Of a stretch of DNA of 52,399 bases, positions 1 through 52,399 are shown piece by piece. Made by a program: the position numbers and the translations under genes. The DNA is taken from positions 1-52,399 of the forward strand of contig DATDME010000098.1 in NCBI GenBank assembly GCA_036518915.1, written 5' to 3'. The notes beneath the pieces are model-generated. The model had not been told where the DNA came from. It saw nothing but the letters and a program-made list of their open reading frames with translations, and did no database searches. Origin of the DNA: Candidatus Saccharimonadia bacterium. GTDB taxonomy: Bacteria; Patescibacteriota; Saccharimonadia; UBA4664. Position 1 is the first letter of the stretch. Each line of letters starts with the position of its first letter.

Positions 1-141
1 GCCCTCACCGTGCTCGTGAGTTCAGGATCGATCACTCCTCGTTCGCTGTATCACCGGATACAGCTTACTCGGTCCGACCGATCCTGAATCACCCGAATCA
101 TCGGTGCGAAAAGACACGTTTTGTTTTGGGATGGCTATAGC
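1..141. repeat. Palindromic intergenic element, copy A (long variant; left end cut by window edge)
   Basis: 1-25 equals the reverse complement of 19865-19889. 96-127 matches the reverse complement of 19829-19864. About 70 bp extra (26-95) forms nested hairpins (21-30 ttcaggatcg with 80-89 cgatcctgaa; 47-64 ctgtatcaccggatacag). Ends in TTTTGTTTTG-N5-GCTATAGC (118-141). Confidence 0.6.
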
Positions 142-191
142 AAGATTCTTGCACTTTTGCTTGGCTGGGCGATCGGAAGTTGGCTGCAATA

Positions 192-200
192 TGATATAAT
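192..200 (+). promoter_or_regulatory. Candidate extended -10 box (TGATATAAT) upstream of pnp leader
   Basis: Exact TGnTATAAT. No good -35 at 17-bp spacing. The same 9-mer recurs at 2936-2944. Confidence 0.35.
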
Positions 201-463
201 CGCCTCTGTACAGCCAGGATTTACGAGTAAATTTTGGGGCCGGTTTGAGTGGGGTACGTGTTAGAGCTTTGGGATTAACAGCGGTTAATCTCTTGTCCCT
301 GGCACTTACTCGCTGGCTCCTCAAGGTACGGACGCATGTACCAAGATGCGTTGCAAGGAACGGACGAAGCCCGCAAGGGAGGCGTACTGAGCGTACGCTG
401 ACCGCGGATTGAAGTCTGCGACGCCGCAAGGCGCTTGGGACAAGTGGCCGTTGAAAGGACGAG
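201..463 (+). promoter_or_regulatory. Long, probably structured 5' leader of pnp
   Basis: About 260 nt with no credible ORF. Two GNRA-capped hairpins (370-379 cccGCAAggg; 422-433 cgccGCAAggcg) plus ggtac..gtacc and gcgtac..gtacgc stems. SD aaagga sits just before the ATG at 464. Confidence 0.35.
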
Positions 464-2593
464 ATGGGAGAAATTATCCACCCGTTTGGCGGCAAGACTC
501 AGCAGTTTAAAACTGAGTTTTGCGGCCGTGAGTTAGTAATTGAAACCGGCAAGATGGCATTCTTGGCGGATGGTGCGGTGACCGTGCGTTACGGCGACAC
601 CGTGGTGCTGGGTACGGCGACGGTGAGCAACCAGCCGCGTGACGGCATTGACTTTTTCCCGCTGCTGATTGATTACGAAGAGCGCTTTTATGCCTCGGGT
701 AAGATCTCGGGTTCGCGGTTTATTAAGCGCGAGGGTCGGGCGAGTGAGCATGCTACCTTGAGCGCCCGGTTGATTGACCGGCCGATCCGGCCGCTGTTCC
801 CCAAGGGCTACCGGCACGACGTGCAAGGTGTGGCGATGGTGGTGTCGGCCGACCTGGAATATGCGGCTAACATTGTGGCCATGACGGCTGTATCGACGGC
901 GCTGATGCTGAGTGGTGCGCCGTTTGAAGGCCCGGTGGCGGGCGTGAAAATTGGTCGGGTTGATGGCGAGTTGGTGGCCTACCCGAGCGAAGAGCAAATG
1001 GCGGTCAGTGACCTCGAACTAACCGTGGCCGGTACCAAAGACGCCATCATGATGGTGGAAGCCGGCGCGAACGAAGTCGATGAGGCCACCATGATTGCCG
1101 CCATTGAGTTGGCGCATAAATCCATTCAGCCGCTGATTGATCTGCAACTGGAGATCGTGAAGGCTTTGGGCGCCAAGGAAAAGCCGTACGAGCTCATGCT
1201 GCCCAATGAAGACCTCAAGAAAGACATTGAGAAGTTTTTGCAGGGTAAGCTCGGTCCGGCAGTGCGCCATCAGGACCACTATCAGCGCCACAACTCCATT
1301 AAAACCTTGCTTGAAGAAGTGCTGGTGGAGTTCCCGGAGACCGAGGAGCGCAAAAAAGCCGATGTGGAGGTGGCGTTCACCAAGGTGATCGACATGGAGA
1401 TCCGCCGGGCGATCATTGAAGACGGCGCCCGTCCGGACGGCCGTAAGATGGATGAAATCCGGCCGCTGAGCGCCCAGGTGGGCGTATTGCCGCGGGCGCA
1501 CGGCTCGGCGGTCTTTACCCGCGGTACCACCCAGGTATTGAATGTGACGACGCTGGCGTCTACGACCTACGCCCAGCTCATCGACACGATGGAACTCGAC
1601 ACCACCAAGCGCTACATGCACCACTACAACGCGCCGGGTTATTCCTCGGGCGAGGTGCGGCCGATGCGGTCGCCGGGCCGTCGCGAGATTGGTCACGGGG
1701 CATTGGCGGAGCGGGCCTTGCTGCCGGTGATTCCGGCAGTGGAGGACTTCCCGTACACCATTCGGACCGTGAGTGAGGTGCTGTCGCAGAACGGTTCGAG
1801 CTCAATGGCGTCGGTGTGTGGTTCGACATTGTCGCTGATGGACGCCGGTGTGCCGATTCGCAAGCCGGTGGCCGGTATTGCCATGGGCCTCATCACCAAG
1901 GGTGACGGCGGTTACGTGATCTTGAGCGACATTCAGGGCGCTGAGGACTTTGCCGGCGACATGGACTTTAAGGTGGCCGGCACGCCAGACGGCATTACGG
2001 CGCTGCAGATGGACATTAAGGTGAAGGGCATTACGCCCGCCATCATGAAAGACGCGTTGGCTCAGGCTCATGAAGGCCGAAAGGTCATCATGAAGGCCAT
2101 CACCGACGAGTTGGCCGCGCCGCGAGAGGAGCTGAGCAAGTACGCCCCGCGTATCGATAAGATCATGATCAACCCCGAGAAGATCGCTTTGGTGATCGGT
2201 AAGGGCGGCGAGACGATCAACAAGATTATTGCCGAAACAGGCGTGGAAATTGACATTGAAGACTCTGGGCTGGTGATGATTGCCTCCACGAACCCCGAGG
2301 GTTCGAAGCGGGCAATTGAGATCATTCGCGGGATTACCGAGGACCCGGAGATTGGCCACGTGTACGATGGAACGGTGGTGCGCTTGATGGAGTTTGGTGC
2401 CTTTGTAAACATCCTGCCAGGCAAAGACGGCCTGGTGCACATCAGCCAGATGGCCGACAAGCGCGTCGAGAAGGTGACTGACGTCGTGAAGATGGGCGAC
2501 AAGGTGAAGGTGAAGCTGGTCGACATTGACTCGCAAGGCCGGCTGAATCTGAGCATGAAGGCCGCGGCTGACAAGGGTGAAAAGCGTGACTAG
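464..2593 (+). CDS. pnp: Polyribonucleotide nucleotidyltransferase (PNPase)
   Basis: 709 aa. Two RNase PH-like halves, GDMDFKVAGT motif, C-terminal KH and S1 (GTVVRLMEFGAFVNILPGKDGLVHISQ) domains. SD present. Confidence 0.97.
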   Translation: MGEIIHPFGGKTQQFKTEFCGRELVIETGKMAFLADGAVTVRYGDTVVLGTATVSNQPRDGIDFFPLLIDYEERFYASGKISGSRFIKREGRASEHATLSARLIDRPIRPLFPKGYRHDVQGVAMVVSADLEYAANIVAMTAVSTALMLSGAPFEGPVAGVKIGRVDGELVAYPSEEQMAVSDLELTVAGTKDAIMMVEAGANEVDEATMIAAIELAHKSIQPLIDLQLEIVKALGAKEKPYELMLPNEDLKKDIEKFLQGKLGPAVRHQDHYQRHNSIKTLLEEVLVEFPETEERKKADVEVAFTKVIDMEIRRAIIEDGARPDGRKMDEIRPLSAQVGVLPRAHGSAVFTRGTTQVLNVTTLASTTYAQLIDTMELDTTKRYMHHYNAPGYSSGEVRPMRSPGRREIGHGALAERALLPVIPAVEDFPYTIRTVSEVLSQNGSSSMASVCGSTLSLMDAGVPIRKPVAGIAMGLITKGDGGYVILSDIQGAEDFAGDMDFKVAGTPDGITALQMDIKVKGITPAIMKDALAQAHEGRKVIMKAITDELAAPREELSKYAPRIDKIMINPEKIALVIGKGGETINKIIAETGVEIDIEDSGLVMIASTNPEGSKRAIEIIRGITEDPEIGHVYDGTVVRLMEFGAFVNILPGKDGLVHISQMADKRVEKVTDVVKMGDKVKVKLVDIDSQGRLNLSMKAAADKGEKRD

Positions 2594-2603
2594 TACGAAT
2601 CTC

Positions 2604-2900
2604 ATGCGCACGCAATGGGCCGTGATAGGTTTAGCCGTTATCACCATTATTGGTGAGCGAACGTTCCTGCGTAATCTTCCGCCGTTTGTGGGTGCGGTGG
2701 TATGGGCAACAGCCACCATTGTTGTATTGTTTGGTGGCATCTGGCTAATCGTAATGGGCCGTGGAAGAGCTGCTGAAGCGGGCGGCCGGGTGCGAGTTGG
2801 AGCTGGCCAATTCGCTATCCGGCTTGGTGTGGCTGTCGCTATTACCCTGGCGCTGTTGTTATTGGTCGTGTTGGCAATGTCCGGTAACATATCGCTTTAA
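2604..2900 (+). CDS. Small integral membrane protein (about 3 TM), unknown function
   Basis: Hydrophobic segments (WAVIGLAVITIIG, VGAVVWATATIVVLFGGIWLIVMG, LGVAVAITLALLLLVVLAM). The ORF track starts at GTG 2577, overlapping pnp. ATG 2604 is chosen here and the start is uncertain. Confidence 0.5.
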   Translation: MRTQWAVIGLAVITIIGERTFLRNLPPFVGAVVWATATIVVLFGGIWLIVMGRGRAAEAGGRVRVGAGQFAIRLGVAVAITLALLLLVVLAMSGNISL

Positions 2901-2935
2901 CCTCCTGACTGCAGTTGGCTTTTCAGATAGAGTTG

Positions 2936-2944
2936 TGATATAAT
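2936..2944 (+). promoter_or_regulatory. Candidate promoter (TTGGCT-N18-TATAAT with TG extension)
   Basis: TGATATAAT at 2936-2944 with ttggct at 2915-2920. A second TATAAT lies at 2994-2999. What it drives (a roughly 200-nt udg leader or a small RNA) is unknown. Confidence 0.35.
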
Positions 2945-3154
2945 CAGACCACATCGCGCCCAGGATAGTCTGTTAGCGTTTGAACGACTCGAATATAATA
3001 TGGAGGTAATAGTGCTAACATGGAGTATTTGGATGTCGATTCTATCGGGTGAGGGTGGCGCTAATTAACCTGCTTTGGTGCTCAGGCGTCTCATGAACAT
3101 GAGGCGCCCAAGGGCCGCGGCAAAAGAAGAATTCCGCCTCCCGTTTGAGGGTAT

Positions 3155-3733
3155 ATGACTGATACTGCGACCGAGAACGCAGCCAAGCTAGCCGAGATTG
3201 CTGAGTCGATTCAGACTGACAATGTTTGCCCGCATCTGCGGGCGACGGCGACGCAGCTGGTATTTGGTGTTGGCAGTCCAACGGCCGAAATTATGTTTGT
3301 CGGTGAGGCGCCGGGCAAAAATGAAGACTTGCAGGGCGAGCCCTTTGTGGGGGCGGCCGGTAAGTTTTTGAATGAGATGCTGGCGAGCATTGGTCTTGAA
3401 CGTAAGGACATTTACATTAGTAACATCGTGAAGTACCGGCCGCCGGATAACCGCGACCCTACGCCGGAGGAAATTGAGGCATTCAAGCCGTACTTGCTCA
3501 GGCAGATTGCTGTTATTAAGCCTAAACTGGTGGTATTTCTGGGCCGGCATTCCATGAACGTATTCTTGCCCGAACTGAAAATTAGCCAGGCGCATGGTCA
3601 ACCGGTACGCAAGAACGGCCAGGTATATTTGCCATTGTTTCATCCGGCGGCGGCATTGTATAACGGCGGGATGCGCGAAACACTGATGGCGGATTTTGCG
3701 CTCATTCCGGCCATTTTGAAAAAAATTAGTTAG
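3155..3733 (+). CDS. Uracil-DNA glycosylase, family 4
   Basis: 192 aa. GEAPGKNED motif A, FVGAAGKFL, C-terminal HPAAALY motif B. SD gagggt. Confidence 0.9.
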   Translation: MTDTATENAAKLAEIAESIQTDNVCPHLRATATQLVFGVGSPTAEIMFVGEAPGKNEDLQGEPFVGAAGKFLNEMLASIGLERKDIYISNIVKYRPPDNRDPTPEEIEAFKPYLLRQIAVIKPKLVVFLGRHSMNVFLPELKISQAHGQPVRKNGQVYLPLFHPAAALYNGGMRETLMADFALIPAILKKIS

Positions 3734-3862
3734 TAGCGATTTAGGACTCAGGTATCTGCGGGGGTGGTAGATATTTGGGTCGTAAACCCAGGCGATAGAA
3801 GGTCACAGTGGTGGCCGCGCCAAACTCTTACAGATCAATCTGAATAACGAAAGGAGATCCAT

Positions 3863-6229
3863 TTGGATCCGAATGAAAACTTACAACCCCAACCGCAGCC
3901 AAGACGGCCGCGGCCACAAGCGCCTAAGCCGAGCGTAAATCCGGCCGGCGCCGGTAACAATTTGAGCAATAATTTGGCCGGCAACGAGCCCCGTATTCAA
4001 ATGCCGCCCAAAAATACCCCGCCGAAAGCGCCGAGCGCGCCCGGTTTGCCGGCTGAGCGGCCGGCGGGCCGGCCGATGGCCGCGCAGCGGCCGGTCGGTG
4101 CTCAGGGCGGGGCGACGGTGCAGCGGCCAGTGCCGTCCGATCGGCGGCCGGTGCAAACGCCGCGTCCGGCCCAGCCGGCGCGGGTGATTGGGGCGGCTAG
4201 TATGGGCCGTCCGCAGCCGCCGGCGGGTGCGATGGCGCCGAAGAGCGTGCAGCAAGCCGCTAAAGCTCAACAGCAGCGCCCGCTTAAGAGCGGTGCGACA
4301 ATGCAGGGCGCCGCGCAAGGCCAGCAAGGTCCTGCGCGTAGCCAAAACGGCCAGCAGCCTTCTGAGCGCACCGTGAGCGGTGCGATGAGCCGTGAGCGCC
4401 GCCGTCTTGTACAGCAGCAGCCGTCACACACCGATTTGGTGCCGTCACTGGACACCATGCCGGTCAACAAGAGCGAATTTAACGGTTTTGCTGGCGCCCA
4501 GCAGTCTAAGAAGGGCCCAGCCGGCCAGCAGCGCCGGGTGAACTACACCGAGCGTGTACCTACTGTGCGGGTCATGCCGCTGGGCGGTCTCGGCGAAATT
4601 GGTAAGAACATGATGGCGGTGGAATGCGGTCAGGATATCGTCATCCTCGATATGGGCTTTGCCTTTCCAGACAAAAACCAGCCGGGTGTCGACTACATCA
4701 TCCCCGACACCACCTACCTTGAGAAAAACAAGCACAAGGTGCGGGCAATTATCATCACCCACGGTCACATGGACCACATTGGGGCGGCCGGGTACATTAT
4801 CCCGAAGTTCCCGGTGCCAATTTACGGTTCGCGGTTGTCGCTGGGTATGGTAGCTAAGCAAATTGAAGAGTTTAAGATTCAAACCCCGAAATTTGTGGTG
4901 CTTGACCCCGATAAGGGCGAGCGAGTGCAACTTGGCCAATCATTCAACCTGGAGCTGGTGCGGGTGAATCACACCATTTCCGATTCGACCGCGGCCGTAT
5001 TGCGGACGCCCGCGGGTATCTTGATTGACACCGGTGACTGGCGCCTGGACCCCACGCCGCTCAACGGCCAGGTGACCAATATGGACCGTTTTCGCCAGTT
5101 GGGCGACGAGGGCGTGTTGTTGCTCATGAGTGATTCAACTTCTTGTGACCAGGCTGGGCGCGGTGGCACTGAACAAAGTATTGTTCCAGTGATCGACGAC
5201 CTGTTTGGACGTGCCAACGGCCGCATCATTATTTCGGCTTTCTCAAGCTCAATTACGCGTATGCAGTTAATTGTGGATGCCACACATAAGGCCGGCCGCA
5301 AGCTGGCGCTGGTGGGACGGTCAGTGCTCTCGAACATCGAGCTGTGCGTGCGCATGGGCTATATTAAGATCCCGGCTGGTTTGGTGGTGAAAGTGCAAGA
5401 CATAACCAGTTTGCCCGATAGTCAGGTGGTGGTGTTGTGCACTGGCTCGCAGGGTGAGGAGAATTCAGCGCTGGTGCGCATGAGTACTGGTGACCATCAG
5501 AACATTAAGATTAAGCCGGGTGACACGATTATTCTGTCGTCAAGTGTGATTCCGGGCAATGAGGTGTCGGTGGTGACGCTGATTGACAACCTGATGCGCG
5601 AAGGTGCCGTGGTGTACGCTCGGTCGACGGCGGCGCTCAAGGGCCACGGGCCGGTGCACGTGGGCGGCCATGCTTACCAGGAAGACACGGCGGACATGGT
5701 TCAAGCCGTGCGCCCGAAGTATTACATGCCGATCCACGGCGAGTTTCACCACTTGGTGTACAACGCCGAAATTGCTGTACAGAATGGTGTGCCAAAGGAA
5801 AACATTTTCGTGATGGATAACGGTGACTGCCTGGAGCTGACGGCCAATAGCGCGCAGAAAGTGGCGCGTATCCCCGCCGGTGTAGTGATGATTGACGGCG
5901 CCGGAGTAGGGGACGTTGAGGGCGTAGTGCTGCGCGACCGTATCGCCATGGCTAACGATGGTGTGTTCATGATCGTGGCCACCGTTTCGCGCAAGACCGG
6001 CAAGCTCATCTCCAGCCCCGATATTATCTCCCGCGGCTTCATTTACATGAAGGAGAACGAAGACCTGATCAACCGGGCGCGGGCGGAGGTGCGGCGGCTG
6101 TTTGAGAAGCGCGCGCCGCAGGAAGACTGGACGAAGTTCAAGTTGAAACTGCGTGACGAAATTGGCGACATTTTGTATGCAAAGACCAAGCGGAACCCCA
6201 TGGTGCTGCCGGTGGTGAACGAGGTTTAG
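3863..6229 (+). CDS. rnj: Ribonuclease J with a roughly 235-aa Pro/Gln/Ala-rich N-terminal extension
   Basis: 788 aa. Metallo-beta-lactamase HGHMDHIG motif and a beta-CASP-like region. The catalytic core begins near VRVMPLGGLGEIGKNMM. TTG start is preceded by SD aaaggaga. Confidence 0.9.
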   Translation: MDPNENLQPQPQPRRPRPQAPKPSVNPAGAGNNLSNNLAGNEPRIQMPPKNTPPKAPSAPGLPAERPAGRPMAAQRPVGAQGGATVQRPVPSDRRPVQTPRPAQPARVIGAASMGRPQPPAGAMAPKSVQQAAKAQQQRPLKSGATMQGAAQGQQGPARSQNGQQPSERTVSGAMSRERRRLVQQQPSHTDLVPSLDTMPVNKSEFNGFAGAQQSKKGPAGQQRRVNYTERVPTVRVMPLGGLGEIGKNMMAVECGQDIVILDMGFAFPDKNQPGVDYIIPDTTYLEKNKHKVRAIIITHGHMDHIGAAGYIIPKFPVPIYGSRLSLGMVAKQIEEFKIQTPKFVVLDPDKGERVQLGQSFNLELVRVNHTISDSTAAVLRTPAGILIDTGDWRLDPTPLNGQVTNMDRFRQLGDEGVLLLMSDSTSCDQAGRGGTEQSIVPVIDDLFGRANGRIIISAFSSSITRMQLIVDATHKAGRKLALVGRSVLSNIELCVRMGYIKIPAGLVVKVQDITSLPDSQVVVLCTGSQGEENSALVRMSTGDHQNIKIKPGDTIILSSSVIPGNEVSVVTLIDNLMREGAVVYARSTAALKGHGPVHVGGHAYQEDTADMVQAVRPKYYMPIHGEFHHLVYNAEIAVQNGVPKENIFVMDNGDCLELTANSAQKVARIPAGVVMIDGAGVGDVEGVVLRDRIAMANDGVFMIVATVSRKTGKLISSPDIISRGFIYMKENEDLINRARAEVRRLFEKRAPQEDWTKFKLKLRDEIGDILYAKTKRNPMVLPVVNEV

Positions 6230-6424
6230 CCGATTTCGTGATTGAGCTAATGCCTACATAAAGGGCAGTATGCGAGAATAAGAACAACAAATGTGTTCAA
6301 GCAAAAGCATCTTGGTCTGAATGGGCTGGGCGCTTTTGCAGTTGTATAATGATCGCGAAAGGACATGATTATGCGGGATGTTAAAACGAGCGAGTAATGG
6401 GCGGGTGATGAATATTGGCCGCAA

Positions 6425-6765
6425 TTGAGTTTCGTAAATGTTAGTGGCGATGGGGCGGCGCAGGCTTTTCCGGAAGGGGCGAGCCAAGCTGATGGTGAGG
6501 CAATTGTGCAGACCTGGCAAAAGGCGGCCGTGCTTCGCGTGACCCCGGACATTCCAGTGTATTGGGGATTCATGGCTGGCGAAGCACAGGCCCAATTTTT
6601 GAACCAGCCAGCGCAAACGCAGGGTGGGCAGTTTGCGGTGCGGGGGGCCGTGATGACGTGAAGTTCTTCGTAATCGCGGCTGATTTGAAATCGCGGCCAA
6701 CGTTAGAGCTTGTAGAGGTGGTCGACTTGAATGAACCTAAATACCAGGATTTGCCGTTGTATTAA
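6425..6765 (+). pseudogene. Hypothetical small ORF whose frame breaks at a G6 run (6642-6647)
   Basis: Frame 1 (6425-6661) reads ..VTPDIPVYWGFMAGEAQAQFLNQPAQTQGGQFAVRG then stops. The adjacent frame continues DDVKFFVIAADLKSRPTLELVEVVDLNEPKYQDLPLY* to 6765. One extra G would fuse them (about 113 aa). No SD is visible and the start is uncertain. Confidence 0.3.
6599..6764 (+). repeat. 166-bp direct repeat, left copy
   Basis: Matches 7441-7606 (offset 842 bp). The first 133 nt are identical and the 3 mismatches all fall in the last 33 nt. Confidence 0.95.
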
Positions 6766-6826
6766 CTGGGTCGGGCGCTTTTTTGCGAGACTGTCTTATA
6801 ACCCATGAAGCAAGGATTACGTGTAA

Positions 6827-6856
6827 TTGTAATTGCTTGAGGGTATCCAATATACT
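6827..6856 (+). promoter_or_regulatory. Candidate sigma70-like promoter (TTGTAA-N18-TATACT) for the 35-aa peptide gene
   Basis: ttgtaa at 6827-6832 and tatact at 6851-6856, followed by SD aagagga (6875-6881) and ATG 6892. Confidence 0.4.
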
Positions 6857-6891
6857 GATACCTGGTAATTACGTAAGAGGATTAACTTCGC

Positions 6892-6999
6892 ATGGGTGTA
6901 ATAGAAACTTTTTACTTTGTTGTTGGTACTGCAGTATTTCTGGGAATCGTATTTGTTGCATATAAGCAGTATAAGAGGGGCAAAGCCAAAGCAGAGTAA
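6892..6999 (+). CDS. 35-aa single-TM peptide with basic C-terminal tail
   Basis: MGVIETFYFVVGTAVFLGIVFVAYKQYKRGKAKAE. Has its own promoter-like boxes, an SD 10 nt upstream and a perfect hairpin downstream. AT-rich codon usage unlike its neighbours. Below the 60-aa cutoff of the ORF track. Confidence 0.55.
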   Translation: MGVIETFYFVVGTAVFLGIVFVAYKQYKRGKAKAE

Positions 7000-7023
7000 A
7001 TAGATGATGCGACATAACGTAGT

Positions 7024-7053
7024 CGCCCTCCTTTGAATATTCAAAGGAGGGCG
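7024..7053. terminator. Perfect 30-nt palindrome between convergent cassette genes (bidirectional terminator-like)
   Basis: cgccctcctttgaatattcaaaggagggcg, followed by tttg on the + strand. It lies between the stop at 6999 (+) and the stop at 7088 (-). Confidence 0.6.
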
Positions 7054-7087
7054 TTTGCGACGTATCATTGGACATTGAAGCTGGTTG

Positions 7088-7436
7088 TTACTTCTGGCAT
7101 CTCCAGCCGAATGCGTTCCAGTACTTGATGATCGCTCGGCTTCCAGGGTGCGCGATACTGCAGTACTTCTGCATATCGATTCCCCCAAGGGTATTGATGG
7201 TCACGCCCAGAGGAATCGAGACGGTGTTGACATTGCAAAACCAGGAGCCTGGGTCAGTGAAGCTTGTGAAATCAGACCAGGCTTTGGGGTTGTTCCACGT
7301 GTAACGACAAGCCTGATTGGTGTCAATACCCCCATTCTGTTGAGGCGGATGCTGTCAGTGCCGGACCTTCGATAGTGATTCCCATCGCGAGACTCAAGGC
7401 TGCGACAGGTATCGCCGCGGTTCGAAGTTTCTTCAC
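7088..7436 (-). pseudogene. Putative secreted 4-Cys small protein, frame broken at a G5 run (C5 on + strand, 7329-7333)
   Basis: GTG 7436 gives VKKLRTAAIPVAALSLAMGITIEGPALTASASTEWGY*, which is signal-peptide-like with ASA. The next frame continues IDTNQACRYTWNNPKAWSDFTSFTDPGSWFCNVNTVSIPLGVTINTLGGIDMQKYCSIAHPGSRAIIKYWNAFGWRCQK* to TAA 7090-7088. The span is 349 nt, so removing one G gives a 115-aa ORF. Confidence 0.45.
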
Positions 7437-7440
7437 TCGA

Positions 7441-7606
7441 TTGAACCAGCCAGCGCAAACGCAGGGTGGGCAGTTTGCGGTGCGGGGGGCCGTGATGACG
7501 TGAAGTTCTTCGTAATCGCGGCTGATTTGAAATCGCGGCCAACGTTAGAGCTTGTAGAGGTGGTCGACTTGAATGCACCTAAATACCAGGGTTTGTCGTT
7601 GTATTA
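7441..7606 (+). repeat. 166-bp direct repeat, right copy
   Basis: See 6599-6764. Includes the same G6 run (7484-7489). Confidence 0.95.
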
Positions 7607-7640
7607 GTTTTGCGTGGTTTAAGCGGGTTAATAAGTAAAA

Positions 7641-7663
7641 CGCCCAGGCTGGCTGCCTGGGCG
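7641..7663 (-). terminator. Intrinsic terminator of the MFS gene
   Basis: cgcccagg-ctggctg-cctgggcg hairpin, followed on the minus strand by TTTT. Confidence 0.7.
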
Positions 7664-7672
7664 TAATGGTTT

Positions 7673-8956
7673 TCACCTCCGAAAGGATCGTCTGAGCCCC
7701 AGGTACACGGCGAGGGTGAGGGGCAGGAAAAGGGCGAGCTGCCAGCGGTACATGGCTTCAAAGCCCTGGCCTGATGTGAGCCAGAGCAGAAGCATTGGCG
7801 CCATGTAGAGCAATCGGTAGAGTGTGCTACCGAGGCTACCGATGGTGCTGCGGCGGTCGGCTGGGGTTTCGCGCTGGATGATTGGGCTGGATACCCGGCC
7901 GAACCAGCCGCGGGTGAGGCCCATGAGGCCAAACAGCCAGATAGTGCCGGCATTCACGCTCAGGCTAAAGGTGGCCATGGCGGTGAGAGCCATGACGGCG
8001 CCAATCGCGAAGAGCGTAGCGGGTTGGGTGCGGAGGTACCATTTGCGCAGCGGTTTGATGCTTGGTAGCCGCTTGCCAAGGCTGGTGAGCGCGAAGTTGC
8101 CGGCCCAAGCCGCGCCGATGACGGCGGTTGGTACATGGACCGCCACTAACATAGGCGAGAGCAGCCAGACGCTGGCGTGGGTGAACTCAGCTCCGATGGC
8201 TTGGGCGGCTAGGGCCCAAGCGAGACGATAAGGCGGACGGAAGGCTTCCCGCGTGATCCGCCACATATCTCTCCAGGCTTCCAGCGTAAGTTTCCAAACG
8301 CTGGTGCGCTCGCCGGTGCTGTTGCGGTTGGGGAGGAGCGGTCCAGTTTCGTACAGAAAGTACGTCGTGATCGCCCCAAGTACCGTGAGCGTCCCAGTGG
8401 CGGCCATACCGAGGCGCGCGCCGGCTAATCCGAGCCAGCCGCCGATGAGCATGCTGGGAATGTTGGTGGCCACCCGGATGAGTTCCATCTGGCCCTGGTG
8501 ATGGTCGTAGAGTCGGTGAGCAGTTTGCTCGTCGGATTCGTTTGGACGACGGTAGGCCGGAACGAGTCTCACTGTATACCACTTCACAAGTGAGCGGTCG
8601 GCGTCGCTGGAAGTAGCCATGCCGAGACCCAGGACGACCTCGGCAATTACCGCGACGGCGAAGTTGGGCGCCAGCGCGTACAGGAGCCAGCCACCGGTGG
8701 CAATGACGTCGCCAACCAGATTGGCCAGGCGCGGGCTGTAGCGGTCGGCCAGGTAGCCCGTTGGAACGTTGGCCATGATCATCACCGCCATGAAGATGAG
8801 CTGCAGGGCGACAATTTGGCCCCAGCTCATGCCCAGGCTGATCTGCCAAAACAGTGTGATGATCGGCATGTCGAAGATGGTGCTGGTGAGCGCGTTCTCG
8901 AGCTTAAGCAGCAGTAAGCTGCGCTCGAATGGTGGTTGGCGGAAGTAGTGAAGCAT
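7673..8956 (-). CDS. MFS-type transporter
   Basis: 427 aa and multi-TM throughout. An N-terminal GYLADRYSPR-like loop is typical of MFS. SD aaagga sits 8 nt before the ATG. Confidence 0.75.
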   Translation of the reverse strand: MLHYFRQPPFERSLLLLKLENALTSTIFDMPIITLFWQISLGMSWGQIVALQLIFMAVMIMANVPTGYLADRYSPRLANLVGDVIATGGWLLYALAPNFAVAVIAEVVLGLGMATSSDADRSLVKWYTVRLVPAYRRPNESDEQTAHRLYDHHQGQMELIRVATNIPSMLIGGWLGLAGARLGMAATGTLTVLGAITTYFLYETGPLLPNRNSTGERTSVWKLTLEAWRDMWRITREAFRPPYRLAWALAAQAIGAEFTHASVWLLSPMLVAVHVPTAVIGAAWAGNFALTSLGKRLPSIKPLRKWYLRTQPATLFAIGAVMALTAMATFSLSVNAGTIWLFGLMGLTRGWFGRVSSPIIQRETPADRRSTIGSLGSTLYRLLYMAPMLLLWLTSGQGFEAMYRWQLALFLPLTLAVYLGLRRSFRR

Positions 8957-9052
8957 GTCCGTGTCCTTTCAGACGGAGGTGTGAATGATCTCGCTCGCCG
9001 GGTTATCGGGAGCGATAGGGGACCTCTGACGGCCGGAAGGTAGTTGTATATA

Positions 9053-9078
9053 CGAAAAACCTCCGGGGTAAGTCGGAG
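9053..9078 (-). terminator. Intrinsic terminator (minus strand)
   Basis: cctccg-N8-cggagg stem followed by TTTTT on the minus strand. Confidence 0.6.
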
Positions 9079-9111
9079 GCTCGCTATCGATTCAGATGTA
9101 ACGCGGTAGAG

Positions 9112-9216
9112 TTACGAAATCATAGGAGCCACAGCTTGGACACGGGCAAACAGCACCAGCCCATGCATAGAATGGGCGGTCTTGGCGGTCCAAATTGTGG
9201 CTACTAAATGATTCAT
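9112..9216 (-). CDS. Candidate 34-aa ORF between the PRT-domain gene and its terminator
   Basis: MNHLVATIWTAKTAHSMHGLVLFARVQAVAPMIS, with a weak SD (aagg) and the terminator at 9053-9078 downstream. Speculative. Confidence 0.2.
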   Translation of the reverse strand: MNHLVATIWTAKTAHSMHGLVLFARVQAVAPMIS

Positions 9217-9266
9217 AGTTGCCTTACTGTAACATGCATGAGCGGTTTGGTCAAATTTCGGATTCA

Positions 9267-10472
9267 TTAGGCGGCTAGTTGCTCTGCGTCGTGCTTAAGG
9301 CGCTCAGTGATGAAGCGGGTGTGTTGTTCGCAGTGTTCGTGATAGGCTGTTTCAGAGGCATTTTCGGTGTGGGCCGGTAGTTGCTCTTCGCGGTAGGTCC
9401 GCGCGATCCGTGCGAGGAGCGGTTGCGAGACGTTTTGGCTCGCAGGGAACTCCCGCTCGCTTCGTAAATAGTCTAAACCGGTGTACAGCCAATTAAGGGT
9501 GTTACGAAAGCCATAATCGTTATCGCCATGGGCACCGGTGAGGGTAGCGTAGTTGTTGTTGTATCCACCCACACCTTCTTGATGGGGGTATTGATATGCG
9601 GCCTCAGTGTGAACGCCGTCAAAACCTTCGAGTAGCTGCTTGTCGGTGGCGCAAATCAAATTAACTGATACGGCTTCCGGGGGAACTCCGCTGGCTAGTA
9701 AGTTACCAACAGCATGCCTCATTTGTGAACCAGTGATTGACCAGTCATCGACTATGACTACGCCGTCTTGGGCAAACTTGGCGGCTTGTTGGTCTTCAAT
9801 TGGCTTTTCGAGGTTGAAGGTCACGAGGCGTTGTTCGAAATCTGGGTTAGTTTCATGCATATGTCGCGAGATTGATTCAAACACGTAGGCGGATGATCGC
9901 CCTGGTCGAATGCCGACGTATAGGGGGCCATTAGAATCAGCTAACCGGTCGGTTAGTGCCCGCACTATGGTTTCGGTGCCGTGCTGGTATTCTGGTTCGC
10001 CGATGAATCGGAGATCTTTTGCCATACGTTCAGCCGTTTCGCTGAATTCTTGGTAACGCTCTCCGCCATAGGTATCAAATAAGCTCTTTAGCTCATTGAG
10101 CCGGTCGTAGAGATTTTGGACGAGTTCGGCCTCAGAATACCCCACAAGATGATCGCTTGCATAATCTTCCCGCAGCTCGTGTGGCAGTTTTCCCTCGTCA
10201 GATAAGCGATCCAAGGCATCATTACGGACTACGAGCACGTTATGGGTCGAGCGTTTCAGGATCTCAACTGGATTTGTCGCCAGGTTTTCGAGGGTGGGCG
10301 CTGGCGCGCTACGTCGTAGCACTTCTTGCTCTGGCGAAACGTGCAGTTCAGCCACAGGCGATGGTTGTTCTTGCTTTTCGGCGGTGCGCCCAAAGCGCTC
10401 CAATAAGCCCACAATAGTCCTCGAGGTTGTCTTATGACCGATTGTACACGAAAAAATCACCTGATGCCTCAA
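9267..10472 (-). CDS. Phosphoribosyltransferase (type I PRT) domain protein with unrecognised N- and C-terminal regions
   Basis: 401 aa. PRPP-binding loop VVIVDDWSITGSQM. By eye, G+C and third-position bias are lower than in flanking genes. The first canonical start is TTG 10472, but the frame stays open 180 nt further upstream. Confidence 0.65.
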   Translation of the reverse strand: MRHQVIFSCTIGHKTTSRTIVGLLERFGRTAEKQEQPSPVAELHVSPEQEVLRRSAPAPTLENLATNPVEILKRSTHNVLVVRNDALDRLSDEGKLPHELREDYASDHLVGYSEAELVQNLYDRLNELKSLFDTYGGERYQEFSETAERMAKDLRFIGEPEYQHGTETIVRALTDRLADSNGPLYVGIRPGRSSAYVFESISRHMHETNPDFEQRLVTFNLEKPIEDQQAAKFAQDGVVIVDDWSITGSQMRHAVGNLLASGVPPEAVSVNLICATDKQLLEGFDGVHTEAAYQYPHQEGVGGYNNNYATLTGAHGDNDYGFRNTLNWLYTGLDYLRSEREFPASQNVSQPLLARIARTYREEQLPAHTENASETAYHEHCEQHTRFITERLKHDAEQLAA

Positions 10473-10747
10473 ATTATGATTGAGACCTCGGGCGGTGTCC
10501 GCTTTTTGCTCTCGATGGAAAGCTACTCGTATGCTTGCCTCACTGCCAGTGTCGATGAACGCGGCTGCGGTTTCGCGACCCCGGGCGTTGTCGTCGACCT
10601 CGACCTTGTAGGTCGCTGGGATTGAGGTGCGGCCGGGTGATCTGGCCGATCAGTCTCAGCGGCTGGCTGATAGTGCCTGGGAATCCCGGAGCCAGGTGCG
10701 TTTACAGGATTCTCAGTAACCGAACGTTCCCAATTACGCTTACGGTC

Positions 10748-10756
10748 TGATATACT
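10748..10756 (+). promoter_or_regulatory. Extended -10 box (TGATATACT) 8 nt upstream of the ftsK ATG
   Basis: tgatatact at 10748-10756 with ATG at 10765. No SD lies between them, which is consistent with a leaderless or near-leaderless mRNA. Confidence 0.4.
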
Positions 10757-10764
10757 AACGGCGT

Positions 10765-12996
10765 ATGGCTACCAAGAAACCGAACAAGCCAAAACCCCGG
10801 GCCACGACGACGCGACGGCGTAAGTCGAAGCCGGAGCCCATGCTGTCGCCGGAGCAGAAGCGCCAGATTGGCGGGGTGGTTTTTGCGGTTCTGGCGGCGC
10901 TGTTTTTGATTGGCGCATTTGGGGTGGGCGGTGATCTGGTGGTGTCGCTGTTTACGGCGGGTAAGTGGGCGATTGGCTTTGCGGCTTATCTGTTGCCGAT
11001 AACATTTGGCACGCTGGCCTGGATGCTATTTTTGCCCGAAGAGCGGACCGTGCGGTTCCTGAATTATCTTGGTCATATTGGGATTTTGGTGGCGCTGGCG
11101 GCGCTGTTCCACGTTGGGCTGGTACGGTCTGATGGCATGGCGGCGGCGCAACAGGGCTTGGGCGGCGGCATGACCGGTTATGCCGTGGCGTCGTGGATGC
11201 TGACGCTGCTGAACGTGCCGGCGTCGGCCATTATTTTATTGGCGGTGATTGCGATTTGTTTGATTTTAGCCACGAACGCCAATTTGGTGACGATTGGGCG
11301 GACCTTGGGCGCAATGTTTACGCGCGAGAAATCGGATGACGAGGACGAGAAGAAAGAGGGTTTGCCGGAGGTGCCGGCGCTGAAGGTGAACGATAATTCG
11401 GGCGCGGCGGCGCCGTCGGCGCTACCGGTGCGGGGCGAGCTCAATGTGGGGGCGATGCCGACCAAACGGCCCGCGCCGGCTCCGGCAGCGGAGCAGGATG
11501 CGTTGACCGCAAAATCTGACGAGCCGTGGGTGGCGCCGTCGTTGGATTTGTTGGCCACGGCGGGCTCAAAGGCGGATGCCGGTGACGTTAAGGCCAACGC
11601 GGGTATCATCCAGCAAACGCTTGAGAGTTTCGGCATTAACGTGACGATGGCCGAGGTGAACGTGGGCCCGACGGTCACGCAATATACCTTTACACCGCCG
11701 GCCGGCGTGAAACTGAATAAGATTACGGGTCTTGATACGAACCTGGCGCTGAGTCTGGCGGCGCATCCTATCCGGATTGAAGCGCCAATCCCCGGCAAGA
11801 GCGCCGTGGGCGTGGAAATCCCCAACAAGAGCATCGCCATGGTGCGGCTGCGGGGGGTGCTCGATTCGCCCGAGTGGAAGAAAGAAGAGGCGCCGCTGAC
11901 ATTTGCGCTGGGCCGGGACGTCAGTGGTGTGCCCATGACGGCCGATTTGGCGAAAATGCCGCACATGCTGATTGCTGGCGCCACGGGCTCGGGTAAGTCG
12001 GGTATGATCAACAGCTTGCTGACGAGTTTGCTGTACCGGAGTTCGCCGAATGAGTTGAAGCTCATTTTAGTGGACCCGAAGCGCGTGGAGTTGGGTCTTT
12101 ACAACGATATTCCGCACCTGCTGACGCCGGTGATTGTTGAGCCCGAGAAAACCATTTCAGCCTTGAAGTGGGCGGTGGCGGAGATGGAGCGGCGGTACAA
12201 GCTGCTGGCCGAGGTGGGCAACCGCAATATTATTGAGTACAACAAGGCGCATCCAGATGAGGCCATGCCCTACATTGTGGTGATTATTGACGAGATGGCG
12301 GATCTGATGGTACTGGCGGCGGCGGATGTGGAATCATTGATTGTGCGCTTGGCGCAGATGGCCCGCGCGATTGGCATTCACCTGGTGCTAGCGACGCAGC
12401 GGCCGAGCGTCGACGTAATCACGGGTATTATTAAGGCTAATATTCCGGCGCGGTTGGCGTTTAGTGTGGCGTCGCAGGTGGATTCGCGCACGATTTTGGA
12501 CCAGATGGGTGCCGAAAAATTGCTGGGTAAGGGCGATATGCTGTTCATGAGTCCTGATTTCATGAAGCCGCGCCGCATCCAGGGTGCGTGGGTCGATGAG
12601 AAGGAAGTGAAGGCGGTCACCGATTATCTGCGCAGCACGCGGGCGCCGGAGTACAACGACGAAGTATTGGCGCAGAAGGTCAGCATCGGCAAGGGTGGCG
12701 GTGGCGGTGGCGACGGTGACTTTGGCGAGCCGGATGACGACATGTTCGATGAAGCGGCCGAGGCGGTGTTCCGCGCGGGCAAGGCGTCGGCGAGCATGCT
12801 GCAGCGGCGGCTGCGGATTGGCTACGCCCGCGCGGCGCGTTTGCTTGATTTGCTCGAGGAGCGCGGCATCATTGGCCCGGCCGACGGCGCCCGGCCGCGC
12901 GACGTACTCATTAGCGACTTGAGCCAAATCCGCGGCGCGGCCGTGGGCGGCGGCGGCGATGACGTGATGCGGCCGGCCGAACCGTATGACGAATAG
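10765..12996 (+). CDS. ftsK: DNA translocase FtsK/SpoIIIE
   Basis: 743 aa. N-terminal TM segments, Walker A GATGSGKS, Walker B IVVIIDEMADL and a C-terminal gamma domain (MLQRRLRIGYARAARLLDLLEERGIIGP). Confidence 0.95.
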   Translation: MATKKPNKPKPRATTTRRRKSKPEPMLSPEQKRQIGGVVFAVLAALFLIGAFGVGGDLVVSLFTAGKWAIGFAAYLLPITFGTLAWMLFLPEERTVRFLNYLGHIGILVALAALFHVGLVRSDGMAAAQQGLGGGMTGYAVASWMLTLLNVPASAIILLAVIAICLILATNANLVTIGRTLGAMFTREKSDDEDEKKEGLPEVPALKVNDNSGAAAPSALPVRGELNVGAMPTKRPAPAPAAEQDALTAKSDEPWVAPSLDLLATAGSKADAGDVKANAGIIQQTLESFGINVTMAEVNVGPTVTQYTFTPPAGVKLNKITGLDTNLALSLAAHPIRIEAPIPGKSAVGVEIPNKSIAMVRLRGVLDSPEWKKEEAPLTFALGRDVSGVPMTADLAKMPHMLIAGATGSGKSGMINSLLTSLLYRSSPNELKLILVDPKRVELGLYNDIPHLLTPVIVEPEKTISALKWAVAEMERRYKLLAEVGNRNIIEYNKAHPDEAMPYIVVIIDEMADLMVLAAADVESLIVRLAQMARAIGIHLVLATQRPSVDVITGIIKANIPARLAFSVASQVDSRTILDQMGAEKLLGKGDMLFMSPDFMKPRRIQGAWVDEKEVKAVTDYLRSTRAPEYNDEVLAQKVSIGKGGGGGGDGDFGEPDDDMFDEAAEAVFRAGKASASMLQRRLRIGYARAARLLDLLEERGIIGPADGARPRDVLISDLSQIRGAAVGGGGDDVMRPAEPYDE

Positions 12997-13049
12997 CGCG
13001 AGAAGCTGCTCGCTCACGCCTGATACAACACGCCTGATACAATAGGGTC

Positions 13050-14051
13050 ATGCCTGAAGAGCTGAAGACCCCGCAGACATCCGAAGCAGCCAAGACATCA
13101 GAACCAGCGGCTCCGGTGGTTGGCCCGCAACTGAAAGCCCGGCGCCAAGCACTTCGCATGAGCTTGGCACAAGTTGAAATCGCCACCAAGATCCGGGGCA
13201 AGTATTTAACGGCATTGGAAGCTGGCGATTATGCCAAGCTGCCAAACGACATTTACTCGCGTGGCTTTGTGCAGCATTACGCGAACCATCTGGGGCTGGA
13301 TGGCCCGGCGCTGGCGGCGGCGTATGTGGCGGAGCGGGGTGGTTTGAAGCGCGGCGCCACCCGGCGGCCCCAGTTGGAGCGGCCGCGGCGCCTGGTGTTT
13401 ACTGGCCAAATTGTGGGCTTGGGGGTGGTGTTGTTGGCTGTGGCGGGGGTTTTGGCTTATTTACTGTGGCAGTTTTCGGCGCTGGCGGGGTCGCCGCGGC
13501 TGAGCGTGACAAGCCCTGACGGCGACCGATCGCTGACGGGTAGCGTCATTGATGTGACCGGCTCCACCACGCCGGGTTCAGACGTCAAGGTGGACGACTC
13601 GCCAGTGTTGACAGATACCGACGGTAACTTCAGCGAAAAGGTGGCATTGCACGACGGCGTGAACGTTATCCACATCACGAGCATGAGTAAGTTGGGCAAG
13701 ACCACAACGGTGACGCGGAATATCCTGGCGACCTTACCGAAGGTGGAGGCCACGCAAGTGACGGTGCCGCCAGCGGTGTTTGATGGCGTGGCCGTGGCGG
13801 TGAGCGTGTCGGAGACGACTTCGATGGTGGTTAATGTGGATGGCAAAGAGGCTTGGCGGGGGACGGTGGTGGCTGGCCGCAGTATGGTGTTTACCGGCAA
13901 AGACGATATTAACCTCACGACCGGTAACGCTGGCGTGACGTCGGTGGTGGTAACTAACCGGGTGGTGGCGGCTAAGAAAATTGACAGTTTGGGCCGGCCG
14001 GGCGAAATTCGGCGCGGCCAAGATTTTGCGAAAGATACGGTTATCCCGTAA
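13050..14051 (+). CDS. RodZ-like HTH/transmembrane protein
   Basis: 333 aa. N-terminal XRE-type HTH (LSLAQVEIATKIRGKYLTALEAGDY..LPNDIYSRGFV), a single TM and a C-terminal beta-rich domain. Confidence 0.7.
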   Translation: MPEELKTPQTSEAAKTSEPAAPVVGPQLKARRQALRMSLAQVEIATKIRGKYLTALEAGDYAKLPNDIYSRGFVQHYANHLGLDGPALAAAYVAERGGLKRGATRRPQLERPRRLVFTGQIVGLGVVLLAVAGVLAYLLWQFSALAGSPRLSVTSPDGDRSLTGSVIDVTGSTTPGSDVKVDDSPVLTDTDGNFSEKVALHDGVNVIHITSMSKLGKTTTVTRNILATLPKVEATQVTVPPAVFDGVAVAVSVSETTSMVVNVDGKEAWRGTVVAGRSMVFTGKDDINLTTGNAGVTSVVVTNRVVAAKKIDSLGRPGEIRRGQDFAKDTVIP

Positions 14052-14095
14052 GCTGGAACCGAATATCGCTCTTCAACGAGCGAGAAAGGAAGGTT

Positions 14096-14593
14096 ATGGC
14101 CAAAGATTTTTCATTTGATGTGGTGAGTGATTATGATCCGGCAGAAATGCTGAATGCGGTGGACCAGGCGCAGCGTGAACTGGGTCAGCGGTACGATTTT
14201 AAGGGCACGTCAGCGAGCGTGGAGTTCGCCGATGGCAAAACCGGTCTCAACCTCACCGGTGATAGCAAGAACCAGCTGGACGCCATTGTGGACGTGCTGC
14301 AGAGCAAGTTGATTAAGCGCGGCGTGTCGTTGAAGGTGCTGGATCTTGGCAAAGAGCCGGTACAGGGCGGCAAGGAAATGCGCTGGAATATTCCGTTTAA
14401 GAAGGGTCTCGATCAAGATAAGGCCAAACAGCTGACTAAAGTGATTCGGGACGGGTTTCCGAAAGCTAAGGCCCAAATTCAGGGCGACGCGGTGCGCGTG
14501 AGCTCAACCAGTAAAGATGATCTGCAGGGTGTGATTGCTTTGCTCAGGGGAAAAGATTTCGATTTCCCGCTGGATTTCCAGAATTATCGTTAA
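14096..14593 (+). CDS. yajQ: YajQ family (UPF0234) nucleotide-binding protein
   Basis: 165 aa. FDVVSDYD..EMLNAVDQAQRELGQRYDFKG is characteristic of the family. Strong SD. Confidence 0.85.
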   Translation: MAKDFSFDVVSDYDPAEMLNAVDQAQRELGQRYDFKGTSASVEFADGKTGLNLTGDSKNQLDAIVDVLQSKLIKRGVSLKVLDLGKEPVQGGKEMRWNIPFKKGLDQDKAKQLTKVIRDGFPKAKAQIQGDAVRVSSTSKDDLQGVIALLRGKDFDFPLDFQNYR

Positions 14594-14663
14594 GCCTTGA
14601 CGTCCGGTTTTTGTTCGCTCTATAGTGATAGGGTAATAGATAACCAGGACGAAGGACGTTACA

Positions 14664-15722
14664 ATGAGCAGTGAATTAGGGGAGAAGGTTGTGGACGAGA
14701 AGACCGCAAAAAAGGCTGCGGCGCAGGCGAGCGCTGAGCAGAGTGAGCGTTTGAAGGCGATTGACCTGGCAGTCGCGCAAATTGAGAAGCAGTTTGGCGC
14801 TGGTTCCATCATGAAGCTGGGAGACGCCCACAAGATTGATGTGGCGACGATTCCGACGGGTTCGTTGTCGCTGGATTTGGCGCTGGGCGGCGGATTGCCG
14901 CAGGGCCGTATCATTGAGATTTATGGACCAGAATCCAGTGGTAAGACCACCTTGGCGCTGCATGCGGTGGCTGAAGTGCAGAAGAACGGGGGAGTGGCGG
15001 CGTTCGTGGATGCCGAGCACGCCCTTGACCCTGATTACGCGGCTCGTATTGGCGTGAATCTGGACACCTTGCTGATTAGCCAGCCGGATACGGGTGAACA
15101 GGCGCTGGAAATTACCGAGACGCTGGTGCGTAGTTCGGCAGTGGATATTATTGTGATCGACTCCGTGGCGGCTTTAGTGCCCCGCGCTGAAATTGAGGGT
15201 GAGATGGGCGACGCCCATGTGGGTCTGCAGGCCCGTCTCATGAGCCAGGCGCTGCGTAAGTTGACCGGTGTGATTTCCAAGAGTAAGACCACTGTGGTCT
15301 TCCTGAACCAGCTGCGGTTGAAGATTGGCGTGATGTTTGGTAACCCCGAAACTACTGCCGGCGGCCAGGCGCTCAAGTATTACGCGTCGGTGCGCATGGA
15401 TATTCGTGGTACCGAGCAAATCAAAGATGGCGACCAATCCATCGGCAAGCACGTGAAGGTGAAGATTGTGAAGAACAAGGTGGCGCCGCCTTTCCGTGTG
15501 GCTGAGTTCGACATCATGTTCAACGAAGGCATTTCCACGGCTGGCGATCTGATTGACCTGGCAGTAAAACATAACCTCGTTATGAAGTCCGGGGCCTGGT
15601 ACTCATACAAAGATGAGAAGATTGGCCAGGGTCGGGAAGCGGCCAAGCAGTACCTTAAGGACCATCCTGAGCTTATGGAATCCCTAGATAAAGAGATTCG
15701 TAAGCTTGCGGCCCAAAGCTAA
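14664..15722 (+). CDS. recA: Recombinase RecA
   Basis: 352 aa. [12 protein letters not shown] Walker [18 protein letters not shown]. Confidence 0.98.
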
Positions 15723-15727
15723 CCGTC

Positions 15728-16336
15728 GTGGTATGCCTTATCACGGCGCTCAAGGCGCAGCAGCGTGACCCTGGCCGCTGTAATGTGTACGTGAACAACC
15801 GGTTTGAGCTGGCGTTGCCGATGCTCGATGTTTCCGCTGAAGGGTTACAGGTTGGGCAGTCGTTACATGAGGACCAGCTTGAGCACCTGCGTCAGCTGGC
15901 CGACCGGGGACAGTGGTATCGGGCGGCGGTGCAGTACCTGGCGGTGCGGCGGCGTAGCCGCCGAGAAATAATGGATTACCTGCGCCGCAAGGAAGCCGAC
16001 CCGGAAGAAATCCCGGCTATCGTTGAACGGCTGGAGTCAAGTGGGTTAGTGGATGATCTGGCGTTTGGTAAGGCGTGGGTAGCCGACCGCCTGGCGCTGC
16101 GGCCACGGAGCCGGCGGCAGCTAGAGCAAGAGCTGCAGGCGAAGGGCTTGTCATTGGCCACCATTGCAACGGTATTGGCGGAGGTGGCGCCAGAAACAGA
16201 GGATAGTGCTTTGTGTCAGCTAATAAGCCGCAAACGCCGGCAATACCCCGATGACGAGCGCCTTATCCGATACCTGCAACGCCAAGGCTATTCGTATGAC
16301 CAGATCAAACAGGTGCTACATGGACTGAGCGAGTAG
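15728..16336 (+). CDS. recX: RecA regulator RecX
   Basis: 202 aa immediately downstream of recA, with repeated helical modules (..YLRRKEADPEEIPAIVERLESSGLVDDLAFGKAWV..). GTG start. Confidence 0.8.
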   Translation: MVCLITALKAQQRDPGRCNVYVNNRFELALPMLDVSAEGLQVGQSLHEDQLEHLRQLADRGQWYRAAVQYLAVRRRSRREIMDYLRRKEADPEEIPAIVERLESSGLVDDLAFGKAWVADRLALRPRSRRQLEQELQAKGLSLATIATVLAEVAPETEDSALCQLISRKRRQYPDDERLIRYLQRQGYSYDQIKQVLHGLSE

Positions 16337-16456
16337 TTATTTGACGGTGACTAGCCGGTAGGTGATGACTGCGACAACGGCCCAAAGCAAAAGAACGACC
16401 ACTGATACCCTCGGAGATAATGTCTATGTTAATCCTACGCTGCGGCTAGGGGAGTT

Positions 16457-17005
16457 TCAAGCTGCGATGTCGGGGACCATGGGCGAAGCGGTATCAAGTT
16501 CGATGGCATCTTGGACGACAATGCGCTTGGGCGTGACATCGACAATTTGTTCGCGGTGAATGAGCGTGGTCTTGCTGGCGGAGGCAAACAGCCGGGGTCC
16601 GACCAAAATCGAGCGGATGAGGGCGGTGAGGCCATCGATATGGTAATCGCGGACAACACCATGGTGATGGCCCCCTTCACTAACCACGGTCCTCCCGATA
16701 GGGTCAAAATCGGCGGCAACAATGTCGCGTAGTCGGACGACGTCATCGAGTTTTAGCAAGTCGGTTTCGCTGTTGATAATTAAGTATTCAATAGTCAGCT
16801 GTCGGATGTCGGAGGTGAGAAGTAGAAATGGGCTGCGCTGGCCTGTTTTAGCACAGCGCAAGGCGACAACCTGAAGATTATCCATGCGGACAATCGGTTT
16901 GATGGTGTGCCCAACTGGCTCGCTGGTCTCTAGACTTAAGATGGGCAGGTCGTGCAGCTGGTTGGCCGGGATAGTCATGCGGCTATTGTATACCCGGCGC
17001 GGCAA
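16457..17005 (-). CDS. Hypothetical protein, possibly a double PRC-barrel fold
   Basis: 182 aa with two similar halves of PRC-barrel-like character. The start is uncertain (TTG 17005 or ATG 16978) and neither has a clear SD. Confidence 0.45.
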   Translation of the reverse strand: MPRRVYNSRMTIPANQLHDLPILSLETSEPVGHTIKPIVRMDNLQVVALRCAKTGQRSPFLLLTSDIRQLTIEYLIINSETDLLKLDDVVRLRDIVAADFDPIGRTVVSEGGHHHGVVRDYHIDGLTALIRSILVGPRLFASASKTTLIHREQIVDVTPKRIVVQDAIELDTASPMVPDIAA

Positions 17006-17108
17006 AAACCGCGTCGTACAGATTGACGATAAGCCGGAATTAAGCTACAATTGTCTGGTTTAACAACTTATTATTAACCTTTTTGCGTTTAGGCTTCGGC
17101 TTAACCGC

Positions 17109-17132
17109 AATCCACTGGAAAACGGGTGGATT
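17109..17132 (+). promoter_or_regulatory. Hairpin in the rpsF leader (possible S6:S18 autoregulatory element)
   Basis: aatccac-tggaaaacgg-gtggatt, 22 nt upstream of the rpsF ATG. The functional assignment is inference only. Confidence 0.25.
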
Positions 17133-17154
17133 TCCAAAGAAAGGACTAGCACGA

Positions 17155-17532
17155 ATGCGAAACGCATACGAACTAGTGGTGCTGTTGCACCCCGATCTGG
17201 AGATTGACGTTGAAGCGCCAATTGCTAAGGTCGAAGGGCTGATCGGCGCGGTCGGTGGTAAAGTTACCAAGCGCGACAACTGGGGCAAGAAGCGCTTGGC
17301 TTACAAGATCAAGCGTCAAGATTTTGCCATTTATGTTTACTTCGAGGTAGAGCTAGAACCGGCGGCCGTGCGCCAGCTGGAAAGCACTATTCTCATCACC
17401 GAAGAGGTGCTGCGGCATTTGCTCGTCGCCCATGAAGAGAGCGAGCCGCAGGCGAATGCGAAGAAGTCGTCCGACAAGAAGCGCGAAGTAACGGCTGAAG
17501 AACCAGCCAAGACCGAGGAGGGAACCAACTAA
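17155..17532 (+). CDS. rpsF: 30S ribosomal protein S6
   Basis: MRNAYELVVLLHPDLE.. The internal ATG at 17155 with SD aaagga is preferred over the ORF-track start at 17083. Acidic C-terminal tail. Confidence 0.93.
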   Translation: MRNAYELVVLLHPDLEIDVEAPIAKVEGLIGAVGGKVTKRDNWGKKRLAYKIKRQDFAIYVYFEVELEPAAVRQLESTILITEEVLRHLLVAHEESEPQANAKKSSDKKREVTAEEPAKTEEGTN

Positions 17533-17996
17533 TGGCCAAGAGCTTTAACCAAGCGATCGTGATGGGTAACTTAACCCGCGACCCCGAACTGCGGACCACG
17601 CCAAGTGGCCAGCAGGTGGCATCGTTCGCGGTTGCCACCAACCGAACCTGGATGGACGGCAGCGGTGAGCGCAAAGAGGCGGTGGAATATCACGAAATTG
17701 TGGCTTGGGGAAAGCTCGGCGAGTTGGCAGCCCAATATCTGTCGAAGGGCCGGAAGGTGATGGTAGTTGGCCGCTTACAGACCCAAAGCTGGGAGAAGGA
17801 CGGCGTGAAGCGGTCGCGCACTGAGATCGTGGCCACGGATGTTAACTTCCTGGATGGGCCTGGCGGCACCGGCAACTTTACCGGTGGTGCGCCGAGCAGC
17901 AGTAATGCTGGTGGCGGCAACCGCAAGTCGGACGACGTGGTTATTCAGGACCTCGACGGCGACCAAACCATCAATCTCGACGACATCCCGTTCTAG
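17532..17996 (+). CDS. ssb: Single-stranded DNA-binding protein
   Basis: 154 aa. OB fold (NQAIVMGNLTRDPELRTTPSG), Gly-rich linker and a C-terminal DDIPF tip. TAATG overlap with rpsF. Confidence 0.95.
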   Translation: MAKSFNQAIVMGNLTRDPELRTTPSGQQVASFAVATNRTWMDGSGERKEAVEYHEIVAWGKLGELAAQYLSKGRKVMVVGRLQTQSWEKDGVKRSRTEIVATDVNFLDGPGGTGNFTGGAPSSSNAGGGNRKSDDVVIQDLDGDQTINLDDIPF

Positions 17997-18005
17997 TCTT
18001 TGCAC

Positions 18006-18104
18006 ATTTTGTACATTTCATCGTCATAGCTTGTGCTCCGCACTCACCGTACGTCTAGTACGGCTCGCTTACGGTGCTCGCTTTTCCTCGAACTGTAGCA
18101 AAAT
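18006..18104. repeat. Palindromic intergenic element E1 (between ssb and rpsR)
   Basis: Arms attttgtaca (18006-18015) and tgtagcaaaat (18094-18104). The core ccgtacgtctagtacggct (18047-18065) matches 47423-47442 apart from a 1-nt indel. Confidence 0.6.
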
Positions 18105-18140
18105 CCGCAAAGCCTAATTAAGTAGCAATAAGGAAATTTA

Positions 18141-18359
18141 ATGGCTAATTTTTACTCAAAGAAAGTTTGTCGGTTTTGTGCCGAGAAAGTCGAATACGTC
18201 GATTACAAAGACGTGAAGCTGTTGCAGCGCTATCTGTCGGCTTATGGCAAAATTGAAGGCCGTAAGCGGACTGGTAACTGCCTGCGCCACCAGCGCCGCG
18301 TCGCCGTGGCTCTTAAGCGGGCCCGTCACATCGCATTGCTGCCATTCGTAGTCCGCTAA
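18141..18359 (+). CDS. rpsR: 30S ribosomal protein S18
   Basis: 72 aa. [31 protein letters not shown] aagga. Confidence 0.95.
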
Positions 18360-18371
18360 CAAGGAGCTCAC

Positions 18372-18935
18372 ATGGTTCTAGGTCACACCGATTTAAAAGT
18401 TGGGACGCTGATCGAACTCGATGGCGTGCCATATCGTGTAACTGACTACACTCATAAGGCCATGGGCCGGGGTGGAGCAGTGGTGCAGGTGAAAATAAAA
18501 AACCTGCTGACGGGTAACATTCTGGAGCGCTCGTTCCGGTCGGCCGACAAAGTGAACTCGGCGGAGGTGGTGCGGGCCAACGTGCAGCTGCTGTACCGTG
18601 AGGGCGCCAATATGGTCTTCATGAACAACGAAACCTATGAGCAAGACACGGTGGCGGCGGATCTCCTGGGGGAGCAGGCCAAATATGTGGCTGAAAGCTC
18701 GAACGTGCAGCTGCTGAGCTTCAATGACAAGGTAATTGGCATGGAAATGCCCAACGCGGTGTTCCTGAGCGTGGCCGAAACCGAGCCGGGCGCCAAGGGC
18801 GATACTGCCACTACGGCGCTTAAACCGGCGGTACTGGAGACCGGCGCGAGCGTGATGGTGCCGTTGTTTATCAACGAAGGCGACCGAATCAAGGTCAACA
18901 CGCTGAGCGGTGATTACCTAGAGCGCGCCAAGTAG
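18372..18935 (+). CDS. efp: Elongation factor P (Arg at the modification-loop tip)
   Basis: 187 aa. The loop KAMGRGGAVVQVKIKNLLTG resembles Arg32-type EF-P (KSGRNAAVVKMKLKNLLTG in Pseudomonas). SD aaggag. Confidence 0.93.
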   Translation: MVLGHTDLKVGTLIELDGVPYRVTDYTHKAMGRGGAVVQVKIKNLLTGNILERSFRSADKVNSAEVVRANVQLLYREGANMVFMNNETYEQDTVAADLLGEQAKYVAESSNVQLLSFNDKVIGMEMPNAVFLSVAETEPGAKGDTATTALKPAVLETGASVMVPLFINEGDRIKVNTLSGDYLERAK

Positions 18936-19066
18936 CCATGCGGCTTGTGTTGTCATACCCGTATACGGGTGAAGACAGGGTGGTCATTCACGACATAATG
19001 CAAACCGCAGGTTGTCGCTTTGACCGCCGGGTTGGTAGCTGTTGATTGGTCATGCATAGGAGTGTC

Positions 19067-19825
19067 GTGAAACGACGGCTGGATCAGCTACTCGTTGAGC
19101 GGGACCTGGCGCCCAGCCGGACGCAGGCGCAGGCATTAATTATGGCCGGACTGGTGTCGGCGGACGGCCGGCGCCTGGATAAGCCCGGCTTGATGGTGCC
19201 GGAGGATTTGGTGCTGCAGGTGAAGCATCAGCCGCGGTATGTCAGCCGCGCCGGCGAGAAGCTGGCGAGTGTGGTGGAGGCGCTGGGCTTGGAATTTGCC
19301 GGCCAAACCGTGCTGGATGTGGGCTCATCAACCGGCGGCTTCACAGACTTCGCGCTGCAGCAGGGCGCGGCCCGGGTGTACTGCGTGGACGTCGGCACCA
19401 ACCAGTTGGCCTTTAAGTTGCGTCAGGATGAACGGGTGGTGGTGATGGAGCGAACGGATATCCGCGCCGTGACGCTCGGTGATGGTGCAACTGGGGGTGT
19501 GGGTGCGGCGGCCGCTCTGCCCGCGGCGGTGGACATGGCGGTGATGGATGTGTCGTTTGTGTCACTGACGAAAGTACTTGAGGCCACTCGGGCTCTCGTA
19601 AAGCCGGGCGGAGTGATTGTGGCGATGGCTAAGCCGCAATTTGAGGCAGGTAAAGCGCTGGCAGATAAATATCATGGCGTGATACCGCTAGGAGCGGAGC
19701 GTGAGGCTGTGCTTGAAGAGCTACGACATTGGCTCCTGGAGCATGGCTTCACTATTCTGGCCGAGGCAAATTCGGGTTTGGCTGGGGCTGAGGGTAATGT
19801 GGAACGATTTTTTAAGCTCCTATAG
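19067..19825 (+). CDS. tlyA: TlyA-family rRNA 2'-O-methyltransferase
   Basis: S4-like N-terminus (KRRLDQLLVERDLAPSRTQAQALI) and SAM motif DVGSSTGGFTD. GTG 19067 with SD aggag is preferred over the ORF-track start at 19046. Confidence 0.85.
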   Translation: MKRRLDQLLVERDLAPSRTQAQALIMAGLVSADGRRLDKPGLMVPEDLVLQVKHQPRYVSRAGEKLASVVEALGLEFAGQTVLDVGSSTGGFTDFALQQGAARVYCVDVGTNQLAFKLRQDERVVVMERTDIRAVTLGDGATGGVGAAAALPAAVDMAVMDVSFVSLTKVLEATRALVKPGGVIVAMAKPQFEAGKALADKYHGVIPLGAEREAVLEELRHWLLEHGFTILAEANSGLAGAEGNVERFFKLL

Positions 19826-19914
19826 CCCCCGCAAAACAAAACGTGTCTTTTCGCACCGATGATTCTGAACTCACGAGCACGGTGAGGGCACACGTTTGTT
19901 TTGCGGGGGCTATA
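19820..19914. repeat. Palindromic intergenic element, copy B (compact, complete)
   Basis: Left arm tatagcccccgcaaaacaaaacgtgt (19821-19846) pairs with acacgtttgttttgcgggggctata (19890-19914), with one bulge. The core contains a ctcac-gagcacg-gtgag hairpin. It overlaps the tlyA stop codon and lies between convergent tlyA and ychF. Confidence 0.75.
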
Positions 19915-19978
19915 CTGCCTTGATGGCATTATTAGTGCGGCAGAATGCTTGCCATGGCGGTCTCAAACGGGGAGCGGT

Positions 19979-21055
19979 TTAGACATTAAACCGGAACTCC
20001 ACAACATCGCCGTCTTGCATAATGTAGTCTTTGCCTTCGAGGCGGACTTTGCCGGCGGCTTTGGCGGCGGGGTAGGATCCAGCGGTGATGAGGTCGGCGT
20101 AATTGACAATCTCGGCTTTGATGAAGCCGCGCTCAAAATCGGTATGGATGACACCGGCGGCTTGGGGGGCGGTGGCGCCTTGGGGGATGGTCCAGGCGCG
20201 GGTTTCTTTGGGGCCGGTGGTGAGGTAGGTTTGGAGGCCGAGGATGTGGAAGCCGGCACGGGCCAGCTGGCTTAAGCCGCTTTCGGCCTGGCCGAGAGAA
20301 GCTAGTAATTCAGCGGCTTCAGCGGCGGGTAAATCCATTAAATCGGACTCAACTTGGGCGCAGAGGAAGATGGCTTGGGCGGGTGCAACAGATTGGGAGA
20401 GCTGCTCTTGAATACTTTTGTTGTTCAAGCCGTCTTCATCTAAATTGAACACAAAAATAAATGGTTTGGCGGATAACAGTTGTAAGTCGCGCAAGGGTTC
20501 AAGGTCGATGGCGGTGGCGGACAGGAGCTGGCCGCGGCCCAGCGCGTCTTGAGCGGCGAGGAGCGCTTGCTTGAGGGCAGCGCCGGCTTTGGGGTCGCGC
20601 TTGATCTCACCGTCAATGCGGGCGAGGCGGTGCTCGACGGTCTGCAGGTCGGCCAGCATCAACTCAGTATTGATGGTTTCAATATCGCGGGCGGGATTAG
20701 CCTCGCCGTCGACGTGGATGACGTCAGCATTATGGAAGGTCCGCACGACTTGCACGATGGCATTGGCTTCCCGGATATGGCTGAGGAACTTATTGCCGAG
20801 GCCCTCGCCGGTACTGGCGCCGCGGACAATGCCGGCAATGTCCACGAAGGTGACGCTGGCTGGCACAATCTTGGCACTGCCGGACAGCGTGGCGAGCTGG
20901 TCAAGCCGATCGTCGGGCAGGGGAACGACTCCAACATTGGGCTCGATGGTGGCAAAGGGATAGTTTGCGGCCAGGACATGGTTTTTGGTGAGGGCGTTAA
21001 ATAATGTGGACTTGCCGACGTTCGGTAGGCCCACAATCCCAAGTGATAGGCTCAT
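19979..21055 (-). CDS. ychF: Ribosome-binding ATPase YchF
   Basis: 358 aa. [19 protein letters not shown]-loop and a C-terminal TGS-like domain. Confidence 0.96.
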
Positions 21056-21133
21056 AGTGACCGTATTTTACCTGAGACTAGCCGGGTTGTAAAAAATGCG
21101 CTACAGTAGCGTCAAGTAAGCGTAAGTGGATTA

Positions 21134-21658
21134 GTGCCGCAAGTCATCAACAAACGAGGTGTGTCGGGCCGTCATTTGTTTGTCGGGATAGGGGCGTTTG
21201 CGGGTTTGTTGGCATTGGTGGCCGGAGTGGGAATTTGGGTGTGGCTGAATCGTGGTTCGGCCCAACCGAGCATGGAGGAGCTATCGAACCAAGTCAGCCG
21301 GCTAGAGTTTCAGGGCAAGTTCGATGAAGCGATCCGTATCAGCAAGTCAAAATATAATACGCTCAAAACGGATAAAGACCGCTACCAGTTGGCGCTGGGT
21401 ATTGGGGCGATTTACGAAATGAAGAGTGATTATCAGCAAGCTATTACGTGGTATCAGAAGGCGAAGGGCCTGTCGTCCAATACAGCCAAAGATCGGGCGG
21501 TGGCAAATGGGCTCGCGCGGTGCTATGAGAAGCTGGGGAATAAGGCTCAGGCCCACCAGTATTATCAGATAATGTTTGATACGGTTGATAAATCAAAAAT
21601 TGGCTGGCAGGCTGAGGTAAATTGGTACACTGCTGCCTTGAAACGGACTCAGTCATGA
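21134..21658 (+). CDS. Membrane-anchored TPR-repeat protein
   Basis: 174 aa. N-terminal TM (LFVGIGAFAGLLALVAGVGIWVWL), then TPR-like repeats (..DYQQAITWYQKAKGL.., ..CYEKLGNKAQAHQYYQ..). Confidence 0.65.
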   Translation: MPQVINKRGVSGRHLFVGIGAFAGLLALVAGVGIWVWLNRGSAQPSMEELSNQVSRLEFQGKFDEAIRISKSKYNTLKTDKDRYQLALGIGAIYEMKSDYQQAITWYQKAKGLSSNTAKDRAVANGLARCYEKLGNKAQAHQYYQIMFDTVDKSKIGWQAEVNWYTAALKRTQS

Positions 21659-23643
21659 GCGCGAAGCTGATGCGGGCCATTTGCACCATAAGCTTAGCGG
21701 CATTAACGCTGGTGGCGGCGATGCCAGCGGGGGTGGCTCAGGCGATGCTGCTGCCGGCAAATAGTACAAGTAACAGCACCGGCCGGCCGGACTACCAAGG
21801 TTACTTTACGGACATCTTCCGGGATGCGCCAAGCAGTGGGGCGCTATTTGACATTGGCCTGGTTAATCCGGACGGCAGCCCTATTACGACGGCAGCGCAA
21901 TTCATTAATTTCTACCAGAGCGCATTATTCCGAAATTCGTTTTGGGGCAACCCAGACCAAGCTGAGGCGGCGGCGGCCTACACGGTGGCATTCATGTTGC
22001 ATGGTGCGAATACGACCCAATTCTGGGGACCAGATGGTGACCCAACCAACTACACCCGCGGTTTAGCTTATGCTAAAAATAATTTTTCTACCTGGGCGAA
22101 TTTGATTAACGCGTACGATACGGCTGCCCAGAATAGTGCTGGTTGGGGTGTGCGGTTTAATGTGCCGGAGACGCTGTGCCACCCGCTGTACCAGGGCAAT
22201 CTTGACCAAAGTACCCATGACGTCTTCTTTTTTGAAGACGGGTCAGATACCAACTGTGATAATGATTCGACCGTGGAGTTTGTTAATCCGCCGGATGCAT
22301 CAGGTAATTCGAGCTATTTCTTCTTGCTGATGGTTTGTGGCAACCCGTATGGTACCATAACGCAATTATCGAATGGGCCGAATTTTAATGTAGATGTCAA
22401 TGTGGCGCCGGCTCAGACGGTACGTCCTGGCGGAACGGCAACCTTGAATGTATCGCTTCAGAATACGTCGAGTACGAGCCAGGTACCGGCGGGAACGCTG
22501 GAAGCATACCAGTTTGACGCGGCGCACATGGCGGCGGCATGCGCTGGCAACTGTGCCCTAACTCCACCGCAGCAGACCGACTTGAACAATGTGACAAGTG
22601 GGGGACAAATTAGCACGCTGCACGGTTACCGGCAGTCCGCCAGCTTGTCGGGTCAGTCGGGTGCAAACTGGTACTGGGCGACGAACCAAATTCCGATTAA
22701 TACGCTTGTTCAGGGTAGTTTTCAGTTTACGGTGCCATCGAGTGCGCCGCCAGGACCGTTTTCGGTAAAAGTCTGCTTTGGTCCGGCTAACGCCGGCGGT
22801 GGTGTCCAATGCGCCACCGTGACCGTTACGGTGGCGGCGATACGCAACCCAACCGTGGTGAGCCAAAGCGGGGATATCTACGGTGGTGGTCATGTGGCGG
22901 TTGGCGGTTCGTGTACCCAGCTGGGAACCAGCTCGAACGTGTCGGCCAACCCTGGTTCCTATGGTGATTATTTGATTGCGGCCACGGGTACAATTACGGC
23001 GAGTCCAAGCTCGAATGGGTCTGGTGGTGGCACGTCGCTGAAGTTAGGTGCGACGGGTGGCTACGCCGAAATTTGCCGGCCCGATCTGTTGTCATCGGCG
23101 CTGTCCTACACCGGGACGGTGAACCCGATTACCACCACAGATTTTGATGTGACTGATAAGAGCGGCGTGTGGGAGTACACTGGCGGCGGCACGCTGAAGG
23201 TGCACGGTACGATTACCCAGCCTCTGACGGTGGTGGCGACGAGCCCGGCGGCTATCGTGCAGTTTGACAGCAATGTAGTGGTGGATCCGGCAATTCAGGC
23301 GTTTGCGCGCAACCTGCCGTCGCTGGGGGTGATTGCCAACGGGAATATTTTCATCTCCTCGTCGGTGACAAAGCTGGAAGCCTACCTGTTTTCGTCATCG
23401 GGTACGATTGACACGTGCCGGAACGCCGACGCCAGCTGTAACAATCAGCTGACGGTCAACGGCTTTTTGATGGCCAGTAACATTACTTTTGGCCGGCTGG
23501 GGCCCAACGGTACGACGGGTGCACAGCTGGCGGAGTTGATTACGCTTACACCGCAACTGTACCTGAACCCACCAATTTTGTTTGACGGTGTGGCGACCAA
23601 TGTCAGCCTGAACGGCGAGGGCGAGAAGCAACCATTATTCTAG
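21655..23643 (+). CDS. Large secreted protein of unknown function upstream of pilM
   Basis: ATG 21655 overlaps the upstream stop (ATGA). Signal peptide MSAKLMRAICTISLAALTLVAAMPAGVAQA. Rich in Asn/Thr/Ser/Gly, with several Cys pairs. No motif recognised. Confidence 0.7.
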   Translation: MSAKLMRAICTISLAALTLVAAMPAGVAQAMLLPANSTSNSTGRPDYQGYFTDIFRDAPSSGALFDIGLVNPDGSPITTAAQFINFYQSALFRNSFWGNPDQAEAAAAYTVAFMLHGANTTQFWGPDGDPTNYTRGLAYAKNNFSTWANLINAYDTAAQNSAGWGVRFNVPETLCHPLYQGNLDQSTHDVFFFEDGSDTNCDNDSTVEFVNPPDASGNSSYFFLLMVCGNPYGTITQLSNGPNFNVDVNVAPAQTVRPGGTATLNVSLQNTSSTSQVPAGTLEAYQFDAAHMAAACAGNCALTPPQQTDLNNVTSGGQISTLHGYRQSASLSGQSGANWYWATNQIPINTLVQGSFQFTVPSSAPPGPFSVKVCFGPANAGGGVQCATVTVTVAAIRNPTVVSQSGDIYGGGHVAVGGSCTQLGTSSNVSANPGSYGDYLIAATGTITASPSSNGSGGGTSLKLGATGGYAEICRPDLLSSALSYTGTVNPITTTDFDVTDKSGVWEYTGGGTLKVHGTITQPLTVVATSPAAIVQFDSNVVVDPAIQAFARNLPSLGVIANGNIFISSSVTKLEAYLFSSSGTIDTCRNADASCNNQLTVNGFLMASNITFGRLGPNGTTGAQLAELITLTPQLYLNPPILFDGVATNVSLNGEGEKQPLF

Positions 23644-23716
23644 GTCGAGCAACCTATAGTAAAACGAGGTGAGAAAGTGGTTTTTTTTGTAAAACGGTTA
23701 TGGTAAGCTAGCGGTA

Positions 23717-24760
23717 ATGGGACTGTTTGTTAAAGAGACTGAGTTTTTTGGGTTGGACATCGGCTCAACGGCCATTCGGCTGGTGCAGCTCCGGCGGGGC
23801 GGGGTACATCCGGCGCTGGTGGCGTACGGGTCGCTGCCAGTGCCGGCTAACTTGGCGATGAGCGACTCAAAAATCGATGAAGACAAGATTTCTGAGCTCA
23901 TCCGCCAGCTGTTGCGCGAAAACCGCGTGCCGTTGAAGAACGTGGTAGTGGGACTGCCGGGCAGCAAGGTGTTTGCCACGGTTATCACCACACCGAAGCT
24001 GGACCATACCCAGCTGGCCAAAGCGATTCGGTATCAAGCTGAGCAATATATTCCGATGGCAATTGACCAGGTGAAGCTGGACTGGGTTGTGGTCGACCAG
24101 AGCAAAGACGGCAAACAGCTGGAAGTGTTGCTGGTGGCGGCGCCGTCGTCGGCCGTTGATAAGTATGTGGATATTTTGGAGAGCGCTGGTTTGGAGCCAT
24201 TGGCGCTGGAGGCGAACGCGGTAGCCGTGGCCCGGTCGTTGGTGCCGCTGAGTACTATGGGCGTGGTGATTGTGGACTTTGGCGCGTTGGACAGCGATGT
24301 ATCGATTGTGCTGAATAACACGCCGCGTTTGATACGGTCGGTGCCGGTGGGCGGCCTGACGTTTGTGCGGTCAGTTTCGCAGAATCTGGGTCTTGATGAA
24401 GTGCAGGCTACGCAGTTTACCTACAAGTTCGGTCTGACGCAGTCTAAGTTGGAAGGTCAGGTATTTAAGGCCATTAAGCCGACGCTCGACAGCTTGGTGG
24501 CAGAAATTGATAAGTCTACCAAGTATTTCGTGGGCCGGTATCCGGATGTTAAGCTGGAAAAGTTGGTCATTACCGGCACGGCTTCCAGTTTGCCTGAGTT
24601 GGGTCCGTTCTTGGCGAACTCCACGGGTTTGCCAGTGGAGTTTGGTAATGCCTGGATTAACACATCGTACCCAGCTGGGTTGCAAGATAAACTGATGGGC
24701 TTGTCGGCGGAATACGCTGCGGCCGTGGGTCTGGCGGCCCGGGGAATGGTGGAGTCATGA
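23717..24760 (+). CDS. pilM: Type IV pilus assembly protein PilM (actin-like ATPase fold)
   Basis: 347 aa. N-terminal FGLDIGSTAIRLVQL. Position and length are typical and it overlaps pilN by 4 nt. Confidence 0.88.
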   Translation: MGLFVKETEFFGLDIGSTAIRLVQLRRGGVHPALVAYGSLPVPANLAMSDSKIDEDKISELIRQLLRENRVPLKNVVVGLPGSKVFATVITTPKLDHTQLAKAIRYQAEQYIPMAIDQVKLDWVVVDQSKDGKQLEVLLVAAPSSAVDKYVDILESAGLEPLALEANAVAVARSLVPLSTMGVVIVDFGALDSDVSIVLNNTPRLIRSVPVGGLTFVRSVSQNLGLDEVQATQFTYKFGLTQSKLEGQVFKAIKPTLDSLVAEIDKSTKYFVGRYPDVKLEKLVITGTASSLPELGPFLANSTGLPVEFGNAWINTSYPAGLQDKLMGLSAEYAAAVGLAARGMVES

Positions 24761-25347
24761 GCGTATTACTCAACTTACTACCAGACCTACGCCAGGCGAA
24801 GCTGCGTGAGCAACGTCGTCGGCAGATGGCGGTGGGTATATCGGTGCTGGTGTGGGCGGCATGCGCTGGTGTGGTGCTGGTACTGTTCCTGTTTTCCGCT
24901 GGCCAGGCGGTGCAGATCGCAGTTCATTCGCACAACATTGACGACACCAAGACCAAGCTGCAGAGTGTCTCTGGCTTAACTGGCGCTCTCACCGCCGCAC
25001 AGCACTTGAATGCCCTGCCAGAGTTGTATGCTAACCGGGTGCTGTTTACCAAGTTTTTTGGCGCATACCAAGACGCTGATCCGCTTGACGTGACGCTGAG
25101 TTCTCTGCACGTGAACGAGGCCAATGTCTTAACCGTTAACGGTGTGAGCAAGAGTTATGCCGCGCTGGCCAAGCTCCAGCGCGCGATGGAGCTCTCGAAC
25201 GTCTCGGTGGGCCAGCGTGCTAGTGCTCAAAACACACCGTACTTCTCGAATGTCTCGTTGGACAGCGCAGTTAACACTACCGGCAAGGGGATTAATTTTA
25301 CTCTCAGTGCCCAGGTATCTTCGGAGGCCCTTCATGCCAAGCAATAA
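24757..25347 (+). CDS. pilN: Type IV pilus assembly protein PilN
   Basis: 196 aa. LNLLPDLRQAKLREQRRRQ followed by a single TM, the canonical PilN N-terminus. Confidence 0.85.
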   Translation: MSVLLNLLPDLRQAKLREQRRRQMAVGISVLVWAACAGVVLVLFLFSAGQAVQIAVHSHNIDDTKTKLQSVSGLTGALTAAQHLNALPELYANRVLFTKFFGAYQDADPLDVTLSSLHVNEANVLTVNGVSKSYAALAKLQRAMELSNVSVGQRASAQNTPYFSNVSLDSAVNTTGKGINFTLSAQVSSEALHAKQ

Positions 25348-25993
25348 AGCTGCCAAGGCCGCTTTGGCCGGTAACAATTTAATTCTTGTGCTTATGCTGG
25401 TGTCATTTTTGGCGGTTGGTGCGGGTGTGTTGGTGGGCAAGTCACTGGTAGCCACCATCTTGCTTAACAAAAAGGTGCTGGATGCCAAAATCAAGGCGGA
25501 TAAGCAGCTGGCAACTGATTACGAAAACTCCAGTAAGCTCGTAGCGGAGTATGGTAATCTCGGTCCGCTGGCGCGACTGGTGAATGACTCATTGCCGACG
25601 ACCAAAGATATCCCGGGGATATTGGTGACATTGGAAAATATGGGTTTGCAGTCTGGTTTGACGATTAAGTCGGTGGCGCCGGTGACGGTGGGCTCAACGG
25701 CTAGTGCGGCGGGATCTACTGAAACATCCAACGCCAGCTCGACTACCGGGCCGGTGCCGGCCGAAAAGGTGGGCGTGCCCCAGCCGCAATCTTTTGTGGT
25801 CACGGTCGGCTTTAACGGTTCGTACACGGCGCTCCAAAAATTCTTGGCGGATGTGGAAACTTCGGTGCGGCCGATGCGGCTGGTCAATCTGCAACTGAGT
25901 GGTGGTGGTAACTCACTGGGTGGCCAAGCTGATATCCAAACGTACTACCAGGACAAGGCGAGCCTGCCGATTGAGACGGAGACCATCAAATGA
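25334..25993 (+). CDS. pilO: PilO-like pilus assembly protein
   Basis: ATG 25334 (MPSNKAAKAALAGNNLILVLMLVSFLAVGAG..), a single TM plus coiled coil. The ORF-track start at 25157 would overlap pilN by 190 nt and was rejected. Confidence 0.7.
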   Translation: MPSNKAAKAALAGNNLILVLMLVSFLAVGAGVLVGKSLVATILLNKKVLDAKIKADKQLATDYENSSKLVAEYGNLGPLARLVNDSLPTTKDIPGILVTLENMGLQSGLTIKSVAPVTVGSTASAAGSTETSNASSTTGPVPAEKVGVPQPQSFVVTVGFNGSYTALQKFLADVETSVRPMRLVNLQLSGGGNSLGGQADIQTYYQDKASLPIETETIK

Positions 25994-26253
25994 AAAAGCG
26001 TGACTTGGTTTACCTCTTGATTGCCGTGACGATATTCTTGGTCGCCGGGTACTTGGCCTACACACAGTTGATGCCTAAGTCATCGGCGAAGAGCAAGGGG
26101 ACCGTAGACGTTGAGCTGGTCGGTGTGGTGCCGAGCACGTTTGACGGCGCCGGCTTGCAGGCGATTAAAAACGAGGGCAGCGTAACCACCTTGGACTTTA
26201 ACTCGCAGCCAGACTTGTCGGGCTTGGGTAACAAAGCGCCATTTGGTCAGTGA
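25990..26253 (+). CDS. Small single-TM protein in the pilMNO operon (PilP-position)
   Basis: 87 aa. MKKRDLVYLLIAVTIFLVAGYLAY. ATGA overlap with the pilO-like gene. Confidence 0.6.
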   Translation: MKKRDLVYLLIAVTIFLVAGYLAYTQLMPKSSAKSKGTVDVELVGVVPSTFDGAGLQAIKNEGSVTTLDFNSQPDLSGLGNKAPFGQ

Positions 26254-26289
26254 GCTTGGTCGTGGCTAGCCTAGCGTCAGGAGGAACGC

Positions 26290-28062
26290 ATGCTATCAAT
26301 TGAGGGACAGCACCGGATTGAGCAGCTGCTGCTTGATGGCAAGCTGCTGGAGGCTGACGAACTCGAGGCGGCTAAGGTTGAGGCGCTTAAGGCCTCAAAA
26401 CCGCTGATTGCCTACATCGCGGAGCGTAACTTGGTGGGTGAAGAAGACCTCACCCGGTTGTCGGCCCAGGCTATGGGCGTGCCCTATGTTAACTTGACCG
26501 GCATGACGGTGGGTTCAGACATTACGAGGCTCCTGCCCCGTGATACTGCTCAAACCTACATGGCGGTGCCGTTTGGCATGCAAGAGGGCCGGTTGGCGGT
26601 GGGCATGCTTGATCCTACGAATATCCAGGCGGTGGACTTTTTATCGCGCAAGGTGGGGCACACCATTACGGTGTATTTGGCGTCGCGGGCCTCGATTGAC
26701 CACATTCTGGGCCAGTTCCAGCAGGATGTGGCGGCCGACGTGGCTTCGGCGATGGATGTCGCTAAAGTTGATGACCATCCTAAGGTAGAGGCCAAGGATG
26801 CCAAAGCCATGCAAAACTTGGTGCAGGACGCGCCAATTACGCGGGCCTTGAACGCAATTTTGGATTACGCGGCGCAATCGCATGCTTCAGATATCCACAT
26901 TGAGCCGCGCGAAAAAGAGCTGAAGATTCGCTACCGTATCGACGGTATTCTGCAGGAAACCATGACGCTGCCGAAGGGCATTGAGCCGGCGCTGATTTCG
27001 CGGATTAAGATTTTGAGCAACTTGCGGATTGATGAGCACCGGATTCCACAGGATGGTCAGTTTCAGATATCGTCGGGCGGTAATGAAATTGATTTGCGTA
27101 TTGCGATTAGTCCGGTGGTGTGGGGCGAGCAGGTGGTCATCCGGTTGCTCGATAAAGACTCCAGCATTTTGACGCTGGAAGCGTTGGGTTTCCGCGGCCG
27201 GGCTTTAAAGGTAATTTCTGAGGGTATTCATAAGCCGCATGGCATGACGCTCTCGACTGGTCCGACTGGCTCGGGTAAGAGTACCACGCTGTATGCCATC
27301 GTGCAGGAACTGAAAGATGTGTCGGTGAATATCGTCACTCTGGAAGACCCGGTGGAGTACAAGATGGACGGCATTAACCAGATTCAGGTTAACAATGATG
27401 TGGGCCTGACGTTTGCCAGCGGCTTGCGCAGTATTTTGCGCCAGGACCCCAACATTGTGCTGGTGGGGGAGATTCGTGATAAGGAAACGGCCGATTTGGC
27501 GGTGCAGGCGGCGCTGACGGGCCACGTGGTGCTATCGACGATTCACACCAACTCGGCGGCCGGCGTGCTGCCGCGTATGCTGGATATGCAAATTGAGCCA
27601 TTCTTGATTGCTTCCACGATTAATACGGTGATTGGCCAGCGCCTGGTGCGCAAGCTGTGCGAGAAGTGTAAGGAAACGTACGACACGAGCGATATCGAGA
27701 CGAAATCTATTATTGAGACAATGGGCAAAGTTTTGCCCAAGGACCGCACGGGACTCGAACAGGCCAAGAAGGACTTAGGTTATGAGCAGATCCCGTTGGG
27801 TAATCAAACGTCGTTCAAAATCTTTAAGGCGGTGGGCTGCAAAGCTTGCACCAAGGGCTACAAGGGCCGCATGGGTATTTACGAAGTGTTTGCCATGACG
27901 AATGAGATGGAGCGGCTCTTGAGCCAGCGCGCCACCACCTCCGAGGTGCAGGCGCAGGCGCAAAAGGACGGCATGCTAACCATGAAGCAAGACGGGTACT
28001 TGAAGGTGTTTAACGGGCTGACCACACTGGAAGAAGTGGCGCGTGTGGCGGCCGATTTCTAG
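26290..28062 (+). CDS. pilB: Type IV pilus extension ATPase PilB (GspE family)
   Basis: 590 aa. N-terminal GspII_E-like domain, Walker A GPTGSGKSTTL, Asp/His boxes and a tetracysteine-like CEKC..CKAC motif. SD aggagg. Confidence 0.95.
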   Translation: MLSIEGQHRIEQLLLDGKLLEADELEAAKVEALKASKPLIAYIAERNLVGEEDLTRLSAQAMGVPYVNLTGMTVGSDITRLLPRDTAQTYMAVPFGMQEGRLAVGMLDPTNIQAVDFLSRKVGHTITVYLASRASIDHILGQFQQDVAADVASAMDVAKVDDHPKVEAKDAKAMQNLVQDAPITRALNAILDYAAQSHASDIHIEPREKELKIRYRIDGILQETMTLPKGIEPALISRIKILSNLRIDEHRIPQDGQFQISSGGNEIDLRIAISPVVWGEQVVIRLLDKDSSILTLEALGFRGRALKVISEGIHKPHGMTLSTGPTGSGKSTTLYAIVQELKDVSVNIVTLEDPVEYKMDGINQIQVNNDVGLTFASGLRSILRQDPNIVLVGEIRDKETADLAVQAALTGHVVLSTIHTNSAAGVLPRMLDMQIEPFLIASTINTVIGQRLVRKLCEKCKETYDTSDIETKSIIETMGKVLPKDRTGLEQAKKDLGYEQIPLGNQTSFKIFKAVGCKACTKGYKGRMGIYEVFAMTNEMERLLSQRATTSEVQAQAQKDGMLTMKQDGYLKVFNGLTTLEEVARVAADF

Positions 28063-28077
28063 CCCTAAACGCAGTTC

Positions 28078-28104
28078 GGCCCGCCCCGAGGATCGGGGCG
28101 GGCC
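28078..28104. terminator. Perfect GC-rich hairpin after pilB
   Basis: ggcccgccccga-gga-tcggggcgggcc (12-bp stem). There is no adjacent T-run on either strand. Confidence 0.45.
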
Positions 28105-28162
28105 TGAGCGGTGCCGGTCTGGTGGACCGGATCGCCTGACGCTGGAAGCGCCGTGGGTTGTG

Positions 28163-28297
28163 CTACGGCTGCTCGACGTGCTCGGCCGCTTCGTGGGCGA
28201 TTCGCTCGGCCGTGGTCGACGGCTTCCGGTAGACGCGGGGGCCCTGGAGATTCTCCTTGACGTGCCGGACGACCTGTATGAGCTGGTGGTGGGACAT
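28163..28297 (-). CDS. Candidate 44-aa antisense ORF in the pilB-pilT spacer
   Basis: MSHHQLIQVVRHVKENLQGPRVYRKPSTTAERIAHEAAEHVEQP. GAGG lies immediately upstream, with short spacing. It is embedded in a very GC-rich stretch where chance ORFs are common. Confidence 0.2.
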   Translation of the reverse strand: MSHHQLIQVVRHVKENLQGPRVYRKPSTTAERIAHEAAEHVEQP

Positions 28298-28353
28298 GCC
28301 TCGCTCAGCCCAGCTTGTCTGGCATCACCTGGGTCATCGTAATCTAAACCGCC

Positions 28354-28376
28354 ATTTTGTTTTGCGTTGCTATAGC
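28354..28376 (+). repeat. Arm-only copy (C) of the TTTTGTTTTG-N4-5-GCTATAG motif
   Basis: attttgttttgcgttgctatagc, 54 nt upstream of the pilT start. No partner arm was found. Confidence 0.45.
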
Positions 28377-28429
28377 ATTGGTATTTTCATACCCCTTGTG
28401 CTTTAATGAATGTAACTTTGAGGTGATCT

Positions 28430-29500
28430 GTGGAGAGAAGCGCGCTTAAAATTGAATTGTTGCTCGAGCAAGTCATCCGCATGGACGCGTCGGATTTGCA
28501 CATTCAGGTAGGCTTGCCGCCAATGTTGCGGGTGGACGGCAGCCTGCGGCCAGTCAATGATGCTCCGGTGCTGGAAAGCGCCGACGTTGAGAAGCTGGTA
28601 TTTTCGATCCTCGATGACGACCAGAAAGAAATCCTCATCAAGGATAAAGAGGTAGACTTCTCGTTCTCGTTTGGTAACTATGGTCGGTTCCGGGTGAACG
28701 CCTTCCACGAGCGGGGTAACCTGGCGGGAGCGCTGCGGTTGATCCCCAGCAAGATCCGCACACTGGAAGAACTGCAGATGCCAAAGGTGTTGCAATCGTT
28801 TACGGAGTTTCCGCGCGGTTTGGTTTTGGTGACCGGCCCAACCGGTTCGGGTAAGAGTACCACGCTGGCGGCCATGGTGGACCGCATCAATACTGAGCGG
28901 TCGTGTCACATTTTGACGATTGAAGACCCCATTGAGTACGCGCACGTGTCAAAGAAATCAATCGTGGTGCAGCGGGAAATCCACTACGATACCTACTCGT
29001 TTGCGGCGGCACTGCGCTCAAGTTTGCGTCAAGACCCCGATGTGGTACTGATCGGTGAGATGCGTGATTTGGAGACGATTGCTGCGGCCGTCACCATTGC
29101 AGAAACCGGCCACTTGGTGCTGGCAACCCTGCACACCAACAGCGCGGCCCAATCCATCGACCGGATGATTGACGTCTTTCCGCCGCACCAGCAGCAGCAG
29201 ATCCGCGTGCAGCTGGCCGGCATGCTGCAGGGTATTTGCTCGCAGCGGCTGGTGCCGGGCATTGGCGGCGGCCGGGTGGTGGCTTCGGAGATTCTGGTGG
29301 CCACGGGCGCCGTGCGTAACATTATTCGCGAGGGCAAGACCCATCAGCTGGACGCCGTGATTCAAACCGGCGCCGAGCACGGCATGCAGAGCATGGACCG
29401 CACATTGGTATCGCTGATTCAGAGCGGCAAGATTACCTACGACGAAGCCAAGAACTTCGCAATTGATTTGCAAGAGCTTGAACGCTTGATGAGAGGATAA
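28430..29500 (+). CDS. pilT: Twitching-motility (retraction) ATPase PilT
   Basis: 356 aa. ASDLHIQVGLPPMLRVDG, Walker A GPTGSGKSTTL and the AIRNLIREGK-like motif (AVRNIIREGK). GTG start with SD gaggtga. Confidence 0.95.
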   Translation: MERSALKIELLLEQVIRMDASDLHIQVGLPPMLRVDGSLRPVNDAPVLESADVEKLVFSILDDDQKEILIKDKEVDFSFSFGNYGRFRVNAFHERGNLAGALRLIPSKIRTLEELQMPKVLQSFTEFPRGLVLVTGPTGSGKSTTLAAMVDRINTERSCHILTIEDPIEYAHVSKKSIVVQREIHYDTYSFAAALRSSLRQDPDVVLIGEMRDLETIAAAVTIAETGHLVLATLHTNSAAQSIDRMIDVFPPHQQQQIRVQLAGMLQGICSQRLVPGIGGGRVVASEILVATGAVRNIIREGKTHQLDAVIQTGAEHGMQSMDRTLVSLIQSGKITYDEAKNFAIDLQELERLMRG

Positions 29501-29509
29501 CAGGGCAGC

Positions 29510-30736
29510 ATGCAGACTTTCCTGTATAGCGCGCACAAAGGCGACACTGACGAGGTCGTTAAGGCTGAAGTTCAGGCCGAAACGGAATCAGCCGCGGCCA
29601 AGCTGCTCATGAGCCAGGGGCTGTTCCCGATTTCGATTGACCCCAAGGAGGGTGCAAGTTTTTTGAGCAAAGCCGGTTTTGGCGGCCGGGTATCCACTAA
29701 AGACCGCATTATTTTCACCCGGCAGCTTTCGACGCTGATCAACGCCGGCTTGCCGCTGGCGCAAAGTCTGCGGACGGTGACAGACCAGATCGTCAACAAG
29801 AATCTGAAGGATATTGTGACGCAAGTGGTAGCCAGTGTGGAGTCGGGCACGAGCTTGAGCCAGTCGTTTGGGCGTTTTCCGCGGGTCTTCAGTGATGTGT
29901 ATGTGAGCCTGGTGGCGGCGGGTGAAGCGTCGGGCTCGTTAGACAAAACCCTGGAGCGTATAGCCAACCAGCAAGAAAAAGACGCAGCCATCTTGAGCAA
30001 GATCCGGGGCGCGTTGGTTTATCCGGTGATCGTGCTGTTCGTGATTCTGGCCGTGCTGGTGTTCATGTTGACGACGGTGCTGCCGCAGGTGGGGTCGCTC
30101 TATAAGGACTTGGGTAAAGAGCTACCGATTTTGACCCGCATCCTGCTCGCGATGTCGAACTTTATTGTGCATTATTGGTACATTGCCATTGTGGGCGTGG
30201 CGGCTGGCGTGTTTGGCATCCGCAGCTACGTGCAAACGCCGATGGGTCGGGCTAACCTAGACACATTCAAGCTCAACATGCCGCTGTTTGGGCGGATTTT
30301 CCGCAAGGTCTACATGGCCCGGTTTGCTCGCACCATGAGCACAATGCTGTCGAGTGGTATTCCTATGCTGGAAGCGTTGCGGATCGTGAAGCAGTCGATT
30401 GGCAACGTGCACGTGGAGGCGGCCTTGGAACAGTCAATCAGCGGCGTGAAGAGTGGCAAGGCGCTCTCGGCGACGTTGGAAAACCAGGGCACGTTTTTGA
30501 AGCTCGTACCCCAAATGGTGCGGATCGGTGAACAATCCGGCGCAATTGACGGCATGCTCGACCGGGTGGCCGGTTATTACGAGAACGAGGTTGACGAAGA
30601 GGTAAAAAACTTATCAACGACAATTGAGCCCCTGTTGATGGTGGTGCTTGGCGTGGTCGTTGGTGGTGTAATCGCGGCAATCTTGTTACCAGTGTACTCG
30701 CTGGTAGGCTCGGGAGGTGTCGATAACCTGAAATAA
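29510..30736 (+). CDS. pilC: Type IV pilus platform protein PilC (GspF family)
   Basis: 408 aa. Two GspF repeats (FTRQLSTLINAGLPLAQSL / FARTMSTMLSSGIPMLEAL) and 3 TM. Confidence 0.93.
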   Translation: MQTFLYSAHKGDTDEVVKAEVQAETESAAAKLLMSQGLFPISIDPKEGASFLSKAGFGGRVSTKDRIIFTRQLSTLINAGLPLAQSLRTVTDQIVNKNLKDIVTQVVASVESGTSLSQSFGRFPRVFSDVYVSLVAAGEASGSLDKTLERIANQQEKDAAILSKIRGALVYPVIVLFVILAVLVFMLTTVLPQVGSLYKDLGKELPILTRILLAMSNFIVHYWYIAIVGVAAGVFGIRSYVQTPMGRANLDTFKLNMPLFGRIFRKVYMARFARTMSTMLSSGIPMLEALRIVKQSIGNVHVEAALEQSISGVKSGKALSATLENQGTFLKLVPQMVRIGEQSGAIDGMLDRVAGYYENEVDEEVKNLSTTIEPLLMVVLGVVVGGVIAAILLPVYSLVGSGGVDNLK

Positions 30737-30839
30737 GCGAGACGGAAGCCCGCGCATTGACACCAGTAAGCATAAGTGCAATACTTAGCTTAAGTTGTCA
30801 GCATCAACTCATAAGTAATATTTAAGAAAGGTAAGAATA

Positions 30840-31268
30840 GTGAGCAACCTTTTGAAGCGGGAGAAAGGCTTTACCCTGATCGAGATCGTGCTGGTCTTGG
30901 CGATTGCTGGCTTGCTGCTCGTGATCGTCTTCCTGGCGGTCCAGGGCGCGAACCGGTCACGTCGTGATGCTCAGCGCAAGCAAGACGCCGGCCGGATGTT
31001 AGCGGCCATGAGTGAGTGCGCCTCGAACAACAACGGCCAGTATGGTACGACCTGTTCTGGTACGACCAGCACGCTGATCAGCGGCGGTTACTTCTCTGGT
31101 AGTGACCCGAATGGCACCGCGTACAGCTTGGTAGGTGGTGCGCCGGCTAACCCAGGTGAAATCCGCCCTGGTTACGGTGTGAACGCGGCCTGTCCGGGTA
31201 CGACGGCCAACACGGCTTACGTACAGGTTTACCAGGAAGCTGGTTCGGCTTACTGCGTCCACAACTAG
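30840..31268 (+). CDS. pilA: Type IV (major) pilin
   Basis: 142 aa. Prepilin signature KREKG|FTLIEIVLVLAIAGLLL, C-terminal Cys pair candidates, and a strong terminator follows. Confidence 0.9.
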   Translation: MSNLLKREKGFTLIEIVLVLAIAGLLLVIVFLAVQGANRSRRDAQRKQDAGRMLAAMSECASNNNGQYGTTCSGTTSTLISGGYFSGSDPNGTAYSLVGGAPANPGEIRPGYGVNAACPGTTANTAYVQVYQEAGSAYCVHN

Positions 31269-31286
31269 CCTGACGAAGTTCTTGAG

Positions 31287-31314
31287 CAAAAAGCGGCCAA
31301 ATGGCCGCTTTTTT
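31287..31314 (+). terminator. Intrinsic terminator after pilA
   Basis: aaaaaagcggcc-aaat-ggccgctttttt. It lies inside the ORF-track N-terminal extension of pilD, which is therefore rejected. Confidence 0.85.
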
Positions 31315-31323
31315 GTATATACT

Positions 31324-32130
31324 ATGCTTATGCTTGATGAGCGATTGATATGGGCAGTGGCGGCGGCCGGGTTTGGGCTGATATTTGGCTCGGCCATAAA
31401 TGCGCTGGTGTGGCGGCTGAAGGTGGGGCGGAGCTGGGTGCATGGTCGTAGCGAGTGCCCGGATTGCGGCCATAAGCTGGCGGCCAAGGATTTAGTGCCA
31501 GTGTTTAGCTGGCTGTGGCTGGGCGGCAAATGCCGGTATTGTAAGCGGCCCATTCAAGACCACCCGCTCGTGGAGGTGGTAACGGCCTTGCTGTTTGGCC
31601 TGAGTGTATTCGTGCTGTTGCCAGTGACATGGATCCAGGGGGTGCTGTTGGGGATCTGGCTTGTCATGCTGGTGCTCCTGGTGGCGCTAGCGGCGTTTGA
31701 TGCGCGCTGGATGCTGTTGCCGGATAAGCTTATGGCGCCGCTGGCGGTGGTGGCGGTGGGGTACATGCTGACGGCGGCTGGGACGAGTGGCAGCTGGCGC
31801 GTGATTACCGGCTCGCTGGGCGCGGCGGTGGTGTTTGGTGGGGCGTTTTTGCTGCTTACGGTGCTGACGCGCGGCCGGGGCATGGGCGGCGGTGATATCA
31901 AGCTGGCGTTTGTGATGGGGTTAATGTTGGGTTTGAAGGCCACGGCGCTGGCGATGCTGGTGGCGTTTAACGTGGCGGCGCTGGTGGGCATCGGCTTGAT
32001 TGTCATGAAGCACCGCCGCCGGCGCGACCAAATTCCGTTTGGTCCGTTTTTGGTGCTGGGAACGGTGGTAGCGTTTTTGTGGGGACGGCAGGTTTTTGAG
32101 TGGTATCTTAGTGTTAATGGTCTCAACTAG
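31324..32130 (+). CDS. pilD: Prepilin peptidase / N-methyltransferase PilD (A24 family)
   Basis: MLMLDERLIWAV.. Zn-binding CPDCGHKL..CRYCKRPI, multi-TM and the GGGDIKL active-site region. Confidence 0.92.
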   Translation: MLMLDERLIWAVAAAGFGLIFGSAINALVWRLKVGRSWVHGRSECPDCGHKLAAKDLVPVFSWLWLGGKCRYCKRPIQDHPLVEVVTALLFGLSVFVLLPVTWIQGVLLGIWLVMLVLLVALAAFDARWMLLPDKLMAPLAVVAVGYMLTAAGTSGSWRVITGSLGAAVVFGGAFLLLTVLTRGRGMGGGDIKLAFVMGLMLGLKATALAMLVAFNVAALVGIGLIVMKHRRRRDQIPFGPFLVLGTVVAFLWGRQVFEWYLSVNGLN

Positions 32131-32145
32131 CCTGGGAGCGAGACC

Positions 32146-32796
32146 GTGCTACAATTGAAAGTACTTATGGTGAGACGAGCACAGAGCGGGTTTACGCTGA
32201 TTGAGATTATCTTTGTGCTGGCCTTATCGTCTTTGATGTTTGTGGCGGTGCTGGCCGGTGAGCGTTACTTGCGTAGCCGGACGCAGTTTGACGCCAATGT
32301 TAACCGGGTGGTGGCCAGCGAAACGGAGGCGCGCAACCGGGCCGCGTCGGTGCGTAACACCGCCGGCGACGGTACGGGTACGGCGAAGTGTGGGGGAGCG
32401 GCGCCCAACGCCAGTGGGGTTTTCCCGTACCGTGAGTATATTTTTGCCGGCACGGAGTGGGTGGCTTCGGGCACGAGCCCGATGATTACCATTCGGTCCT
32501 GGAAGGCGCTGCCAGGGTCGTTCGCCTGTAGTTTTGATTCCGAAGTTGTGGCAATTCCGAGTAACACGGTGGCTTCGGCGCCGGCGCCCAATGGCGGGCG
32601 GGTGTTGTTTATCCGCGATGATTTTGGCCGGGTACGCACTTGTTTCCTGACGGATGTAACAACTGATGTGTCGGCGACGTTTGCGGGTGGCGCTTGTCCT
32701 ACCAACCTGACGGGCTTGACGGTATCGGTGGCGGATAATGAGAGCCACACGGCTGATGTCGTGATTGACGCCAGTGGCCTAGCGAGGCGGAATTAG
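32146..32796 (+). CDS. Minor pilin / pseudopilin (prepilin-type N-terminal domain)
   Basis: ..RRAQSG|FTLIEIIFVLALSSLMFV. The start may instead be ATG 32167. Confidence 0.8.
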   Translation: MLQLKVLMVRRAQSGFTLIEIIFVLALSSLMFVAVLAGERYLRSRTQFDANVNRVVASETEARNRAASVRNTAGDGTGTAKCGGAAPNASGVFPYREYIFAGTEWVASGTSPMITIRSWKALPGSFACSFDSEVVAIPSNTVASAPAPNGGRVLFIRDDFGRVRTCFLTDVTTDVSATFAGGACPTNLTGLTVSVADNESHTADVVIDASGLARRN

Positions 32797-32798
32797 CG

Positions 32799-33416
32799 AT
32801 GCGGCAGTTATTGCATAGTGCGGGGCCATCATCGCGCAGTGCGGGGCCATCATTGCGCCAGGCCGGCTTTACGCTCATCGAGTTGATCTTGGCCATGGCG
32901 GTGTTTAGCATGATGCTCTTAATTATCGTGAACGGCTTTATTACGGTGGTGCACTTGCATAACTCAGCGATGGCGTTAAATGATGCGCAGGATAATGCTC
33001 GTTCGGCCATGGACCAAGTCACGCAGGCCGTGCGCAATGCGTCGCCGACAGCCGATCCGGTGGTGCAGGGCTCGGCACCGGTGGGCGCCACCTTGTGCTT
33101 GCAAAGCGATACCGGTCCTGAAGTGATTTTCTATGTAACTGGCACGACGTTATACCGAGCTGACGGCTGCACGGCCCGGCTTAACCAGCAAGCTCTCACC
33201 AACGCCAATGTAATGGTGACCAACTTCGACCCGACCGTCATCCACGCGACCGGCTCGGCGGGCAGCAAGGCTGACGTGGAGGTGTCGTTGACGGTGGCGA
33301 CCAACAATGGAACCACGAATGGCGCGCCCGGCGAGGCGGTGCAATGTGGTGTGGGTACATCAACACAGACGTTTTGCTCCGTTGTGACATTAAAATCGGG
33401 GGTAACGCCAAGATGA
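32799..33416 (+). CDS. Minor pilin with an unusually long, internally duplicated leader peptide
   Basis: MRQLLHSAGPSSRSAGPSLRQAG|FTLIELILAMAVFSMMLL. Confidence 0.8.
   Translation: MRQLLHSAGPSSRSAGPSLRQAGFTLIELILAMAVFSMMLLIIVNGFITVVHLHNSAMALNDAQDNARSAMDQVTQAVRNASPTADPVVQGSAPVGATLCLQSDTGPEVIFYVTGTTLYRADGCTARLNQQALTNANVMVTNFDPTVIHATGSAGSKADVEVSLTVATNNGTTNGAPGEAVQCGVGTSTQTFCSVVTLKSGVTPR
32817..32858 (+). repeat. 21-bp tandem duplication (x2, 1 mismatch) inside the minor-pilin leader
   Basis: agtgcggggccatcatcgcgc / agtgcggggccatcattgcgc, encoding SAGPSSR-SAGPSLR. Confidence 0.9.
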
Positions 33417-34486
33417 GACGTCGGACGCCGGCTGAAGCTGGCTATGTGTCGTTGCTGACAGCCATACTCATTAGCTTGCTGTTGTTGACGATTACGATGA
33501 GCATGGTCGTGCTCGAGGTGGCGCAGTTGCGTAAGGCGTCGGATTCGGAGCAGTCATTGAAGGCCTACTATACGGCTGAAGCGGGTGTGGAAGACGCCGT
33601 AAACCGGGTATTAAGCGGTGCCGTGACGTCTGACCAAAATTGCTCCAACGCTGCGGGCAACCCGTTGGGCGGAGCATCGCAAAACACGTTTGATTCGGCT
33701 GGTGCGGCGGGCTGGACTTGCCAGCAAATTTCGTTTTCTGGTGCGCCGCAGGGCAAGCTTGACCAGCCGGACGTTGCGAAAACCGTTGATCCAGGCGCCT
33801 CGCTCTTTAGCTCGGTGGTGCTGGAGTGGGACCAATCGGCCGGCACTTTGGCGGATAACGCACCACTGGGCTTACTGCCAACCCAGGCGGCATACAATAG
33901 TGCTCCGTTTATGCCTCCGGTAGAAATGACGGTCATCCGCTACCCGACCGGCCAGGTGCGTACCAATGACATTTGCACCGGGAGTCAGACGCCTTCAAAT
34001 TCGAGCTGCTTGGTCTTGCTGCAAAACGCCCTGTTTGTGCCGGGTGGTCCGGCGGCGGGTGGGACGGTTGCCTTTAACGACGGGTTCAGCAGCGGCGGAC
34101 CATACCAAGGCAACTGTCAGAACGGCCGGACCTCAAACCCGTATTACTCGGCCACGCCATACCGCTGCTACATTCGGCTGACGGGCTTTGCTGGCAGCGG
34201 CAACTACATGTTTCGGCTGCGGTCGAAGTATGGGGCGTCGTCATACCGTATGACGTTTTATAACCCGGCCGGGAATGTGGTGGCAGTGCCGGACGGGACC
34301 GCCACCGTCGACGTCACAGCTAGGGCTGGCGACACGTTCCGCCGTACGATTACCAAAGTGCCCATTACCAATAACCAGGCCAGTGGCCTCAACTATGTGG
34401 TTTTCTCTGACTCGGGTGTCTGTAAGACCTTTGAGGTGGTCGATAACGTCTTCCCGACGACAGGTGCGGTGCCAACATGCAATTAA
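33413..34486 (+). CDS. PilX-like minor pilin / pilus-associated protein
   Basis: ATG 33413 with ATGA overlap. MRRRTPAEAGYVSLLTAILISLLLLTITMSMVVLEVAQLR..AYYTAEAGVEDA matches PilX N-terminal domain architecture. Confidence 0.7.
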   Translation: MRRRTPAEAGYVSLLTAILISLLLLTITMSMVVLEVAQLRKASDSEQSLKAYYTAEAGVEDAVNRVLSGAVTSDQNCSNAAGNPLGGASQNTFDSAGAAGWTCQQISFSGAPQGKLDQPDVAKTVDPGASLFSSVVLEWDQSAGTLADNAPLGLLPTQAAYNSAPFMPPVEMTVIRYPTGQVRTNDICTGSQTPSNSSCLVLLQNALFVPGGPAAGGTVAFNDGFSSGGPYQGNCQNGRTSNPYYSATPYRCYIRLTGFAGSGNYMFRLRSKYGASSYRMTFYNPAGNVVAVPDGTATVDVTARAGDTFRRTITKVPITNNQASGLNYVVFSDSGVCKTFEVVDNVFPTTGAVPTCN

Positions 34487-35271
34487 CCCGTCATCATCAA
34501 CGCGGCGATACGCTGATTGAGGTTACGATTGCGCTGGCAATTCTGTCAATGACGCTGATGGGCGCCACCCGCTTGGCGGTCCGGGCGTTTCAGCAGGGAC
34601 AGACAGCCCGTGAGCGGACGGCGCTGGCTCTCACGGCCCAGCAGCAGCTGGAGCATTTGCGCAACTTCCGCGACACATCGAGCTGGACGGAGTTTGTGAA
34701 TGGCAGCGGGAGCGGTTTGTTTAGGGGGGTGCTGTCGGCTCATACTGGCGGACCGTGCCAGCAATCCGGGTGCTTTACGATGCGACAGAATGGCAGTCGG
34801 TTTGAGCCGGTCGACGGGTACGTCCAGAACTCAACCGTCGCTAACTCCTATGTGGAGATCCATGCCCAGGCGGCTGGTGCCAAGATGGTTAAGTTTACGG
34901 TCAGCTGGGGCTTCCCGGACGTCTCGGGCGGGCCAGATAATGTCGGCCATGTGGTAACTCAATTGACTGATTTGACAGCGGTTTTGGCAACGACGGCGCC
35001 GGCACCTAGCGGCCCAGTTTCGACGCTTGACTCGCCGTGCACCGACGGCGTGGCTGAGCTCGTGTATAACTTTGTGCCGATGACGTTGTTTGAAAATAAC
35101 TACAGTACGATTGACGCGTATATTGACTCCAATGGGCTCGGTTACGGCGTGCATAACTCGGTTGTAACTAATGGTAACGGCACGAACTGGCCCGGCCCCA
35201 ACCCGCCGCAAAAAACCTTTACCGGCAGTATCGGTTCACTCGTGGGCGGGAATTATCCAGGTAACATTTAA
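34477..35271 (+). CDS. Pilin-like protein (non-canonical prepilin N-terminus), upstream part
   Basis: MQLTRHHQRG|DTLIEVTIALAILSMTLMGA. Ends at ATT-TAA (35266-35271), and coding-like sequence continues in the +1 frame. Confidence 0.7.
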   Translation: MQLTRHHQRGDTLIEVTIALAILSMTLMGATRLAVRAFQQGQTARERTALALTAQQQLEHLRNFRDTSSWTEFVNGSGSGLFRGVLSAHTGGPCQQSGCFTMRQNGSRFEPVDGYVQNSTVANSYVEIHAQAAGAKMVKFTVSWGFPDVSGGPDNVGHVVTQLTDLTAVLATTAPAPSGPVSTLDSPCTDGVAELVYNFVPMTLFENNYSTIDAYIDSNGLGYGVHNSVVTNGNGTNWPGPNPPQKTFTGSIGSLVGGNYPGNI

Positions 35272-35677
35272 AGCCTATGACGACAACACTGATACGTCTG
35301 ATCCGCTGCTGGTGATTAGCCACTATCGGTTCCCGCAAGACGGCCGTGGGCCGTCGGGATCGGCGCAGGATACCACGGACCGGGATGGTGTTTTGCCTCA
35401 GGTGCCGAACTTCCAGAATGATGAGAGCTATCGGTTATTCATATATGTCAGCGGTTTGGCTTCACCGATCGTGACGACGTATACACCGGATATTGCCAAG
35501 CACGAGAACATCGGGGAACAGGTATACACCATTCCGGTGACGATTCCGGCTAACGCCACGATCACCAAGATTGTGGCCGAGTCGGAGCCGCGCACAAATT
35601 CCGGGATTGATTCTAGCGGTATTCCGTATGACGGCGACGCCGTCCTACCGGTGTGCGCGGCCCTCACGCATTTGTAG
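35171..35677 (+). CDS. Downstream reading frame, probably the C-terminal part of the preceding pilin-like gene
   Basis: The ORF-track start at 35171 overlaps the upstream gene by 101 nt and gives a non-hydrophobic Arg/Pro-rich N-terminus. From 35270 the frame reads KAYDDNTDTSDPLLVISHYRF..., which is protein-like. There is no SD or start just after 35271. Confidence 0.45.
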   Translation: MVTARTGPAPTRRKKPLPAVSVHSWAGIIQVTFKAYDDNTDTSDPLLVISHYRFPQDGRGPSGSAQDTTDRDGVLPQVPNFQNDESYRLFIYVSGLASPIVTTYTPDIAKHENIGEQVYTIPVTIPANATITKIVAESEPRTNSGIDSSGIPYDGDAVLPVCAALTHL

Positions 35678-35716
35678 CTGGCCTGTCTGGCATCATCTGG
35701 ACGCGTAAGGAACGTG

Positions 35717-36664
35717 TTAGCTTGTTTTGTGTTTGCTATAGGAGCTAGGGTGGCTGTGGAAGCGCTCATGCACGCTTTTAAGCTGTGGATCGGTCACGTG
35801 GGTGTAAATTTGCGTGGTTTGGATGTTAGCATGGCCCAGCAGGCCCTGGACGCTGCGTAGGTCGGCGCCGTTATGCAGGAGGTCTGTCGCAAAGCTGTGG
35901 CGCAGGGTGTGCGGCGTGACGTCTTTGATGAGGCCGGCAGCCGTGGCATAGCGTTTGACGAGGCGCTGGACGGAGCGAGGTGTGAGGCGCTGGTACATGC
36001 CGCCCTCGGACTCGTCCTGCGAGCCGGAGTAGTGAATAAACAGCGGCTTGCCGTCGTCGGTGCGGGTGGCCAGGTATTTGCCGAGCCAATCGGCGGCTTG
36101 GGGTGAGATGAAAATGGGGCGGTCCTTTTGGCCCTTGCCGCGGACCATAAATTCGCGGCGCTCGAGGTTAACTTGGGAGCGGTCGAGGCTGACGAGTTCG
36201 CTGACGCGCAGGCCGCCAGAAAACAGCAGTTCAATGACGGCGCGGTCGCGCAGACCGATGGGATTCGTGGTATCAATGGCGCCCAGTAAACGGGCCACTT
36301 CGTCTTGGTCGAGGAAGGTGACTTGGGGCCGGGTGGTTTTGGCGAGCTCAATTTTGGCGGAATCCAGAGCTTTGATGTCGCGCTTGGCGAGGTATTTGAG
36401 GAAGCTGCGCAGCGCGATCAGGTGGTAGTTCTGAGTGGTTTTGGTGAGCTCGTGACCCTGATTATCCTTGATGCGGTTGAGGTGCAGGCGCCACTGGCGG
36501 ACCATTTCGGCGTCGAGCTTGGCGATGTCGCAGTCTTCGGTGAACTCGACCAGGCGCTGGAGGTAGTGATCGTAGTTGGCGATGGTTTTTTGTGAGCGGT
36601 TCTGCTCAATCTCAAGATGTTCGAGGAAGTCGGTGACAAGCTCAGAGAGGAGTAGTTCGGCCAT
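35717..36664 (-). CDS. Tyrosine recombinase, XerC/XerD type
   Basis: MAELLLSELVTDFLEHLEIEQNRSQKTIANY.., with catalytic residues in ..HTLRHSFATDLL.., LLGHANIQTTQIYTH. ATG 36664 is preferred over 36700. Confidence 0.88.
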   Translation of the reverse strand: MAELLLSELVTDFLEHLEIEQNRSQKTIANYDHYLQRLVEFTEDCDIAKLDAEMVRQWRLHLNRIKDNQGHELTKTTQNYHLIALRSFLKYLAKRDIKALDSAKIELAKTTRPQVTFLDQDEVARLLGAIDTTNPIGLRDRAVIELLFSGGLRVSELVSLDRSQVNLERREFMVRGKGQKDRPIFISPQAADWLGKYLATRTDDGKPLFIHYSGSQDESEGGMYQRLTPRSVQRLVKRYATAAGLIKDVTPHTLRHSFATDLLHNGADLRSVQGLLGHANIQTTQIYTHVTDPQLKSVHERFHSHPSSYSKHKTS

Positions 36665-36730
36665 AACGTTAGATAAATCCTTATGGTGTAATGGTATCAT
36701 GATGGGCTCCGGGCCTGATACAATGCCGGT

Positions 36731-38671
36731 ATGAAGGCAGTTGAGGGTGTGGCGGTGCGGCCGATAATTTTGGGCATGTGGGTGGCGTGCCTGGCTGTGG
36801 CCATGGCGCCCTGGTTGACGGGCGGCCGCGAACCGCTGGCCTGGGTCTTAAGCGGTTTTGCGCTGCTGCTGGGAGCCCTCCTGGCCTGGCGGCAGGCGGC
36901 GGTAGCTGTGCTGCCCCGGGGAGTTGTGGTCTGGAGCTACGCTGGGTTGATGCTGTGGGCGCTGGCTAGCGGGCTGTGGTCGGCTAACCGGTACTCGACG
37001 GCGGTGTGGGTGGTAATGTGGGGCCTGGCTGGTCTCGCTTTCCGGCTGAGTTACGTTGTAAGCGCCAGCGAGGCGGGGCGGCGCTGGCTGCTGCGGGCGT
37101 ACTTGGGTTTAGCGGTGGTGTTCGCGGTCGTGGGTATTGGTATGTACCTGTTTGGTGATTATGAGCGGCTGGTTGGCTCCATCTATTGGCCGAACCCGGC
37201 AGCAGCGTACATGATGCCGGCGGTGTTGGTGGCGCTGGCCGGTTGGTTGCGGGCGGAGCGGCGCTGGGATTTAGCGCGGTGGGGTGCGGTTTTGGGGCTG
37301 TGCGGGGCAGCGTTTTACCTGACTGGCTCACGGGCCGCGATGCTAGTTTTAGGCTTGGTAACGGCGATATTTCTAGTGGTGAGTAACCATGTCAAACACT
37401 TCTGGATAAAAATATTGTTCAGCGTGGTGATCGTTACGGCGTTGAGTACAGGATTAGTTTGGTCGGGCAACCGCTTGGGTCATCATCACGCTGGGGGCAC
37501 ATTTGGCAGCCGGGTGGGTGAGTTGGCATCGGGCAAGGCACAGAGCGGCCGGGATCGGCTCAGGTACGTGGAGAGCGCGGTGGCTATCTGGCTAGCCCAG
37601 CCGATCTTGGGTAGTGGAGCCGGGACCTACGGCGATGTCCATCCGCAATACCAGCAAACCGTGGTGAGCGCCTCGACTGACGTGCATAACCTGTATGTGC
37701 AGACGCTGGCGGAACTGGGCCTGCCGGGCTTGGTGTGCCAGCTGGCGTTGGTGGTGGGCTTGCTCTGGGGCATGGTGCAGGGTTTATCGTGGCGGCCCGA
37801 GCTGGTGCCGGTGGGTTGCGGGGTGGTGGGCTTGCTCTGGCACTTTGGTCTTGATATTGATGCCCGGTATCCGGCCCTGTTGTGCCTGCTGGCAGTGCTA
37901 GCGGGCATGGTGGTGGTGCCGCGGCGGGCGGGGGCGGTGCGGCCGGCGGGCTGGCGCTGGCCGGCGCTGGCGGCTGGGCTGCTGGTGCCGGTGGTGCTGC
38001 TGTACCAATCCGAGGTGGCTGCGGAGCGGGGCAGGGCAGCCCAGCGTGATGAAGACTACGCGGCTGCGGCAAATTGGTTCGACCAGGCTGGCGCGAATGG
38101 GCTGGCCAATCCCGATTGGGTTTCCGCAGCCGGGCTGAATGAGCTGGCGGTGGCGGTGCAGGCGGCGGGCCAGCCGGACGCGCAGGCCGCGGCTTATCAG
38201 TTGGCGTTGGATGATGCGCGTCGGGCCCAGCAAGCCGATCCGCACGACGCCCAGCATTGGCAATTGCTCGGTCGGGTGTTGGTACAGCGGGGCAAGCCGG
38301 GGGACCTGCCGGCGGCGGAGCGGGCCTTGCGCCGGGCGTTACAGCTGGATGGTTTAAACCACCCCGAGTACGCGCTGGATTTGGCGCGCTTGCAGGTGGC
38401 TCAGCGCCAGCCGGAGGCGGCCCGGGCTACGGCTGAGCGGATGTTGGGGCTGTATCCGCCGGCGGTCGTGTCGAACCGGTACGCGGATCCCCAACTACTT
38501 CATCACCTGGCGGAGTTGGCGGCGCTGGTGGGAAACCTTGATTTGCAGGCTGGCGCAGTGCCGGCGGCGGAACGCCAGGCGCAGGCGGCTTTGAATTGGG
38601 AGAAGCCAAACCTGGCCGGCCGGGCGCTTATGCACCAAGTACAGCAGTTAAAGGCGGCGGATTCTCAGTAA
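36731..38671 (+). CDS. O-antigen-ligase-like (Wzy_C) membrane protein with a C-terminal TPR-like domain
   Basis: 646 aa and about 10+ TM. Periplasmic loop with GSGAGTYGDVHP..HNLYVQTLAELGLPGL. The C-terminal 230 aa are Ala/Leu/Gln-rich helical repeats. Confidence 0.75.
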   Translation: MKAVEGVAVRPIILGMWVACLAVAMAPWLTGGREPLAWVLSGFALLLGALLAWRQAAVAVLPRGVVVWSYAGLMLWALASGLWSANRYSTAVWVVMWGLAGLAFRLSYVVSASEAGRRWLLRAYLGLAVVFAVVGIGMYLFGDYERLVGSIYWPNPAAAYMMPAVLVALAGWLRAERRWDLARWGAVLGLCGAAFYLTGSRAAMLVLGLVTAIFLVVSNHVKHFWIKILFSVVIVTALSTGLVWSGNRLGHHHAGGTFGSRVGELASGKAQSGRDRLRYVESAVAIWLAQPILGSGAGTYGDVHPQYQQTVVSASTDVHNLYVQTLAELGLPGLVCQLALVVGLLWGMVQGLSWRPELVPVGCGVVGLLWHFGLDIDARYPALLCLLAVLAGMVVVPRRAGAVRPAGWRWPALAAGLLVPVVLLYQSEVAAERGRAAQRDEDYAAAANWFDQAGANGLANPDWVSAAGLNELAVAVQAAGQPDAQAAAYQLALDDARRAQQADPHDAQHWQLLGRVLVQRGKPGDLPAAERALRRALQLDGLNHPEYALDLARLQVAQRQPEAARATAERMLGLYPPAVVSNRYADPQLLHHLAELAALVGNLDLQAGAVPAAERQAQAALNWEKPNLAGRALMHQVQQLKAADSQ

Positions 38672-38710
38672 AGCATAGCGCGGTGGCGTGCACGCCAGTA
38701 TAATGTGGTT

Positions 38711-39496
38711 ATGCAGCTACTTCAAGCAATTCTGCTCGGTCTTACCCAGGGGCTGACGGAGTTCATTCCAGTATCATCGTCTGGGCATTTAATTTTGGTC
38801 GGGCATTTTCTGCATTTCCAATACACGGGACTGGCGTTTGATACGGCGCTTGATATTGGAACTTTGCTGGCACTATATCTGTTTTTTGTGCGGGATTTTT
38901 GGAATTTGGCACATGATTTTGTGATGGGCGGTCCACAGCGGAAATTGGCAACATATATCTTAATTGCGACGGTGCCGGCTGTGGTGGCGGGTGTGCTCAT
39001 GCAAACGGCGGCCGAAACAGTGTTCCGTGATGCCCGGCTCGTAGCCATTAACTTGATTTGGGTGGGCATGGTGATGTATCTGGTGGACCGGTACTTTCGG
39101 CGTGACCGTGGGTTAGACCAGGTAACGTTGCCGCGCGCCTTGACGGTAGGAGTGGCGCAGGCGGTGGCGTTGGTGCCCGGGGTATCGCGGTCGGGCATTA
39201 CCATTACGGCTAGCCGGGCGCTGGGTTTTGACCGCGTGACCGCCACCCGGTTCTCATTCTTGCTATCGGCGCCGGTGATTACCGGGGCGACGCTCAAGGT
39301 ATTGCTGACGCATGGCCACCTGCATGAGATGCTCAGTATTCCGTGGCTGTACGGCACGGGCATCTTGGCGGCGTTTGTGAGTGGCTACTTGGCGATTAAA
39401 TTCCTCATTGCGTACTTGTCGCGGCATGGCTTGGCGGTGTTTGCGGTGTACCGCATTGTGGTGGGTACGGTGATCCTACTGGTGGGCCTCCGGTAA
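38711..39496 (+). CDS. uppP: Undecaprenyl-diphosphate phosphatase
   Basis: LQAILLGLTQGLTEFIPVSSSGHL and GVSRSGITI motifs. Confidence 0.93.
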   Translation: MQLLQAILLGLTQGLTEFIPVSSSGHLILVGHFLHFQYTGLAFDTALDIGTLLALYLFFVRDFWNLAHDFVMGGPQRKLATYILIATVPAVVAGVLMQTAAETVFRDARLVAINLIWVGMVMYLVDRYFRRDRGLDQVTLPRALTVGVAQAVALVPGVSRSGITITASRALGFDRVTATRFSFLLSAPVITGATLKVLLTHGHLHEMLSIPWLYGTGILAAFVSGYLAIKFLIAYLSRHGLAVFAVYRIVVGTVILLVGLR

Positions 39497-40110
39497 TGAG
39501 CATTAGTGCGGTAGCCTTAAATGTGGTGAGCGTGCTGGGAGTGTGGGGGATTGGGCTCGGCGTGTTCCTCAACGGGCTCGGTGTACCGGGGATTTCGGAA
39601 GTGATGTTGCCGTTGGGCGGTGTGGGTGTCGCGCAGGGCCGGATTGGCCTGTGGTGGTTATTGCTGGTCGCGATGGTGGCGCAACTCGTTGGTGTGTCGG
39701 CGGCTTACTGGCTGGCTCGAACTGGCGGCATTGAGCTCATTGAGCGGTATGGTCGGTATGTGCTTATTTCACGGCGGGAGCTGGATGCGGCGCAACGCTC
39801 GTTTGATAAATATGGCAGCCCGCTCGTGATTTTCGGTGCTTTTATACCAGGGATTCAGGGCTTCATTGGGTATATCGCGGGGGTCGCTCGGATGAACTTT
39901 GGGCGGTTTTTGGTCTCGGTGTTCATCGGTAAGCTGGTCTGGATCGGTGGCTTGGTCTATCTGGGCAGCATCGTGGGCGACCATCTCGACCTGATAGACC
40001 GCAGCATAAAACAGATTGGTGTGATAGTATTGGCGGCGGTGGTACTTCTAGCAATATGGTACGTGCGCCGGCACCGGCGTACACGCCGGGGAGAATTGAT
40101 TGAAGATTAG
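39496..40110 (+). CDS. DedA/SNARE-associated family membrane protein
   Basis: 204 aa. Typical DedA layout (..GLGVPGISEVMLPLGG.., ..KYGSPLVIFGAFIPGIQGFIGYIAGV..). TAATG overlap with uppP. Confidence 0.8.
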   Translation: MSISAVALNVVSVLGVWGIGLGVFLNGLGVPGISEVMLPLGGVGVAQGRIGLWWLLLVAMVAQLVGVSAAYWLARTGGIELIERYGRYVLISRRELDAAQRSFDKYGSPLVIFGAFIPGIQGFIGYIAGVARMNFGRFLVSVFIGKLVWIGGLVYLGSIVGDHLDLIDRSIKQIGVIVLAAVVLLAIWYVRRHRRTRRGELIED

Positions 40111-41386
40111 GACAACTAAGCTAGCTAACGGTCTGCGGGTGGTAACGGCCCACATCGCGGACGCCCGCAGCGTGACAGTGAATATTGCCGTAGGCACGGG
40201 CTCGCGGTTTGAACAATACGACACGAACGGTGGGGTGTCGCATTTTTTAGAGCACTTGCTGTTTAAGGGCACCAAGAAATATCCGACGGCCCAAGATATT
40301 GCCGAAGCGGTTGACGCCGTGGGTGGGTACAATAACGCCTACACTGGCGAAGACATCACGTCTTTTTACATTAAAGTGCCGGCCCGGCACGGTGAGCTGG
40401 CGGTGGATATTTTGTGCGATATGGTACGCCACCCGGTGCTTGATGCTGAAGAAATTAACCGGGAGCGAGGCGTGATTGTGGAGGAAATGAACGTTTTCCG
40501 GGATGATCCGCCGCGGTTTATTGGGACGCTCATTCCGGCGCTGATGTTCCCGGACCATCCGCTGGGGCGTGATATCATCGGCTCCGAGAAGGTGATAGAA
40601 CAGATTCCCCGCCAGGCCATCGCCGATTACATGCGGCAGCACTACCGGCCAAACAATATGGTGGTGGCGCTGGCGGGGGCGGTTGACCACGACCAGATTG
40701 TGGCGCAGGTGCAGGCGGCGCTGGGTGGCCTGGAGCGCGCGGAACTGCCGCACTTGGTGCCGGTACCAGCGGCCGCTGGACCCAAGCGCAGCATTGCGTT
40801 CCGCAAGGAGACGGCCCAGGCTCACTTTATGGTGGCGGCCCGGGCTTATGCCTATGAGCACGAGGATGAGCCGGCGGCGCGGGTGGCGGCGGCCATTTTA
40901 GGGCGCGGCATGAGCTCGCGGCTGTTTTTGAACGTGCGCGAACGGCAGGGCTTAGCGTACAATGTGTTCGCCGAAACTAACAGCTATGTTGACGCCGGAC
41001 TGTTTGAGGCTTACGCTGGCGTAACGATCGAGAAGACCAAACAGGCGTTGGAGTCGGTGCTGCATGAGCTGGAATTAATCCGCCAAGAACCAGTGGGCTA
41101 TGCCGAGCTCGATAAGGCCAAGCAGCAATTGATTGCCGGGTTGGAGATGAGTCTGGAGAGCAATTCCAACGTGGCGGATCGGCTGGGGGCCCAAATGGTG
41201 CTGCTCGGTAAAACCAAGACGGTGGATGAGTCCATCGCCGAGGTGGAGGCGGTGACAGCAGCTGATATTCAGCGTGTGTGCCGGGCGATGCTGGCGCCGC
41301 AAAACTTGCGGTTTGCCATTATCGCGCCGGAGCCGCAAGCGGCGGCCGAACATTTTGAATCATTAGTAAGCGTTAAGGAGACGTAA
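40100..41386 (+). CDS. M16-family zinc peptidase (pitrilysin/insulinase-like)
   Basis: 428 aa. HFLEHLLFKGT (HxxEH) motif. TTG start with SD ggag. Confidence 0.9.
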   Translation: MKIRTTKLANGLRVVTAHIADARSVTVNIAVGTGSRFEQYDTNGGVSHFLEHLLFKGTKKYPTAQDIAEAVDAVGGYNNAYTGEDITSFYIKVPARHGELAVDILCDMVRHPVLDAEEINRERGVIVEEMNVFRDDPPRFIGTLIPALMFPDHPLGRDIIGSEKVIEQIPRQAIADYMRQHYRPNNMVVALAGAVDHDQIVAQVQAALGGLERAELPHLVPVPAAAGPKRSIAFRKETAQAHFMVAARAYAYEHEDEPAARVAAAILGRGMSSRLFLNVRERQGLAYNVFAETNSYVDAGLFEAYAGVTIEKTKQALESVLHELELIRQEPVGYAELDKAKQQLIAGLEMSLESNSNVADRLGAQMVLLGKTKTVDESIAEVEAVTAADIQRVCRAMLAPQNLRFAIIAPEPQAAAEHFESLVSVKET

Positions 41387-42013
41387 ATGGAAGGAAATGA
41401 CAAGCGCTTAGCTGAGCTACGGCACGAACGGAGCCTGGTGCTTATCAAGCCGGACGCGGTGGCGCGCCACTTGGTGGGTGAAATTTTAAACCGGTTCGAG
41501 CGCAAGGGCTTGAAGATCGCTGCGCTCAAGCTGGTGTGGCCCACGCTCGAAATGGCGGGTGAACACTATGAGCTGACCGAAGAGTGGCTGAAGTCATCGG
41601 GCGAGCGCACGTACAAGGGTTACCTTGATAAAGGCCTGGAGCCGCCGGCTGAGCCGCGCGAGCTGGCCATGAACACCCGTCGCAAGCTGATGGATGCTCT
41701 GACCGCCGGCCCGGTGGTGGCCATGGTGCTGGAAGGCGCCCACGTCATTGAAGTGGTGCGCAAGATGCGCGGTAACACCAGCCCGCTGTTTGCCGAGGTG
41801 GGCACCATTGGTTTTGATTACTCGCTGGAGTCATACGAGCTGAGTGACGCCGGTGACTGGGCGATTAAGAACATCATTCACGGCTCCGATAGCCCTGAGT
41901 CCGCGGCCCGCGAGATGAACATTTGGTTCCGGCCCGAGGACATCGTGGAGTACGAAACAATCGTCACCGAGATGGCGTACAAGAAAGACTGGACGCCGAA
42001 GAAGCGCGGTTAG
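41387..42013 (+). CDS. ndk: Nucleoside-diphosphate kinase, long form with insertions
   Basis: 208 aa. RSLVLIKPDAV, GPVVAMVLEG and active-site NIIHGSD. Extra segments lie after EHYEL and before the His loop. SD aaggag. Confidence 0.85.
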   Translation: MEGNDKRLAELRHERSLVLIKPDAVARHLVGEILNRFERKGLKIAALKLVWPTLEMAGEHYELTEEWLKSSGERTYKGYLDKGLEPPAEPRELAMNTRRKLMDALTAGPVVAMVLEGAHVIEVVRKMRGNTSPLFAEVGTIGFDYSLESYELSDAGDWAIKNIIHGSDSPESAAREMNIWFRPEDIVEYETIVTEMAYKKDWTPKKRG

Positions 42014-42306
42014 CCTTTAATAATTGCTGCTCGGCTGGGAACGAGTTGTCGGGTGGCGGGACGCGCAGGTTGGTCGTCGGCGGCGCCCTCGTCGTCGGCG
42101 GCGAATTCGTTGGAGCGCAGGAGCTCAAGTGCTTCGGCGACCTTGCGGGGCCGGCCCGATGCCCAGAGCGGGCAGAGGTTGTGGCGCCTGACGAAGGTCT
42201 GCATGTGATTGAGGGTGAAGATCTCGATCCAGTCTGCGCCGGGTGGCAGGGCATTCACTTTGCGGGTCTGTTCTGCGACGGCTGCTTTCGTGTCAAGGAT
42301 CAGCAT
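42010..42306 (-). CDS. Hypothetical 98-aa protein next to tRNA-Arg
   Basis: MLILDTKAAVAEQTRKVNALPPGADWIEIFTLNHMQTFVRRHNLCPLW.. with an acidic, Ala-rich C-terminus. No motif recognised. Overlaps the ndk stop by 4 nt, tail to tail. Confidence 0.4.
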   Translation of the reverse strand: MLILDTKAAVAEQTRKVNALPPGADWIEIFTLNHMQTFVRRHNLCPLWASGRPRKVAEALELLRSNEFAADDEGAADDQPARPATRQLVPSRAAIIKG

Positions 42307-42352
42307 AACGTGTGATATGCCACGCTGTGCCGTTAAGGTAAAGATAATTCCT

Positions 42353-42428
42353 TGGTGCCCCGGGTAGGAATCGAACCTACGACGCCCTCCTTAGGACGGA
42401 GGCGCTCTATCCGCTGAGCTACCGGGGC
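42353..42428 (-). tRNA. tRNA-Arg (anticodon CCT)
   Basis: Cloverleaf GCCCCGG/TA/GCTC..GAGC/CCTCC-gtCCTaa-GGAGG/GTAGG-TTCGATT-CCTAC/CCGGGGC-A-CCA. CCA is encoded. Confidence 0.93.
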
Positions 42429-42572
42429 GGATGGTAGCCTGGCAAGGTCTGATTATACACGGAAATCGGTGTGGGTGGGGGTAGGCGGCGTGAGTGTCGG
42501 CGATTTTTGAGACAAATTCTCAAAAATTTCCGGCGCTGCGGGGAATGGAGACGCGGATGATACAATCAGAGC

Positions 42573-43148
42573 ATGAGCGGTAAACAGCAGCCACAGCAGC
42601 CTAGGCCGGCGCGGCCGGAAGATAAAGAATTTCCTGGCCAGCATGAGGGTGAGACGGTGCAGTTTTTGTTTCGGCAGCACCCGCTCGTGATGCGCAAGGC
42701 ACTGATGCTGGGCCTGCTGGTGATTACGGTGGGGGTGCTGCCGCTCGATTTTGCCTTTGTATACACGATGCCAGTGCTGCAGGAGTGGCTGACCCGCATT
42801 GCTCTGACCCTGCCTCTGGTTGTGCTCGTGGCCTGGGTGTACCGCTGGGTAGGCTGGTATTACACTGTGTTTATCGTGACGACAGAGCGCCTGGTGACCA
42901 TCAAGCAGCACGGGTTGTTTGCTCGTGAGGTGGAGGAGTGGCAGCTTGATGGCATTACGAACGTTAATTACCGGATTGGTGGTTTTCAAGCGGTGCTGTT
43001 TGGCTATGGCGACATTAGCGCGAAGACATATGTGGGCGACCTTAAGCTGCCCACTATTCACGAACCAGCCAAAATTCACGACAAATTGCTGGTGGCAGTG
43101 CGGAAAGCTGGCGGCGCCGGCTCGACACCGCCACCCAGTTTAGGTTAG
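42573..43148 (+). CDS. Membrane protein with a bacterial PH (YdbS/YdbT-like) domain
   Basis: 191 aa. Two TM followed by ..FIVTTERLVTIKQHGLFAREVEEWQLDGITNVNYRIGGFQAVLFGYGDI.., typical of bPH2 domains. Confidence 0.6.
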   Translation: MSGKQQPQQPRPARPEDKEFPGQHEGETVQFLFRQHPLVMRKALMLGLLVITVGVLPLDFAFVYTMPVLQEWLTRIALTLPLVVLVAWVYRWVGWYYTVFIVTTERLVTIKQHGLFAREVEEWQLDGITNVNYRIGGFQAVLFGYGDISAKTYVGDLKLPTIHEPAKIHDKLLVAVRKAGGAGSTPPPSLG

Positions 43149-43191
43149 GATAGTCCCATATAACGTTTTAGTTGCGTGAGAGGAGTAGGCG

Positions 43192-44313
43192 TTGCCTGAC
43201 AAGAACGAAGCGCTGGATGAAAAAGACCAGCCGAAGACCGAGGCTAAGGCTGAGTCGAAAGCTAAACCGGAAATCAAAACTGCTGAATCTAAAACACCCA
43301 AAGACTCTCCAAGCTCGGTGGCTGTAGCGGCTAAGAAGCTTGATCCAGCCCAGCGGGCCAGCGCGAAGGCCAAAGCCATGGCTGGCGTGGTGCGATCGCG
43401 CAGTTTCCGCAGCACTGCGCTGAAGGTGGGCGCGGTGGTGGTGGCGCTGCTGGCGATTGTGGTGATTGTGTTTGGTGTGCTGATTTACAAGTACAAGAGC
43501 GAGAGCCCGGCCGTGCGGATTGTGTCGTCGATTATTCCGTACCCGATTGAGCAGGTGAATGGCCGGTTTGTATCCTACAACGACTACCTATTTGAGGTAG
43601 ACGCCAACGAGAAGGCTTATCAGAATAACGCCAAGCTGAATAACCAGCCGGCGGTCAACTTTAACTCGGCTGACGGCAAGAAGTTGGTGGCGCAAATCAA
43701 GCAGCATGCGCTCGATAAGCTCAAGAATGATGCCGTAACGCGCCAGCTGGCCGATCAGAAGCACGTGAAGGTCACCGACAAGGAGGTAAATGACCTCATT
43801 AATCAGCTGTACGACCGGTACGGCGGGAAAGACACGCTTCTGAAGACGCTTAACCAAATTTACGGCTGGAACATCAACGACCTGAAAAAGGTTATCCGGA
43901 TGCAGCTGCTGGCCAAGAATCTTGAGGACAAGGTAACGTCTGACCCGACGGTTGATGCGGCCGCCAAGGCTAAGGCCGAGGACGTGCTCAAGAAAATCAA
44001 AGACGGTGGCGACTTTGCTGCCCTGGCGAAGCAGTACTCGCAGGCGTCTGACGCGGCGAATGGTGGCGACCTTGGCTTCTTCACCAAGGGCCAGCTGCCC
44101 GATAACGTCCAGGCCGCGGCTGAAGCCCTGCAGCCCGACCAGGTCAGCGATGTCATCAAGACCCAGTACGGCTATGAAATCCTGAAAGTCGTGGAGAAGA
44201 AGGACGACGGTTCCATCCACGGTATGCACATTCTCATTAAGACTATCGACTTCAATGACTGGTTCCAGCAGCAAGTCGATAAGGCTAAGGTCACTAAGTA
44301 CATCAATGGCTAA
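43192..44313 (+). CDS. Membrane-anchored parvulin-type peptidyl-prolyl isomerase (PrsA/SurA-like)
   Basis: 373 aa. N-terminal Lys/Ala/Glu-rich region plus TM, and a PpiC domain (DFAALAKQYSQ..GGDLGFFTKGQL..YGYEILKV). TTG start with SD gaggag. Confidence 0.85.
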   Translation: MPDKNEALDEKDQPKTEAKAESKAKPEIKTAESKTPKDSPSSVAVAAKKLDPAQRASAKAKAMAGVVRSRSFRSTALKVGAVVVALLAIVVIVFGVLIYKYKSESPAVRIVSSIIPYPIEQVNGRFVSYNDYLFEVDANEKAYQNNAKLNNQPAVNFNSADGKKLVAQIKQHALDKLKNDAVTRQLADQKHVKVTDKEVNDLINQLYDRYGGKDTLLKTLNQIYGWNINDLKKVIRMQLLAKNLEDKVTSDPTVDAAAKAKAEDVLKKIKDGGDFAALAKQYSQASDAANGGDLGFFTKGQLPDNVQAAAEALQPDQVSDVIKTQYGYEILKVVEKKDDGSIHGMHILIKTIDFNDWFQQQVDKAKVTKYING

Positions 44314-44872
44314 ACTCAACGTTGTAGTCATTGAGGGCACCACGAGGGAGCGGCGGTTGAGCATTAACGCCGCCCGCCTCGTGGCCGAAGAGGGGCGCAA
44401 GCTGCCAGACGTGGAGATTGTTTTTATCGATCCGACGGAATTTGAGTTCCACGGTGACGGCAACGACCCTGAGGGTAAAAACCCCAAATACACTGCGATT
44501 ACGGAGCAGGCGGATGCGTTTTTCATTGTGTCGCCCGAATACAACCACTCGTTCCCAGGCTCGCTGAAGCGCCTGCTCGATTCTGAGCTCGAAAACTATG
44601 TTCATAAGCCAGTGGCGTTTGCCGGGGTTTCCAATGGTGGCTGGGGTGGCGTGCGCATGATTGAGGCGCTGGTGAATACGGTGCGCGAGATGGGCTTGGC
44701 GGCGACGTTTACTGACGTGCACTTCCCGCGGGTGCAGGACATGTTCGATGATAAAGGCAAATTGAAGCCTGAGTTTGCCGTGCAGCGCGAGCGCATCCAG
44801 CGGACCTATGCTGAACTGGTGTGGATGGCGAAGACGTTGAAGTGGGGTCGCGAGAACCTGCCCCGCGCCTAA
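44306..44872 (+). CDS. NAD(P)H-dependent FMN reductase family protein
   Basis: MAKLNVVVIEGTTRERRLS.. and SPEYNHSFPGSLK motif. ATG 44306 is preferred over 44255. Confidence 0.82.
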   Translation: MAKLNVVVIEGTTRERRLSINAARLVAEEGRKLPDVEIVFIDPTEFEFHGDGNDPEGKNPKYTAITEQADAFFIVSPEYNHSFPGSLKRLLDSELENYVHKPVAFAGVSNGGWGGVRMIEALVNTVREMGLAATFTDVHFPRVQDMFDDKGKLKPEFAVQRERIQRTYAELVWMAKTLKWGRENLPRA

Positions 44873-44934
44873 CCGAGGGTGTGGTGGCTTGCTCTAGCGA
44901 GGCAAATCTGGTACCATTTAGCGGTTAGTTACAC

Positions 44935-45011
44935 GGGCTCGTGGTGTAGAGGCCTAACATGCCTCCCTGTCACGGAGGAGATCGCCGGTTCGAATCCGGT
45001 CGAGCCCGCCA
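44935..45011 (+). tRNA. tRNA-Asp (anticodon GTC)
   Basis: GGGCTCG..CCTCC-ctGTCac-GGAGG..GCCGG-TTCGAAT-CCGGT-CGAGCCC-G-CCA. Confidence 0.93.
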
Positions 45012-45020
45012 AAGTAAGAA

Positions 45021-45043
45021 CCTCACCGTAAGGTGGGGTTTTT
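45021..45043 (+). terminator. Intrinsic terminator after tRNA-Asp
   Basis: cctcacc-gtaa-ggtgggg followed by TTTTT. Confidence 0.8.
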
Positions 45044-45162
45044 ACTTTGGCTGTGTCGGGCTCGCCGGATGAGAACCTTAGGTTCGGTGGACGAGGAGCG
45101 CAAAAACAGACGAGTTTGGCTCTACAGAGCTATTTTTGTTCGGCCCAGCGGCGGTAGGCGGG

Positions 45163-45783
45163 TTATTGGTTCGTGACGGCTTCGGCTTGGCGTTCTGCCT
45201 CAACGACTTTGCCACGGTCGGTGAAGTACGTCCGGTAGTAGGCTTCGAGCCCGGCCGGTAATTTGGCGTATTCAGTCCCCAACAGCGAATGGGCCTCGTC
45301 AAGCCGGTCGGCGGCGGAGGTTTGGCCGGCTAGCTCATCATGGAGACCATCGGCGTCATGCTGGTTAATACCGGCTTGCAGATCTGGGGCGATGGCAGTT
45401 TTTTGGCTGTCCGATAGGCGACGGTAGGCCAGGTGGAGCATTTCGTGCGCGGCGGTTACGACGGTTTGCTGGGGGCTGGCTGGGTCGTCCAAGACGTAAA
45501 TTTCGCCCTGGCTGGTGAGGCAGCCGAGGCGTTCGGCGTCGCAAACTTGCTGGATGGTGGCGGCCCCGGCGAAGTGTGGGTTGCTGCGCAGTAAAAGCCG
45601 GCGGCCGGCGGGTGTCAGGCCGGCCGCGGTGGCCACGCGCTCGGTTTGGGCGGACGGCTGGTGGGTAGCAAAGAAAACCCAATCTGTTACGGTGACGCGG
45701 TGCAAGTAGGCCCAGCCGAGCAGGGCGAGGAGTCCGGCCACAAAAATGGCATCAAACCAGCGGTTGGTACGAAATTGGCCCAT
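45163..45783 (-). CDS. Membrane-anchored hypothetical protein with an HExxH motif (putative zinc metalloprotease)
   Basis: MGQFRTNRWFDAIFVAGLLALLGWAYL.. (TM), ..TAAHEMLHLAY... ATG 45783 is preferred. The ORF-track extension to 45888 translates the tandem repeat. Confidence 0.55.
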   Translation of the reverse strand: MGQFRTNRWFDAIFVAGLLALLGWAYLHRVTVTDWVFFATHQPSAQTERVATAAGLTPAGRRLLLRSNPHFAGAATIQQVCDAERLGCLTSQGEIYVLDDPASPQQTVVTAAHEMLHLAYRRLSDSQKTAIAPDLQAGINQHDADGLHDELAGQTSAADRLDEAHSLLGTEYAKLPAGLEAYYRTYFTDRGKVVEAERQAEAVTNQ

Positions 45784-45811
45784 GGTGCATTCAGCATAGC
45801 ATGCGGCGTCC

Positions 45812-45853
45812 GAGCGTAAGCGTGTTGTGCTTGAGCGTAAGCGGGTTGTGCTC
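45812..45853. repeat. 21-bp tandem direct repeat (x2, 2 mismatches) in a divergent promoter region
   Basis: gagcgtaagcgtgttgtgctt / gagcgtaagcgggttgtgctc, ending 5 nt upstream of the TGGTATGAT box. Confidence 0.85.
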
Positions 45854-45858
45854 GGTTG

Positions 45859-45867
45859 TGGTATGAT
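45859..45867 (+). promoter_or_regulatory. Candidate extended -10 (TGGTATGAT) for the 45887 gene
   Basis: TGnTATGAT, 20 nt upstream of ATG 45887. Confidence 0.35.
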
Positions 45868-45886
45868 AAACCTATAACGTAGGTGC

Positions 45887-46354
45887 ATGCAGGTGGATCA
45901 GCCACGACCAGTCCGTAGGATGTCAGACATGGGACCGCGCCGGATGGACGGCGCCGTGGCTGGTGGCCAAATGGGGCCGCGTCCGGCCGGGCCGGGTGTG
46001 CAACGTTCTGGGGTAGCGGCCCGGCCGGGCATGGGCCAGCGGCCGGCCGGCGCGGTGCCGCCGCCACGTCCGCTGGCAAGCAATCCACAGATGCGCCCAA
46101 GCCAGCCGGTGCGTCGGCCCATGCAACCGGCGGGTGGTCGCCAGTTGGGCCACCAGGCCAGCGTCCAGCTGGCCGCGCCCGCGCAGAGCCAAAGGCCCGC
46201 GCAGAGCCAAAAGCCAGCGCAGGGTCAGCAATCAGTGCAGGGCCAAAAAATGAACAGCGGTGTCTGGATTGTGTTGCAATTTGTGATTGGCCTGGCGGTA
46301 ATAGCGGGCGTGGCGGCGGCCGTCGTCTGGTTATGGGTTAAGTATTACCAGTAG
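45887..46354 (+). CDS. Pro/Gln/Arg-rich low-complexity protein with a C-terminal TM anchor
   Basis: 155 aa. Repetitive ..RPAGPG..QRPAQSQKPAQGQQ.. followed by GVWIVLQFVIGLAVIAGVAAAVVWLWV. Confidence 0.55.
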   Translation: MQVDQPRPVRRMSDMGPRRMDGAVAGGQMGPRPAGPGVQRSGVAARPGMGQRPAGAVPPPRPLASNPQMRPSQPVRRPMQPAGGRQLGHQASVQLAAPAQSQRPAQSQKPAQGQQSVQGQKMNSGVWIVLQFVIGLAVIAGVAAAVVWLWVKYYQ

Positions 46355-46382
46355 GTGAAAAACCAGTGAGGGAGGTGAGCAG

Positions 46383-46799
46383 GTGGTAAGCCGATGGGTG
46401 GCAATTTCGGGCGGTACGGTTATGCTGGCTGTGGTGGCGGCTGGTCTGGCGGAGGCGACCTTGGCTTTCGGTCAGGTCGGACGAATCAGTGATGACGCGG
46501 GCGTCCGCCATGCCGTGGTCACGCTCACGCCAAAGCTCACGGCTACCCCCGTGCCAACACCGGCTCCCACGGTGACGCCGACGGTGGCGCCTACCCCGGT
46601 ACCAACGGCGGTGGCGCCTCATGCGGTCACTAATTCATTTGTGCACCTGCGCCAGAGCAACTCAACGAGTTCGGCTATTTTGATGGATCTCAACGGCGGC
46701 ACGATCGTTACCTTGCTGCCGTACAGCGATTCCCAGTGGCAACAAGTGCAGTACAATGGCCTGACGGGCTACATTTTTAGGTCTTACCTGATGTACTGA
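46383..46799 (+). CDS. Membrane-anchored SH3b-domain protein
   Basis: 138 aa. N-terminal TM, a Pro/Thr/Val linker (TPVPTPAPTVTPTVAPTPVPT) and a C-terminal SH3b-like VHLRQSNSTSSAILMDLNGGTIVTLL..WQQVQYNGLTGYIFRSYL. Confidence 0.7.
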   Translation: MVSRWVAISGGTVMLAVVAAGLAEATLAFGQVGRISDDAGVRHAVVTLTPKLTATPVPTPAPTVTPTVAPTPVPTAVAPHAVTNSFVHLRQSNSTSSAILMDLNGGTIVTLLPYSDSQWQQVQYNGLTGYIFRSYLMY

Positions 46800-46800
46800 T

Positions 46801-46826
46801 CTACAGCCCGCGCAAAACAAAACCTG
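46801..46826. repeat. Diverged copy (D) of the element-B left arm
   Basis: ctacagcccgcgcaaaacaaaacctg matches 19820-19845 ctatagcccccgcaaaacaaaacgtg at about 22 of 26 positions. The following cctcacttgctcacc resembles the B-core ccctcaccgtgctcgtgag. No clear partner arm. Confidence 0.45.
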
Positions 46827-46873
46827 CATCCTCACTTGCTCACCTGTGGTTTACGCGACGAGCGCATTGGCCG

Positions 46874-46882
46874 TGATATACA
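46874..46882 (+). promoter_or_regulatory. Candidate extended -10 (TGATATACA)
   Basis: Same TGATATA core as 192, 2936 and 10748. Lies about 100 nt upstream of the 58-aa ORF. Confidence 0.3.
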
Positions 46883-46985
46883 AAAGAATTTCCTAAGAGC
46901 CGCGAGCGGTTTGTAAGTTACTCTAATGGACGATGACCCCGGTTCCGACATACTAACGGTGTTAGTTTAATGAGGGAACAAAATA

Positions 46986-47162
46986 GTGGGCCGGTCAAGA
47001 ATTCGCAAAATCAAATCTGCTAATATCCAAAGCCAACAGCAGGACCTGTACGACGTGTTTTACATGAGCCCGGATGAAGCTCGTAAGGCGCTCGAACAGA
47101 AGTACGAATTTCTCGCTGACCGTTACGAACGGCGGTTTCCTAAGTACAAAGGCATCAGCTAG
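46986..47162 (+). CDS. Unlisted 58-aa basic/helical small protein
   Basis: GTG start. MGRSRIRKIKSANIQSQQQDLYDVFYMSPDEARKALEQKYEFLADRYERRFPKYKGIS. SD gaggga sits 9 nt upstream and a strong terminator follows. The 64-aa minus-strand ORF (46995-47189) is taken as its shadow. Confidence 0.5.
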   Translation: MGRSRIRKIKSANIQSQQQDLYDVFYMSPDEARKALEQKYEFLADRYERRFPKYKGIS

Positions 47163-47182
47163 CCCAGGACTCTTGCTCAGGC

Positions 47183-47211
47183 AAGGCACCGGCTTCGGCC
47201 GGTGCCTTTTT
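47183..47211 (+). terminator. Intrinsic terminator
   Basis: aaggcaccggc-ttcg-gccggtgcctt followed by a T-run. Confidence 0.85.
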
Positions 47212-47292
47212 GTGTTGGATGACTGAGTCTGCGGAGGCTCCGGAGGCTGGCAAAGTCCGGCCTTTTTTGTTAAGCTGATCTGGTTAAAATAT

Positions 47293-47368
47293 GCCGATGT
47301 AGCTCAGTTGGTAGAGCAGTGCTTTCGTAAAGCAAAGGTCATGGGTTCGAGTCCCTTCATCGGCTCCA
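47293..47368 (+). tRNA. tRNA-Thr (anticodon CGT)
   Basis: GCCGATG-TA-GCTC-AGTTGGTA-GAGC..ttCGTaa..TTCGAGT..CATCGGC-T-CCA. One mismatch each in the anticodon and T stems. Confidence 0.8.
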
Positions 47369-47376
47369 GGGTGAGC

Positions 47377-47487
47377 CTTTTACAGTGCATATCGCTTCGT
47401 CTGATGCTGCAGTTCTCCTGCGCCGTACGTCTATGTACGGCTTAGTCCGGGCTTCGCTTCATCCTGGCGCTATATCACTGTAAAAGT
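47377..47487. repeat. Palindromic intergenic element E2 (spacer between tRNA-Thr and tRNA-Gly)
   Basis: Arms cttttacagtg (47377-47387) and cactgtaaaag (47477-47487) are perfectly complementary. The core ccgtacgtctatgtacggct (47423-47442) is shared with E1. Confidence 0.65.
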
Positions 47488-47507
47488 CTCACTGTGGGCT
47501 CAAGCCT

Positions 47508-47581
47508 GCGGGTATAGTACATCGGTAGTATGCGACCTTCCCAAGGTTGAGAGACGGGTTCGATTCCCGTTACCCGCTCCA
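47508..47581 (+). tRNA. tRNA-Gly (anticodon CCC)
   Basis: GCGGGTA..CGACC-ttCCCaa-GGTTG..ACGGG-TTCGATT-CCCGT-TACCCGC-T-CCA. Confidence 0.88.
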
Positions 47582-47607
47582 AGGAATTATTCGTTTGATG
47601 ATATATA

Positions 47608-48024
47608 ATGGCAAGCATGAAGACCTTCCCGCCTGTGGTTGCGGCCCGGCGGATTTTTCAAGACGTTAGTGCTCGCGTGATAGCTTCGCGGTTCTTCCGC
47701 GACGGCTTGTCGATGGGCCTGTTGGGGCTGGCAGTGGTGCTCAATGTGGTGACCATGGCCTGGCTGCTGCTGAGGGTGCATCCGAATGATGTGCCGGTGC
47801 CGGTGAGGTACTCAAACTTGCTGGGTGGTTTTGACCAGCTGGGCCCATGGTACTGGCCATTTGTGATTGCCGGGTTTGCTCTCTCAGTTACGCTGTTCAA
47901 TGCTGGGTTTGCGTATTATAGCTTCCATCGGAGCCGGCTGGTGAGCTTCTTTTTGCTGGTGACATCGAATGTGGTGGGTGCGTTTAGCTTGATTGTGTCC
48001 TCGGCGTTTGGGGTGGTGCGGTGA
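47608..48024 (+). CDS. Small polytopic membrane protein, translationally coupled to the GT2 gene
   Basis: 138 aa and about 4 TM. Its stop overlaps the GTG start of the next gene. Confidence 0.6.
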   Translation: MASMKTFPPVVAARRIFQDVSARVIASRFFRDGLSMGLLGLAVVLNVVTMAWLLLRVHPNDVPVPVRYSNLLGGFDQLGPWYWPFVIAGFALSVTLFNAGFAYYSFHRSRLVSFFLLVTSNVVGAFSLIVSSAFGVVR

Positions 48025-49718
48025 GTCGGCGCGCCGAGGTGATGACGGGCGGCCCGGCGTGGGTTGATAGCCGTTGGTTCCAGCGCCTGCTGGAAATCTT
48101 TCCGGGAACCATGATGTGGCTGACATTTATTTTGCCCGTTTTATGCAGCTTGGTTTGGCCGGTGGCGGTGGCATATTACATCATTGCGTTTGACCTGTAC
48201 TGGATGGTGAAATCCTTCCGGCTGAGCTTTAACCTCATTCGGGCTTACAAGCGGCTGCATTGGGCGCGGGGGATTGATTGGGACGCCCGCTTAGACCAAT
48301 TAGACGATTTGAACACATCAATTGCTCAGGCGGTAGAAGCCAAAAATGACTTTGCCAAGGCACATCCTGGTATCCAACGGTGGTGGACGCGTTATGGCAG
48401 CGCCGAGCGCAAAGCGTACCAGTACCTGCTGGCAGAAGAGCGCCGGCTGCGCAGTTTGGTGCCATATCGGCTCGAAATGATAGCACCAGGGGATGTTTAC
48501 CACGCGGTAATCATGGCCACGTACAACGAGTCATTGGACATTCTTGAGCCGTCGGTGAAAGCCTTGTTGGGCGTGGATTATCCGCTCGACCGGATCATTT
48601 TTGTGCTGGCCTATGAGGAGCGGGGCGGCGAGCGTACGGCGGAAAACGCCCGAATTATCATGGAGCGTTATGGCGATAAATTTGCGTTCGCCATGGCTGT
48701 GCAGCACCCCAGCGGGATTGCGGGCGAGGTGATCGGCAAAGGCGGCAACATCAGCTACGCTGGGCGCAAGCTCACTGAGGCAATCCTGCAGTGGGGCATC
48801 AATCCTGAGCACGTGGTGGTGACCACGCTGGATTCCGATAACCGGGTGAGCGCGCCGTACTTCAATTATGTGACCTATGAATTTGCGATTGATCCGCGGC
48901 GCAAGTACAAGGCCTACCAGCCGGTACCCATGTTCTACAACAATATTTGGGACGCGCCGGCGGCCATGCGGGTGATTGCTACGGGGAACTCGTTCTGGGT
49001 GCTCATGGAAATGATGCGGCCGCACCGCTTGCGCAACTTCGCGGCGCACTCACAGCCGTTGGCGGCGCTTATCGACACCGACTACTGGAGCGTGAAGACG
49101 ATCGTGGAAGACGGCCACCAGTATTGGCGGTCGTGGTTCCGCTATGACGGCAACTACGACGTGGTGCCAATTTTTACGCCAATCTACCAAGATGCGGTAC
49201 TAGCCGACACTTACTTCAAGACGTTTCGGGCGCAATTTTTGCAGCTGCGGCGTTGGGCTTGGGGCGCCAGCGATTTCGCGTACGTGATGCGGCATGCCAT
49301 CGCCAACCCGCGGATTAGCTTGGGCACAAAGATCGCCCAGCTGTTCCGGTTGTTTGAAGGCCATTATTCATGGGCGACGGCGCCGCTCATTCTGTTGTTT
49401 ACGGCTTGGCTGCCGCTATACCTTAACCGGCAGTTTAGCTACATGGCATTGGCGCACAACTTGCCAATCATCACCTCACGGATACTCGCAATGGCCTCTA
49501 TCACACTGGTGCTCACGATAATTTTGAGTGTGATTATGCTGCCGCCGAAGCCGCCACGCTATCACCAGGTACGGTTTGTTACGATGCTGGCCCAGTGGGT
49601 GCTGTTGCCGCTCGTGAGTATTGTGTTTAACGCCTTTGCCGCAATTAACGCGCAAACCAGGCTGATGTTTGGTAAATACCTTGAGTTTTACGTAACCGAG
49701 AAGGCCACCAAGAAATGA
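48021..49718 (+). CDS. Membrane-bound family-2 glycosyltransferase (processive synthase type)
   Basis: 565 aa. ATYNES.., TLDSDN and QLRRWAWG (QxxRW) motifs, with TM segments at both ends. Confidence 0.82.
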   Translation: MSRRAEVMTGGPAWVDSRWFQRLLEIFPGTMMWLTFILPVLCSLVWPVAVAYYIIAFDLYWMVKSFRLSFNLIRAYKRLHWARGIDWDARLDQLDDLNTSIAQAVEAKNDFAKAHPGIQRWWTRYGSAERKAYQYLLAEERRLRSLVPYRLEMIAPGDVYHAVIMATYNESLDILEPSVKALLGVDYPLDRIIFVLAYEERGGERTAENARIIMERYGDKFAFAMAVQHPSGIAGEVIGKGGNISYAGRKLTEAILQWGINPEHVVVTTLDSDNRVSAPYFNYVTYEFAIDPRRKYKAYQPVPMFYNNIWDAPAAMRVIATGNSFWVLMEMMRPHRLRNFAAHSQPLAALIDTDYWSVKTIVEDGHQYWRSWFRYDGNYDVVPIFTPIYQDAVLADTYFKTFRAQFLQLRRWAWGASDFAYVMRHAIANPRISLGTKIAQLFRLFEGHYSWATAPLILLFTAWLPLYLNRQFSYMALAHNLPIITSRILAMASITLVLTIILSVIMLPPKPPRYHQVRFVTMLAQWVLLPLVSIVFNAFAAINAQTRLMFGKYLEFYVTEKATKK

Positions 49719-50761
49719 ACTATCTGCTGGGCTTTGGCATGGCCTTGGCTCTGGCGGCGGCGCTGACACCCTGGGTGCGGCGGTTTGCCCTGGCTCGGGG
49801 GATTGTTGACCGGCCGACCGAGGCGCGCAAGATCCACACGCATGAGGTAGCCTACTTGGGCGGGGTGGCCATCTTTGCCGCGTTTGGGCTGACGGCTTTG
49901 AGTTTATCGCTCATGTCGCGGCAACTGGCGGCATTGCTGTTGGGCTGCTCGGTGCTGGTGGTGATTGGGGTGATTGATGACGTGCGCGGCCTAACGCCGC
50001 GCACCAAGCTGCTGTGGCAGTTCGTGGCGGCGGGCATTGCGCTGGCGGGCGGTATTGGCATTACCTCCATCACGAACCCGCTGGGCGGGGTGGTTAATTT
50101 GAGTTGGGGCCGGACGGCTGTGGCCCTGGGTCCGCTGCACTTTCACATCATGCCTATCGCCAACGCGCTGAGTTTACTGTGGATGGTCGGCTTGGCCAAC
50201 ACCATAAACTTTTTGGATGGGCTTGATGGTTTGGCAAGCGGTGTGTCGGGGATTGCGGCGGTGATTATGTTCGCGTTGTCGGCGGGGCCGCATGTGCATC
50301 AGCCCGAGGTGGCGCTGCTGGCGATTATTGTGGCCGGCGCGGCCTTTGGGTTTTTGCCGTATAATTTCTATCCGGCCCGGATTTTTATGGGTGATAGTGG
50401 TGCGTACTTCCTCGGCCTGGTGCTGGCGATGCTGGCAATTTACTCGGGAGCCAAGCTGGCCACGGCGGCGCTGGTATTGGGCGTGCCGATTGTAGATAGT
50501 ATATGGGCGGCCACCCGGCGCATGGCGCATGGGACGTCGCCGTTTCGGGCTGACCGGCAGCATTTTCATCACCTCCTGCTGGATGCCGGCATGACGCAGC
50601 GGCAGGCCGTGTTGACACTCTACGTGGTGGTGGCGGCGTTTGGTTCGGTGGCGCTGATGATTGGGTCGTTTTCAAAACTGATGGCGTTATTCGTGCTGGT
50701 GGGCCTCATGGCGGTGGCCATTGTGGGCCTGCTGCGGCGGAGTTTAAAGCGGCCAGTGTGA
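49715..50761 (+). CDS. Polyprenyl-phosphate N-acetylhexosamine-1-phosphate transferase (MraY/WecA family, GT4)
   Basis: 348 aa and multi-TM. NTINFLDGLDGLASG and MGDSGAYFLG motifs. ATGA overlap with the GT2 gene. Confidence 0.88.
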   Translation: MNYLLGFGMALALAAALTPWVRRFALARGIVDRPTEARKIHTHEVAYLGGVAIFAAFGLTALSLSLMSRQLAALLLGCSVLVVIGVIDDVRGLTPRTKLLWQFVAAGIALAGGIGITSITNPLGGVVNLSWGRTAVALGPLHFHIMPIANALSLLWMVGLANTINFLDGLDGLASGVSGIAAVIMFALSAGPHVHQPEVALLAIIVAGAAFGFLPYNFYPARIFMGDSGAYFLGLVLAMLAIYSGAKLATAALVLGVPIVDSIWAATRRMAHGTSPFRADRQHFHHLLLDAGMTQRQAVLTLYVVVAAFGSVALMIGSFSKLMALFVLVGLMAVAIVGLLRRSLKRPV

Positions 50762-50790
50762 TAAGATAGTGGAGTAACGGGAGGTCTCCC

Positions 50791-51120
50791 ATGCAGCCCA
50801 AATATCTCCAGGAGTTGATCCGCAATCTCCAAGAGTTCTACAAGTGTCCGTCGTGTGAGACGAACTACTTCTTCGATGATATTCGGTTCCTGGGAGAGAT
50901 TGACGCGTACTGCTTTGTGCAGCTATCGTGCCACAATTGCTCTTTGCCGGTGTTGGCGACCGTTACCGTGAACGGCAAGAGTGGAGCCAAGCGCAAGTCG
51001 GATCTGCGGCAGAGCGAAGAAGCCAAGTTTGCCTCAAAGGGGGCGATTTCGGCCAGCGAGATTGCCGAGTTCCATCGCTGGATTTCCAAGAGCAAGCGTC
51101 TCGTGAAGAAAGCCAAATAA
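50791..51120 (+). CDS. Hypothetical zinc-ribbon protein
   Basis: 109 aa. CPSC..(27 aa)..CHNC, with a basic C-terminus. SD gggagg. Confidence 0.55.
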   Translation: MQPKYLQELIRNLQEFYKCPSCETNYFFDDIRFLGEIDAYCFVQLSCHNCSLPVLATVTVNGKSGAKRKSDLRQSEEAKFASKGAISASEIAEFHRWISKSKRLVKKAK

Positions 51121-51134
51121 GGAGATACCCAGAT

Positions 51135-51806
51135 ATGGAAGCAATCGAGCTCGTGGCGGCTAAGCGGAGTACGGTCGGTAAGAAAGTCGCGGCCTTGCGT
51201 GCGGCGGGCAGTGTCCCGGCGGTGGTATACGGCCGTGGGGTCGAGAGTGAGTCCATTGAGATCAATGCCCGGGAAATGGAACGCGTCTTTGCCCAGGCCG
51301 GTGGCAATAAGATTGTGGCGCTGAAGGTGGGCTCAGGCAAGCCGCGCAACGTGCTCATCCACGACGTCCAAACCGGCGGCCTGCGCGGCGAGCTGCGCCA
51401 CGTCGATTTCTACGCCGTGCGCATGAACGAGAAATTGACGGCTGAGGTACCGCTGCACTTCGTGGGCGAATCTAGCGCCGTGCGTCAGGATGACGGCGTG
51501 CTGGTACGGCAGATGGAGGCCGTTGAGGTATCCTGCTTGCCTGCCGATTTGCCTGAGGCCATTGAAGTCGACATTACGCCCTTAGCGGACTTTGACCAAA
51601 CCATTACGCTGGGCGATCTGAAGCTGCCCAAGGGCGTTGAGCTGGCCGAAGATGACCTCACGCAGCTAGTGGCCAAGGTTGAGCCGCCGCGCAGTGAGGC
51701 CGAAATGGCCGAGCTCGAGGAGTCGGTGGAGGGTGAATTGCCCGAAGGTGTGGCCGAGGACCAGACCGCCGTTAAGGAAGAAAACAGCGGCAGCGCTGAC
51801 CGCTAA
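51135..51806 (+). CDS. rplY: 50S ribosomal protein L25 / general stress protein Ctc
   Basis: MEAIELVAAKRSTVGKKVAALRAAGSVPAVVYGRG.. with an acidic C-terminal tail. SD aaggaga. The ORF-track start at 50928 was rejected. Confidence 0.9.
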   Translation: MEAIELVAAKRSTVGKKVAALRAAGSVPAVVYGRGVESESIEINAREMERVFAQAGGNKIVALKVGSGKPRNVLIHDVQTGGLRGELRHVDFYAVRMNEKLTAEVPLHFVGESSAVRQDDGVLVRQMEAVEVSCLPADLPEAIEVDITPLADFDQTITLGDLKLPKGVELAEDDLTQLVAKVEPPRSEAEMAELEESVEGELPEGVAEDQTAVKEENSGSADR

Positions 51807-51822
51807 CTGTAAATTTGATGGC

Positions 51823-51848
51823 AAAAACCCCGCTGCGGCGGGGTTTTT
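51823..51848. terminator. Bidirectional intrinsic terminator between rplY and nrdR
   Basis: aaaaaccccgc-tgcg-gcggggttttt, with an A-run and a T-run flanking the stem. Confidence 0.85.
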
Positions 51849-51850
51849 GG

Positions 51851-52303
51851 TTAGGGGCGGCGGTATTTTTTGAGGGCGCGGTCGAGCTCGGCGGGGGATT
51901 GAGGGTTGGTTTGGTAGGCCAGGAAGCGCATGAAGGCGGCCATGTTAAAGTGTTGTAAGGTTGACATCACAATGGCGGCAATTTCTTCCGTGGAAAGTTC
52001 GCGTTTACGCAAATCGAGCAGCTTGGCCTCGATGGTGTCGGTGACGGCGTCGACGGTGGTTTCTTTGCGGGGAATCGAGAGGAAGGCACCGTAGATGCCG
52101 GAATAGAGTTTGGCCCGCGAGTAGCGCTCCTTGCGGCCGGATTTTTTGATGACTTTCAGGAAGCCGAGGTCGGCGGCCTCGTAGGTAGTAAATGACTCAT
52201 GGCAATTCAGGCAGCGCCGGCGCCGCCAAATCTGGGTAGCAAACTTGGTAGTGCGCGAATTATAGACTTCGGTGGTGTCGGCGCGACAGTATGGGCATTT
52301 CAT
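51851..52303 (-). CDS. nrdR: Transcriptional repressor NrdR
   Basis: 150 aa. Zinc ribbon MKCPYC..CLNC followed by an ATP-cone. Confidence 0.95.
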   Translation of the reverse strand: MKCPYCRADTTEVYNSRTTKFATQIWRRRRCLNCHESFTTYEAADLGFLKVIKKSGRKERYSRAKLYSGIYGAFLSIPRKETTVDAVTDTIEAKLLDLRKRELSTEEIAAIVMSTLQHFNMAAFMRFLAYQTNPQSPAELDRALKKYRRP

Positions 52304-52319
52304 GACAACATCTTGTCAT
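52302..52319. promoter_or_regulatory. Palindrome ATGACAA-catc-TTGTCAT overlapping the nrdR start codon (possible NrdR-box-like operator)
   Basis: 7-bp perfect inverted arms. The inner acaacatcttgt loosely resembles the A/T-centred NrdR-box palindrome. Confidence 0.25.
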
Positions 52320-52399
52320 GTAACTATCATTTCCGCCAGTGGATAACCTGGGGATAAAGCGTAGTGAGCGTGGCGAGCTAGCAAGATATGGCGCTATTA

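Follow-up and report, generated by a model that had tools for sequence, protein, structure and literature searches.

The locus described here raises the question of how two small convergent genes came to lie between a pair of direct repeats in a bacterium of the Saccharimonadia (TM7), and what these genes may encode. The genome is of high GC content, with 57% GC over the window (the whole 52-kb stretch of DNA that was analyzed). The features discussed below are collected in Table 1.

Results

A Cassette of Foreign Appearance in a Variable Island

The gene order PNPase, UDG, RNase J, variable segment, and FtsK is retained across Saccharimonadia relatives. The segment between rnj and ftsK measures ∼0.1–2.6 kb in these relatives and shows no similarity to the contents of the island in the window; at the syntenic site in 15 related Saccharimonadia loci, the cassette was not found. 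As originally noted, there is no integrase within several kilobases, and the neighbors recognized by Pfam are RNase J, an MFS transporter, a PRTase-like protein, and FtsK. Four minus-strand ORFs in and around the cassette (6247–6573, 6254–6700, 7201–7578, and 6817–7188) were rejected as coding sequences by their codon usage.

The composition of the cassette sets it apart from its surroundings. Host codon-usage scores are negative for both cassette genes and positive, in a host-like manner, for the two small plus-strand ORFs of the repeats. The AT-rich left half described earlier is real, with 41% GC over positions 6765–7087. Lower GC is also a property of the peptide-gene half of the modules in other organisms and is therefore uninformative about the GC content of the donor. 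The nucleotide similarity of the cassette to any relative is at most ∼66% and limited to the mature coding part, and the closest relative is 58% identical at the protein level, so that no donor lineage could be assigned. With no counterpart at the syntenic site of relatives and an atypical codon usage, the cassette looks foreign, and both properties would be expected of a horizontally acquired islet.

Table 1. Features of the Locus and Its Surroundings
Feature	Position	Strand	Remarks
Variable island	6230–10764		4.5 kb; between rnj (3863–6229) and ftsK (10765–12996)
Candidate small host ORF, 78 aa	6425–6661	+	Final 63 nt are the start of R1
R1, direct repeat copy 1	6599–6764	+	3′ end of the 78-aa ORF and whole host 35-aa ORF (6658–6765)
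Cassette	6765–7440		676 bp; two-gene module bounded exactly by R1 and R2
Promoter-like site of peptide gene	6827–6856	+	TTGTAA-N18-TATACT
Membrane peptide gene, 35 aa	6892–6999	+	Intact; single TM helix with basic tail (MGVIETFYFVVGTAVFLGIVFVAYKQYKRGKAKAE)
Perfect palindrome, 30 nt	7024–7053		Hairpin common to both convergent genes; imperfect extension ∼7003–7069
Secreted four-cysteine protein gene, frameshifted	7088–7436	−	Signal peptide 7436→7323; mature domain 7330→7091
C5 run (G5 on coding strand)	7329–7333		1-nt insertion breaking the four-cysteine frame
R2, direct repeat copy 2	7441–7606	+	Second copy of host 35-aa ORF (7500–7607)
Hairpin terminator	7640–7664		Separates R2 from the 3′ end of the MFS gene
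MFS transporter gene	7673–8956	−	Inside island; Pfam
PRTase-like ORF, 401 aa	9267–10472	−	Inside island; Pfam

The Repeats Contain a Small Host ORF

The two direct repeats are present as predicted, each 166 nt long and differing from one another at three positions (136, 151, and 156 of the repeat). They are the only long direct repeat within the 52-kb window, and their identity ends abruptly on both sides. Diverged paralogs flanking the repeats were ruled out, since neither blastn nor tblastx detected similarity past the repeat ends. The reported clustering of the mismatches at the distal end also holds, all three lying within the last 31 nt (P = 0.012 for mismatches placed at random). Random decay following a duplication of identical copies would explain this clustering less well than either partial gene conversion or recombination of alleles that had already diverged. 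A simple Campbell crossover alone does not account for the clustering.

Each repeat carries a complete host ORF of 35 residues. In R1, its GTG start overlaps the stop codon of the 78-aa ORF as GTGA, and the repeat ends at the second base of its own stop codon. The codon-usage scores of the 78-aa ORF (0.25 per codon, within the range of host genes) and of the 35-aa ORF (0.28) are each the highest of the six frames. The copy in R2 differs from that in R1 by three amino acid changes, E26A, D31G, and P33S. No homologs of the 78-aa ORF were found in Pfam/NCBIfam, and a word-indexed protein search with both small host ORFs concatenated gave no match, a weak negative because the tool missed relatives that phmmer found. 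A structured RNA or an att site was ruled out for the repeat by the Rfam and folding results. There was no Rfam match at the gathering score, with two identical subthreshold matches to an S4 leader (E = 0.33) attributable to chance, and neither strand was more stably folded than its shuffles (z = 0.34 and 0.15). The 166-bp repeat contains no inverted repeats, and an exact 23-mer from it had no match in metagenome or viral contigs.

The Membrane Peptide Gene and the Hairpin

The small membrane-peptide ORF of the original prediction was confirmed, together with its own promoter-like boxes and a Shine-Dalgarno sequence, AAGAGGA, located 8–14 nt upstream of the ATG. It is the sole ORF in the window to satisfy the search for a TM segment followed by a basic tail. 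Parts of its 5′ UTR recur upstream of peptide genes at two of the homolog loci described below, GGTAATTA at L041 and AGTAATTT at L043. The peptides have no match at cutoff in Pfam or NCBIfam, type I toxin models included, and only unrelated TM families appeared below threshold. Exact look-ups of the 35-aa peptide, and of the MFS protein and UDG of the window, returned none on record.

The palindrome between the two convergent genes is perfect over its 30 nt, as had been stated, and its fold is far more stable than that of shuffled sequence on either strand (z = −5.9 and −5.0). GC-rich hairpins occupy the equivalent position in L041, L043, and L044, so that a hairpin is present in all four convergent loci. 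The hairpin in the window is likely a bidirectional terminator, a role that has to be inferred because it has no U-tract.

The Secreted-Protein Gene Is Frameshifted

The gene on the opposite strand had been described as a well-formed ORF of ∼115 residues. This was not borne out; the 349 nt between 7088 and 7436 are not a multiple of three and do not form a single ORF. The signal-peptide part encodes 37 residues and then meets a stop codon, and the four-cysteine part is read in a different frame (7354→7091), in which no start codon precedes the domain. In the window copy, the frameshift thus separates the signal peptide from the domain. Deletion of one base in the C5 run restores an ORF of 115 residues, which aligns without gaps to the family over the junction of signal and mature sequence (STEWGIDTNQAC versus AADYGVDMNQAC). 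By inspection and alignment, the N terminus (KKLR, a 17-residue hydrophobic core, and ASA/S) lines up with the signal peptides of relatives.

The GTG start of this gene lies 4 nt from R2, which leaves it without an upstream region of its own, and no promoter-like site was found for it on the minus strand. There are no other split or frameshifted genes within the window. The overlapping ORF pairs elsewhere in it (PilN/PilO, NDK, PPIase/FMN reductase, and L25) were considered as signs of a frameshift-prone assembly and rejected, as they are separate genes with over-extended starts. Judged from its reading frames, the secreted-protein gene appears now to be a pseudogene, with the peptide gene still intact; the frameshift could be a single homopolymer sequencing error.

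A Family of Secreted Four-Cysteine Proteins

An exhaustive HMMER phmmer search identified 95 relatives of the four-cysteine domain with E values from 5e-26 to 1e-3 (15 at E ≤ 1e-10) and identities of up to 58%. The similarity extends over the full length, and the relatives carry Sec-type signal peptides. Four cysteines are invariant in the family alignment (columns C16, C40, C65, and C86), embedded in the motifs ACxYT, WxC, GG(V/I)DxQxYC, and GWxC. The sole relative with a taxon name is a hypothetical protein of Streptomyces sviceus, whose locus has the actinobacterial markers Lsr2, DUF397, and DUF5753.

The domain consists of two half-repeats, A and B, and is also found in long tandem arrays. 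Relatives have alternating half-repeats preceded by a GDSL lipase domain (which passes the Pfam cutoff), by an N-terminal region weakly resembling PLA2 (which does not pass it), or, in lipoproteins, by lipobox signals. The secreted protein may thus serve outside the cell as a module for binding or as an effector.

The family has no Pfam model or match and no sequence match in the PDB, and searches of plasmids, phages, and viral contigs with the protein gave no match. AlphaFold predicted the domain with a pLDDT of 91.9 from the alignment; the alignment was required, as prediction from the single sequence was of no use (pLDDT 36). The resulting model has no fold match in the PDB (best E = 0.39, TM < 0.3) or among viral folds (BFVD). 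A word-indexed search with the repaired 115-aa protein returned nothing, and one with the family profile returned four proteins only; negatives of this kind are weak because the tool missed relatives later found by phmmer. An alignment of 20 sequences was too diverse for scanning loci, and a scan of metagenome contigs with an alignment of seven sequences (A2) yielded three loci, L049–L051.

The Gene Pair Recurs in Other Genomes

The two small genes had been likened to toxin and immunity modules; their recurrence elsewhere upholds that they form a pair and did not arise as ORFs by chance. A separate micro-ORF for a single-TM, basic-tailed peptide lies immediately downstream of the four-cysteine gene in 7 of 12 contexts (6 of 11 when the window is excluded), the recurrences being in Streptomyces and in further metagenome contigs of high GC content. 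Such recurrent adjacency indicates that the pair is a real conserved module. The partner is convergent across a hairpin in four contexts (the window, L041, L043, and L044), with stop codons 58–88 nt apart, and co-directional and downstream in three (L051, L052, and L054). This variation in orientation favors a link at the level of the proteins over an antisense link. In all seven contexts, the peptide gene lies behind a hairpin or has its own promoter-like site. No peptide was found in the remaining 5 of the 12 contexts (L042, L046, L047, L050, and L053), so the partnership is not obligatory.

Over 68.6 kb from ten homolog loci, just four ORFs satisfied the search for a TM segment with a basic tail, and all four are partners; the background elsewhere was zero. 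Gene callers left the partner uncalled in three of the six other loci, the convergent ones. The partner peptides, 28–47 residues long with one TM helix, are alike in layout and end in a loosely similar tail, YK-x-(Y/L)-K, their sequences not being alignable. Relatives are encoded in mobile or conflict regions with IS elements, an integrase, type I restriction-modification, OLD/AAA nucleases, and a relaxase with its coupling protein. No direct repeats flank the homolog modules in L041, L043, and L044.

Discussion

Origin of the Repeat-Cassette-Repeat Arrangement

On balance, the 676-bp segment is probably a horizontally acquired module of an effector and a protective-peptide-like partner, one that duplicated a host ORF on insertion and is now in decay. 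One of its genes would encode a Sec-type secreted protein with two disulfides, built from two half-repeats; the other, transcribed separately, would encode a peptide that spans the membrane once and has its basic tail in the cytoplasm. The genes face each other across their common hairpin. The module would have landed in the hypervariable rnj-ftsK island, directly behind a small host ORF and its stop codon, and the insertion would have duplicated 166 bp of host sequence, namely the whole 35-aa ORF and 59 nt upstream. No empty site or second strain was found, so the mechanism of insertion is read from the structure of the locus. The event may have been a target-duplicating recombination, of which the simplest form would be a single-crossover (Campbell-type) integration of circular DNA, the donor circle bearing its own version of the 166-bp segment, slightly diverged from that of the host. 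Recombination of R1 with R2 would then excise a circle of 842 bp and restore the empty site, and mobility by this route is plausible. As in known cases of Campbell-type integration or duplication-insertion, the insert lies between direct homologous copies, the target loses nothing, and the process would be reversible. The locus differs from these cases in that neither a circular donor nor a replicon or recombinase was found and in that a unit of 842 bp is far below the size of known integrative elements.

Three other origins of the arrangement were weighed. The host ORF may have been duplicated in tandem long ago, with the gene pair being lineage-specific DNA between paralogs that gene conversion keeps alike. 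Mismatches limited to one end, as beside a conversion tract, would agree with this, as would the coincidence of the repeat boundary with the ORF stop codon, by which a whole small gene would be duplicated, and the failure to find a close donor. However, the codon usage of the cassette is unlike that of the host, nothing similar occurs in any related locus, and the exact fit of the cassette between the copies points to a single event; an old duplication is thus considered very unlikely. It is highly improbable that the arrangement is an assembly artefact, in which a wrong path would have been threaded through mixed strains or through a small molecule of circular or tandem form, with the frameshift as a homopolymer error. 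The source appears to be an uncultured lineage, the identical sequence was not found in public collections, and the frameshift does fall within a five-base homopolymer, but each of the three differences between R1 and R2 is tied to its own flank, as a collapsed repeat would not give. Both junction types would, moreover, still need a real repeat-cassette-repeat or circular repeat-cassette molecule, and no other gene of the window is frameshifted. The size of the unit (∼0.7–0.8 kb between repeated sequences) and the presence of one gene without its own promoter recall a site-specific mobile cassette, integron-like or similar, for which the repeats would be recombination sites. This reading is extremely improbable given that the repeats form no attC-like hairpin or imperfect palindrome and contain no inverted repeats, resemble host coding sequence, and are found nowhere else in the window. 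No recombinase is encoded nearby, an IntI integrase with an attI site was not seen, the genes within 5 kb being those named above, and the homolog loci examined for flanking repeats have none.

Function of the Gene Pair

The membrane peptide may, tentatively, be the cognate protector or partner of the secreted protein, similar to an immunity peptide and made from its own promoter. The label of toxin or bacteriocin with immunity, suggested originally, gains no support from homology; Pfam, NCBIfam, PADLOC, PHROGs, the PDB, and fold searches of the PDB and BFVD gave no basis for inferring antimicrobial activity. A small membrane protein is encoded next to the secreted one, as in colicin and bacteriocin loci, and the promoter-like sites and intervening hairpin suggest that it is expressed independently. 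Pore-forming colicin operons reportedly have their immunity gene on the opposite strand. There too, the gene of an exported protein faces that of a small membrane protein with its own promoter, on mobile or accessory DNA. The present pair differs from colicin operons in having no sequence or fold similarity to them, no lysis gene, and no SOS box, and its partner gene is co-directional in three loci. Colicin immunity proteins have three to four helices and a mass of 11–18 kDa, compared with a single TM helix in the 28–47 residues of the peptides. Circular and leaderless bacteriocins use small cationic TM immunity peptides, for example AS-48 D1 and gassericin GaaI. These are likewise hydrophobic cationic peptides of ∼30–55 residues encoded beside the gene of a small secreted protein, but they are co-transcribed in multi-gene clusters for biosynthesis and ABC transport, which are not seen here, and share no homology with the present peptides.

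Two other roles for the peptide have to be set against protection. It may anchor the secreted protein to the membrane, act as its co-receptor, or help in its secretion, as the adjacency is kept in either orientation and the four-cysteine unit behaves like a binding repeat added to enzymes and lipoproteins and not like a stand-alone toxin. This is nevertheless unlikely, since the peptides evolve too fast to be aligned, which is commoner for immunity-type than for structural partners, and have almost no extracellular residues with which to contact a secreted protein. The pair may instead be a unit resembling a type I toxin-antitoxin system that stabilizes the islet, in which the peptide is a toxin restrained by the 3′ end of the convergent four-cysteine transcript or by an unseen antisense RNA. 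In size and shape the peptide is like such toxins (35 residues, below 60, a single TM helix, and a charged tail); it is convergent with its neighbor across a single hairpin in four loci, and is intact here while the neighboring gene decays. Convergent genes that overlap at their 3′ ends are known from Bacillus txpA/RatA and bsrG/SR4. These systems and Fst/RNAII share with the locus a very small TM peptide whose tail is charged, convergent transcription, and a shared bidirectional hairpin; they differ in that the facing gene here is protein-coding, the orientation is not conserved, and no toxin model is matched. The type I label of the original prediction fares poorly. The same libraries were empty for it, with no match to Hok, Ldr, TisB, Ibs, Fst, and similar models at the Pfam/NCBIfam cutoff. 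The shared hairpin is the only overlap possible with stop codons so far apart, the convergent arrangement that an antisense RNA would need is not kept across homologs, and no antisense relation to the four-cysteine mRNA is possible in the three co-directional loci. We regard a type I unit as quite unlikely.

Relation to Secreted Proteins of Actinomycetes and Wider Significance

The secreted protein resembles the Streptomyces proteins tendamistat, SSI, SMPI, and AFP1 in its mature length of 80–90 residues, putative Sec signal, actinomycete distribution, and two presumed disulfides, for which the pairs C16–C40 and C65–C86 are expected. It differs from them in having no Pfam, PDB sequence, or fold match and in its A+B half-repeats, which also occur in tandem arrays.

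Saccharibacteria live attached to Actinobacteria, and genes passing between the two are candidates for molecules of attachment, killing, or protection. It is conceivable, as a long shot, that the four-cysteine protein and its membrane micro-peptide, which mostly goes unannotated, form a new effector and protector (or surface-binding) system that is widespread in soil Actinobacteria and that a Saccharimonadia epibiont acquired, its donor being host-like. In that case, the duplicated 166 bp would mark how these CPR bacteria, naturally competent and poor in recombinases, integrate DNA of foreign origin, by a duplicative single-crossover or template-switch insertion beside a small ORF.

The local copy looks broken, and its importance for this organism is therefore probably small. 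The locus points to an undescribed family of secreted proteins, whose fold is predicted with confidence and has no match among solved structures, and to a conserved micro-ORF partner that gene callers overlooked in half of the other loci with it. The repeat-cassette-repeat layout provides a clean natural case for the entry of foreign DNA into a CPR genome with no integrase at the site.

The Module between the Repeats Recurs in Distant Genomes

A compact module consisting of a secreted-protein gene, a hairpin, and an independently promoted membrane-peptide gene, found here between two direct repeats, recurs across distant genomes in either orientation. A word-indexed protein search with the secreted four-cysteine (4-Cys) protein returned no match. 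Exhaustive phmmer searching of 1.84 billion representatives placed it in a family of 95 relatives (E ≤ 1e-3), 15 of which fall at E ≤ 1e-10 (best E = 5e-26, 58% identity). Typical members are 100–150 aa long and carry a Sec-type signal peptide and four invariant cysteines within the motifs ACxYT…WxC…GG(V/I)DxQxYC…PGSRA…GWxC. No Pfam domain covers the 4-Cys region in any relative, and where a name is given it is "hypothetical protein." The sole relative with a named taxon comes from Streptomyces sviceus (WP_351988490), at a locus (L043) carrying the actinobacterial markers Lsr2, DUF397, and DUF5753.

An AlphaFold model of the 4-Cys protein, built with the family alignment (pLDDT 91.9, pTM 0.78), has no significant match among PDB folds (top E = 0.39, TM < 0.3) or in BFVD, and the family profile found none among PDB sequences. 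The domain comprises two related half-units, A and B, with two cysteines each; in longer relatives these alternate in tandem arrays, a pattern that would be expected of an extracellular binding repeat. In P0005, seven matched stretches follow a GDSL lipase domain that passes the Pfam cutoff, and in P0022 three follow an N-terminal region with only weak, below-cutoff PLA2 matches. An SH3_3 domain occurs in P0013, and lipoprotein signals occur in P0011 and P0036. The family, its predicted fold, the A/B repeat family, and the partner peptide, which mostly lacks annotation, appear to be undescribed.

Both ORFs have counterparts in relatives: a partner peptide accompanies the 4-Cys gene in 7 of 12 distinct contexts, the window included, and is absent from five homolog loci (L042, L046, L047, L050, and L053). 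The convergent partners of L041, L043, and L044 lie 58–67 nt past the 4-Cys stop, across a GC-rich hairpin; co-directional partners lie just downstream, and the two genes of L054 are separated by a terminator hairpin plus a promoter-like site. A screen for ORFs of 25–50 aa whose mean hydropathy is ≥ 2.5 across a 15-residue stretch and whose final 12 residues include ≥ 3 K/R passed exactly four ORFs in 68.6 kb (ten homolog loci), all four of them partner peptides, and exactly one in the 52-kb window, the peptide gene itself. The gene calls displayed for L041, L043 (the S. sviceus assembly), and L044 omit the peptide; it is called in L052, and no gene call covering it was seen for L051 or L054. 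Apart from a common architecture and a loose YK-x-(Y/L)-K tail, the peptides do not align, and none matches a Pfam or NCBIfam family above cutoff. The tail of the L054 peptide, …ETYQKRAKGG, compares with …YKQYKRGKAK in the window. The window and L041 have the 5′-UTR motif GGTAATTA in common, with AGTAATTT in L043.

The lower GC of the left half of the cassette was correctly described (41% versus 57% in the window). Since the peptide half is also low in other organisms (0.42–0.55 versus 0.57–0.63 for their loci), this is a property of the module. Neighbors of the relatives include IS3/IS21 transposases, a tyrosine integrase, type I R-M, OLD/AAA nucleases, and an ImmA-HTH protein with a relaxase and coupling protein, genes typical of mobile or conflict regions. 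No family member was found in plasmid, phage, or viral-contig collections.

Coordinates of features in the window and of partner peptides in homolog loci
Feature	Position	Strand	Details
RNase J gene (rnj)	3863-6229		N-terminal extension, 3863-4550
rnj–ftsK island	6230-10764		4.5 kb
78-aa ORF	6425-6661	+	codon score 0.25 per codon
Repeat R1	6599-6764		166 nt
35-aa repeat ORF	6658-6765	+	codon score 0.28 per codon; GTG start overlaps upstream stop as GTGA
Cassette	6765-7440		676 bp
Promoter-like boxes of peptide gene	6827-6856
Peptide gene	6892-6999	+	35 aa
Perfect palindrome	7024-7053		30 nt
4-Cys gene	7088-7436	-	349 nt
Cysteine-bearing part	7354->7091	-	different frame; no start codon ahead of domain
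C5/G5 run	7329-7333
Signal-peptide part	7436->7323	-	runs to stop
Repeat R2	7441-7606		166 nt
Second copy of 35-aa repeat ORF	7500-7607	+	three amino-acid differences, all in last 10 residues
PRTase-like ORF	9267-10472	-	401 aa
Type IV pilus cluster	24757-35677		P-loop ATPase segments at 27255 and 28831
L041 partner	6445-6531	-	convergent, 28 aa, MIISLLFLGGVTLTAIVVFAIVKHLKVK; 4-Cys protein 58% identical to window protein
L043 (S. sviceus) partner	4440-4529	-	convergent, 29 aa, MAVMAMMLAALALTVAVVVGIYKYLKRTR; 53%
L044 partner	4430-4540	-	convergent, 36 aa; 47%
L051 partner			co-directional, 47 aa
L052 partner			co-directional, 44 aa
L054 partner			co-directional, 47 aa

Possible Roles of the Two Products

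Because the relative orientation of the two genes varies, the link between their products is most simply one at the protein level. We tentatively prefer a reading in which the secreted A+B protein would act on, or bind, a component of the cell envelope and the membrane peptide would protect or partner the producer. The main variant, with the peptide as an anchor or co-receptor, is rather less probable. A type I toxin-like role, raised in the original prediction, is improbable: the shape of the peptide and the convergent hairpin fit it, but the three co-directional loci do not. The resemblance to toxin or bacteriocin plus immunity modules, also proposed there, survives as a functional likeness to effector/immunity pairs; no test placed the module or its products in a named family, be it bacteriocin/colicin with immunity, type I TA toxin, integron cassette, or Streptomyces disulfide inhibitor. 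Some bacteriocins have small cationic immunity peptides, which the module peptide would resemble in protecting its producer, and the immunity genes of pore-forming colicins are oppositely oriented, as the peptide gene can be. The conserved micro-ORF partnership and the CPR context merit follow-up.

A Probably Decaying Local Copy

In the window, the peptide ORF, its promoter-like boxes, and the perfect palindrome are present as predicted. The folding z-scores of the palindrome are −5.9 on one strand and −5.0 on the other, and the peptide gene retains its promoter-like site, a Shine-Dalgarno sequence, and an intact ORF. The 4-Cys gene, described as well formed, is in fact split over two reading frames. 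Deletion of one base of the C5/G5 run yields a 115-aa ORF whose restored signal/mature junction (…ASASTEWGIDTNQAC…) aligns gap-free to that of relatives (…ASAADYGVDMNQAC…), so the frameshift is a 1-nt insertion. No split genes were seen elsewhere in the window, which favors a genuine mutation rather than a systematic fault of sequencing, and a single homopolymer sequencing error is a possible alternative. Overlapping ORF pairs in the window, considered as further signs of frameshifts, are separate genes with over-extended starts. The GTG start of the 4-Cys gene lies only 4 nt from R2, and the gene therefore lacks its native upstream region, which spans 100–290 nt in relatives. No promoter-like site was found on its strand, and a strong terminator stands between it and the MFS gene upstream. 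With these features, the gene for the secreted protein is probably dead, and the local module is likely a decaying remnant.

The Repeats Duplicate a Putative Small Host Gene

The two direct repeats are real: they were recovered at the same coordinates and are the only long direct repeat of the 52-kb window. Similarity ends abruptly on both sides, and the mismatches (repeat positions 136, 151, and 156) all fall within the terminal 31 nt (P = 0.012 for random placement), confirming the distal clustering originally noted. No Rfam family matched the repeat above threshold and neither strand folds better than shuffles, which eliminates a structured RNA or att-like palindrome. Scored for codon usage against 18 long window genes, the 78-aa ORF and the 35-aa repeat ORF are each the top of their six frames and within the host-gene range, and the two cassette genes have negative scores. 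Neither has detectable homologs, so codon usage is the sole basis for regarding them as genes. The repeat consists of the final 63 nt of the former and the whole of the latter, ending at the second base of its stop codon, and the insert starts directly 3′ of that stop. The duplicated unit is, in effect, an entire tiny putative host gene plus 59 nt of upstream sequence. All three mismatches are non-synonymous in the 35-aa repeat ORF (E26A, D31G, and P33S) and are too few for interpretation.

Probable Insertion into a Variable Island

The best match of RNase J, at 87% identity, comes from an uncultured Saccharimonadales MAG, and its 14 next-best matches are likewise Saccharimonadia or Patescibacteria MAGs, which assigns the window to a high-GC Saccharimonadia (TM7, CPR) genome. 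Its Pro/Gln/Ala-rich N-terminal extension (∼230 aa) reaches a local GC of 77%, and the catalytic part is kept in relatives from about residue 230. The order PNPase-UDG-RNase J-…-FtsK is maintained in Saccharimonadia/Patescibacteria relatives, where the rnj–ftsK interval measures about 0.1–2.6 kb. By blastn and tblastn these intervals contain no cassette, repeat, or MFS transporter; sharing nothing with the window, they place the cassette in a variable island. Exact-pattern scans and exact-protein look-ups found no identical or near-identical genome. The island also encodes a PRTase-like ORF with weak matches (Pfam PRTase-CE, E = 0.21; PADLOC PRTase_III-A, E = 0.0012), which may be a conflict- or defense-related gene. 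A small repeated element (GAATCATCGGTGCGAAAAGACACGTTTTGTTTTG…) occurs at two sites 19.7 kb apart (1-140 and 19820-19914) that flank the region containing the island: 95-140 is repeated in inverted orientation at 19820-19865 (93% complementary over 46 nt), as is 1-29 at 19861-19889 (97%), and 114-139 recurs as a direct copy at 19890-19914 (85%).

At the insertion, 166 bp of target is duplicated and none is lost. The cassette has no terminal inverted repeats or att-like structure, and no recombinase lies nearby, in agreement with the original report of no integrase. Homolog modules elsewhere lack flanking repeats, so the repeats stem from this insertion and are not parts of the module. The simplest mechanism yielding exactly this repeat-cassette-repeat product, structurally reminiscent of Campbell-type insertion, would be one crossover in which a circular DNA, bearing a version of the chromosomal segment with slight sequence differences, recombined with that segment. 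That the mismatches cluster at one end suggests that diverged alleles recombined or that a conversion tract formed later. The duplication could also have arisen by template-switch (replicative) insertion or by the filling-in of a long staggered break.

We infer both function and mechanism for the module, which would be a small accessory islet of an effector and its partner, gained through horizontal transfer. Published abstracts portray Saccharibacteria as epibionts or parasites that depend on other bacteria as hosts, and as likely to have acquired genes, among them the arginine deiminase system (PMC8764695). No relative exceeds about 66% nucleotide similarity to the cassette, and that similarity is confined to 7091-7330. 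Saccharibacteria associate with Actinobacteria as hosts and are naturally competent; the type IV pilus genes of the window are compatible with DNA uptake and are not evidence for it. Their cluster encodes PilN, PilO, a prepilin-type N-methylation-motif protein, and two paralogous P-loop ATPase segments.

Follow-up and report, generated by a model that had tools for sequence, protein, structure and literature searches.

Among described repeats, the closest in kind to the elements treated here are the RPEs of Rickettsia, palindromic repeats of ~100-150 bp in the reduced genome of an obligate symbiont or parasite, which occur between genes and also in frame inside unrelated housekeeping genes, have no known transposase, and are old and diverged (PMC10969869). 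ERIC elements are imperfect palindromes of ~127 bp with a conserved central inverted repeat that lie in transcribed spacers, vary in copy number between relatives and are occasionally intragenic, and Correia elements, a MITE of Neisseria, are co-transcribed hairpins of ~100-200 bp with TA flanks whose transcripts are cut by RNase III (PMC10969869).

The locus in question lies on a 52,399-nt contig (DATDME010000098.1, the whole of which is called the window) from a Candidatus Saccharimonadia bacterium. Two palindromic elements, E1 and E2, occupy the spacer between ssb and rpsR and the spacer between genes for tRNA-Thr and tRNA-Gly. The family to which they belong, here the E family, is likened to the RPEs by kind and not by sequence: it too is palindromic and is found in frame in valS, ileS, tsaD and an alkylation-repair gene, but it inhabits another phylum, is mostly intergenic, has an outer stem that is hypervariable but compensated, is polar with respect to replication, and prefers one open frame of its pyrimidine-rich strand (open in 36/68 copies vs 13.5 expected). 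Because the host phylum differs from that of Rickettsia, I do not claim membership of the RPEs by descent. With ERIC the E family has in common an imperfect palindrome of similar size, transcribed spacers, a widely varying copy number and some intragenic copies, whereas ERIC is conserved over its full length, ends included, and is found in Gammaproteobacteria; ERIC is also not known to show replication polarity or strand-specific pairing. Correia elements are similar in size and likewise form hairpins. However, their 26-bp terminal inverted repeats are conserved and they contain an IHF site and promoters, whereas the termini of the E family are variable.

Two further systems bear comparison. 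Integron attC sites, imperfect palindromes of 57-141 bp, fold as one specific strand, which in chromosomal arrays is kept on the leading-strand template. The E family resembles them in that one specific strand folds and lies on the leading-strand template, but attC sites are conserved at their ends (the R and L boxes), variable in the centre and set in cassette arrays by intI, whereas the E family shows the reverse pattern and is dispersed over 18 contigs. An orientation linked to replication is typical of Y1 transposition (IS608, ISDra2). REPIN/REP-RAYT systems and IS200/IS605 elements are alike with the E family as hairpin repeats that act as single strands and have such an orientation, but the E family is found without a Y1 gene in four genomes (this one, G000, and G013, G014 and G015), has no short REP unit, and has its folded strand on the other template strand.

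Taken with the evidence below, these comparisons lead me to regard E1 and E2 as probably independent insertions of a non-autonomous selfish palindromic element, similar to MITEs, ERIC and Correia elements and above all to RPEs. My verdict is that they are not there as devices serving the rpsF operon or the tRNA pair. The family is apparently old, large and undescribed; in the literature best matching "palindromic element" plus CPR names, the phrase itself is absent.

A hairpin repeat family in one Saccharimonadia genome

The initial annotation described E1 and E2 as two palindromic elements, at 18006-18104 and 47377-47487, with a common core, and all the strings that it quoted are found where it placed them. 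The cores, CCGTACGTCTA-GTACGGCT in E1 (18047-18065) and CCGTACGTCTATGTACGGCT in E2 (47423-47442), are identical in alignment but for one inserted T, and form a 6-bp hairpin. The closing arms are present, as attttgtaca/tgtagcaaaat in E1 and as a perfect 11-bp cttttacagtg/cactgtaaaag in E2, and the spacers measure 144 nt (ssb-rpsR) and 139 nt (tRNA-Thr/tRNA-Gly). Aligned with one another the two spacers have 75% column identity, the 18-mer core pattern has a chance expectation of 0.01 per window, and both elements fold well beyond shuffles (z of -2.1 to -6.1 as RNA and -3.0 to -6.5 as DNA). The limits first given are nevertheless too short, as the folds extend to ~17994-18116 and 47370-47493, and the two elements are not alone: the window has a third copy on the opposite strand, 12 nt upstream of a gene start at 464 (Table 1). 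I use F for the reverse complement of the E1/E2 plus strand, which is the purine-rich and better-pairing strand; the operon mRNA across E1 is the complement of F. The E1 hairpin is closed at its base by pairing of CTA with TAG, the stop codon of ssb (17994-17996), and a TA borders the element on either side, at 17994-17995 (within that stop codon) and at 18115-18116.

Table 1. Positions in the window of the E-family copies, their neighbours and the A/B repeats
Feature	Position	Strand	Description and evidence
E1	17994..18116	- (= F strand)	Full copy in the ssb-rpsR spacer; covariance-model match 17993-18119 minus, 114 bits; folds
E1 apical hairpin CCGTAC-GTCTA-GTACGG	18047..18063	.	Sequence and fold
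E2	47370..47493	- (= F strand)	Full copy in the tRNA-Thr(CGT)/tRNA-Gly(CCC) spacer; covariance-model match 47369-47496 minus, 108 bits; folds
Third window copy	325..452	+ (= F strand)	Covariance-model match 325-452 plus, 96.6 bits; nhmmer
ssb	17532..17996	+	ORF list; translation ends DDIPF
rpsR (S18)	18141..18359	+	ORF list; AAGGAAA ribosome-binding site 3' of E1
tRNA-Thr (CGT)	47293..47368	+	ARAGORN; Rfam; E2 begins 2 nt past its end
tRNA-Gly (CCC)	47508..47581	+	ARAGORN; Rfam; 14 nt past E2
A/B repeats	1-141 and 19810-19914		Conserved 26-bp terminal inverted repeat

A genome-wide motif or covariance search, which the initial annotation had proposed as a check, shows that the core recurs. Blastn and iterated nhmmer over the whole assembly (1.06 Mb, 104 contigs, 58.8% GC, 94% complete) recovered 21 full copies, E1 and E2 among them, and 2 fragments, the copies being spread across 18 contigs. 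The element is an imperfect hairpin of ~122-128 nt. Cleanly bounded hairpins measure 122-125 nt and the variable stem reaches 10-15 bp past the HMM ends in most copies, so that the unit is constant in size. In the alignment of copies the inner ~95 nt are conserved (...GCGCATTnCnnCGTC...TCCGCAnTCAnCGTACGTCTAnGTACGnCTCnTTTGCGG..CTCG..TCCTTGnACTGCATC), and the outer arms are different in each copy and complementary within it; on contig C48, for example, CTAAATTACCCCCGTTTG pairs with CAAACGGGGGTAATTTAG. To explain this pattern, it suffices that the core is under strong constraint and that the arms need only remain complementary. Of the partial matches, the two examined lie beside ordinary genes on contigs C31 and C10, the first being a truncated remnant and the second a shorter variant, and neither represents the end of a longer element.

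Like MITEs, the copies are small, non-coding and numerous (21 here and 32 in the closed genome G081, described below). Shared terminal inverted repeats, another mark of MITEs, are absent from them: the identity of outer stems between copies is 0.34-0.40, and there is a weak terminal preference, column 7/210 being G-C in 40/71 copies. Core identity within a genome has a mean of 0.62-0.65 and a best value of 0.86-0.88, and with no pair above 0.88 a recent burst of copies is rejected. Rfam recognised only four tRNAs in the window at the gathering threshold, and the five copies searched at E <= 5 returned noise only. Group II intron domain V, the hammerhead and the K-turn were also considered and set aside, the spacing, judged by eye, fitting none of them.

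The pairing is well supported by covariation. RNAalifold, given the 21 copies in F orientation, predicts 35 pairs, 27 of them with compensatory changes. A covariance model, R1, was built from this 21-copy alignment, and with it 73 copies were aligned, drawn from this genome, a closed genome and 13 further ones. In these 73 copies 90.8% of cells are paired, vs 63% for shuffled copies and 25-40% with the partner slid, and both-sided changes occur in 34/35 pairs, counts that are to be read in the light of an alignment fitted to the model, which favours structure somewhat, and of orthologous copies that are not independent. The pairing is also strand-specific. Over the 73 copies the F strand has 196 G·T vs 58 A·C cells (P = 1e-18), an excess that persists when three wobble-rich pairs are left out (99 vs 55), and in this genome F folds better in 18/21 copies, with summed energies of -1159 vs -974 kcal/mol. 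The apical stem covaries between CGTAC/GTACG and CGTAG/CTACG, and the internal loops of the conserved interior are purine-rich.

A kinship between E1 and two other repeats of the window, A and B, had been suggested from short strings in common. This idea finds no support, the similarity being no better than chance: the E-family HMM has no match to A or B in nhmmer even at E <= 1000, and the best local alignment of E1 to B scores 9.0 vs a shuffle mean of 9.7. The two kinds also differ in their ends: a 26-bp terminal inverted repeat is conserved in A and B and absent from the E family.

Filled and empty sites in spacers and genes

Comparison of 80 loci around ssb revealed an ssb-rpsR spacer of 14-21 nt in the three closest relatives (82-86% Ssb identity) and of 14-42 nt in most other relatives. 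A minority of relatives have a family copy in this spacer, and two of these, L023 and L043, are clearly orthologous to E1, with which they have common ends (TAGTCyTTT...AAAGyCCTAA); their outer stem shows a compensated change. In some relatives it is the rpsR-rplI spacer that holds a family copy. In both genomes of the same genus 2-3 nt separate tRNA-Thr from tRNA-Gly, most of the family has 1-18 nt there, and in two other genera (G013 and G018) the spacer contains a family copy oriented opposite to E2. The initial annotation had called both spacers normally short, and in the closest relatives they are (14-21 nt and 2-3 nt); E1 and E2 are extra DNA with respect to these. Four soil metagenome DNA runs that hold the locus contain the filled ssb-rpsR allele only.

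Copy number varies greatly between genomes. The 26 genomes of the taxonomic family carry 0-21 copies (relatives 0-11; the same-genus genomes 0 and 2), and G081, a closed genome of the order, carries 32. Scanning the class with R1, where a count of 11 for a genome stands for at least 11, identified a copy in 120/301 sampled genomes and 85/160 genera, and outside the class 21 Patescibacteria genomes have matches to R1, of up to 102 bits. No match to either of two patterns was found in 2.9 million viral contigs, the looser pattern being one that recovers 9/21 of this genome's copies, and no family copy was found in GenBank phages or PLSDB plasmids.

Several copies lie in frame inside genes. In this genome valS, on contig C13, contains one as an insert between FKPEGNA and PFTIIMPPPN, such that the ValRS with the insert reads ...WEDSGAFKPEGNA[HLRGLVGDEMQGDAEQRNKAYTDVLRMSSTGNDEAARSE]KDPFTIIMPPPN and that of relatives without it reads FKPNPKAPKDPFTII; a decaying version of the insert is common to four other genomes. 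In five genomes of one genus the sole copy lies in ileS, the frame being uninterrupted, and here the element adds ~36-40 residues relative to this genome's IleRS, exactly at its own position. Three more genes contain in-frame copies, namely tsaD in G154, a DNA-alkylation-repair gene in G081 and, in its tail, an NYN-domain gene of this genome; among copies in coding sequence both orientations are seen. In the valS copy, native-looking KDPF codons pair with the opposite arm. Insertion into a pre-existing palindrome, or an inverted duplication of the target, is a possible explanation of this, but an ortholog with the same motif on top of the native codons speaks against it.

Of the roles that the initial annotation entertained (processing sites, riboregulators or selfish inserts), it is the selfish insert that gains support from the empty sites in relatives, the range of 0-21 copies within one family, the opposite orientations in the same tRNA spacer, and the copies in frame inside genes.

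Placement, replication polarity and ends

In this genome the copies lie 13-30 nt from neighbouring genes, which leaves no space for a promoter or terminator of their own, and those between co-directional genes are oriented 7 to 5. No promoter-like or terminator-like site was found between ssb and rpsR. Intrinsic terminators were likewise looked for, and none was found by a scan of 16900-19100; 3' of the hairpin, in the direction of the genes, there are A's and no T run. Judging by the sequence, it is plausible that E1 is co-transcribed with its operon and E2 with the tRNA pair, and the hairpins may be processed in these transcripts.

The relationship to replication is clearest in G081 (OY970378.1, 1,189,924 bp), the whole of which was analysed. 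F is on the minus strand in each of the 21 copies at 155-667 kb and on the plus strand in each of the 11 at 758-1162 kb. Since dnaA is located at 94 kb, and both the GC skew and the strand bias of genes change over at ~600-700 kb, this places F on the lagging strand (i.e. the leading-strand template) in 32/32 copies. About 70% of G081 genes are on the leading strand, and gene direction alone thus does not yield 32/32. Convergent genes flank a copy at four sites, one in the left replichore and three in the right, and there the copy adjoins the leading-strand gene; in 19/32 copies the core starts 13-22 nt past the stop codon of a co-oriented gene, with the stop paired in the stem. The same replichore rule is obeyed by 23/27 copies in other closed genomes (binomial P = 1.6e-4), where the origin was placed at dnaA and the terminus directly opposite, and where orthologous copies are not independent. 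Exceptions to uniform orientation occur in this genome within single contigs, namely the window, where 325-452 is opposed to E1 and E2, and contig C97.

What moves, or once moved, these elements was sought among the enzymes that might act on them. Genes for Y1/HUH (PF01797), IS630-type DDE_3 (PF13358) and reverse transcriptase (PF00078, RVT_1) are absent or do not track copy number, and neither a parent insertion sequence nor a matching transposase, as would be expected for a MITE, was found by these searches. PF01797 is absent from this genome (94% complete, 21 copies) and from G013, G014 and G015 (6-11 copies), and the sole relative with ten IS200-type genes has no copy. With regard to the ends, TA is enriched 16 (± 1) nt outside the core anchors on both sides, in 16/68 and 13/69 copies vs a background of ~3/70. 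Removing E1 together with one TA restores 'TTC TAA TTAAG..AGGAAATTTA ATG', a plausible junction of stop codon and ribosome-binding site that resembles the empty sites of relatives; alternatively, the TA could belong to the stop codon and to the sequence paired with it in the palindrome. TA is lacking at the flanks of E2, and the one orthologous empty-site comparison available at pilB-pilC is ambiguous as to a target duplication. There are no recent copies (best core identity 0.86-0.88) that would point to active transposition.

Competing explanations and significance

These observations prompt the question of whether the elements do something for the host. The compensated stem, the conserved G·U positions and the phylum-wide interior are also what would be expected of a functional structured nucleic acid. 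If that nucleic acid were RNA, the elements would be processing sites for RNase III or another enzyme, 3' stabilisers, or regulators of the coupling with a gene downstream, and they would shape the expression of ssb and rpsR and the maturation of the tRNA pair. The strong covariation, the conservation of the interior across the phylum and the frequent placement shortly past a stop codon that is itself paired in the stem (19/32 copies in G081) all agree with this explanation, as does the known behaviour of Correia and ERIC elements, which once transcribed are RNase III substrates or influence mRNA decay (PMC10969869). I nevertheless consider it unlikely. The strand that pairs better generally runs antisense to its neighbouring genes and there is no space for a promoter that would transcribe it, orientation relative to genes is close to even in this genome (7 to 5), the tRNA spacer holds copies of either orientation depending on the genus, these essential loci are without the element in close relatives, some copies are within coding sequence, and there is no Rfam match. 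If instead the elements act as single-stranded DNA at the replication fork, either as a domesticated signal (for priming, fork handling or polarity) or as a new type of single-strand mobile element with ends measured from the core, then the replichore orientation (32/32 in G081 and 23/27 elsewhere, more than the ~70% leading-strand gene bias would give), the attachment of copies to the leading-strand gene at convergent sites, the strand-specific pairing and the TA at a fixed 16 ± 1 nt from the core all find an explanation. However, the better-folding strand is on the leading-strand template, where it is least exposed as single-stranded DNA, orientations are mixed within single contigs here (325-452 vs E1 and E2; C97), the many genomes with 0-1 copies argue against a general function in replication, and the searches for Y1, DDE_3 and reverse transcriptase produced no candidate enzyme. 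Such a role at the fork seems to me distinctly unlikely.

A REPIN/REP system moved by a RAYT, or a palindrome-associated derivative of IS200/IS605, would account for long hairpin repeats and for the orientation linked to replication that Y1 transposition typically produces. The absence of PF01797 from four genomes with 6-21 copies, the lack of any copy in the relative with ten IS200-type genes, the lack of a short 20-40-nt REP unit, and a folded strand on the template strand opposite to the IS200/IS605 expectation make this very improbable, even though the E family has a conserved CGTC motif close to the foot of its inner stem and REPs tagged with CGTC are known (PMC3733652). Selfish insertion remains the best candidate, as a spread through CPR bacteria, a location in tight spacers, in-frame copies in genes and an orientation aligned with replication together look like selfish DNA. 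At the same time, the compensated hypervariable stem, the strand-specific pairing and the replication-locked orientation leave room for a new mechanism or function of single-stranded DNA. The family may, though I find it doubtful, represent a replication-coupled hairpin element of the CPR, whose core is recognised as single-stranded DNA, whose ends are set by distance (16 nt, often at TA) and whose stable strand is always on the leading-strand template, and which would constitute a new transposition pathway or a domesticated polarity signal.

As selfish insertions, the elements would have spread by transposition in trans via a single-stranded DNA stage at the replication fork, and filled alleles would also have moved between lineages by homologous recombination through the highly conserved flanking genes. 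The second route is likely in the case of E2, because it is younger than the divergence of the genus yet has no close paralog here, and the flanking tRNA genes are near-invariant. Most of the present copies would be old and probably immobile. They would persist where they are harmless, i.e. just past a stop codon but before the ribosome-binding site that follows, in spacers of tRNA genes, in 5' leaders and, in frame, in tolerant loops of proteins, and by virtue of such survival at harmless sites E1 and E2 would be passive passengers of the rpsF-ssb-rpsR-rplI transcript and the tRNA precursor.

CPR genomes are ~1 Mb in size with almost no spare DNA, yet they retain as many as 32 copies of a 125-bp hairpin, even in genes for aminoacyl-tRNA synthetases. 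The E family is a second, independent case of the RPE type in a reduced symbiont genome. Its copies are polar by replichore, pair in a strand-specific manner and have compensated stems, no transposase is known for it, and Saccharibacteria are reportedly now transformable, so that how such elements move and are tolerated becomes testable there. On a more practical level, the family is a marker for annotation, as it explains long spacers, false N-terminal extensions and odd inserts in proteins, and it is a possible cause of assembly breaks in MAGs.

An in-frame copy in valS and a possible second one

The copy of the hairpin family that lies in the valS gene of the source genome, read in frame with the better-pairing, purine-rich F strand as sense (see table), contributes approximately 38-43 extra residues, which are placed immediately ahead of the PPPNxxG(H/D)xH motif. 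A decaying version of this insert is common to four relatives: G008, which belongs to the same genus, G002, G022 and G013. G008 also contains a second match to the covariance model of the family and, since this match falls inside the span of its valS frame, it may be a further in-frame copy, located deeper in the gene.

Coordinates of the valS copy, a possible second copy, the promoter-like site and the A/B repeats
Feature	Sequence	Coordinates	Details
In-frame valS copy of the family	source genome, contig C13 (outside the window)	7571-7698	F strand = sense
Second model match	G008, contig C3	58886-59013	inside span of a 947-codon valS frame starting near 57328
Promoter-like site, TTGACG-17-TACAAT	window	17023-17051	upstream of rpsF; 10 of 12 matches
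A/B repeat copy (not E family)	window	1-141	
A/B repeat copy (not E family)	window	19810-19914	

Surroundings of individual copies

At the tRNA-Thr/tRNA-Gly spacer, which houses the copy E2 in the window (spacer 47369-47507), the final 14 nt between the hairpin and tRNA-Gly, GTGGGCTCAAGCCT, form a separate, small hairpin (GGCT/AGCC). This stretch has no counterpart in the same-genus genomes, where the spacers measure 2-3 nt, and the gain at the site is therefore larger than the 124-nt element. The same site is used by a different insertion in the relatives G002 and G003; their spacers (loci L219 and L230) span 452-474 nt and open with a perfect hairpin rich in G+C, such as CAACCCTCCGGTGCAGACGCACCGGAGGGTTG.

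The promoter-like site upstream of rpsF is compatible with a single rpsF-ssb-rpsR-rplI transcript, which would include E1, the copy in the ssb-rpsR spacer. Elsewhere in the source genome, just 5' of the copy on contig C22 (4230-4357), the 9-mer CAAATCTCG forms a direct tandem repeat of two units, and the outer stem of that copy starts with the second unit.

The closed genome G081

Three pairs of tandem family copies, with the members of each pair roughly 100 nt apart, are found in G081 (155465/155598, 965687/965793 and 1149958/1150078). Two copies (339424 and 516051) have an internal insertion of the same kind, the 15-nt CGTCAGCYGACGGA, which is a small hairpin in itself. Over the whole G081 chromosome (L133-L192), the plus strand shows a strongly positive GC skew (+0.06 to +0.13) between 0 and approximately 650 kb, and the skew is about zero, not negative, on the other replichore; such one-sided skew is unusual for a closed genome.

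A/B repeats and IS630-type gene fragments

The A/B elements named in the note, a separate and unrelated repeat family, carry a conserved terminal inverted repeat of 26 bp, TATAGCCCCCGCAAAACAAAACGTGT, with TA on the flanks; the first of the two copies in the window is truncated where the contig stops. In the source genome, contigs C64 and C79 have pieces of an IS630-type DDE_3 gene at their ends.

Follow-up and report, generated by a model that had tools for sequence, protein, structure and literature searches.

Palindromic intergenic repeats of a Saccharimonadia genome as probable MITEs with the ends of an IS630-family insertion sequence

The repeats of the window

From the perspective of its gene content, the window (the whole stretch of 52,399 nucleotides, or 52 kb, analysed here from a Candidatus Saccharimonadia bacterium) includes pnp (464..2593, + strand), the convergent genes tlyA and ychF, the pilus genes pilB, pilT and pilC, a xerC-like ORF (35717..36700, - strand) and an SH3-domain ORF (46383..46799, + strand). 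Beside or at the ends of these genes, the motif TTGTTTTG-N4-5-GCTATAG has six occurrences in 52 kb, against an expectation of none. All six TTGTTTTG octamers of the window fall within this motif, the gapped core TTGTTTTG-N3-7-GCTATAG has 4 exact matches (0.00 in shuffled sequence), and TTTTGTTTTG-N5-GCTATAG has 5 matches when up to 3 mismatches are allowed (0.16 in shuffles). These counts and a repeat finder confirm the repeat copies at the positions originally given for them. All four copies of the original prediction (A to D) are real, but it overlooked a sixth arm, E, at 35719-35740, which is recovered both by the repeat finder (repeat I13, 35719-35741) and by the motif scan. The tally is of 2 elements and 3 remnants in the 52 kb. 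Their features are the following, a slash marking the borders of the TA dinucleotides:

1..137, - strand: copy A, probable long-form MITE (nhmmer against the family profile, and alignment with 20 elements of other genomes)
138..139, no strand: putative TA target-site duplicate beside copy A (sequence GCTA/TA/G; partner outside the window; same flank family-wide)
19821..19822, no strand: putative left TA duplication of B (C/TA/TAGC...GCTA/TA/C)
19823..19912, + strand: copy B, probable short-form MITE of 90 nt (sequence, repeat finder, fold and alignment)
19823..19846, + strand: left terminal inverted repeat of B (TAGCCCCCGCAAAACAAAACGTGT; repeat I20)
19889..19912, - strand: right terminal inverted repeat of B (A-tract 1 base shorter than that of the left arm, by deletion)
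19913..19914, no strand: putative right TA duplication of B (C/TA/TAGC...GCTA/TA/C)
28293..28372, - strand: copy C, one intact end and a probable decayed long-form half (nhmmer and motif match)
35719..35738, - strand: copy E, probable solo terminal repeat (TA at 35739-35740; repeat I13)
46804..46833, + strand: copy D, probable solo terminal repeat (TAGC mutated to CAGC; TA at 46802-46803)

Copy A sits in the leader upstream of pnp, with the - strand as its better-folding strand, and is truncated by the window start about 30 nt before its far end, the family length being 166-169 nt. Against a 168-position family profile, built from about 20 long elements that all come from other genomes, positions 140..7 align to profile positions 1-134 (nhmmer, E = 2.5e-17), and A is therefore taken as the canonical long form, cut at the window edge. 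Within the window, A and B share 46 nt at 93% (I1) and 29 nt at 97% (I3) according to the repeat finder, which also reports 20 nt of 100% complementarity between the arms of B (I20), these arms spanning 20-26 nt overall. The predicted fold of B reaches -54.7 kcal/mol (z = -7.7) for the + strand, with a similar value of -53.7 for the - strand. B corresponds to a long form from which the apical ~70 nt are missing, with breakpoints at the similar short direct repeats GATGATTC / GATCGATCC, and is read from its sequence as an apical-deletion derivative. This reverses the polarity proposed at first, according to which A was B with a nested insert of roughly 70 bp: it is A that matches the family profile over 134 positions, and B that is without the central ~70 nt. 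A separate apical deletion, between TATAGA repeats, has given rise to a 95-nt form in Nomurabacteria (locus L043).

The remaining copies retain a single end. In copy C the intact end (28354-28372) has a spacer of 4 nt, not 5 nt, and is followed by a TA at 28373-28374; the alignment of 28375..28293 to profile positions 1-84 (nhmmer, E = 0.02) is no more than suggestive past the arm. C is flanked by pilB and pilT; a 99-aa ORF that has no Pfam match overlaps it with its 3' end. No degenerate partner arm was found for C, D or E within 1.4 kb, and the three copies are best classed, on their sequence, as decayed or solo ends of the element. The gene contexts first described are borne out: the tlyA stop falls within B, which faces ychF; 54 nt separate C from pilT downstream of it; and D begins 2 nt past the stop of the SH3-domain ORF.

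Short elements and an IS630-family insertion sequence in other genomes

A scan of species-representative genomes for CTATAGC-N4-5-CAAAACAAAAC returned 96 loci. About half of them belong to Patescibacteria MAGs, which include Saccharibacteria/Saccharimonadia, Nomurabacteria, Moraniibacteriota, Uhrbacteria, Woesebacteria and Adlerbacteria, and the remaining loci resemble the ~35 chance matches expected of an 18-base pattern in that collection. In many of the CPR loci the motif forms inverted pairs (up to 3 mismatches) with a constant outer distance of 166-169 nt; other pairs are spaced by 64-96 nt, and four by about 1,100 nt. Non-coding elements of 166-169 nt number about 20, in Saccharimonadia, Nomurabacteria and other MAGs. 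Taken together, the short elements measure 64-330 nt, with a mode of 166-169 nt, and about 26 in other genomes are closed by the same repeat. None of the short elements lies inside a gene, and their intergenic contexts are convergent in 3 cases, tandem in 9 and divergent in 7. A 34-mer specific to the window had 0 matches in the metagenome collection.

Two features of these elements point to transposition. The first is the TA that flanks both ends of every paired short element listed, with a variable base beyond it; the suggested check for target-site duplications likewise finds TA on both sides of copy B. The second is the behaviour of copies within one genome, as the pairs L022/L023, L080/L090 and L043a/b are 96-98% identical, whereas their flanks are 40-50% identical, which is the chance level, and the similarity ends at the TA.

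The inverted motif pairs that are about 1.1 kb apart enclose one ORF of 341-342 aa in L042, L082 and L097, which is frameshifted in L006. The encoded protein matches Pfam DDE_3 (E = 2e-23), and the three proteins scanned against the NCBIfam model NF033545, 'IS630 family transposase', all pass, with 178-191 bits for a cut-off of 100. A metagenome scan by transposase alignment yielded 80 loci, in 28 of which both repeats are present, 1078-1125 bp apart. In all, Patescibacteria MAGs and metagenomes yielded 32 full copies of autonomous insertion sequences (ISs) of ~1.1 kb that have the terminal repeats and TA of the short elements. TA is found on both sides of 27 of the 28 metagenomic ISs and of 3 of the 4 from the genome collection (L042 has AA at one end), a count that is not fully independent because the search pattern itself contained TA. 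In the locus L001 and in several of the IS copies, the sequence stops at a contig edge. Long and short elements share one anatomy, N/TA/TAGC-N5-CAAAACAAAAC ... GTTTTGTTTTG-N5-GCTA/TA/N, in which the outermost base varies. Short elements and ISs have in common their 23-28-nt ends, extending up to ~50 nt at the transposase-proximal end, and the short elements have no coding capacity.

The ISs resemble IS630 and ISY100, of the Tc1/mariner superfamily, in their single transposase gene (NF033545, DDE_3), their length of ~1.1 kb, their terminal inverted repeats and their TA duplication. IS630-family transposons carry one transposase gene each, and the IS630/ISY100 transposase, which needs no other protein, binds to the terminal repeats and inserts almost exclusively into TA, which is duplicated in the process (PMC2170065). 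The window copies differ from such ISs, being of 90-168 nt and without a transposase. No transposase gene was detected in the 52-kb window by tblastn, and none of the loci recovered is an intact IS under a Saccharimonadia label; the labels of the intact or partial IS loci are Patescibacteria group, Adlerbacteria, Uhrbacteria or 'bacterium'. Compared by tblastx with the window and its relatives, the IS-bearing loci have too few genes in common with them to indicate a taxonomy.

From these observations, the repeats are very probably non-coding MITEs whose ends match an IS630-family IS of candidate-phyla-radiation bacteria, and the conserved motif TAGC-N5-CAAAACAAAAC(C/G)TG would, with the same high confidence, be the terminal inverted repeat recognised by the transposase. 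By inference from the IS630 family, a transposase supplied in trans would bind both repeats through its N-terminal helix-turn-helix domain, and the element would be cut out by double-strand breaks and reinserted at a TA, so that the TA adjoining the motif would be the duplicated target dinucleotide. The ancestral MITE would be the imperfect hairpin of 166-169 nt represented by copy A. B would be a 90-nt derivative that arose when the apical ~70 nt were lost by a deletion between short direct repeats, and C, D and E would be ends that remained after later deletion and decay.

Of the label 'REP/MITE-like' proposed in the original prediction, only the second half stands: a cognate IS encoding a transposase, TA duplications, near-identical copies and unrelated flanks speak for MITEs, and the DDE-type IS630 partner, the size of 90-168 nt and, again, the TA duplications speak against REPs. 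REP/BIME repeats moved by a RAYT, an IS200/IS605-like tyrosine transposase, would also be intergenic and palindromic, but they are hairpins of 20-40 nt, to be compared with elements of 90-168 nt that have terminal repeats of 23-28 nt and TA duplications. The IS copies contained no RAYT-like gene, their protein being instead a transposase of the DDE IS630 type, and a REP origin has a negligible probability.

Since the motif is short, conserved and intergenic, with pilB, pilT and pilC nearby and C positioned just ahead of pilT, it might also be regarded as a cis-regulatory DNA site (a promoter or an operator), or as a DNA-uptake sequence for the type IV pilus/competence machinery. This is very unlikely. 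The motif is arranged in TA-bounded inverted pairs, which enclose a transposase gene in 32 loci, and the arms of B are each directed into the 3' end of a convergent gene. The spacing of its hexamers is unfit for a sigma-70 promoter, no promoter was found within B by a scan, and the uptake sequences known elsewhere are about ten times denser than 6 sites per 52 kb. Sigma-70, extended -10 and UP-element promoters were each considered in either orientation and rejected, given the misfit of the hexamer spacings and the fact that the arms of B would fire into gene 3' ends.

Further copies beyond the window, of the kind that the original prediction proposed to look for in relatives, do exist, in the form of about 20 long elements and 32 ISs in other genomes and metagenomes. 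Its remark that the element is not a described one also agrees with the searches made here, in which there was no Rfam match and no relevant paper. Only 4 tRNAs of the window exceed an Rfam gathering threshold, and permissive Rfam scans of B and of the element L047 return only miRNA-precursor models, at 18-27 bits for thresholds of 100-171. In the literature, no paper was found that relevantly links MITEs or IS630 to Saccharibacteria or Patescibacteria. Within the scope of Rfam and this literature, the MITE family appears to be undescribed, although the kind of element is familiar, IS630-family ISs and TA-flanked MITEs being already known. For the long closed hairpin, 6S, SRP and Y-RNA-like small RNAs were considered and dropped because of the multiple copies per genome, the TA flanks, the transposase partner and the lack of an Rfam match.

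The hairpin of the elements and its possible roles

On each strand, CAAAACAAAAC precedes the hairpin body and GUUUUGUUUUG follows it, an order of A-tract, long hairpin and U-tract that could make the elements bidirectional intrinsic terminators, or allow their recruitment as such. The location of B between convergent genes, its fold of about -54 kcal/mol on both strands, and the position of D and E directly after ORF ends are compatible with this function. However, a consensus terminator scan of 19000-21200 does not call B, and the U-tract is paired in the predicted fold, with no T-run past the full stem, where the bases are CTGCCTTGA on the + strand and GGAGCTTAA on the - strand. The 'T-rich tracts' that had been noticed at the strand ends of B correspond to GTTTTGTTTTG, which belongs to the inverted repeat. 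In addition, copies A and C lie upstream of genes, solo arms are unable to form the hairpin, and across the family divergent (7) and tandem (9) contexts are as frequent as, or more frequent than, convergent ones (3). Such mixed contexts give no sign of a dedicated terminator, and with B not called by the scan the bidirectional terminator first suggested is not sustained as a dedicated function; a terminator role of either kind is judged distinctly improbable.

The fold itself is conserved to a degree that deserves separate consideration. The consensus hairpin of 18 long elements has 63 pairs, in 35 of which compensatory changes are found; the check for such changes thus has a positive outcome, among copies that are related by descent. 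Paired cells amount to 93.5% (79% in shuffles), and the covariation score is 0.439, compared with 0.174 in shuffles, none of 500 of which reach it, and with 0.06-0.12 in slid controls. One strand folds better than the other in 18 of 18 elements (mean -84.6 versus -69.5 kcal/mol), the consensus fold has -65.9 kcal/mol compared with -40.5 for its complement, and on the better-folding strand the non-Watson-Crick cells comprise 100 G-U and 16 A-C. Furthermore, the N5 spacers of the two arms differ less in MITEs (mean of 0.67 differences, n = 24) than in full ISs (1.59, n = 32; p = 0.017). IS630-type cut-and-paste transposition does not require a full-length hairpin, and the presence of one that is strand-asymmetric suggests that transposition alone may not explain everything.

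One reading of these data is that the 168-nt element, besides being a MITE, is a functional strand-specific structured nucleic acid that has been kept for that function, possibly as an RNA hairpin (for example, an RNase III/stability element or a transposase regulator) or as a single-stranded DNA hairpin. This is considered rather unlikely. Because the copies share ancestry, the conserved G-U positions and the count of 18 of 18 do not represent independent events, and a palindrome may acquire covariation between its halves in other ways, by a foldback origin or by gene conversion from one arm to the other. Relative to the neighbouring genes, as read by hand, the better-folding strand points in no constant direction, no promoter was identified for the element, and no Rfam family matches it. 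Shared descent, the possible coevolution of palindrome halves and the inconsistent orientation are the reasons why a single-strand function is kept within the range of the unlikely. The stronger form of the proposal, in which the element is a strand-specific structured RNA or an ssDNA hairpin, with a fold under selection across several Patescibacteria classes, is viewed as unlikely; its candidate roles would be to act as an RNase III/stability module, to regulate the IS630 transposase or to provide a structure on which the transposition machinery depends. A hairpin selected in this way would be unusual, since IS630/mariner transposition is not known to use hairpins.

Known elements and effects on host genes

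As MITEs with IS630-type ends, the elements can be compared with several groups described in other hosts. Cyanobacterial Nezha and plant Stowaway elements are linked to IS630/mariner. Like them, the elements described here are short and TA-flanked and have only their terminal repeats in common with an IS630/mariner-type transposon; unlike them, they occur in other hosts, with other sequences, and show an unusually strong conservation of a full-length hairpin across Patescibacteria classes. ERIC elements, for which no cognate transposase is known, and YPAL elements differ from the family in that there is no sequence similarity. Both are imperfect palindromes of ~127-168 bp with TA at both ends and size variants, and their transcribed hairpins alter mRNA stability (PMC3184786, PMC10969869); Nezha elements are of ~130-170 bp (PMC3184786).

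By analogy, the closest elements in behaviour would be the Correia elements of Neisseria. These CREE/NEMIS are non-coding palindromic MITEs at TA, which form hairpins when transcribed and have been tied to gene disruption and loss (PMC2649163, PMC10969869). They fall into a long class of 153-157 bp and an internal-deletion class of 104-108 bp, and single 26-bp Correia repeats have been interpreted as fragments of whole elements (PMC2649163). The present family is similarly composed of classes of 166-169 and ~95 nt and of the solo arms C, D and E. Nevertheless, the core ends of CREE, CCGGTACGG / TCAGGACAA (PMC2649163), are absent from A, from B and from the family consensus, so that there is no sequence relationship. 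The host phylum is also different, CREE being restricted to Neisseria, and promoter, IHF-binding and RNase III functions are ones shown for CREE. No transposase that mobilises CREE is known (PMC2649163), whereas the present family has a cognate IS of the IS630 family whose ends are identical to its own.

The repeat is now named and bounded, where it would otherwise confuse the annotation of genomes of Saccharibacteria and other CPR bacteria. Even these very small, reduced genomes hold an IS630/MITE system. The conservation of the ends across Saccharimonadia, Nomurabacteria, Moraniibacteriota, Uhrbacteria, Woesebacteria and Adlerbacteria points to an exchange of mobile DNA among episymbionts. 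From a practical standpoint, Patescibacteria genetics may gain a candidate native transposon tool in the IS with its 23-28-nt ends, and the elements may serve to type strains and to detect contigs that have been mis-binned. Contigs of MAGs with a non-CPR label (L089, L060, L055 and L033) also carry the element, which could reflect either mis-binning or a transfer into hosts. The element also breaks assemblies, and it makes or replaces gene ends, as in the tlyA stop and the xerC-like tail.

These gene ends can be read directly. The stop codon of tlyA is a TAG that constitutes the first three bases of B (19823-19825); if B and one TA are removed, tlyA extends by two codons and terminates in ...KLLLP followed by a stop. 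The tlyA tails of relatives are short and variable at the same point, and a comparable donation of a stop codon by a family element is seen in L012 and L048. Copy E, in turn, encodes the final 7 codons (YSKHKTS) of the xerC-like ORF. With B, a very stable hairpin has come to lie where tlyA and ychF converge, in the 3' regions of both. In three syntenic Saccharimonadia relatives, with the order rpsF-ssb-rpsR-efp-tlyA...ychF and a tlyA that is 72-75% identical, no family copy is found in the 12-21 kb around tlyA, and the site of B is occupied by a HAD-family hydrolase gene (in some, also by a NUDIX gene) between tlyA and ychF. The presence of B where relatives carry this gene is reminiscent of the association of CREE with gene loss. 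At this distance, and with the hydrolase gene at the position of B, the relatives offer no precise empty site for alignment; a search for a remnant of the HAD-hydrolase gene beside B found none. Searches by exact protein gave no record for PNPase, and for YchF only a Logan contig of 1.3 kb that ends inside B.

Gene content around the window copies

The stretch between tlyA and ychF that carries the short-form MITE, copy B, is a case of gene loss at a MITE site. In the window, this interval holds copy B and 64 nt, and nothing else, whereas a HAD-type hydrolase is encoded between tlyA and ychF in all three syntenic Saccharimonadia relatives (L098, L099 and L101), some of which add a NUDIX or an acyl-CoA synthetase gene. 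A remnant of the HAD hydrolase was sought at the copy B site of the window, and none was detectable.

Compared tlyA-ychF intervals
19826-19978, window
10725-11531, relative L098
10741-11990, relative L099
10749-13383, relative L101

The long-form copy A is situated within the leader upstream of pnp (window 1-463). In E. coli, the pnp leader forms a hairpin that is cleaved by RNase III and serves autoregulation. If the transcript reads through, the pnp leader would contain the MITE hairpin of copy A.

Beyond the solo terminal repeat D, the approximately 460 nt that separate it from tRNA-Thr (window 46834-47292) lack any ORF that reaches 80 aa, and similarity to transposases is absent from this segment. 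Farther along, tblastn returned a weak HAD-hydrolase-like match (window 47493-47774, minus strand; E = 0.07), which is probably due to chance.

Family members under other taxonomic labels and in unusual arrangements

Elements of the MITE family also occur in contigs from MAGs that carry the labels Corynebacterium, Pseudonocardiaceae, Limnocylindria, Bdellovibrionales and Gammaproteobacteria. Further loci with such non-Patescibacteria labels and family elements are L058, L073 and L075.

MITE family elements in MAGs labelled as non-Patescibacteria
7020-7115, locus L089
1137-1304, locus L060
6767-6993, locus L055
7838-7991, locus L033

These could be mis-binned Patescibacteria contigs, or they could reflect transfer to other bacteria; Actinobacteria are the hosts on which Saccharibacteria live.

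On the 1.5-kb contig of L060, the 168-nt MITE is directly adjoined by a divergent DDE transposase (218-1135), 27-28% identical to the IS630 partner of the family, which could represent a second, distant transposase lineage tied to the same MITE ends. The element of L055, with 227 nt and an additional 58-nt segment within one arm, is a genuine nested insert, in contrast to window copy A. Composite or nested repeat arrangements are suggested by the left-hand 40-nt flanks of two distinct copies in a Nomurabacteria MAG (L043, 677-716 versus 1630-1669), which are 85% identical, and by two same-orientation arms separated by 51 nt in L046 (2220-2293).

Other repeats in the window

Features located with the repeat finder
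6599-6764 and 7441-7606, 166-nt direct repeat (D1), 98% identity, 842 nt apart
45001-45058, hairpin (I9), 27-nt arms, 81% complementary, 4-nt loop

The direct repeat, at which four ORFs of 123-148 aa stand in a row, spans, for each of two small minus-strand ORFs (6254..6700 and 7201..7578), the 5' end together with the upstream region; neither ORF gave a match in a Pfam search. It may stem from a recent duplication, or from conversion, between small paralogues of this row. The hairpin begins within the 3'-terminal part of tRNA-Asp (44935-45011), has T-rich sequence after it, and is probably the terminator of this tRNA.
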